Origin: an uncultured virus (IMG/VR IMGVR_UViG_3300006621_000005)
Taxonomy: Duplodnaviria > Heunggongvirae > Uroviricota > Caudoviricetes
Direction: 5' to 3' (one strand)
Virus record (IMG/VR): IMGVR_UViG_3300006621_000005
Length of the DNA: 20,000 bases
Part shown: positions 1 through 20,000 of the stretch, piece after piece
Layout: every line of letters begins with the position of its first letter
How positions within the stretch are numbered: the first letter of the stretch is position 1
Position numbers and translations under genes: made by a program
The notes under the pieces: model-generated
Told to the model about the DNA's origin: nothing
Database searches by the model: none
What the model saw: only the letters and a program-made list of their open reading frames with translations

Positions 1-307
1 AGTTTCCTCTATCATGATTTTTATGTTCAGTCCATGCATTATGACACTCTATCCATGTACCTAACATTACATACATTTCGAAGTTTTCATCTGCTGCTTT
101 TAGCTCTCTAATAGATTTAAGTACATTTGAAGCAAACTCATGTTGAAGGTCATAAGTCTTTACGACTTTATACCCACGTCCCGCAAGTAATTGTAGATCT
201 TCTTTGATCTGTTCTATAGTTGGTTCCGTGTCTCTAGAATTACCTCTAAATCCACTATATGCGATCATCGGGTAATTTGCGTTGCCTAATATTTGATTAG
301 CTGTCAT
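1..307 (-). CDS. Glycoside hydrolase family 17 (laminarinase/beta-1,3-glucanase-like), 5' part; runs off the left edge
   Basis: Not in the ORF track; translated by hand from the ATG at 307: MTANQILGNANYPMIAYSGFRGNSRDTEPTIEQIKEDLQLLAGRGYKVVKTYDLQHEFASNVLKSIRELKAADENFEMYVMLGTWIECHNAWTEHKNHDRGN. This matches the pattern I recall for the N-terminus of marine Flavobacteriia GH17 enzymes (ILGNxxY.AIxYxGxR...PT..ELKED...RTY...IRELK....FEMYVMLGAWIDC.NAWT). An in-frame TAA at 325-323 rules out an upstream signal peptide. Confidence 0.8.
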   Translation of the reverse strand, partial: MTANQILGNANYPMIAYSGFRGNSRDTEPTIEQIKEDLQLLAGRGYKVVKTYDLQHEFASNVLKSIRELKAADENFEMYVMLGTWIECHNAWTEHKNHDRGN

Positions 308-334
308 TTCTATATAATTTGTTTATCTATATAC

Positions 335-342
335 TATATATC
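335..342 (-). promoter_or_regulatory. GATATATA motif, putative late-type promoter for the GH17 gene
   Basis: The plus strand TATATATC reads GATATATA on the minus strand, about 28 nt upstream of the GH17 ATG. The same motif occurs at 906 and 5340, with a variant at 10165. Confidence 0.4.
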
Positions 343-351
343 CAGCTAATT

Positions 352-492
352 TTACAGCATTTTGAGTCTCTCAGGGATAACGACAGTGAAGTTACAAGTA
401 TCACAACATTTACCCTCTTCTTTAACGGGAGCAGGGTTATGTCCCCACTCGTCCAAGATTTCTCCGTTACAAATTACACAATTATCTTCCAT
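352..492 (-). CDS. Small zinc-binding phage protein (46 aa)
   Basis: MEDNCVICNGEILDEWGHNPAPVKEEGKCCDTCNFTVVIPERLKML has the CxxC...GxNxxPV..GxCCDxCN..VIPxRL pattern typical of a widespread small phage family. The ATG at 492 directly follows the stop of the upstream gene (494), so it is preferred over 552. Confidence 0.7.
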   Translation of the reverse strand: MEDNCVICNGEILDEWGHNPAPVKEEGKCCDTCNFTVVIPERLKML

Positions 493-493
493 A

Positions 494-787
494 TTAACAG
501 TATGACTTAATTCTTTCCATATCCTCTTTGATTTTTGCAGTCTCTTTGGCAAAATATTCAGACTTAGGATATTTAAAGCCTAGCCAAAGCATATCGATAT
601 TGATTGGACCTGCTCCACCAATCTCGCTGTCAATGTACTCACAGAACGCGTAGAGCTCGTCTGCTTCATCGACATATAAACTCTCTTCGATGTAACAATA
701 ACCCTCTAGAAAACTTCCAGTGGTTCGTGCCCCCATCAAAAGGAGGTCTTTGTTCCTTGAACTTAGATATTCGATAATATTTTCCAT
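494..787 (-). CDS. Hypothetical protein (97 aa), probable early gene
   Basis: Clean ORF whose ATG lies about 19 nt downstream of the conserved 66-bp promoter element (806-871, minus strand). Confidence 0.7.
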   Translation of the reverse strand: MENIIEYLSSRNKDLLLMGARTTGSFLEGYCYIEESLYVDEADELYAFCEYIDSEIGGAGPINIDMLWLGFKYPKSEYFAKETAKIKEDMERIKSYC

Positions 788-805
788 ATATTCCTTTGTT
801 TAATT

Positions 806-871
806 ACAGTACTAATATACGAAAAATTACTGACATAAAAAAATTTTGAGGCAACTATTTTGCAAAAAGTT
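806..871 (-). promoter_or_regulatory. Conserved 66-bp early-promoter-like element, copy A
   Basis: The minus-strand sequence AACTTTTTGCAAAATAGTTGCCTCAAAATTTTTTTATGTCAGTAATTTTTCGTATATTAGTACTGT aligns without gaps to 15817-15882(+) at 53/66 positions. It ends in TATATTAG, which resembles the Bacteroidota -7 box TAnnTTTG. Confidence 0.75.
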
Positions 872-887
872 ATTAACATATTATGCA

Positions 888-915
888 GAAACAAATCTAA
901 ATTTAGATATATAAT
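888..915 (+). promoter_or_regulatory. GAAAC-N17-TATAAT putative middle/phage promoter overlapping a GATATATA motif
   Basis: GAAAC at 888-892, 17-nt spacer, TATAAT at 910-915. The same architecture occurs at 1137, 16724 and 17459, each just upstream of a gene start. Confidence 0.6.
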
Positions 916-943
916 ATGTATAATAAACAAAAGTACGATTGAC

Positions 944-1138
944 ATGTTGATAACAGCGGACTACTTCCGTCTCAATGAGATTCTCAAAAAAATGGTGGAA
1001 GCCAACGCAATCACTTCGCAAGAACGTGAGGAGTTGCTACACAAATCAGGGCTGATTAAGCAAGAGGACGGGACATGGAAGGAATTGCCTGCAGACCCAA
1101 GGTCTGGGCACGGTCAAGCTATTTTAACACTAGATTGA
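944..1138 (+). CDS. Hypothetical protein (64 aa)
   Basis: MLITADYFRLNEILKKMVEANAITSQEREELLHKSGLIKQEDGTWKE... The ATG at 944 lies downstream of the 888-915 promoter; the track's start at 860 runs through promoter elements. Confidence 0.6.
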   Translation: MLITADYFRLNEILKKMVEANAITSQEREELLHKSGLIKQEDGTWKELPADPRSGHGQAILTLD

Positions 1139-1165
1139 AACTATTGTATATTGTACAACTATAAG
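1137..1165 (+). promoter_or_regulatory. GAAAC-N18-TATAAG putative promoter for the SSB-primase operon
   Basis: Same bipartite motif as at 888, 16724 and 17459. Confidence 0.55.
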
Positions 1166-1226
1166 GAACTGAAAGAACATTAAAGTAATTTCAAAGTAAT
1201 AAACATTTTAAACAATTTTAAGTATT

Positions 1227-2153
1227 ATGAGTGATTCATTTGACATTTTTAATCTTGGCGTAGAAGACGTAGAAACGCATCAGCCAGAAAGAACAACCGT
1301 AAACGAAGTTTACAAACCAACCGCCGATGACGGCAAAGACGGAACTTACAAAGCACTAGTGCGTTTTGTTCCAAACCCAGAGAACCCAAGAAAATCTCTG
1401 ATTCAAAAGTACGTACACTGGTTAACTAACTCTAATGGAGATGGAAAACTAGTGGACTCTCCACAGACTATTGGCGAGCACTGTCCAATTGCAGATGTAT
1501 TCTGGAAATTGAGAAAGTCAGATTCAGCAGTAGACAGAAAGTCTTCTGAGAAACTAAAGAGACGCCAACAGTATTATTCTCTTATCAAAATTATTAAAGA
1601 TCCACAAAACCCAGAACTAGAGGGTACTTACAAAGTATTCAAGTTTGGTTACAAGATCAAAGAGAAAATCGACTCAGAATTGAAGCCTGATTTCGGTGAG
1701 CCAACACAAGTATTCGACCTTTTCGAAGGTAAGAACTTTGAGTTAGTTATCACAAGACAAGGTGAATATAATAACTATGATAAGTCGAAATTCTCAGCTA
1801 ACAAATCAGCTATCGTAATGGGAGACACTCCAGCGGAAAGATCTCAAGAAACTATGACGGCGATTAAAGCAGAACTAGAAGGCGCTCCTTCACTTGCAGG
1901 CTATGACTATAAAGCTTGGGATGAAGACACAAGAGCATTCGTAAATAACGTTCTAAGAATGTATCTAAATCCAGGTGATTCTATCGCAGAGGTAACTTCA
2001 ACTCCGGCTACAAAATCTGCTCCAAAGGCAGAGCCACAGAGAGAAGCAACTCCAGTAGCTGCTGCAACAGCAACAGCAACTAAGACTGAAGAACCAGCGA
2101 AGGCAAACACGGATGATGATTTAGATTCTTTCTTGAATGACCTCAACCTCTAA
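1227..2153 (+). CDS. gp32: Single-stranded DNA-binding protein, T4 gp32-like
   Basis: gp32-type motifs VRFVP, HCPI, KVFKFGYKIKEKI, FDLFEGKNFELVI...GEYNNYDKSKF; Ala/Thr/Pro-rich linker; acidic tail DDDLDSFLNDLNL; sits next to primase, UvsY and UvsW. Confidence 0.9.
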   Translation: MSDSFDIFNLGVEDVETHQPERTTVNEVYKPTADDGKDGTYKALVRFVPNPENPRKSLIQKYVHWLTNSNGDGKLVDSPQTIGEHCPIADVFWKLRKSDSAVDRKSSEKLKRRQQYYSLIKIIKDPQNPELEGTYKVFKFGYKIKEKIDSELKPDFGEPTQVFDLFEGKNFELVITRQGEYNNYDKSKFSANKSAIVMGDTPAERSQETMTAIKAELEGAPSLAGYDYKAWDEDTRAFVNNVLRMYLNPGDSIAEVTSTPATKSAPKAEPQREATPVAAATATATKTEEPAKANTDDDLDSFLNDLNL

Positions 2154-3213
2154 TATACAAATAACAGAGGAGCTTAAGAGTAGAATAAAAAAAGCACTTA
2201 AACAAGTTTGTGTAGAACAACATTCCACTCCTAACAAGCAACTACTTAAAGACATGCCAGGGCGTATAACCCTGGCGTGTCCTTATTGTGGTGACTCCCA
2301 TGAAGATGATACCAAGAAGAGAGGTAACATGTATTGGGACACTTTACAGTATCATTGCTACAACTGTTCACACCACACCAATTTACACTCGTTCTTAAAA
2401 GACCACCAAGTGAGAATGCCTAACTCAGGTGACTCATTTACTATTATTGACTATATTAAAGCCAATAAGACTCAGGTCAGCCAAGAACAGGTATTACAAA
2501 ACGCATCACTTGCTAGCGTCCAAGAGAAGGCACTAACTGTAGCAGAATTCAAACAGATATTCGGCGCTAAAGAAATTGAACCAGGAGACTGGATATGGTT
2601 CCAGCTTAAAGATAGGCTATTACACAATAAAGCTGATGAGTTCTTATTTTCCCCTAAAGGTAATCGCCTTTGGATTTTAAATAAGGGAATGGAAGGTAAA
2701 ATTATCGGCGCACAATCCAGACGAATGAAAGGCTATGGGTCCAGGTATTTGACCTATGATCTACCTAAACTCTATGAAGAGTGGAATAAACCACTTGAGT
2801 TACCACAAGAGGAATTAAATAAACTTGCAAAGGCATCAACACTATTTGGAATTATGCAGGTTAATTTCCAACAGCCAGTAACTCTATTCGAGGGACCACT
2901 CGACGCAAAGTTTATGCACAACTCATTAGCATTGGCCACTGCCGGTCGATCGACAGAAGAATTTGATGAGATGGCAACAGTACGTTATATGTTTGATAAC
3001 GATACTACAGGTAAAAAGAAAATGGCAGAGAAGCTAAAGAAGGGCAGACCAGTATTTATGTGGTCTAAATTTCTAACAGATTTTAAGCTAGATACATATA
3101 ATATCAAGGACCTAAACGACTTGGTGAAAGTATGTTACCAGCAAAAATCAACAGCATGGAAACAAATTGAAAAGTATTTCACATCAAGCGAATTAGATCT
3201 ATGGTACGTATAG
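2137..3213 (+). CDS. gp61: DNA primase, T4 gp61-like
   Basis: N-terminal zinc ribbon CPYCGDS...HCYNC; TOPRIM motifs EGPLD, FDND and KDLND. Confidence 0.9.
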   Translation: MTSTSNIQITEELKSRIKKALKQVCVEQHSTPNKQLLKDMPGRITLACPYCGDSHEDDTKKRGNMYWDTLQYHCYNCSHHTNLHSFLKDHQVRMPNSGDSFTIIDYIKANKTQVSQEQVLQNASLASVQEKALTVAEFKQIFGAKEIEPGDWIWFQLKDRLLHNKADEFLFSPKGNRLWILNKGMEGKIIGAQSRRMKGYGSRYLTYDLPKLYEEWNKPLELPQEELNKLAKASTLFGIMQVNFQQPVTLFEGPLDAKFMHNSLALATAGRSTEEFDEMATVRYMFDNDTTGKKKMAEKLKKGRPVFMWSKFLTDFKLDTYNIKDLNDLVKVCYQQKSTAWKQIEKYFTSSELDLWYV

Positions 3214-3410
3214 AAGAAATGGAAGATAAATTAGAAGACTTTTTTAAGGACTCCGAAAGATTTAAGGGCAACAAACTCATTGTGGGTTTTGATGCTGAAG
3301 AGTTTAACGTGGAGAGCAAAGACTTTGTTGTGGAAAAACCTAAACTTAAGAAGGGCCAAAAAGCCGCTAAGTTTGTAAGGTCAAATCCAAACAAAAAGTC
3401 ACTGTTCTAA
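3201..3410 (+). CDS. Hypothetical protein (~63-69 aa; the start may be 3219)
   Basis: Fills the gap between primase and UvsY on the coding strand; acidic N-terminus, basic C-terminus. Confidence 0.6.
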   Translation: MVRIEEMEDKLEDFFKDSERFKGNKLIVGFDAEEFNVESKDFVVEKPKLKKGQKAAKFVRSNPNKKSLF

Positions 3411-3420
3411 TATAACTAAT

Positions 3421-3843
3421 ATGAGTAAAGAAAAGATTCAGGCACTAGACCAAAAGTTGAGTGCTCAAAGACAACAGTGGTCTGATACTATTAGAGCCTT
3501 AGCGAAAGGCCTTAAGAAAGTAGATGGAATGGAAGAGGTGATAGCCAACGTATTATCATCAAGACAAACCTGTGTAGACCAAATTGCATACCTAAACGTA
3601 AAGATAAAAGAACAAAAGATTGCGGTCTCTACTAGATATAGAGAAGCGTATATCCGCTACTATAATTATGACTATAAATTAGGTGAAAAGGTAAAAGAAA
3701 AGTTTTTAGAAAACGATATGGCAGATGAGAACATGGTATTGTCTCATTTAGAAAATCAATTAGAGTTTTTTAGAGATTCTGTAAAGACCCTAGATAATAT
3801 GGGTTTTGCAATAAGAAATAGATTGTCCCTAAACGGACTATAA
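3421..3843 (+). CDS. uvsY: Recombination mediator UvsY-like
   Basis: 140-aa all-helical/coiled-coil protein ending ...VKTLDNMGFAIRNRL, similar to the UvsY C-terminus; immediately upstream of UvsW, and the two are neighbours in T4-like phages. Confidence 0.65.
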   Translation: MSKEKIQALDQKLSAQRQQWSDTIRALAKGLKKVDGMEEVIANVLSSRQTCVDQIAYLNVKIKEQKIAVSTRYREAYIRYYNYDYKLGEKVKEKFLENDMADENMVLSHLENQLEFFRDSVKTLDNMGFAIRNRLSLNGL

Positions 3844-3844
3844 A

Positions 3845-5348
3845 ATGGAGCTGAGTTTAACAGATAATAAGCAGTTTCTGCGTATTGATGANNGCGAGTG
3901 AGCTAGAACTAGAACAACTCAATATTACATTTAATCGCAGGATTGATAATTGGCGTTTTCATCCACTTGTAAAAAAGGGATTATGGGATGGCTATATCTC
4001 GTATATCAAAGATGATAAGTGGATTCCATCCGGACTTTGGAAAGAAGTAATGGATATGGCCAAGGCATATAAATATGATTTAAAAATGAATGGTGTTACT
4101 TCACTATTCGATCCAAGCGTAAAACAAGATGAGTTTGAATCATGGGCTAAAGACTACTTTGATGGACATGAACTAGAGCCAAGAGATTATCAACTTGAAG
4201 CAGCATATAATATCCTAAAATTTAGAAGATGTTTAAGTGAATTGGCAACATCNNNNNNNNNNNNNNNNNNNNNNNNNNNNNNNNNNNNNNNNNNNNNNNN
4301 NNNNNNNGGAAGGATATTACTTATTGTCCCAAACGTTTCGTTAGTTGTACAGGCCTCTGAGGACTTTATGGACTATAACTGGCGTAATGCAACGAATATT
4401 AAGGTACAACAAATTTATTCTGGGCAAAAGATTAGACCAGGTAGAAACATGGTGATAGGTACGTATCAATCTCTTGTTAAGAAAGACAAAGAATACTTTG
4501 AGCAATTTGATGCTGTAATTATTGATGAGACTCACAAGGCTAAGTCTACCTCTATTAAAACTATTCTACAAAAATGTACTGCGGCAAACTATCGATTTGG
4601 ACTCTCGGGGACAATTCCAAAACCAAAGACGTTAGATAGATTAACCTTAATGGCACATACAGGCCCTGTAATTACAGAGGTCAATGCGGCATTCCTTCAA
4701 GATGAGGGTCATATTGCAGGTTGTAATGTGAAAGTAATAAAAATGGATTATGCACCTCAGAGCACAAAGAATGCTTTTTATGAGATGTCCCAAAACAGAT
4801 ATGAAAGTAAAGACGTTTTCAGATTTGAAAGTAATTATGTCATCAATTCAACAGGGCGTTTGGCTTTCATTTGCAACATTATTTCCAGAGTACGTGGGAA
4901 TAGCCTTGTTCTTTTCCACCGAATCGAACACGGCAAAAGAATTTATGAGAAACTGCGCCAAGATAGTGACAAACCCATCTATTATGTGGACGGTAATACC
5001 GACAAGGACATCCGTGAAGAATACAAGAAGAAGATGGAAGCAGGTGCGCAGGTTGTCATTGTTGCCTCTTATGGTACGTTCTCAACAGGGATCTCGATTA
5101 AGAAAATACATAACATCTTCTTTACCGAATCGTTTAAATCGGAAGTCATAATTAGACAATCAATCGGTAGAGGGCTAAGAAAACACCATACAAAATCAGA
5201 GGTAAATATTATTGATTTTGTAGATGACTTATCATCACCAGATTGGGATAACTATCTTATTAGACATGCCAAAGCTCGTCAAAAGATCTATAAGGAGCAG
5301 AAGTTCCCATTTGAGGTAAAAAATGTAACTTTTGACGGTGATATATAA
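3845..5348 (+). CDS. uvsW: SF2 DNA helicase UvsW
   Basis: WDGYI, PRDYQ (Q motif), DETH (Walker B), GLSGT, ASYGTFSTGISIK, QSIGRGLR. The true start is the ATG at 3845 (MELSLTDNKQFLRIDE); the NN at 3892-3893 adds one base and shifts the frame. Walker A is largely hidden in the N gap 4253-4307. Confidence 0.92.
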
Positions 5349-5350
5349 TA
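5340..5350 (+). promoter_or_regulatory. GATATATAATA putative late promoter heading the virion-protein block
   Basis: Identical 11-mer to 906-916; sits at the replication-to-virion gene boundary; functionally analogous to the T4 late box TATAAATA. Confidence 0.5.
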
Positions 5351-5384
5351 CTATAGTAAAGTATTAAAAATAAATTTAATAAAA

Positions 5385-7025
5385 ATGGGTTCATTAAAAC
5401 TACAATCTTTTGAAGATTTCGCTAATGCTTCTGCTGAAGCAGCAAAGATGAAATTAGAAGAAGAACAAAAAGCAGCTCGTACAGAGTCAGCTTATCAATT
5501 CGAAACATTATTATCTGAGTTCGGCGTTACATCTGTAAAAGATTTAAACGAAGAAGACAGAAACAAATTTTTTGCTAAGCTAGGTACTTCTGAAGTATCT
5601 GAGTCTTTAGCAGTTATCGAGGAAGGTACCAGATCACAAGTTGGTATTATTTCTAAAAGAGGAAAAATAGAGTCAGTGTATATGCACTACGATGGTTATC
5701 CAGACCACATGTTACCTACAATTAAGAAAGGTTACATGAACTCCGGAACAGTTAAGTTTTTACTTAAGAAAGGGGGTGGCTCAGGTTTGGAAGCAGATCC
5801 AAGTAAGATTAATTTCTACGGAGATAAAACAACTCTAAAAGGTGACGCTAAGAAAATCGACGATTATATTTCTGATGCTAGCGATAGAGCAGGAGCAGAA
5901 TTCGTTTACCTATTTGATGAAAGAGATGGCAAATGGTATATGGCAGATGTATATGGAGATAAAGAATTAATTCCAGCATTTGAGTCACTAATTATTAATG
6001 AAGCATTTAAACCAAGTAAAGGTAATGCAAGAGACGCTAAGAAAGTTTCGAAGTTTTTGAACACATTCTTCATGAAGCATTCTGCAATTGCAAACTCTGA
6101 TAGCTTTTTAGGTGCTTGTAGATACCTATTAGCTGAAGCCCTAACTGACGCTAACTTCCACTCATATAGAGATCCGGTAAGTAAAGCACTTGGTGGTAAG
6201 ATTGCTACTATTATGGTAGAAATTGATAACCTAGGTGGTATGGCAATTCCAGTTGGTAAGAAAACAATCCTTAACCTATTAGATGAACATTACTCTGGTC
6301 TAGCTAATGCAGCTGGATGGTCAGGTNNTTGGTATCGTTGAAGGTATGGCATTATTCTTAGATGGATTTGGTTATTCTCAACCAGCACAAAAGATCGTAG
6401 ATGCATTTGAATTAATCTGGGCTAATGAGTCTGTGATGAATGAAGGTAATGCTTTCTTAGCTGCAAGAGCTAAAGCAATTGAAGAAGATGCAGCAGAGTT
6501 TGAATTCAACGGTAAAACTTATCCTGTAATTAAAGAGGAAGTTGAACTAGAAGAAGGAAATGAATTTGGTGCTGCAAGAGCAAAAGCTATCGCAGATGGA
6601 GAAGATGAATTTGAAGTTGATGGTGAGAAATACCCAGTAACTAAAGTTGACAAAGAAGATAAAGAAAACGCTGAAGAATTTGTTGAAGAAGCTGAAGAAG
6701 AAGTTGAAGAAGGTAATGCCTTCGGTGCTGCAAGAGCAGAAGCAATTGCAAAAGGCGAAAAGACTTTTAAAGTTGGCGATGAAGAGTATGACGTAGAAGA
6801 CGTTGATGCTGATGACAAAGAGAACGCAGAAGAATTTGTAGAAGAAGCTGAAGAGGTTTCTGAAGCAGAAGTAAAATCGGATGAAGACTTTAAAGAGTAT
6901 GCATTNNNNNNNNNNNNNNNNNNNNNNNNNNNNNNNNNNNNNNNNNNNNNNNNNNNNNNNNNNNNNNNNNNNNNNNNNNTGACTATGGTGCAGCAGTTGG
7001 TGCATTACAATCATCATTAGGATAA
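5385..7025 (+). CDS. Putative capsid-internal/core polyprotein (single gene; split by assembly gaps in the track)
   Basis: The track ORFs 5385-6341 and 6307-7020 join if the NN at 6327-6328 is one base (AAGWSG-I-GIVEGMA). After the N gap 6906-6979 the natural ending is DYGAAVGALQSSLG-stop at 6981-7025. Features: N-terminal SFEDF targeting-like peptide, linkers ESLAVIEE, ESLIINE and ESVMNE, an embedded GTRS...YMHYDGYP domain, three EGNxFxAARAxAI repeats and Glu-rich tracts. Confidence 0.7.
6442..6860 (+). repeat. Three in-frame copies of an EGN(A/E)FxAARA(K/E)AI...F(E/K)(F/V)xG(K/E/D)xYxV module
   Basis: Copies begin at about 6442, 6553 and 6709. Copies 2 and 3 form a 156-nt (52 aa) tandem duplication that includes DKENAEEFVEEAEE. 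Confidence 0.85.
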
Positions 7026-7044
7026 AAACAATCTAAAACTTCTT

Positions 7045-8304
7045 ATGAAGAAACTATTTACATTTAAAGAATTCTTAAACGAAAAAGTCCAGGTAAACAA
7101 CTTGGACAATTTCGTATTTGAAGGTGGGGCTGCTGGCCACATGATGCATCCATTCGATGACCACTCATTAACATTTGCTGATTTCAAAACTATTGTAAGA
7201 TCTGCTCTACAAGGAGGTCTTGATTTTGAAGAGACTCCAACTGAAAAGACAGATGGCCAGAATGTATTTGCAACTGTAAAGGATGGTAAAGCAATGTTCG
7301 CTAGAAATAAGGGACAATTAGCAAACCCACTCGACTTAAATGGTATTATTAAGATGTTCACTGGCCACGCTTCAAAGCTGGTTGAAGAAACATTCATCTT
7401 TGCTGCTAAAGATCTAGCAGAAGCGCTACCAAAGCTTAAGGACCAATCTGTATTCATGGATGGTAACTCATTTATCAACATGGAGCTCATTTACTCTAAG
7501 AATCCTAATGTAATCTATTATGACAGAGATGTTATTCAATTCCACGGTATGAAAGTTACTGATGGNNNNNNNNNNNNNNNNNNNNNNNNNNNNNNNNNNN
7601 NNNNNNNNNNNNNNNNNNNNNNNGATGTGCAAAAGACCTTTACAATAATTCCCCCTCAAATTTTAAAGCTAGGAAAAGATATTAACTTTGATGAGAGAGT
7701 CGGCTATTACGAAAAGGCGATAGATAAACTAAGAGATACTTATAGTCTATCAGATCAAGATGAGGTTAAAATGTATCACGAGGCTTGGTGGAGAAACCAA
7801 ATCGAAGAGAACTTTGGGGATTTAGACCCAGCATTAAAAGAGGGACTTTTATTAAGATGGGCATATTTAGATAAGAAGACTCTAAATATGAGAGAGTTAA
7901 AGAAGGCAGTTACTCCAGAACAAGCAAAAGCCGTCAAAGATTTTGATGGTCAAAGAAACAAGAAGTATAAAGAAAACATTCTACCTTTCGAAAACCTATT
8001 TTTAGAATTAGGTGCAGATGTTTTAAAGAACGTTTCTAATTTTGTTGCCGCTAATCCAGAAGCTGAGAAGGCAAGATTACATAAGCAGATTAGAACTGAG
8101 GCTGATAAGGTTAAAAAGAATGGCGATCTAAAACAGATCGAGAAGGTAGAAAAAGAATTAAAGAGACTAGAAGGTATTGGCGGTATTGAATCAATCATTC
8201 CAACAGAAGGTTTAGTCTTTAAATACAATGGTAAAACATTCAAGTTAACTGGAACTTTTGCCGCTATTAACCAGTTAATGGGTATTATTAAATACGGTAG
8301 ATAA
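7045..8304 (+). CDS. ATP-dependent ligase-fold (RNA-ligase-like) nucleotidyltransferase with capsid-targeting-like N-terminus
   Basis: Motif I EKTDG, III-like NMELI, IV EGLVFK, V FKLTG; N-terminus MKKLFTFKEFLNE; conserved-looking EGGAAGHMMHPFD. Contains the N gap 7566-7623. Confidence 0.7.
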   Translation: MKKLFTFKEFLNEKVQVNNLDNFVFEGGAAGHMMHPFDDHSLTFADFKTIVRSALQGGLDFEETPTEKTDGQNVFATVKDGKAMFARNKGQLANPLDLNGIIKMFTGHASKLVEETFIFAAKDLAEALPKLKDQSVFMDGNSFINMELIYSKNPNVIYYDRDVIQFHGMKVTDXXXXXXXXXXXXXXXXXXXXDVQKTFTIIPPQILKLGKDINFDERVGYYEKAIDKLRDTYSLSDQDEVKMYHEAWWRNQIEENFGDLDPALKEGLLLRWAYLDKKTLNMRELKKAVTPEQAKAVKDFDGQRNKKYKENILPFENLFLELGADVLKNVSNFVAANPEAEKARLHKQIRTEADKVKKNGDLKQIEKVEKELKRLEGIGGIESIIPTEGLVFKYNGKTFKLTGTFAAINQLMGIIKYGR

Positions 8305-8313
8305 TAAACAATT

Positions 8314-10173
8314 ATGGCATTACAAAACTTAAAAACATATTTCGAAGGAGCTAACACTGCAGACGTTGATAAACTTCTCAACCACAAATGTATTGTGACA
8401 GAGAAAATTAACGGCTCATCTTTTCATGCAAGAAGACAAGGTACTGATTTTGCGTACTACAAATCTGGTTCAAAGCAACAGATGGATATAGTAGACCGTA
8501 CAATTGTCAGATATTATGAGAATGCAATTCGCCACTTTAAATCAGTTTCTAAAGATGTTATAGAGGATATGCCATTTGACTGGAAATTCGGATTTGAATA
8601 TTTAGGTGATAATAAAACAATTGATGTTGAGTACGATATTTTACCAGAATCAAATTTAATATTAACACATATACAAGTTTTACAACCATCTAATCCTAAT
8701 AAAGTTAGAAAGGTAATTAGAGATAGTAAGATACTTAATAAGTGGGCAGACAAACTAGGTGTTACAAAACCACCTATATTATTTGAAGGCTTACTTGACT
8801 CTGGCCAAAAAGACAGGTTAAAACAAATTCTTGCAATGTCAATTAATGAATTTGAACAGACGTTTGAAGACTTTGAAAAGCCATCTTTTACAAGAACATT
8901 ATTCGGCATCTTCAATGAGAATATGAAGCAGTCTGCTTTAATGAATGATCTTTCAAAAGACGTTGCAGGGTTTATTGTTAATTTTCATGACGGAACAGAA
9001 TTACAATCTTTTAAATTAGAGAAGTTTAATAAAAAACCGATGGATCCAAGAAAACCATCAGATATGTATCAAATTACAATTTTAGATGTTGTAGAACATT
9101 TATCACAATTTGATTTTTCATCAATAGAATTAAAAGAGGAAAATGCTGATAGAAGATATTTAGAATTAATGTCATCTATTTTTAATAATTATGTAGAAAA
9201 AAATGCTACAAAATATATTGGAGCTAAATTTGACTCTGCTGATTTTTCTGAATCTCCAATGTTTGAATTAAACCACAAGTTTATTCAAAATGAAAAGACA
9301 CTTACTTTAGTACAAGATAAAATTTTATCTGAGTTATTTAAGATCGTACTAGGCTCTTTTAGAAAAAAGAGAACTAAAGAAACAGATCTTATTAATAAAG
9401 ATTTAATGGAGCAAATCAACGAGATTGTTGAAACTATTGAAGGTTTAATAATGGCAAAATCAAATGAATCAGATGTAATGAATTTTAAAAAATATTTATT
9501 AAATCAAAAAATTTCAGCTCAAGTTAGTCCAATTATGGAAGGCTTAACTGTAAAATACAAAAACCAAGGTAAGAAGCCTGTAAATATGTTTGTTGGTAGA
9601 TTCCAGCCATTTACATTAGGCCATGCTAAAGTTATTGAAACTATCTATAAACAAAATGGTTATCCTGTAGTTATCTTTTTAATTAAGTCTAAGACTAAGA
9701 AAGCCGAAGATGCGTTTAAAAGACCTTACGATGAAGATACTCAATTATCAATGTTACAAAAATTAAAGTCTTCATATCCAATTGAAGATGTAAAGATTTT
9801 ACCTACTGCAGCAATTGATAAAATGTTTAACGAATTAAGACCACAATACGAACCAGTATTATGGGGAACTGGAACTGATAGAATGAAAGTTTATAGCTAT
9901 CAAGCAGATAAACAAGAATATAGAGACGATTTAGGTGTAAGAGATGATTTTGGTTTATTTGAAATTCCAAGATCAGGTAAGAATATCTCAGCCACTCAGG
10001 TTAGAAACGCAATGCTGGATAGTGATGAAAAACTATTTAAAAAATTAACTCCTAAAGACATACATGGTATGTATGGAGAACTAAAAATGAAATTAGAAGA
10101 CTCGATGGGTGTTGCTGCAGAATCTGCACAACCAGAATTCCTAACCTTCGATGATTTTTTGAAGAATATATAA
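8314..10173 (+). CDS. Fusion: ligase-fold N-domain + HIGH-type (cytidylyl/NMN adenylyltransferase-like) C-domain
   Basis: N-domain VTEKINGSS (motif I), with a degenerate motif IV (AGFIV) and FKL. C-domain GRFQPFTLGH (HxGH variant), GTDR and ISATQVR, typical of the CTP_transf-like/NMNAT family. The C-terminal FLTFDDFLKN resembles the targeting peptide. Confidence 0.75.
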   Translation: MALQNLKTYFEGANTADVDKLLNHKCIVTEKINGSSFHARRQGTDFAYYKSGSKQQMDIVDRTIVRYYENAIRHFKSVSKDVIEDMPFDWKFGFEYLGDNKTIDVEYDILPESNLILTHIQVLQPSNPNKVRKVIRDSKILNKWADKLGVTKPPILFEGLLDSGQKDRLKQILAMSINEFEQTFEDFEKPSFTRTLFGIFNENMKQSALMNDLSKDVAGFIVNFHDGTELQSFKLEKFNKKPMDPRKPSDMYQITILDVVEHLSQFDFSSIELKEENADRRYLELMSSIFNNYVEKNATKYIGAKFDSADFSESPMFELNHKFIQNEKTLTLVQDKILSELFKIVLGSFRKKRTKETDLINKDLMEQINEIVETIEGLIMAKSNESDVMNFKKYLLNQKISAQVSPIMEGLTVKYKNQGKKPVNMFVGRFQPFTLGHAKVIETIYKQNGYPVVIFLIKSKTKKAEDAFKRPYDEDTQLSMLQKLKSSYPIEDVKILPTAAIDKMFNELRPQYEPVLWGTGTDRMKVYSYQADKQEYRDDLGVRDDFGLFEIPRSGKNISATQVRNAMLDSDEKLFKKLTPKDIHGMYGELKMKLEDSMGVAAESAQPEFLTFDDFLKNI

Positions 10174-10192
10174 ACAAATATAGCATATTAAT

Positions 10193-10591
10193 ATGAAAAA
10201 TATAAAAACATTCGAAGACTTTAGAGATTCAGTAAATGAGTCTATTCAATTCGGTTCTTATTATTATAGCACTAGAACAGCATTTGGCGAGCATAGTGAC
10301 AACCTACCACAAAAAGGCGATACAAAGTATTTAGTATTTGCTCATAATGAAGTAGACTTCTATGGTCAAAGAATTAGATTAGAAGCAGGCACTACTTTGG
10401 GTGGTCCAGGTTCAAAACAACATATTGGTATTTTTGACGATGAGGCTTCTGCAGCAGAAGCATATAAGACTGCTATGAAAAAACCAGAAGGTGTATTACT
10501 TTCATTTTCAATGGGAACGCTTTACGCAAAGTCTAAATTCGCGTTTCAATATGAAGAAACACAGGGTAAACTAGCAAAAATTAAAGCATAA
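10193..10591 (+). CDS. Putative capsid-internal protein (132 aa)
   Basis: N-terminus MKNIKTFEDFRDSVNE resembles the T4 internal-protein capsid targeting sequence (IPIII MKTYQEFIAE); AATATATAAA motif at 10165 upstream. Confidence 0.65.
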   Translation: MKNIKTFEDFRDSVNESIQFGSYYYSTRTAFGEHSDNLPQKGDTKYLVFAHNEVDFYGQRIRLEAGTTLGGPGSKQHIGIFDDEASAAEAYKTAMKKPEGVLLSFSMGTLYAKSKFAFQYEETQGKLAKIKA

Positions 10592-10593
10592 TC

Positions 10594-13314
10594 ATGAAAA
10601 ACTTCGAAGACTTTTTATCGGAAGGCAAGAAACTGCAAATCAAAAGAAAATACACAGAGAACCACCCTGCTCAAACTGTAGGTAAAACTGCTAATGTAAG
10701 AAACGCAGTTCTACAAGCTATCAAAGATGGTGTGGTGACAAGAGAAGAGTTTAATAAGATTCTTTCTGAATTATCTTCTAGTGCAAATCAATGGGCTTCT
10801 AGAAATAGAAAGTATTTCAATGTTTCGGAAGAAGGTATTAAACTTTCAAAGTGGGGTCGTAGAATTCTAGCTGAACTAGATGAAACTCCTAAAGCTGCTG
10901 AGATTAACGAGAAGCTTAAGGTGACTAAAGATAAATGGCCTTATATTGAAATCAAAGATGGTGGTAAAAAGTATCAAATAGAATTTGATGACTATGATGT
11001 TATTGACGATCACGGTAATGAAGGTAAAGATCTTTATTTTATGGGCTATGACCAAAATGGTGATATGTGGGAAATTGATGTCTATGCAGATTATAGAGAT
11101 GAAGTACAAGATATTCATTATGATACTTTAACAAAAGTAGATGAATCAGTAGTTACAGAAAAAGTTAGTTTTGCTCAAATGAAAAAAGATAGTAAAACTA
11201 AAGAGTATAAAGAAGTTTCAAATGCACTCCGCGATGATACAGAAGAGGTTTCAGATATTTGGAATATGTTAGATCCTAAAATGTTTAAATTTACAGAAAG
11301 TGAATTTGAAGATATATTCGATGAGTGGTGGAATACACAGTCATACGATAGTCTTGAAGATTTTTGTAGAAACGGAAGCTTTGAAGACACGCATTCATTA
11401 TATAAACACTTATTGCCATACGTTGTTGAATCTGTAGTTACTGAAAGTGTTGTATATAACAGTAGTAATACAAAACCATCTGCTGCTAAAAACGCTGAAA
11501 AAGAATTTGGGCATTTATTACCTAAACCAAATAAAGGCATTAAACCTTATGTATTTGCAGTAATAAAAACTCCCCGTAGAAATTATAGATTAGCTATTAA
11601 GTCTGGGTCTTACATTGCACATGAGTTCCTTTCAAAGCTTGGAGAGGATAGAATATTAACTGCAGATGATGTGAAGAACGCAGTAAATCATATTATTAGA
11701 CTTAATCCAGATGAATTTAATGAATCTGTAGTTACTGAAGCAAAATTTGTAAAAGACTTTGATAAAGCAGTTCTAGATGCTGAGACAGAAAAAGATGTTT
11801 TAAAAGTATATCCTAAAGCTGAATTTTATGTAGGTAAAATGTCACATTTCTTTGGAGAACTAGAACCAAACTTATTCTTTAAAGCTTATTATGCTAAATA
11901 CTATAAACAAGATACTGGTAAATCAATCAAAGGTGACTTTAAAATCACTACAGTCTACTCAGAAAAAGGTAGCAAATATGTAAACCTATATTTAGAAGAA
12001 TCTGTAGTTACTGAAAACTATGAAGTAATCTATAGCGATGGTATTTCTCAGATGAAAAAATTCAGAAGAGAAACACAAGCTATTGATTTCATGAAAAAAG
12101 AAATAGCTTCTAATAAGAAATTAAGAGATATTGCAGTCTATAAACCAGGTATGCATTCAACTACTCAAACTGAATTAGTTGTTAAATTCTGGGGAGAAGG
12201 ATCTTACTTAGATAATGTTTCTAAAAGAGATAAAGATTTAGCTGCTAAAAAATTACAAGAAAATACTGATATGGAAAATGAAATAAATTTATTCGAATCA
12301 TTTAGCGACTTCGTTGGTGCTAACTTTCTTAACGAGGCAATTAAATCATCTATTTTAAGAACAGTTTTATCAAACGGTAGAGAGGGTAAAGAAGCTAAGA
12401 AAAATCTTTCTAATTTAGCTAAAGGTTTTTACAACCTATCTAAAGTAGCTCTTGATAAAATCGAAGATGAAGACTTTATTGTTAGTAATGACGTATCAAA
12501 GGTATTCAAAAACTACGGCGGCTCAAGCCACGTACTTTTCTTTATCTCAGATAACGAGAAAGAAAATCCATACTATGACCATAACAACGGATCATGGAAT
12601 GACTATAAAATGGTTCCAGGTGGAGGTATTATATTAGCAGCTATGTCTGGTGACAGACAGTTCTATGCTAATGAATGGTCAAGATGGTCAGGTGGTAGAG
12701 CTTGGTCTAAGAATAAAAAAGGTGATGCAGACCAAATAGGTATCAACCACAAATACAGAGGTTGGGGCGCATCGGGTCTTAACAACGGTAAGAGAATTGC
12801 AGAGATGTCTGATAGAGTTATTGTTATTAACCTAGAACTAATTAGACAAAAGTATTCTACTCAACAATTGAGAGATGCAAGAGCAGCAGCTAAAGCAGAT
12901 GCAACGGCATTCAAATCTGATAAAGACTTTAGAGATGCTAACAAAAATAGATACCACAAGATCTTAGCTGATAAAGCAGCAAGCTTACCACTGGATAAAA
13001 TGGTATCAGATGCTATCGATAAACTGGCTAAACAAATCTCAGATGGTTTAAAGAAAGGTGAGAAGACTAGATACCAAGAAATTAAAATTGGTGAATCTCC
13101 AAAAGGTAAAGAAGTAAAAGCAAAAGATGCATCTCAACACATGTCAAATATTTTAGATGACTATGCTAGATATGTAGATTACATTAGACAGGCAGAAGAA
13201 TCTGAAGCTAGATATGGTGAAAGAGAATCTTACTACGAAAGAGAGTCTAAGAACTATGCAAAAAACATTAAAGAAAGAATAAACAAGATCGATAGTTTCG
13301 ACTACGCTTGGTAA
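10594..13314 (+). CDS. Modular capsid-internal polyprotein (906 aa) with four ESVVTE linkers
   Basis: N-terminal MKNFEDFLSE; possible winged-helix first module (..IKLSKWGRRIL); EINE linker near 10900; ESVVTE at 11143, 11428, 11722 and 11998; internal MENEINLFESFSDF...FLNE at 12271. Confidence 0.75.
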   Translation: MKNFEDFLSEGKKLQIKRKYTENHPAQTVGKTANVRNAVLQAIKDGVVTREEFNKILSELSSSANQWASRNRKYFNVSEEGIKLSKWGRRILAELDETPKAAEINEKLKVTKDKWPYIEIKDGGKKYQIEFDDYDVIDDHGNEGKDLYFMGYDQNGDMWEIDVYADYRDEVQDIHYDTLTKVDESVVTEKVSFAQMKKDSKTKEYKEVSNALRDDTEEVSDIWNMLDPKMFKFTESEFEDIFDEWWNTQSYDSLEDFCRNGSFEDTHSLYKHLLPYVVESVVTESVVYNSSNTKPSAAKNAEKEFGHLLPKPNKGIKPYVFAVIKTPRRNYRLAIKSGSYIAHEFLSKLGEDRILTADDVKNAVNHIIRLNPDEFNESVVTEAKFVKDFDKAVLDAETEKDVLKVYPKAEFYVGKMSHFFGELEPNLFFKAYYAKYYKQDTGKSIKGDFKITTVYSEKGSKYVNLYLEESVVTENYEVIYSDGISQMKKFRRETQAIDFMKKEIASNKKLRDIAVYKPGMHSTTQTELVVKFWGEGSYLDNVSKRDKDLAAKKLQENTDMENEINLFESFSDFVGANFLNEAIKSSILRTVLSNGREGKEAKKNLSNLAKGFYNLSKVALDKIEDEDFIVSNDVSKVFKNYGGSSHVLFFISDNEKENPYYDHNNGSWNDYKMVPGGGIILAAMSGDRQFYANEWSRWSGGRAWSKNKKGDADQIGINHKYRGWGASGLNNGKRIAEMSDRVIVINLELIRQKYSTQQLRDARAAAKADATAFKSDKDFRDANKNRYHKILADKAASLPLDKMVSDAIDKLAKQISDGLKKGEKTRYQEIKIGESPKGKEVKAKDASQHMSNILDDYARYVDYIRQAEESEARYGERESYYERESKNYAKNIKERINKIDSFDYAW
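11143..12015 (+). repeat. Array of four 18-bp direct repeats GAATC(T/A)GTAGTTAC(T/A)GAA separated by unique coding modules
   Basis: Copies at 11143-11160, 11428-11445, 11722-11739 and 11998-12015 (the last three identical); periods 285, 294 and 276 nt. Further copies at 15103-15120 and 15520-15537. Confidence 0.9.
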
Positions 13315-13331
13315 TATAACATAATAGAGAT

Positions 13332-13874
13332 ATGAAAAGAATTCCAACATTCGAACAATTTGTAAACGAGAAAGTATATAGACTTTCAGGTTACTATGCA
13401 CAAAAAGGTTTTTTAGGTAAAATCTTTCAAGCCTTTAAGAAGCAAATAGAAAAGGTTCAATATGAAGGTGATGGTGCAGGTACAATTGAAGAAGTCAACA
13501 AAGCATGGGAGAAGTTCCAAGATACTGCTAAGAAAATGATTTTAGATCAAGTTGAAAAAGCAGTTAAAGATATGGACAAAGTCCTTTATGTAACAGCAGA
13601 TTTCTCTAAATGGACCATTGATGAAGTAAACGGTCTTAATCAAGACGGTGGAAGTGAATTATACATTTCATTATTCGATGGAGATCTAATAATCAATGTA
13701 GGTTTTATGGATGACGTTGATGCATCTAAATACAAAAGAAAATTCGATAAAGAGGCATATAACAACTCGGCGATTGCATCAGATGACGATGTAATCTACG
13801 GTGAACTTTCTCCAGTAGGTGATAACAACCTAGAGCTAAGAGGCGGTGAAGTTATGTCAATTGACGCAAAGTAA
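13332..13874 (+). CDS. Putative capsid-internal protein (180 aa)
   Basis: N-terminus MKRIPTFEQFVNE is targeting-like and ends in V-x-E; the remainder is unrecognised. Confidence 0.65.
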   Translation: MKRIPTFEQFVNEKVYRLSGYYAQKGFLGKIFQAFKKQIEKVQYEGDGAGTIEEVNKAWEKFQDTAKKMILDQVEKAVKDMDKVLYVTADFSKWTIDEVNGLNQDGGSELYISLFDGDLIINVGFMDDVDASKYKRKFDKEAYNNSAIASDDDVIYGELSPVGDNNLELRGGEVMSIDAK

Positions 13875-13875
13875 T

Positions 13876-15810
13876 ATGCCATCTGTAAGTAAGTCACAAC
13901 AAAGATTAATGGGCATGGCATACGCTGTTAAATCTGGTGATATGGAAATCTCAGATATTGACCCAGCTTACAGAGATAAAGTAAAATCATTATCAGACGG
14001 AATGACAAAGAAAGACTTAAAGAAATACGCTTCAACAAAACATGATAATTTACCAGAGACGGTAGATGAATCAAGTTTCGAAGTAGGAGCTGGAAGAATA
14101 ACTCCTAGTGCCAACATCGGCGGTATGGGTCCTGTGGTTCTACCTTCTGATGGTGGTGTAGGTTCTGGTGATGTTCCTGCAGTTGCAGATATAGATGATG
14201 ACGAGGAAGAGTCTAAGAAAGACAAAACAAAAAAGAAATTAGAAATGGAGAACTTTAATCTATATACACAATTTAATTCATTTGTAAATGAATCACTTAA
14301 TGAAGCATTTAAGTTCGGTAAGAAAAATCAATACTCAATCGACGATGTAAATGAAGCCTATGGTTTCTGGGGTACATTAGAACTTGCAGGTTTTAAACGT
14401 AGAGAGATTGAAGATAACTGGCATTCTGCAATGGCATGGTTAACTGAATCTTACAAATTCTCTGATGCAGGTGCACTTTATTACTTAAATGCAAAAGCAG
14501 GTAGATGGATTGCAGACCAAGTTATTGAACAAAAAGGTAACAGAGATGTAGTTGATGTATTAGAAGATTATGCTACTCCAGCTGAATGGAAGAAGTGGTC
14601 AAAAGAGTATAACAAGTTTGCTCAAGAAGAAATGATGTCTGAATCAATGGACGAGGCTCTTTTAGAAAATGCTGTTAGAGATTTACATTTTGAAACAGAT
14701 CCTAAGAAGGCTGAAGACATGAAGATTGCAATCGGTGCTTCACAAGGAGAAGTTACAAGAAGAAAACAAATCGAAGGCGGCGAGTATTCATTAAGAAGAT
14801 TTAGAAAAGAAATTAAGTATGGTGATGGTAAAGACCTAGGAGTATTTCTTCCAGGTAGTTATGATGCTGCAACTTCTAAATTAGGAGATGGACCACATAA
14901 GAAAGCTGTTAAGAAAGTAAAATGGAATAGAAAGAAATATGACCAATGGCTTGAAGATGTTGCATCAAACGATGGTTGGAAGAACGCATTTGATATGGCA
15001 CAAAATGCTAAACACGAACCAGGTCTATTACAATGGGCTAAGAAAGAATTTAGAGGTGAAGATGTAATGCAAAGAATCCAATGGGATATTGAAGCTTTCG
15101 CAGAATCAGTAGTTACTGAGGCAAAAGCAGTAAAACGTTTTGATAAAAAACTTATAGACACTAATTTTCAAGTTCATCAAGAAGATACACTAAAAACAAT
15201 CTATAAAGGATTATCTGTTACTGTTGACTACGAAATCGAAAAAAAATGGCGCGAGCTAAAGGGTCTTGAAGAACTTCCGGAGGAATGGAGAGGACAGCAG
15301 ATAGGTAAAGTTTATCAACTAAAAAGAAATTTATATCTTTGGGTAAAAGATATGGAAGATACTAGAAATGGGCGTGCGGCTAGAGATGAGTTTGGTGATG
15401 CACTTTTTAATGTTATGTCAATTTTTACATTCGACGGCGACGAAATCGTTATATTATGGGAAAGACCAGCAAACTTTAAAGTAGCTACTTATGGTGGCCC
15501 TGGAGTTAATCTTCAATATGAATCTGTAGTTAACGAGAAGAAACTAGACAGAGATGATATGATAAAGTGGATTGAGAAGTATATGGACTTTGTAAGAACT
15601 ACTGAAGAGTTCAACGGTTCTCAGGGCGGTATCTGGGTTTCAGGTGAAAATATGGACGAGTATAAGGGTAGAGTAATTTATGACTACTACTCTGAAGACT
15701 ACAAGAACAGAACGTTTGGTGTAGATAACAAGTGGGAAAAGGAACTTAATAAAAAAGGATGGTATAGTGAATGGCATGACGCAGGCACATCCATGATTTG
15801 GCCACTATAA
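13876..15810 (+). CDS. Modular capsid-internal polyprotein (644 aa) with N-terminal DUF3008-like domain
   Basis: The ATG at 13876 follows the previous stop (preferred over 13846). MPSVSKSQQRLMGMAYAVKSG...LKKYASTKHDNLPE is DUF3008-like. Internal MENFNLYTQFNSFVNESLNE at 14245; linkers ESMDEALLE, ESVVTE (15103) and ESVVNE (15520). Confidence 0.72.
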   Translation: MPSVSKSQQRLMGMAYAVKSGDMEISDIDPAYRDKVKSLSDGMTKKDLKKYASTKHDNLPETVDESSFEVGAGRITPSANIGGMGPVVLPSDGGVGSGDVPAVADIDDDEEESKKDKTKKKLEMENFNLYTQFNSFVNESLNEAFKFGKKNQYSIDDVNEAYGFWGTLELAGFKRREIEDNWHSAMAWLTESYKFSDAGALYYLNAKAGRWIADQVIEQKGNRDVVDVLEDYATPAEWKKWSKEYNKFAQEEMMSESMDEALLENAVRDLHFETDPKKAEDMKIAIGASQGEVTRRKQIEGGEYSLRRFRKEIKYGDGKDLGVFLPGSYDAATSKLGDGPHKKAVKKVKWNRKKYDQWLEDVASNDGWKNAFDMAQNAKHEPGLLQWAKKEFRGEDVMQRIQWDIEAFAESVVTEAKAVKRFDKKLIDTNFQVHQEDTLKTIYKGLSVTVDYEIEKKWRELKGLEELPEEWRGQQIGKVYQLKRNLYLWVKDMEDTRNGRAARDEFGDALFNVMSIFTFDGDEIVILWERPANFKVATYGGPGVNLQYESVVNEKKLDRDDMIKWIEKYMDFVRTTEEFNGSQGGIWVSGENMDEYKGRVIYDYYSEDYKNRTFGVDNKWEKELNKKGWYSEWHDAGTSMIWPL

Positions 15811-15816
15811 AGGACA

Positions 15817-15882
15817 AACTTTTTACAAAATAATTAGCCTGATATTTTTTTATGTCAGGCTTTTTTATTATATTAGTACTGT
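15817..15882 (+). promoter_or_regulatory. Conserved 66-bp early-promoter-like element, copy B
   Basis: 53/66 ungapped identity to 806-871(-); TATATTAG box at 15869-15876; a gene start follows at 15884. Confidence 0.75.
15836..15866 (+). terminator. Probable intrinsic terminator of the virion-protein block
   Basis: Stem AGCCTGA (15836-15842)/TCAGGCT (15855-15861) followed by a T-tract, 25 nt after the stop at 15810. Confidence 0.6.
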
Positions 15883-15883
15883 G

Positions 15884-16045
15884 ATGAGCAAGAAAAAGAA
15901 ACATGATGACAAATTGGACTTCAACGGAGGCTGGACCTCTGGTGAGGCTGCACATCATATTTCTAAGAAGATGACACAACAAACAGTGTCTGATAAAACC
16001 AAATACTCAAGAAAGAAAAAACATAAAAATAAAGATGATGAGTAA
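15884..16045 (+). CDS. Small basic protein (53 aa) with ArfA-like KxxYxRKxKH motif
   Basis: Not in the track; hand translation MSKKKKHDDKLDFNGGWTSGEAAHHISKKMTQQTVSDKTKYSRKKKHKNKDDE. Starts just after promoter copy B and overlaps the next start. Confidence 0.6.
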   Translation: MSKKKKHDDKLDFNGGWTSGEAAHHISKKMTQQTVSDKTKYSRKKKHKNKDDE

Positions 16046-16724
16046 AATTGTAGTTATCGGAGATATTCATGGACACGATTCATGGAAGCGAATCATGCAA
16101 GCCAATGGTGATGCAACTGAATTCGTTTTTATTGGTGACTACTTTGACTCGTTCTCTGTTTCACATGCTGAGCAGATCTTTAATTTTAAAGAGATTATTA
16201 AGTGGAAAGAAGCGTCAAAGATTAAAGTTACCATGCTAATTGGTAACCATGACTTTCACTATATGTCAGAATGTGGCGGTAGATATGGTGGCTACAGTTA
16301 TATGTTTGCACCTGAGATTGCTCAACTGTTACGAGAAAATAAAAACCACTTGCAAGTCGCATATTCATTTGGTAGATACTTGTTTTCACATGCAGGTATT
16401 TCTAAAGAATGGTATGAGTCTGTGTTTCCAGATAATAATAGATTGGGTGATGTTGCAGATCAAGTTAATGAGTTATGGAAATGGGATAAAAGACCATTTA
16501 ATCATAGCGGTTTGAATATCTATGGTGACGCTCCGGAAGAAGGGCCAATGTGGATTCGACCTAGGGCTCTAAGAAGTTCACCTCTTCATGATAGTTGGAT
16601 TCAAATTGTTGGACATACTCACATGCAGGTAATTGACTATGATGATAATCATTACTTTGTCGATGCTCTTCCGTATGAGTACATGACAATTGAGAATGGA
16701 GTTCCATTTATTCATAGTCTATAG
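16035..16724 (+). CDS. Calcineurin-like metallophosphoesterase
   Basis: Complete motif set GDIHG, GDYFD, GNHD, SHAG, GHTH. Confidence 0.92.
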   Translation: MMSKIVVIGDIHGHDSWKRIMQANGDATEFVFIGDYFDSFSVSHAEQIFNFKEIIKWKEASKIKVTMLIGNHDFHYMSECGGRYGGYSYMFAPEIAQLLRENKNHLQVAYSFGRYLFSHAGISKEWYESVFPDNNRLGDVADQVNELWKWDKRPFNHSGLNIYGDAPEEGPMWIRPRALRSSPLHDSWIQIVGHTHMQVIDYDDNHYFVDALPYEYMTIENGVPFIHSL

Positions 16725-16751
16725 AAACAAATCATTATTCTTAAGTATAAC
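16724..16751 (+). promoter_or_regulatory. GAAAC-N17-TATAAC putative promoter
   Basis: Same bipartite motif; 22 nt upstream of the ATG at 16774. Confidence 0.6.
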
Positions 16752-16773
16752 TAGATAATACCAATAGAATTAT

Positions 16774-17457
16774 ATGGCTATTTTTAAATGGGGTTGGATG
16801 GATGAATTTACCAATCTAGCTAAAATGCATAAAAACTCTTTAGTTCAAGAGATCTTTATCGATAAATGCTATGAACAGATTAGAGAGGTAAAAGCCGATG
16901 ACGTGGTTCTAGATATAGGAGCAAGTATTGGTCCATTTACATATAGTATTCTTAATAAAAATCCAAAACAAGTTATTTGTGTAGAGCCTTCTCATTTAGA
17001 ACATGAGACTCTAAAGGAAAATGTAGACCAAGATAATGTAACTATTATTGAAAAGGGTATCGGGCCAGTAGACGGTACTATTACTATTAGTGAAGTATTT
17101 GGTGCTAATGGACAAAATATAGAAATACCATCTATTAGGTTCGATACCCTAATAAAAGAAAATAATATTGATAGAATTAACTTCTTAAAAACAGATTGTG
17201 AAGGAGGAGAATATGATATTTTTAACGTCGAGAATTTATTTTGGATAAAAGATAATGTAGATTTTGTAGTCGGTGAGTGGCATTTAAATACACCAGAGAC
17301 TAAAGAAAAATTTAGACAGTTTAGAGATTTATATCTTAAACTTTTCACTAACCATGAAGTTTATGCAATAGACGGTACAGATATTAAATGGAATCTATGG
17401 AACGAACGTTTCTTAGAATATTACAATGAAGTTATTGTCCATATTAATATTAATTAG
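16774..17457 (+). CDS. FkbM-family SAM-dependent methyltransferase
   Basis: VLDIGASIG (motif I), VEP, FLKTDCEGGEYDI (FkbM KxDxEGxE signature). Confidence 0.88.
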   Translation: MAIFKWGWMDEFTNLAKMHKNSLVQEIFIDKCYEQIREVKADDVVLDIGASIGPFTYSILNKNPKQVICVEPSHLEHETLKENVDQDNVTIIEKGIGPVDGTITISEVFGANGQNIEIPSIRFDTLIKENNIDRINFLKTDCEGGEYDIFNVENLFWIKDNVDFVVGEWHLNTPETKEKFRQFRDLYLKLFTNHEVYAIDGTDIKWNLWNERFLEYYNEVIVHININ

Positions 17458-17458
17458 T

Positions 17459-17486
17459 GAAACAAACTAGCATTCTTCTCTATAAT
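17459..17486 (+). promoter_or_regulatory. GAAAC-N17-TATAAT putative promoter for the DNA-modification cluster
   Basis: Same bipartite motif; 24 nt upstream of the ATG at 17511. Confidence 0.6.
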
Positions 17487-17510
17487 AATTAAGATTTAAT
17501 TAGTTATTTT

Positions 17511-17846
17511 ATGAGCAAGAACATTCTAAAAACAGCAGACGAAATTATTAACAACAGATCCGAAGAGAAAGAACGTATGTACGGTCCTTTCGAAGAAGGC
17601 ATGAGACGTGCCGCGATGATCTGTTCAGGAATGACCGGCAAAGAATGGTCAGGTTCCGATATGTATGCAGCGCTTGTCGCACTTAAATTAAGCAGACATT
17701 CTTACAACTATAAAGAAGATAATCTTCTAGACGCTGTCGCATATATCGGTGGCCTTGATAATTATATTAAGAAGTATGGCTATGGTGAAACTGAAAAGCC
17801 AATTAATTTAACTGACGCAGACGCTGGATATGGAGACAAACAATAA
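17511..17846 (+). CDS. DUF6378-like all-alpha protein (predicted MazG-like nucleotide pyrophosphohydrolase)
   Basis: NIL..A.EII..R....YG.F.....R.A.I.S...G......D.....V.LKLSR......EDNLLD...Y pattern characteristic of DUF6378. Confidence 0.7.
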   Translation: MSKNILKTADEIINNRSEEKERMYGPFEEGMRRAAMICSGMTGKEWSGSDMYAALVALKLSRHSYNYKEDNLLDAVAYIGGLDNYIKKYGYGETEKPINLTDADAGYGDKQ

Positions 17847-18906
17847 CCTAGTCTATTTTACAGATCTAGAGAAAGATACTAATATACGTGTCGGTATTTC
17901 TGCACTAGTTGGAAAACTTAGTAGCAAACTAACTTCACATAAATCTGGATGGGCATTCCATCTAGCAAATCAATTAAAACATGCTGGTTACTCCAGTGTT
18001 TCTGTAATTACAGATAACTCAGCTTGGAAGGCAGACGATTTCGACGTGATTCTTATTGAACATGGTATGGAATTCAAAGGCAATTTCAATATCTTCGGTG
18101 GGGCGAACGATGACTTATACCATCAAATCATTAGAATGTTCGCTCCCGGTATACGGATGTATTCGCTCCACCATGATATGCCTTGTGTAGGTACTCTAAT
18201 TGAGAAGCGTTTAAAGACAGGTTCAGATCTTTTTAAAACCCTTGAGGTGCAAATAGAAGACGCTAAGGCAATCTGCGCTAGTATTCCCAAAGTAGATAAA
18301 ATCCAAAATACAACATCACTTTGTTTTGGAGACTCGCATAGTTTCAGTCAATACACTCCAGGTTATATGACTGATCGCCACGATGGACTAACTCTATTCG
18401 GTACATTAAGAAGAGGTATTCGATCTTATGTACCAGAAAACATTGAGGCACTACGCATCTATCTAGGGAATATAGATATAAGACACCATCTTATGAGACA
18501 GGATAATCCTGCTAAATCTCTAAAAGAAATGGTATCAAATTATGAACAACAATTAATCGATTTAGAAATTGATGATATTGAAGTTATTCAGGCTCTTCCA
18601 ATTGAGAATGAGTCTAGACCTCTACCAAAGACCGGTTACTATAAAGGCACTCCTTTTGCTGGTAGTTGGGCAGAGAGAACTGAACTTGTAAAAGAATTTA
18701 ACAAGTTAGTAGAAGCAATGTGCGAGAGAAATGGATGGTCAACATGGCAACACCCAACAGTCTTTTTAAACTCTTTTGGAGAGTTAACATTCGACGTAAT
18801 GGAGAAGCCTAAGTCAGTTCATATTGCTCGCGAGTATTATCGTTGGGATTTAGCAAAAGATGAACCCAATCAGAAATTAAAGCCAGTCACTCAAGCACTT
18901 TTTTAA
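17830..18906 (+). CDS. Two-domain protein: BGT-like N-domain + SGNH-fold C-domain, putative DNA-modification enzyme
   Basis: The C-half has SGNH-like blocks CFGDSHS (18328), DG, YLGNID (18466) and KSVH (18814). The N-half has DFDVILI...NIFGG...MYSLHHD, resembling T4 BGT DYDRLIV...NFFGG...IYYLFTD (from memory). Confidence 0.55.
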   Translation: METNNNLVYFTDLEKDTNIRVGISALVGKLSSKLTSHKSGWAFHLANQLKHAGYSSVSVITDNSAWKADDFDVILIEHGMEFKGNFNIFGGANDDLYHQIIRMFAPGIRMYSLHHDMPCVGTLIEKRLKTGSDLFKTLEVQIEDAKAICASIPKVDKIQNTTSLCFGDSHSFSQYTPGYMTDRHDGLTLFGTLRRGIRSYVPENIEALRIYLGNIDIRHHLMRQDNPAKSLKEMVSNYEQQLIDLEIDDIEVIQALPIENESRPLPKTGYYKGTPFAGSWAERTELVKEFNKLVEAMCERNGWSTWQHPTVFLNSFGELTFDVMEKPKSVHIAREYYRWDLAKDEPNQKLKPVTQALF

Positions 18907-18910
18907 AAAA

Positions 18911-19075
18911 ATGAAAAAGCTTTGGAAGTACTGGGCAAGAGCGCTTGGTGAAAAGGTCGGAGAAGACGATAAAAAGGCAGACGCTGTTGCGATATTTAGA
19001 ACACTTATTATTTTACAAGCTGTAATTTGTAACGTATTAATTGTTTGGAATATCTTAAGAAAATGGAATAATTAA
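18911..19075 (+). CDS. Small membrane protein of a family common in aquatic T4-like phages (54 aa)
   Basis: Hand translation MKKLWKYWARALGEKVGEDDKKADAVAIFRTLIILQAVICNVLIVWNILRKWNN; WxxWAxALGEK...AD..A..RT + hydrophobic helix pattern. Confidence 0.7.
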   Translation: MKKLWKYWARALGEKVGEDDKKADAVAIFRTLIILQAVICNVLIVWNILRKWNN

Positions 19076-19080
19076 ATAAT

Positions 19081-19257
19081 ATGGACATAAATCAAATTAA
19101 AGACAGTGTAGAAATTGCACATAATAGCCTAAAAGTTTACGGAGATGAGAATATCTCTGATAGCTTATTGAAGCATAATCTTAACCACCTCTTATCGGCA
19201 GCTGCTGCAATAGCATCTGAATTAAATGTGAGAGAGGTACTTGGTAATCAAATATGA
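19081..19257 (+). CDS. Hypothetical protein (58 aa)
   Basis: MDINQIKDSVEIAHNSLKVYGDENISDSLLKHNLNHLLSAAAAIASELNVREVLGNQI; tightly packed, with an ATGA overlap into the next gene. Confidence 0.55.
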   Translation: MDINQIKDSVEIAHNSLKVYGDENISDSLLKHNLNHLLSAAAAIASELNVREVLGNQI

Positions 19258-19427
19258 AAACATACAAAATAGAAATAACACCATTAACAGAGACCATGGG
19301 CAGAGAGGATGCTCCATATAATATTGAGTTAACAACAGATAATATTGAATGGTCGATGGAACAATACCAAAGAAACCGAGCAGCTTTCAATTGGGAAATA
19401 CTAGAAGTGAATGAGTACAGCGTGTAA
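19254..19427 (+). CDS. Hypothetical protein (57 aa)
   Basis: MKTYKIEITPLTETMGREDAPYNIELTTDNIEWSMEQYQRNRAAFNWEILEVNEYSV; coupled overlaps at both ends. Confidence 0.6.
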   Translation: MKTYKIEITPLTETMGREDAPYNIELTTDNIEWSMEQYQRNRAAFNWEILEVNEYSV

Positions 19428-20000
19428 AATTAAGACTACGAAATACTATGATGAGTTTATCAGGTATTATGAGTTAGCCTTAGACCAGCAGAAAAAGAGT
19501 AACCTAGGCCATATTGCACATGCCGAATCCGGTATGGATGATCCGTTGATGGAGCAAATTGAGCTGTATGATGTGGTTGAAAGGAAGTATGCTGGGTTTA
19601 GTCAAATCGTGAATGATGTTTTTTACGGTTGGACTGAAGCACATCCGTATTGGTCAAGAATGCAAGCAGGTCTATACACGGAACAGCGCAAAGATGTCGC
19701 TACCAACTGGACTGGAAAACAAGAAGTCTTCGGCCTACCTGAATGGCTCTACATATTCATATTGCATAGAGTATGTGGATCTGCAATTAACTATGCTACT
19801 AAGCCTAGCGGCTATCACAACACGCTACTATTCGACTTGTGGCAATCTGATTCTATAGAACAAATGTGTGAGCAAGTTAAGGCAGCAACCAAGTCATTTT
19901 ACACTTCTGTTGGGTATCAATTCCCAGCATTCCCAAAACCCCCGATTCCACAGCAAAACGAGGAAGTCTTTGTTGGGATGACGGGGTTCGAAGGCCCTCA
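19411..20000 (+). CDS. Putative DNA base-hypermodification enzyme (aGPT-Pplase/amino acid:DNA transferase-like), 5' part; runs off the right edge
   Basis: Not in the track; open for 196 codons: MSTACKIKTTKYYDEFIRYY...DDPLMEQIELYDVVERKYAGFS...EWLYIFILHRVCGS...SGYHNT...YTSVGYQFPAFPKP. The DPL...Y..V.R segment and helix-HR motif recall aGPT-Pplase clade 1; the DUF6378 context is consistent. The ORF is secure; the product call is tentative. Confidence 0.5.
   Translation, partial: MSTACKIKTTKYYDEFIRYYELALDQQKKSNLGHIAHAESGMDDPLMEQIELYDVVERKYAGFSQIVNDVFYGWTEAHPYWSRMQAGLYTEQRKDVATNWTGKQEVFGLPEWLYIFILHRVCGSAINYATKPSGYHNTLLFDLWQSDSIEQMCEQVKAATKSFYTSVGYQFPAFPKPPIPQQNEEVFVGMTGFEGP

Follow-up and report, generated by a model that had tools for sequence, protein, structure and literature searches.

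The window, the whole 20,000-nucleotide stretch of DNA analysed here, comes from a marine giant phage that is uncultured and has replication and head genes of the T4 type; its relatives have genomes of about 280-300 kb (CheckV estimates). Its plus strand carries polyprotein genes, designated classes A, B and C, and small genes with targeting-like starts, as listed in Table 1. The class B protein comprises, in order, a targeting peptide, six modules, an internal targeting-like propeptide and a conserved C-terminal core, and class B orthologues with differing module content were found in 28 loci. The class C protein consists of DUF3008, a Gly-rich/acidic stretch, an internal targeting-like peptide, a module, core F0, a cassette and a terminal module. 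The frame of the class A gene is broken in the window by masked NN at 6327-6328; its orthologues carry ESVV(T/N)E linkers plus F6 and F8 cassettes. The polyprotein cluster adjoins replication genes. No T4-type late promoter motif was found near the cluster; the window has a single match, at 4068, where 2.56 would be expected by chance. Only 6-12% of sampled window words were present in RNA runs.

Table 1. Features of the polyprotein region, by position in the window
Feature	Position	Strand	Evidence or remarks
Class A polyprotein: F2 core and three GNAF..AARA repeats, linker variant ESVMNE	5385..7020	+	
Small gene, 132 aa, targeting-like start MKNIKTFEDFRDSVNE	10193..10591	+	
Class B polyprotein gene, 906 aa, 7 segments	10594..13314	+	ORF and translation
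N-terminal capsid-targeting-like peptide MKNFEDFLSE, presumed cut after Glu	10594..10623	+	Likeness to T4 IPIII/IPII
Module F7a, closing in short junction AAEINE (10894-10911)	10624..10911	+	Conserved in class B
Module F7b	10912..11142	+	68% identical in L001/L002 vs 93-94% for flanking modules
Linker 1, ESVVTE (GAATCAGTAGTTACAGAA)	11143..11160	+	16 HSP endpoints; loose contig end at 11143
Cassette u95	11161..11427	+	Absent from all 58 loci
Linker 2, ESVVTE, exact 18-mer	11428..11445	+	Run X9 joint 11427->11722 inside repeat
Cassette u98	11446..11721	+	Absent from all 58 loci; precisely missing in X9 contig
Linker 3, ESVVTE, exact 18-mer	11722..11739	+	14 HSP endpoints; loose ends 11717, 11745
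Cassette F8 (AKFVKDFDK...)	11740..11997	+	Most widely shared module
Linker 4, ESVVTE, exact 18-mer	11998..12015	+	12 HSP endpoints; X3 joint 11131->11998; X9 loose end 12015
Cassette F16 (NYEVIYSDG...)	12016..12270	+	Recurs in 885-aa polyprotein of L038-L042
Internal targeting-like propeptide MENEINLFESFSDFVGANFLNE	12271..12336	+	Translation
Conserved class B core F1	12337..13311	+	125 homologues; model pLDDT 81.6
Single-module internal-protein-like gene, 180 aa, start MKRIPTFEQFVNE	13332..13874	+	19 matches in loci
Class C polyprotein gene	13876..15810	+	ORF, translation, comparison with loci
Class C internal targeting-like peptide	14245-14304	+	
Class C module	14305-14667	+	
Class C core F0	14668-15102	+	
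Linker 5, ESVVTE (GAATCAGTAGTTACTGAG)	15103..15120	+	19 HSP endpoints
Cassette u139	15121..15519	+	Absent from all 58 loci
Linker 6, ESVVNE (GAATCTGTAGTTAACGAG)	15520..15537	+	12 HSP endpoints; X1 contig rejoins here
Terminal class C module F11	15538..15807	+	24 matches in loci

A motif scan of the window located the 18-bp linker unit GAATCTGTAGTTACTGAA exactly at 11428, 11722 and 11998, and variants of it at 11143 (2 mismatches), 15103 (2) and 15520 (3). All six matches are on the plus strand, against 0.03 expected, and none of 200 shuffles reached six. Every copy is in frame, four of them in the 906-aa ORF at 10594-13314 and two in the ORF at 13846/13876-15810, with spacings of 285, 294 and 276 nt in the first gene, then 417 nt and finally 290 nt to the stop. 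The encoded peptide is ESVVTE in five cases and ESVVNE in one, with Val-Val codons GTA-GTT in all six. The scan reproduced exactly the copies, the two genes, the frame and the spacings of the original prediction, as well as the common GTA-GTT order, and its claim that the modules are mutually unrelated also held: all-against-all BLASTP of the 13 window modules gave no significant similarity, the best pairwise E being 0.004 over 38 residues. The second gene, with its two in-frame linkers, most likely starts at the ATG at 13876 (MPSVSK...) and not at the GTG at 13846.

Several parts of the class B gene have different neighbours elsewhere. F7a also forms the C-terminal end of a different polyprotein in loci L042, L047 and L048, DNA breakpoints cluster at its end (about 10890-10910), and in L001 one additional module is inserted at the F7a/AAEINE junction. 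F8 recurs in 27 further ORFs, among which is the upstream class A gene in other phages. A copy of F16 with about 85% identity at both the DNA and the protein level lies in another polyprotein, of 885 aa, in L038-L042; in these loci the class B core matches that of the window at only 36% identity, and the backbone DNA at about 67%. The core has a gene of its own in L038, L047 and L048, where about 118 residues precede the match to the window core. Those of the 125 F1 homologues that are named are hypothetical proteins, except two called 'ribosomal protein L22'; two F1 homologue entries list 'tara' among their sources.

Comparison with the relatives showed that gain, loss and duplication of cassettes, and their transfer between genes and phages, take place at the 18-bp linker, always in frame. 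The ESVV(T/N)E linker recurs across 58 viral loci of relatives, in at least three gene classes and on the gene strand only, and 563 kb from five relatives' contigs contained 13 matches to the pattern, with none for the reversed control. The number of distinct architectures was 26 in 30 ORFs for class A, 21 in 34 for class B and 17 in 29 for class C, some of the ORFs counted being truncated at the end of a contig. Classes A and B share families F6 and F8, and classes B and C share F23; 63 of the 407 segments are singletons, and close relatives carry different sets. As had been predicted, module content and order vary with breakpoints at the repeat: among the breakpoints of DNA HSPs against the window, 73 of 216 fell at the six linkers, compared to 4.9% expected, the remaining 143 representing other junction types, gene ends and plain sequence divergence. 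At the protein level, only 17% of HSP starts and 30% of ends lay within 10 aa of a relaxed linker (7.7% at random). The only window stretches lacking cover in any of the 58 loci are 11164-11702 and 15123-15518, which correspond to u95, u98 and u139. A DNA search of a phage collection gave no match to the region, and the nearest record, G001, is without it.

The cassettes absent from these loci were found in other proteins, both alone and within other polyproteins, in agreement with the original prediction. A protein search with u95 and u98 returned 29 proteins of 81-1531 aa with up to 11 strict linkers, most of which match one cassette or the other; four have two matched stretches. Behind a targeting peptide, u95 stands alone in P0140, P0138, P0147 and P0148 and occurs in other carriers too; u98 is either embedded, with a tandem duplicate in P0124, or stands alone (P0146, P0150, P0151). 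The stand-alone form consists of a targeting peptide and one module with the same start residue after Glu, as in FVSE|KTSFSQMKK versus VVTE|KVSFAQMKK, and the F0 module start GKFDGIADL likewise follows a targeting peptide in P0124 or a linker in P0142. Nine further proteins contain u139, which lies between ESVVTE linkers in all four that were read (P0156, P0159 and P0161 in full, and P0155, a cut record); P0159 terminates in a class-B-type core. Up to 16 segments were counted in P0128, and one carrier of 1531 aa has 16 segments.

Contigs from public marine runs included variants that lack exactly one cassette, or three, and are joined at or within the linker. A contig of run X9 skips exactly the 294 nt of u98, and 18 nt are common to both sides of the joint. 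In run X3 a contig joins F7b directly to linker 4 (11131->11998), leaving out three cassettes, and this form had a contig depth of 208 versus 200 for the window-like form in the same run. Loose contig ends were located at 11143, 11717, 11745, 12015 and 15530. Uncovered window parts in runs X8 and X9 were left out of the interpretation.

The Val-Val codons of the linker are held at GTA-GTT beyond the need of the protein. GTA occupies the first Val position at 50 of 53 sites and GTT the second at 48 of 50, and GTAGTT is found in 39 of 44 unrelated contexts versus 97 of 490 (19.8%) other Val-Val pairs, so that the predicted conservation at the DNA level exceeds codon and codon-pair bias. The Ser codons vary (TCA 35, TCT 17), as do those for Asn (AAT 17, AAC 12), while ACT accounts for 23 of 24, and all six combinations of Ser codon and codon 5 occur among the linkers. 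Immediately outside the 18 bp, information content drops to about zero; for homologous recombination this length is short. The variable linker positions gave no indication of within-genome homogenisation (p 0.43, 0.36). As a local control, the orthologous junction at the end of F0 exists in merely six versions that are 87% identical; a control using invariant core-domain columns offered only two Val columns, with major-codon fractions of 0.47 and 0.69. Out-of-frame stops were considered as a cause of GTA-GTT and rejected, since they would also arise from GTT-GTA, and the common AAC yields none.

The start of the class B protein, MKNFEDFLSE, resembles MKTYQEFIAE, the start of T4 IPIII and IPII, with positions 1, 2, 7 and 10 the same and positions 4, 5, 6 and 8 similar. 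According to the cited part of PMC9026906, such CTS peptides of 10-19 aa load the T4 internal proteins, residues 4 and 7 being important for targeting and residues 8 and 10 for processing, and gp21 cuts after Glu at L/I-X-E. Targeting-like starts in the window include MKNFEDFLSE (10594), MKRIPTFEQFVNE (13332) and MKKLFTFKEFLNE (7045), and matches to a regular expression for the targeting peptide are concentrated at N-termini (66 of 465 ORFs). The original prediction of one targeting peptide per gene is supported by the class B start, but class C has no N-terminal one and contains an internal look-alike only. The linker ends in V-(T/N)-E and the targeting peptides in (L/V)-x-E; the linker has Val at P3, where T4 has Leu or Ile. 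A gp21-type protease was expected in the clade, and an S77 protease is present in four of five long contigs of relatives; in a close relative the genes for the portal, a protease-scaffold fusion and a gp23-family capsid protein are consecutive. Because the protease is known only from relatives' contigs, we infer its presence in the phage of the window.

T4 internal proteins are unrelated to one another. Family scans of the modules in Pfam (E up to 1) and PHROGs (E up to 0.1) gave nothing usable and no match of any module to IPI, IPII, IPIII or Alt, the sole family matches being DUF3008 and, for 14305-14673, phrog_8020, whose function is unknown; DUF3008 is also the only Pfam domain seen in the chains, with no peptidase among them. 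Modelled alone, F8 forms a compact alpha/beta domain (pLDDT 89.3, pTM 0.80), and pLDDT drops below 50 in the final four residues of the linker; its best Foldseek E was 0.32, and its best VIA Z of 4.5 (Ugi-2, a BLIP-like protein and YidC) falls short of significance. For the class B core, the best Foldseek E values were 0.29 in PDB, to papain-like proteins, and 0.042 in BFVD, and the best VIA Z of 8.9 covers a helical tail only and is generic; the alignment of the core contains no invariant Cys or His. The ESM Atlas gave no usable match for u98. In the module-by-module search none of the modules could be assigned to a known family or fold, so the predicted effector identity is a guess.

These data make it probable, in our judgement, that the phage encodes head-internal, IP-like proteins as polyproteins that are cut at the linkers, where cassettes are also exchanged. 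Against it stand Val at P3 of the linker, the class C start without a targeting peptide, the setting beside replication genes with no late promoter motif nearby, the 143 breakpoints away from the linkers, the small protein-level shares, the shortness of the 18-bp unit, the negative results for within-genome homogenisation and for a recombinase in the window, and modules that match no family or fold. A T4-like capsid-targeting peptide (MKNFEDFLSE and its look-alikes) would take the chain into the prohead core. The chain would be a string of mutually unrelated modules of 60-140 aa, each folding independently and joined to the next by ESVV(T/N)E, whose V-x-E end may fit the (L/I)-x-E-then-cut rule of gp21-type proteases. 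The prohead protease would cut after each linker Glu, and the released modules would stay with the DNA and be ejected along with it. Cleavage, packaging, ejection and an anti-defence role are what we infer from sequence, and a counter-defence role of the freed modules, by analogy with T4 IPI, is one guess. We put forward more tentatively, as a possibility, that the 18-bp sequence is read twice, as a protease site and as a frame-preserving crossover point kept at silent sites, so that the clade trades virion-delivered proteins through an in-ORF cassette magazine with a single targeting peptide. Should cleavage and packaging take place, a single targeting peptide would load an arbitrary, fast-changing set of proteins that enters the cell with the DNA. 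The T4 internal-protein idea, so far confined to a few genes, would then cover large combinatorial arrays, and the ocean would hold many candidate early-acting phage proteins in a large reservoir that is still unannotated. The junction is a testable case of sequence under selection at the protein level and, possibly, for recombination, and such a natural plug-and-play design could guide multi-cargo loading into T4-type capsids.

The same chains could be ordinary multidomain proteins that stay uncut, with ESVVxE as a flexible linker and the usual mosaic domain shuffling. The last four linker residues have low confidence in the model, like any linker, and the cluster lies among replication genes, as this explanation would have it. 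We regard it as quite improbable, since the linker shares its hydrophobic-x-Glu end with the targeting peptides, the modules are also encoded singly by small genes, with a T4-like targeting peptide in front and the same start residue, Ala, Lys, Ser or Gly occupies P1' at 48 of 53 sites, and the clade has a gp21-type protease. It is less far-fetched, though still unlikely, that cleavage and packaging do occur but that the modules serve as structural or DNA-packing proteins (inner body, scaffold accessories) and not as ejected effectors. The extreme turnover, with 63 singletons among 407 segments and coexisting variants, resembles arms-race cargo, an argument from pattern alone; on the other side, no module matches a defence-related family, a T4 IPIII mutant affects head assembly (cited part of PMC9026906), and phiKZ-like phages pack large masses of processed internal proteins (cited part of PMC5694885).

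The silent-site conservation might instead reflect a constraint on mRNA or translation, such as a preferred codon pair at a domain boundary, with breakpoints merely marking where a chimera is functional. The free Ser and Asn codons next to fixed GTA-GTT and ACT (23 of 24), the occurrence of all six Ser and codon-5 combinations and the lack of within-genome homogenisation speak for it, and together they point to site-specific selection and not to recent copying. However, other Val-Val pairs have no GTA-GTT preference (97 of 490), and the natural joint shares 18 nt, as expected for exchange within the repeat, which leaves such a constraint a somewhat unlikely explanation, if the strongest of the competing ones. 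Finally, all data are metagenome contigs, and variable architectures could in principle be assembly chimeras formed at the repeated 18-mer. This is extremely improbable: identical architectures recur in loci of different IMG/VR records (L003/L004, L020-L022, L025/L026/L028), independent protein databases agree, and 18 bp is below the usual assembly k-mers, which are longer.

In-ORF cassette polyproteins joined by a conserved linker, as favoured here, were not described in any paper found by a literature search, and the arrangement can be compared with several known systems. In phiKZ, 201phi2-1 and SPN3US many head proteins are cut after Glu by a gp21-related protease (PMC5694885, cited part). 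These are likewise giant phages with a three-residue motif, and some of their long propeptides have several sites; however, the same part of PMC5694885 gives the motif as (S/A/G)-x-E and describes propeptide removal from individual proteins, with no arrays of interchangeable modules. Polyvalent proteins combine many unrelated domains in one polypeptide thought to be packaged and delivered, and their authors liken them to viral polyproteins (Iyer et al. 2017, PMC5512222, cited part). Multiple unrelated domains per phage-encoded polypeptide are seen here too (7 in the 906-aa protein, up to 16 in P0128). In the cited part of PMC5512222 the domains are known enzymatic ones, the embedded ones mostly zincin-like peptidases, and the description has no DNA-conserved junction, whereas the modules of our phage are small, of unknown families and without an in-chain peptidase. 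Its uniform putative release sites would fit a protease acting in trans.

The likeness to T4 IPI, IPII, IPIII and Alt lies in the form of the N-terminal peptide (MKTYQEFIAE in T4, MKNFEDFLSE here) with its hydrophobic-x-Glu end, in the small, diverse and fast-evolving cargo, and in the gp21-family protease of the clade. T4 has one protein per gene, whereas here an ORF holds up to about 16 modules with a stereotyped 6-residue linker; other differences are Val at P3, no shared sequence family in Pfam or PHROG, and a system known here from sequence alone. In an integron, unrelated cassettes are lined up between copies of a repeated site, where gain, loss and reshuffling take place. The array studied here resembles it in these respects, and the part of the original prediction concerning cassettes gained, lost and moved at the repeat stood; nevertheless the comparison is an analogy only, since no integrase was found among the 19 window ORFs scanned, neither a recombinase nor an attI/attC-type site was seen in the window, attC-like features are lacking in the 18-mer, and the cassettes here share one reading frame.

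PeSL cassettes of T4-type phages are reportedly also treated by Comeau et al. 2014 (PMC4122927). PeSLs are intergenic promoter/stem-loop motifs flanking whole ORFans in T4-type phages (Arbiol et al. 2010, PMC2839356, cited part); as in our phage, short conserved motifs flank variable units that recombination deletes, inserts and moves. Here, in contrast, the repeat is not intergenic but coding, 18 bp long and in frame, doubling as a presumed protease site. Insertion, deletion and replacement with the crossover inside the repeat, a PeSL-type feature, is seen in the joints and breakpoints described above.

The 18-bp unit GAATCTGTAGTTACTGAA occurs three times in the window as an exact 18-mer and three times as a variant, giving six matches against 0.03 expected; six or more matches were obtained in none of 200 shuffles. 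All copies are in frame, four within the 906-aa class B polyprotein gene and two within the class C ORF, and encode the linker peptides ESVVTE (five copies) and ESVVNE (one copy), with Val-Val codons GTA-GTT in all six. No similarity was found between the 13 window modules compared, the best pairwise E-value being 0.004 over 38 residues. The repeat is real, and the original prediction of six in-frame copies in two genes, of modules without kinship and of a constant GTA-GTT order was borne out on all three points. Masked bases in the window total 191, with no masked run inside 10594-15810.

Linkers, modules, targeting-like peptides and other features of the window
Feature	Position (nt)	Strand	Remark
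Linkers 2, 3 and 4	starts 11428, 11722, 11998	+	exact 18-mer; class B
Linker 1	start 11143	+	variant; class B
Linkers 5 and 6	starts 15103, 15520	+	variants; class C
Class A gene	5385-7020		two ORFs around masked NN at 6327-6328
Class B gene	10594-13314		906 aa
Class C gene	~13876-15810		ORF end 15810
Modules F7b, u95, u98, F8, F16	10912-11142, 11161-11427, 11446-11721, 11740-11997, 12016-12270		class B
Module u139	15121-15519		class C
Targeting peptide, regex match	genes at 7045, 10594, 13332
Targeting peptide, looser look-alike	genes at 5385, 10193
Internal targeting-like peptides	12271-12336, 14245-14304		one in each of two polyproteins
419-aa protein	7045-8304		contains EKTDGQN
619-aa protein	8314-10173		contains EKINGSS
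Masked N runs	3892-3893, 4253-4307, 6327-6328, 6906-6979, 7566-7623

The linker is a clade-wide feature. Counting the repeat beyond the window, as had been proposed, gave 13 matches of a degenerate linker DNA pattern in 563 kb (contigs of five relatives) and none for the reversed control. All ORFs retrieved by the motif E[ST]V[VI].E are on the gene strand, and the linker-bearing genes form at least three classes (A, B and C), with additional polyproteins in some phages. Decayed linkers, ESAVTE, ESSVTE, ESIVTE and ESVVIE among them, depart from the consensus DNA through single-base changes. The class A gene of the window carries the variant ESVMNE; at 6307-7020 a 36-46-aa unit (EGNAF/EF-x-AARAKAI...F-x-V/F) is present three times in tandem, with acidic runs in between.

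Module content was compared among relatives (58 viral loci, several from the same contigs). Cutting 124 ORFs at E-[SEAN]-x-x-x-E yielded 407 segments, grouped into 46 families and 63 singletons. Distinct architectures numbered 26 in 30 ORFs of class A, 21 in 34 of class B and 17 in 29 of class C, all upper bounds because some ORFs are truncated by contig ends; the expected variability of module content among relatives was confirmed. Modules also cross classes: F8, a class B module in the window, belongs to class A in nine other loci, family F6 is shared by classes A and B, and family F23 by B and C. In some phages the cassette F16 shows ~85% identity to the window, as against ~67% for the backbone DNA and 36% for the class B core, which points to F16 having been transferred laterally.

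Breakpoints were enriched at the repeat, the point on which a check had been proposed. Among internal BLASTN endpoints on 10624-15780, which are mutually non-independent, 73 of 216 are no more than 12 nt away from one of the six linkers (4.9% expected); the other 143 fall at other junctions, gene ends or places of fading similarity. Non-linker junctions with endpoints include ~10900 (AAEINE), 12260-12290, 14070-14100, 14290-14300 and 14650-14680. Enrichment was weaker at the protein level, where a relaxed linker lies close to 17% of the HSP starts and 30% of the ends, compared with 7.7% at random. The only stretches covered by no locus, 11164-11702 and 15123-15518, are the three window-specific cassettes.

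Variants were also found in natural populations, in contigs of four public sequencing runs aligned to the region, which are not readable as frequencies. A 1410-nt contig of run X9, ~92% identical to the window, has a joint 11427->11722 that skips 294 nt, exactly u98 and one linker, with 18 nt fitting both sides. In run X3 one contig (depth 208) passes from F7b through 17 other letters to linker 4, without u95, u98 and F8, and a window-like contig has depth 200, both being contig depths rather than frequencies. In run X1 a contig departs from the window 9 nt past linker 5 and returns to it exactly where linker 6 begins. Loose contig ends lie at 11143, 11717, 11745, 12015 and 15530, two of which run on into modules seen in other loci, one into the final part of family F38 and one into the beginning of F23.

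The window-specific cassettes were searched separately, as originally suggested, and occur both alone and in other polyproteins. Searching u95+u98 against 1.84 billion representative proteins (E up to 0.001) gave 29 proteins of 81 to 1531 aa, most matching one cassette or the other and four with two matched stretches. Linkers in the largest number 11 under the strict and 15 under the relaxed definition; the small carriers consist of a targeting-like peptide and a single module. The 105-aa protein P0140 starts with MKHVRLFEQFVSE followed by KTSFSQMKK, the counterpart in the window being KVSFAQMKK after ESVVTE; the start GKFDGIADL of F0, the class C core, follows a targeting peptide in protein P0124 and a linker in P0142. 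Nine further proteins contain u139, which lies between ESVVTE linkers in all four examined in full or part; one carrier, P0159, ends with a class-B-type core. Taken as a whole, the cassette genetics is well supported. Tandem duplications of whole cassettes, each copy with its own linker, were observed for u98 in P0124 and for a cassette beginning SLSGIEFGNDDD in locus L014 (4250-6385).

Conservation at the DNA level as well, also part of the original prediction, was upheld across 53 linker sites that each have a different 78-nt context. At the first Val, 50 of the 53 carry GTA; the second is GTT in 48 of 50 Val codons and Thr is ACT in 23 of 24, with background Val usage in the same genes of 0.49 for GTT and 0.44 for GTA. 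With a single count for each pair of flanking module families, GTAGTT is present in 39 of 44 contexts, compared with 97 of 490 Val-Val pairs outside linkers. Other codons vary (Ser TCA 35, TCT 17; Asn AAT 17, AAC 12), no within-genome homogenisation was seen at these variable positions, and information content is ~0 immediately outside the 18 bp. Invariant columns of the core domains have major-codon fractions of 0.47-0.79, just two of these columns being Val. We read this pattern as suggesting selection on particular linker bases, beyond mere recent copying. Microhomology that serves in-frame exchange would best fit the joint with 18 nt in common; the silent-site conservation may instead stem from translational constraint.

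The 906-aa protein starts with MKNFEDFLSE and T4 IPIII and IPII with MKTYQEFIAE, positions 1, 2, 7 and 10 being the same and 4, 5, 6 and 8 similar. According to PMC9026906, T4 targeting depends on residues 4 and 7 and processing on 8 and 10, and gp21 cleaves after Glu at L/I-X-E. In 66 of 465 unique gene-strand ORFs a targeting-peptide regex had a match among the first 30 residues; the rest of their sequence, 168,278 residues, gave 22 matches, and 44 opposite-strand ORFs none. The residue after the linker Glu is one of four in 48 of 53 sites: Ala (24), Lys (13), Ser (6) or Gly (5). Predicted alone, F8 gave a compact, confident model (pLDDT 89.3, pTM 0.80) in which the last four linker residues have pLDDT below 50. 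Protease cutting and head loading of the chains would be the most likely mechanism. The class C stretch GGMGPVVLPSDGGVGSGD (14119-14172) resembles LAGMGDTAFPTSTANGSGD, which in the capsid protein of a relative (L064 1042-2436) comes directly before the gp23 domain; the likeness is weak (9/25 identical, pairwise E 0.002), and the stretch might provide a second way to bind the prohead core. The 419-aa protein has the targeting-like start MKKLFTFKEFLNE, and the 619-aa protein a C-terminal cytidylyltransferase-like domain (PF01467, E 2.7e-8). Their K-x-(D/N)-G strings are reminiscent of ligase motif I, and the two proteins may be enzymes carried inside the head.

T4 internal proteins share the logic of targeting peptide and protease but are single genes. 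Polyvalent proteins, as described in PMC5512222, likewise combine many domains in one delivered chain, as proposed here, but have known enzyme domains and embedded peptidases. PeSL motifs also involve shuffling at short conserved repeats but are intergenic (PMC2839356). The original prediction knew of no published account of this arrangement, and full-text searches, with subscription journals mostly outside their scope, found none for phage arrays of in-frame cassettes joined by protease-site linkers. An effector role of the modules is a guess, as is an anti-defence role, drawn solely by analogy with T4 IPI (PMC3012670).

The window has a G+C content of ~34% and T4-type replication genes (gp32, primase, UvsW); runs containing its sequence, drawn from nine studies, bear the label of marine metagenomes. 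From CheckV completeness of long contigs, genome size of the relatives is estimated at roughly 280-300 kb, and an S77 (gp21-type) protease is encoded on four of the five long contigs. The portal gene of the closest long relative is followed by a fusion of protease and acidic scaffold (PF03420, E 1.4e-12) and then by a gp23-family capsid protein (PF07068, E 1e-46). In a close relative (L061 1426-3339; L064 3-929) the S77 protease is joined to a long, extremely acidic repetitive region, with several V-N-E, V-T-E and I-N-E sites, and a scaffold-like tail. Directly 3' of the class C polyprotein, 15820-15906 has matches elsewhere in L001, L018, L019, L020 (twice) and L057, at 78-89% identity and in both orientations, and looks like a repeated intergenic element.

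What the first reader, a model, noticed from the sequence alone, without database searches (positions are those of the whole stretch)
17830..18906. Apparent fusion of a T4 beta-glucosyltransferase-like base-flipping domain to an SGNH domain: candidate new DNA acylation/deacylation enzyme
Seen in the sequence: N-half RVGISALVG...HLANQLKHAGYSSVSVIT...DDFDVILIEH...NIFGG(18088)...RMYSLHHD(18177); C-half GDSH, G, GNID, SVH. From memory of T4 BGT: KIAIINMG...DYDRLIVV...NFFGG (base-flipping loop, F72)...KIYYLFTD100 (catalytic base). The F-to-D spacing is 27 here versus 28 in BGT. Instead of the UDP-glucose-binding domain there is an SGNH-like domain, a fold that includes esterases and O-acyltransferases (PatB, AlgX, OatA-C). 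It sits between DUF6378 and an aGPT-Pplase-like gene. Inference: an enzyme that flips a hydroxymethylated or hypermodified pyrimidine and adds or removes an acyl group, which would be an uncharacterised hypermodification chemistry. The alignment was made by eye.
Basis: partly seen in the sequence, partly recalled or inferred. Interest (0 to 1): 0.75.

Follow-up and report, generated by a model that had tools for sequence, protein, structure and literature searches.

The report
Glucosyltransferase-esterase hybrid phage DNA-modification enzyme
This phage gene joins the DNA-binding half of phage T4's DNA sugar-transferase to an esterase-type catalytic half and travels with the genes that make hydroxymethyl-cytosine, so it probably helps build a still-undescribed decoration on the phage's DNA.

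Summary
Both domain calls held up. Residues 18-127 are homologous to the N-terminal domain of T4 beta-glucosyltransferase (profile-profile 97.0 %, E 8e-11; reversed and unrelated controls at most 1.5 %). In a confident AlphaFold2 model (pLDDT 96.2), residues about 160-350 are an SGNH/GDSL fold (Z up to 13.8).

The downstream gene is fold-similar to an amino-acid:DNA transferase (PaMx11 gp46, Z 9.7) and keeps that enzyme's Glu-x3-Cys motif. In 8 cluster representatives it is fused to this protein.

In distant lineages the gene order is shuffled, yet the protein stays beside a T4 gp42-type dCMP hydroxymethylase and one of two partner sets: a transferase-like protein plus a PLP enzyme, or an HMUDK_hel protein plus myo-inositol-1-phosphate synthase. 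No 5-hmdU-kinase-like gene was found.

Best reading: the conserved core enzyme of a kinase-less 5-hydroxymethylcytosine hypermodification pathway, probably O-acylating hmC in DNA. This chemistry is inferred, not shown.

This scan flagged the same family earlier on other DNA. My paper searches found no description of it. Cultured Aeromonas phages 31, 44RR2.8t and 25 carry it.

The parts
17830..18906 (+). Target ORF, 358 aa (P0001): BGT-N-like domain plus SGNH domain. Member of phrog_13881 and phrog_17781, both 'unknown function'.
17881..18210 (+). Residues 18-127: region homologous to the N-terminal (acceptor/DNA-side) domain of T4 beta-glucosyltransferase. Includes NIFGG (nt 18088-18102) aligned to BGT N70-G74. 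Conserved S36, H37, N87.
18307..18879 (+). Residues about 160-350: SGNH/GDSL-fold domain. Block I GDSH at nt 18328-18339 (S169). Block III-like GNIDIRHH at nt 18466-18489. SVH at nt 18814-18822 (H331). Additional invariant R218, R263, R283, E325.
17511..17846 (+). DUF6378 gene. It overlaps the target's start by 17 nt. It lies directly upstream of the target in 77 of 80 close loci and 19 of 23 distant loci.
19411..19998 (+). First 196 aa of the partner protein 'n405' (cut off by the window end; 90 % identical to the 405-aa L006:9232-10449). HhH-glycosylase-like fold whose best match is the PaMx11 gp46 5-PmdU glycinyltransferase. Fused to the target family in 8 cluster representatives.
16774..17457 (+). 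FkbM-type methyltransferase. Found at this position only in this window among 81 sequences. FkbM genes recur in the inositol-type cassettes and in the triple fusion P0140.
16035..16724 (+). Calcineurin-like metallophosphoesterase, kept upstream in the closest relatives. Its membership in the cassette is uncertain.
18911..19427 (+). Three small ORFs (54, 58 and 57 aa) between the target and n405. The first matches phrog_1679 (unknown function).

Best explanation
The protein is a two-domain enzyme that works on phage DNA. Its N-terminal domain descends from the acceptor (DNA and hydroxymethyl-cytosine) side of T4 beta-glucosyltransferase. The UDP-glucose-binding half of that enzyme has been replaced by an SGNH (Ser-His esterase/acyltransferase) domain.

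It is the constant core of a hypermodification cassette for 5-hydroxymethylcytosine (hmC), together with a gp42-type dCMP hydroxymethylase and a gp56-type dCTPase. It works with a partner transferase: the HhH-fold, Glu-x3-Cys protein encoded just downstream, or in other phages an HMUDK_hel-type protein.

The most likely mechanism has three steps:
1. The BGT-like domain presents hmC in duplex DNA.
2. Ser169 of the SGNH domain carries an acyl group onto the 5-CH2-OH, giving an ester. This ester plays the role of the phosphate installed by the 5-hmdU DNA kinase in thymidine hypermodification.
3. The partner's cysteine attacks C6, expels the ester and adds the final nucleophile. In this phage's type of cassette that is an amino acid, later trimmed by the adjacent PLP enzyme. 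In the other type it is an inositol derivative.

Shown: both folds/homologies, the conservation of the residues, the gene linkage and the fusions. Inferred: the DNA substrate, the acyl chemistry and the order of steps.
For: Domains.
- The N-half is homologous to the BGT N-domain: 97.0 %, E 8.3e-11, with controls at most 1.5 % and BGT-HMM hits only to this family after the true BGTs.
- The AF2 model has pLDDT 96.2 and pTM 0.93.
- The C-half is SGNH. Foldseek gave sialate O-acetylesterase 7pzh at E 4e-5, probability 1.00, target TM 0.63. VIA-align gave Z 13.8 to 9.1 for all 50 rows, almost all GDSL/SGNH esterases, including the O-acetyltransferases PatB and OatA.
- Conservation in 104 members: G167, D168, S169, H170, D216, R218, R263, R283, E325, S329 and H331 are each kept in at least 94 %.

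Partner.
- The C-terminal extensions of 8 fused cluster representatives match the downstream gene (blastp E 6e-8 to 5e-50).
- Its model (pLDDT 86.9) best matches PaMx11 gp46 5-PmdU glycinyltransferase: Z 9.7, 210 residues aligned. The next 14 rows are all HhH glycosylases or related proteins.
- E318 and C322 are nearly invariant. They repeat the Glu243/Cys247 spacing of gp46, whose cysteine attacks C6 (passages read in PMC11472151).

Context.
- The order DUF6378, target, n405 holds in 75 of 80 close loci. The 5 misses all end at the target.
- A gp42-like gene lies beside the target in 13 of 23 distant viral loci and in 12 of 16 loci from metagenome-assembled genomes (MAGs), with differing gene orders.
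- All 8 gp42-like proteins aligned have Asp at the T4 D179 column, against Asn in the M6 dUMP hydroxymethylase and in ThyA.
- A T4 gp56-like dCTPase (33 % identity, E 2e-24) lies three genes downstream in the 88 %-identical locus L006.

No kinase.
- HMUDK_hel was found in 0 of 5 n405-type contigs.
- An M6 gp54-like kinase was found in 0 of 5 records.
- There is no conserved Walker A motif in the HMUDK_hel-type partners.
- A canonical BGT was found in 0 of 5 records.

Open question. Aeromonas phages 44RR, 31 and 25 are reported to have genes 42 and 56 but no glucosyltransferase (passages read in PMC2993671), and they carry this family.
Against: - There is no biochemical data and no identified acyl donor.
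- Classical SGNH sequence membership is below threshold. The best Pfam Lipase_GDSL_2 score is 22.3 bits against a cut-off of 32.9, and only 8 of 104 members match at E<=1. The window's own protein has no Pfam hit. hhalign against E. coli TesA gave 1.1 %.
- The triad Asp (DxxH) is absent: R, Q or K sits three residues before H331.
- The block III order is G-N-x-D, not G-x-N-D.
- The Ser169-His331 distance was not measured.
- The N-domain fold was not searched on its own, and no BGT appeared in the fold lists, which the SGNH domain fills.
- The top Foldseek row was MiaB, but with TM 0.2.
- No hydroxymethylase lies in the window. Among 15 large n405-type contigs only 2 show a gp42-like gene; 14 of the 15 are fragments.
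- The partner shows no sequence-profile similarity to M6 gp51 or gp55. Z 9.7 is modest for a helical protein.
- The partner might dehydrate hmC without any prior activation.
Confidence: 0.45

Rival explanations
1. The SGNH domain is a hydrolase, not a transferase. The protein flips a modified cytosine and removes an ester-linked group, for example by trimming or proof-reading an O-acyl or O-aminoacyl intermediate, or by unmasking the final modification.
For: Most of the closest structural matches are esterases: sialate O-acetylesterase, PAF acetylhydrolase and GDSL lipases. Hydrolysis is the default SGNH chemistry. The gene context is the same as for the main reading.
Against: The protein is constant across two cassette types whose appended groups differ (amino-acid/PLP against inositol). 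That fits a shared early step better than a group-specific trimming step. Nothing else in the cassette would supply the leaving group, since no kinase was found.
Confidence: 0.2
2. The protein itself installs the final group. The SGNH serine picks up an acyl or aminoacyl group and esterifies the hmC hydroxyl, as in DltD/PatB-type O-acyl transfer. The HhH partner then plays another role, such as DNA targeting or a later rearrangement.
For: O-acyltransferases (PatB, OatA) are among the structural matches. The fusions with the partner are compatible with any two-step order.
Against: The partner keeps the Glu-x3-Cys catalytic signature of enzymes that themselves transfer the nucleophile. An inositol ester is chemically odd for the second cassette type.
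Confidence: 0.15
3. The substrate is not DNA. The enzyme acts on a nucleotide (such as hm-dCMP or hm-dCTP), on a small-molecule donor of the pathway, or on a host envelope sugar or lipid, as many phage SGNH esterases do.
For: Phage SGNH domains in the viral structure library are mostly tail-spike or lipase types. No DNA binding was tested.
Against: The N-domain is homologous to the DNA-acceptor half of BGT. Fusions are to HhH and HMUDK_hel DNA-base enzymes. The gene sits among replication genes upstream of the polymerase, not among tail genes.
Confidence: 0.1

Closest known systems
T4 DNA beta-glucosyltransferase (BGT; Pfam PF09198 T4-Gluco-transf; GT-B fold)
   Same: Homologous N-terminal domain (residues 18-127 against BGT 1-115), including the N-x-F-G-G loop. 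Similar total length (358 against 351 aa). Occurs in T4-like phages that have gene 42.
   Different: The C-terminal UDP-glucose-binding domain, with its invariant G188, R191, R269 and E272, is absent and replaced by an SGNH fold. BGT T99-D100 has no conserved counterpart. Pfam scores are far below the cut-off (best 14.8 against 27 bits).
SGNH/GDSL hydrolases and O-acyltransferases (sialate O-acetylesterase 7pzh/6njc, PAF-AH 1wab, PatB 7tjb/8tlb, OatA 6vjp)
   Same: Fold (Z 9.1-13.8). GDS nucleophile motif after the first strand. A conserved Gly, an Asn/Asp block and a C-terminal His.
   Different: Cytoplasmic phage protein fused to a BGT-type domain. His follows the Ser (GDSH). Block III reads G-N-I-D followed by R-H-H. 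There is no Asp three residues before the His. Extra invariant R218, R223, R263, R283 and E325. Below Pfam thresholds.
Thymidine hypermodification pathways of phages M6, ViI, PaMx11 and PhiW-14 (dUMP hydroxymethylase, 5-HMUDK kinase, aGPT-Pplase2/AADT, PLP decarboxylase; PMC8989533, PMC11472151, passages read)
   Same: A hydroxymethyl-pyrimidine in DNA is elaborated after replication. The partner protein is fold-similar to PaMx11 gp46 and has the Glu-x3-Cys motif. An adjacent PLP enzyme falls in the same PHROG name class as the annotation of M6 gp52.
   Different: The hydroxymethylase is cytosine-type. No 5-HMUDK-like kinase was found; the BGT-N/SGNH protein stands where an activating enzyme would be expected. 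A second cassette type uses myo-inositol-1-phosphate synthase.

Membership tests
T4 beta-glucosyltransferase family (PF09198, GT-B) | Homologous N-terminal (acceptor) Rossmann-like domain | tested here: met
   hhalign A1 against A2: 97.0 %, E 8.3e-11, residues 18-127 against 1-115. Controls at most 1.5 %.
T4 beta-glucosyltransferase family (PF09198, GT-B) | C-terminal UDP-glucose-binding domain with invariant G188/R191/R269/E272 | tested here: not met
   No alignment beyond BGT residue 115. The C-half of the model is an SGNH fold.
T4 beta-glucosyltransferase family (PF09198, GT-B) | Catalytic Asp100 (role recalled from memory; T99-D100 invariant in A2) | tested here: not met
   T99-D100 falls in a gap of the profile alignment. 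Position 116 is D in 15 of 104 members and P in 40 of 104.
T4 beta-glucosyltransferase family (PF09198, GT-B) | Pfam gathering score (27 bits) | tested here: not met
   P0001 has no hit. 3 of 104 members match at E<=1; best 14.8 bits.
SGNH/GDSL hydrolase superfamily | Three-layer alpha/beta/alpha SGNH fold | tested here: met
   VIA-align Z 13.8 (2hsj, 173 residues aligned, rmsd 3.9) down to 9.1 over model residues about 160-347. Foldseek probability 1.00 for GDSL esterases.
SGNH/GDSL hydrolase superfamily | Block I GDS with nucleophilic Ser after the first strand | tested here: met
   G167 98 %, D168 100 %, S169 99 %. Strand 163-167 precedes the motif.
SGNH/GDSL hydrolase superfamily | Block III GxND (oxyanion-hole Asn) | tested here: inconclusive
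   The motif is G213-N214-I215-D216, so the Asn is shifted by one. N is present in 91 of 104 and D in 104 of 104. The geometry was not inspected.
SGNH/GDSL hydrolase superfamily | Block V DxxH (His with an Asp three residues before it) | tested here: not met
   H331 is present in 102 of 104, but position 328 is R, Q or K. The invariant E325 might substitute; this was not tested.
SGNH/GDSL hydrolase superfamily | Ser and His side chains adjacent in the structure | not testable with these tools
   Model coordinates are not exposed to the script machine.
SGNH/GDSL hydrolase superfamily | Pfam gathering score (Lipase_GDSL_2, 32.9 bits) | tested here: not met
   Best member scores 22.3 bits, E 2.1e-4. 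8 of 104 members match at E<=1.
aGPT-Pplase2 / amino-acid:DNA transferase (applies to the downstream neighbour, not the target) | HhH-glycosylase-like fold plus catalytic Glu-x3-Cys | tested here: met
   The top VIA row is 8z2m (PaMx11 gp46), Z 9.7, 210 residues aligned; rows 2-15 are HhH glycosylases or related. E318 and C322 are nearly invariant. gp46 uses Glu243 and Cys247.
aGPT-Pplase2 / amino-acid:DNA transferase (applies to the downstream neighbour, not the target) | Sequence-profile membership | tested here: not met
   No Pfam, PHROG or NCBIfam hit. hhalign against M6 gp51 and gp55 gave at most 0.3 %.
5-HMUDK-dependent thymidine hypermodification system | 5-hmdU DNA kinase present | tested here: not met
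   HMUDK_hel in 0 of 5 n405-type contigs. An M6 gp54-like protein in 0 of 5 records, without a positive control. No conserved Walker A in the HMUDK_hel-type partners.
5-HMUDK-dependent thymidine hypermodification system | dUMP-specific hydroxymethylase | tested here: not met
   The linked hydroxymethylases have Asp at the T4 D179 column (8 of 8), as in T4 gp42. M6 gp58 and ThyA have Asn. MAG-locus copies are 47-64 % identical to T4 gp42.

The most novel reading that the evidence does not exclude
Enzymatic O-acylation of a DNA base. An SGNH serine enzyme, steered by a glucosyltransferase-derived domain, esterifies 5-hydroxymethylcytosine in duplex DNA. This replaces the DNA kinase as the activating step, so that a cysteine-dependent HhH transferase can then hang amino acids (this phage) or inositol derivatives (other phages) on cytosine. 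That would add a new activating chemistry and at least two undescribed hypermodified cytosines, widespread in marine T4-like phages and present in cultured Aeromonas phages.
Probability: 0.35. Interest if true: 0.9.

Novelty: new variant of a known kind. Interest (0 to 1): 0.78.

Why it matters
Known phage routes from hmC are glycosylation, arabinosylation and, per a paper title seen only in a search listing (PMC8670742), another cytosine modification. Known amino-acid additions start from hydroxymethyl-uracil and need a DNA kinase. This family points to a second, kinase-free logic that acts on cytosine.

It is abundant: 957 homologues and 406 clusters at 50 % identity. It is almost confined to phages: only 16 loci, all on MAG contigs, in the genomes of 185,579 species.

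It also makes a question left open in 2010 directly testable. Aeromonas phages 44RR, 31 and 25 have genes 42 and 56 but no glucosyltransferase (PMC2993671), and all three carry this gene.

New DNA-base chemistries matter for phage resistance to restriction and CRISPR, and as tools for labelling hmC.

Tried and rejected
- **GT-B C-domain.** I considered that the C-half might be a divergent GT-B donor domain. Rejected: BGT alignment stops at residue 115, and fold searches return SGNH folds only.
- **Sequence search of solved structures.** Nothing useful: no hit with the single sequence, and one E=1 acetyltransferase hit with the profile.
- **hhalign against E. coli TesA.** 1.1 %, covering only the GDS block.
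- **Sequence-profile tests of the neighbour and the HMUDK_hel-type partner.** Compared with M6 gp51, gp54 and gp55 and with each other; nothing significant. The best was the hel profile against M6 gp55: 9 %, E 0.0035.
- **tblastn of the neighbour against cultured phages.** No match.
- **BGT in the fold lists.** None appeared. Those lists are filled by the SGNH domain, so this says nothing about the N-domain.
- **MiaB as top Foldseek row.** Dismissed: TM 0.2, rmsd 14.
- **Window's own genome.** Not held. The nearest record is a 24-kb fragment with no thymidylate-synthase-family hit.
- **Complex prediction of target plus neighbour.** Not available, so binding is untested.
- **Literature.** Nine answered searches found no description of this family. 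The main text of PMC8670742 has no occurrence of GDSL, SGNH, inositol, aGPT, esterase or DUF.
- **Supplements.** No supplementary files were read, so the supplements of PMC8989533 and PMC8670742 could hold relevant gene lists.
Full report
**The observation.** The window is part of a phage genome. All large ORFs lie on the + strand, and the gene set is replication and nucleotide metabolism. The ORF at 17830-18906 (+) gives a 358-aa protein, P0001. The ORF overlaps the stop of the upstream DUF6378 gene by 17 nt.

**The family.**
- P0001 has no Pfam or NCBIfam hit.
- It matches two PHROGs of unknown function end to end. One of them is a 795-residue profile in which this protein forms the N-terminal 335 residues.
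- The large protein collection holds 957 homologues, all unnamed.
- An exhaustive search finds 406 clusters at 50 % identity.
- Among cultured phages it occurs in 43 records: 38 Aeromonas, 3 Tenacibaculum and 2 Stenotrophomonas. These include the T4-like Aeromonas phages 31, 44RR2.8t and 25.
- Among the genomes of 185,579 prokaryotic species only 16 loci were found, all on contigs of metagenome-assembled genomes (MAGs). The family is therefore essentially viral.

**N-terminal half.**
- A 104-sequence family alignment (A1), compared with the single T4 BGT sequence, gave 79 % probability.
- Compared with a 40-sequence BGT family alignment (A2) it gave 97.0 %, E 8.3e-11, aligning residues 18-127 with BGT 1-115.
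- N87, G90 and G91 fall on N70, G73 and G74, which are invariant in the BGT family.
- Controls: reversed alignments gave 0.1-0.2 %, and unrelated alignments at most 1.5 %.
It found the 43 true BGTs, and the next 17 listed hits were all members of this family (best E 2e-5).
- Three of 104 members also touch Pfam T4-Gluco-transf below threshold, at the same region.

The homology stops at BGT residue 115. BGT's invariant T99-D100 lies in a gap. The domain therefore looks like a retained acceptor-binding module, not a retained glycosyltransferase active site.

**C-terminal half.**
- Sequence evidence alone is weak. Lipase_GDSL_2 or Lipase_GDSL matched 8 of 104 members each at E<=1; the best score was 22.3 bits against a cut-off of 32.9. 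There was one weak language-model lead. There was no match to E. coli TesA.
- The AlphaFold2 model built on A1 is confident: mean pLDDT 96.2, pTM 0.93.
- Foldseek against the PDB returns GDSL/SGNH enzymes with probability 1.00. Examples are sialate O-acetylesterase 7pzh (E 4e-5, target TM 0.63), GDSL lipase 3p94, PAF acetylhydrolase and PatB. The nominal first row, MiaB, has TM 0.2 and is noise.
- An independent all-against-representatives alignment gives Z 13.8 to 9.1 for all 50 rows shown, nearly all covering model residues about 160-347. Almost all rows whose titles name a family are GDSL/SGNH esterases, lipases or O-acetyltransferases (PatB, OatA, Ape1).
- The conserved residues sit where the SGNH blocks are expected: GDS(H) after the first strand, a Gly at 191, G-N-I-D at 213-216 and His331 near the C-terminus.
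- Departures from the classical pattern: no Asp three residues before the His; an Asn shifted by one; and a set of extra invariant basic and acidic residues (H170, R218, H219, H220, R223, R263, R283, E325). These suggest an anionic substrate or donor.

**The downstream gene.**
- The window holds only its first 196 residues. The full 405-aa protein was read from locus L006 (90 % identical).
- It has no Pfam, PHROG or NCBIfam hit and no profile similarity to M6 gp51 or gp55.
- Its model (pLDDT 86.9) has as top structural match the 5-PmdU glycinyltransferase gp46 of phage PaMx11: Z 9.7, rmsd 4.0, 210 residues aligned. The next 14 rows are all HhH DNA glycosylases or the related queuine-salvage enzyme, and Z then drops to about 5.
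- Foldseek alone was not significant (best E 1.1), though its best plausible rows belong to the same superfamily.
- E318, D319, C322 and D323 are nearly invariant in this family. gp46 uses Glu243 and Cys247 at the same spacing, with the cysteine attacking C6 of the pyrimidine (passages read in PMC11472151).

**Fusions.**
- Thirteen longer cluster representatives were examined. In eight (P0127, P0153, P0157, P0166, P0197, P0242, P0270, P0228), the extra C-terminal region is homologous to this downstream protein (blastp E 6e-8 to 5e-50).
- Two others share a different extra domain that matches Pfam HMUDK_hel, the helical domain of 5-hmdU DNA kinases. These are P0179, the form found in Aeromonas phage 31, and P0140. 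P0140 also carries an FkbM methyltransferase at its N-terminus.
- The HMUDK_hel-type proteins have no conserved Walker A motif, but they do have a conserved Glu-x3-Cys.

**Gene context.**
- In the 80 closest viral loci (60-96 % identity), DUF6378 precedes the gene in 77. The 405-aa protein follows in 75; the five misses all end at the target. A PLP-enzyme gene follows in 58; the 22 without it all end within about 2.8 kb of the partner's start. Then come a MazG-type NTP pyrophosphatase and the B-family polymerase (Pfam and PHROG names).
- That pyrophosphatase is 33 % identical to T4 gp56 dCTPase over its full length (E 2e-24).
- In 23 more distant viral loci (38-54 % identity), three keep the 405-aa partner.
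- Among the 23, a gp42-like hydroxymethylase lies just upstream in 13, DUF6378 in 19, a roughly 396-aa ORF directly downstream in 19, and an HMUDK_hel-type protein in 18. The 396-aa ORF is myo-inositol-1-phosphate synthase (Pfam E about 1e-22) in all three copies I scanned.
- In the 16 MAG loci (28-41 % identity) gene order differs between lineages but content does not. A gp42 homologue 47-64 % identical to T4 gp42 is present in 12. Six (or seven, counting a fragment) have the 405-aa-type partner, and six have the PLP enzyme. Six have the HMUDK_hel partner together with inositol-phosphate synthase and a 130-aa ORF; two more truncated loci have the synthase.
- Retention through shuffling argues for functional linkage.

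**Which base.**
- In an alignment of eight gp42-like proteins, all have Asp at the column of T4 D179. The eight are T4 gp42, Aeromonas phage 31 gp42 and six from these loci. The M6 dUMP hydroxymethylase and a ThyA have Asn there.
- That this residue sets cytosine against uracil preference is recalled from the T4 literature; I did not read it here.
- No canonical BGT was found in five records, including two complete genomes of 256 and 293 kb and Aeromonas phages 31 and 25.
- No HMUDK_hel was found in five n405-type contigs, and no M6 gp54-like kinase in five records, the latter without a positive control.

**Limits of the linkage for this window.**
- No hydroxymethylase lies within the 20 kb.
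- The window's genome is not held.
- Of 15 large contigs with the 405-aa partner type, only two show a gp42-like gene. One of the two is the only complete genome among them; the other 13 are 17-64 % complete. For this phage the hmC link therefore rests on relatives and on the gp56-like gene.

**Mechanism.** The protein is the one constant between two cassette types that differ in what they would append: amino acid plus PLP enzyme, or inositol phosphate plus methyltransferase. It is fused to either partner type. It carries a DNA-acceptor-type domain and an intact-looking Ser/His site. No kinase is present to provide the leaving group that the gp46-type mechanism needs. I therefore consider it most likely that it esterifies the hydroxymethyl group of hmC in DNA, and that the partner displaces that ester. 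This priming idea also appears in earlier notes of this scan on related DNA, and I reuse it. I tested the domain calls, the fusions, the contexts and the kinase absence myself. The chemistry itself is untested.

I put about 0.8 on 'DNA hmC-pathway enzyme with BGT-N plus SGNH domains working with the HhH partner', and about 0.45 on the whole statement including acyl activation. The rivals are a deacylase, a final O-acyl transferase, and a non-DNA substrate.

**Known work.** Nine answered paper searches found no description of the family. Petrov et al. 2010 (PMC2993671, passages read) state that Aeromonas phages 44RR, 31 and 25 encode genes 42 and 56 but lack glucosyltransferase genes. For other gene-42 phages that lack glucosyltransferases (RB69, JS98), the same passage leaves open whether further hmC modifications exist. 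The Aeromonas phages carry this family. In phage 31 it is fused to the HMUDK_hel domain and preceded by a sodium:solute symporter. In phage 25 it is preceded by a UDP-galactopyranose mutase.

**Verdict.** The system is a new variant of the known hypermodification logic, with a possibly new activating chemistry.

Noticed in passing
window 10594-13314 and 13846-15810 (+): Two large ORFs (906 and 654 aa) carry a repeated peptide, ESVVTE: four copies in the first, and one copy plus an ESVVNE variant in the second. Two copies are followed by a similar EAK.VK.FDK stretch. This could be a repeated linker or a protease-cleavage motif between duplicated modules.
   Followed up: no
window 6307-7020 (+): The ORF contains tandem repeats of about 40 aa (EGNAFGAARAKAIA...). 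An N-masked run interrupts it. Masked runs lie at 3892-3893, 4253-4307, 6327-6328, 6906-6979 and 7566-7623.
   Followed up: no
window 16774-17457 (+): An FkbM-type methyltransferase sits two genes upstream of the target. No homologue was found at that position in any of the 80 close loci. L006 instead has one between the dCTPase-like gene and the polymerase. This suggests sporadic gain of an O-methylation step.
   Followed up: partly
L118:9178-10371, L124:9061-10251, L136:7325-8512 and 16 further loci: In a second cassette type, a phage-encoded myo-inositol-1-phosphate synthase lies directly beside the target's homologue. It comes with a conserved ORF of about 130 aa, often an FkbM methyltransferase, and an HMUDK_hel-type protein.
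   Followed up: partly
L001 (Aeromonas phage 31) 4468-5991; L002 (Aeromonas phage 25) 3764-5945: A sodium:solute symporter lies directly upstream of the fused 795-aa homologue in phage 31. A UDP-galactopyranose mutase plus a 358-aa protein of unknown function lie upstream of the homologue in phage 25. These may be hints about which group each phage appends.
   Followed up: no
window 17511-17846 (+) and homologous positions in the loci: DUF6378 is almost always the gene immediately before the target. In distant loci it follows the hydroxymethylase directly. Its role is unknown. PHROG labels its relatives 'phosphofructokinase', which looks like a carried-over annotation.
   Followed up: partly
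L124:12831-14980: Just after the cassette in one distant phage lie a C5-cytosine DNA methyltransferase and an NAD-dependent sugar epimerase/dehydratase.
   Followed up: no
window 8314-10173 (+): A 619-aa protein has a C-terminal cytidylyltransferase-like (nucleotidyltransferase) domain. Its N-terminal 420 residues have no family match.
   Followed up: no
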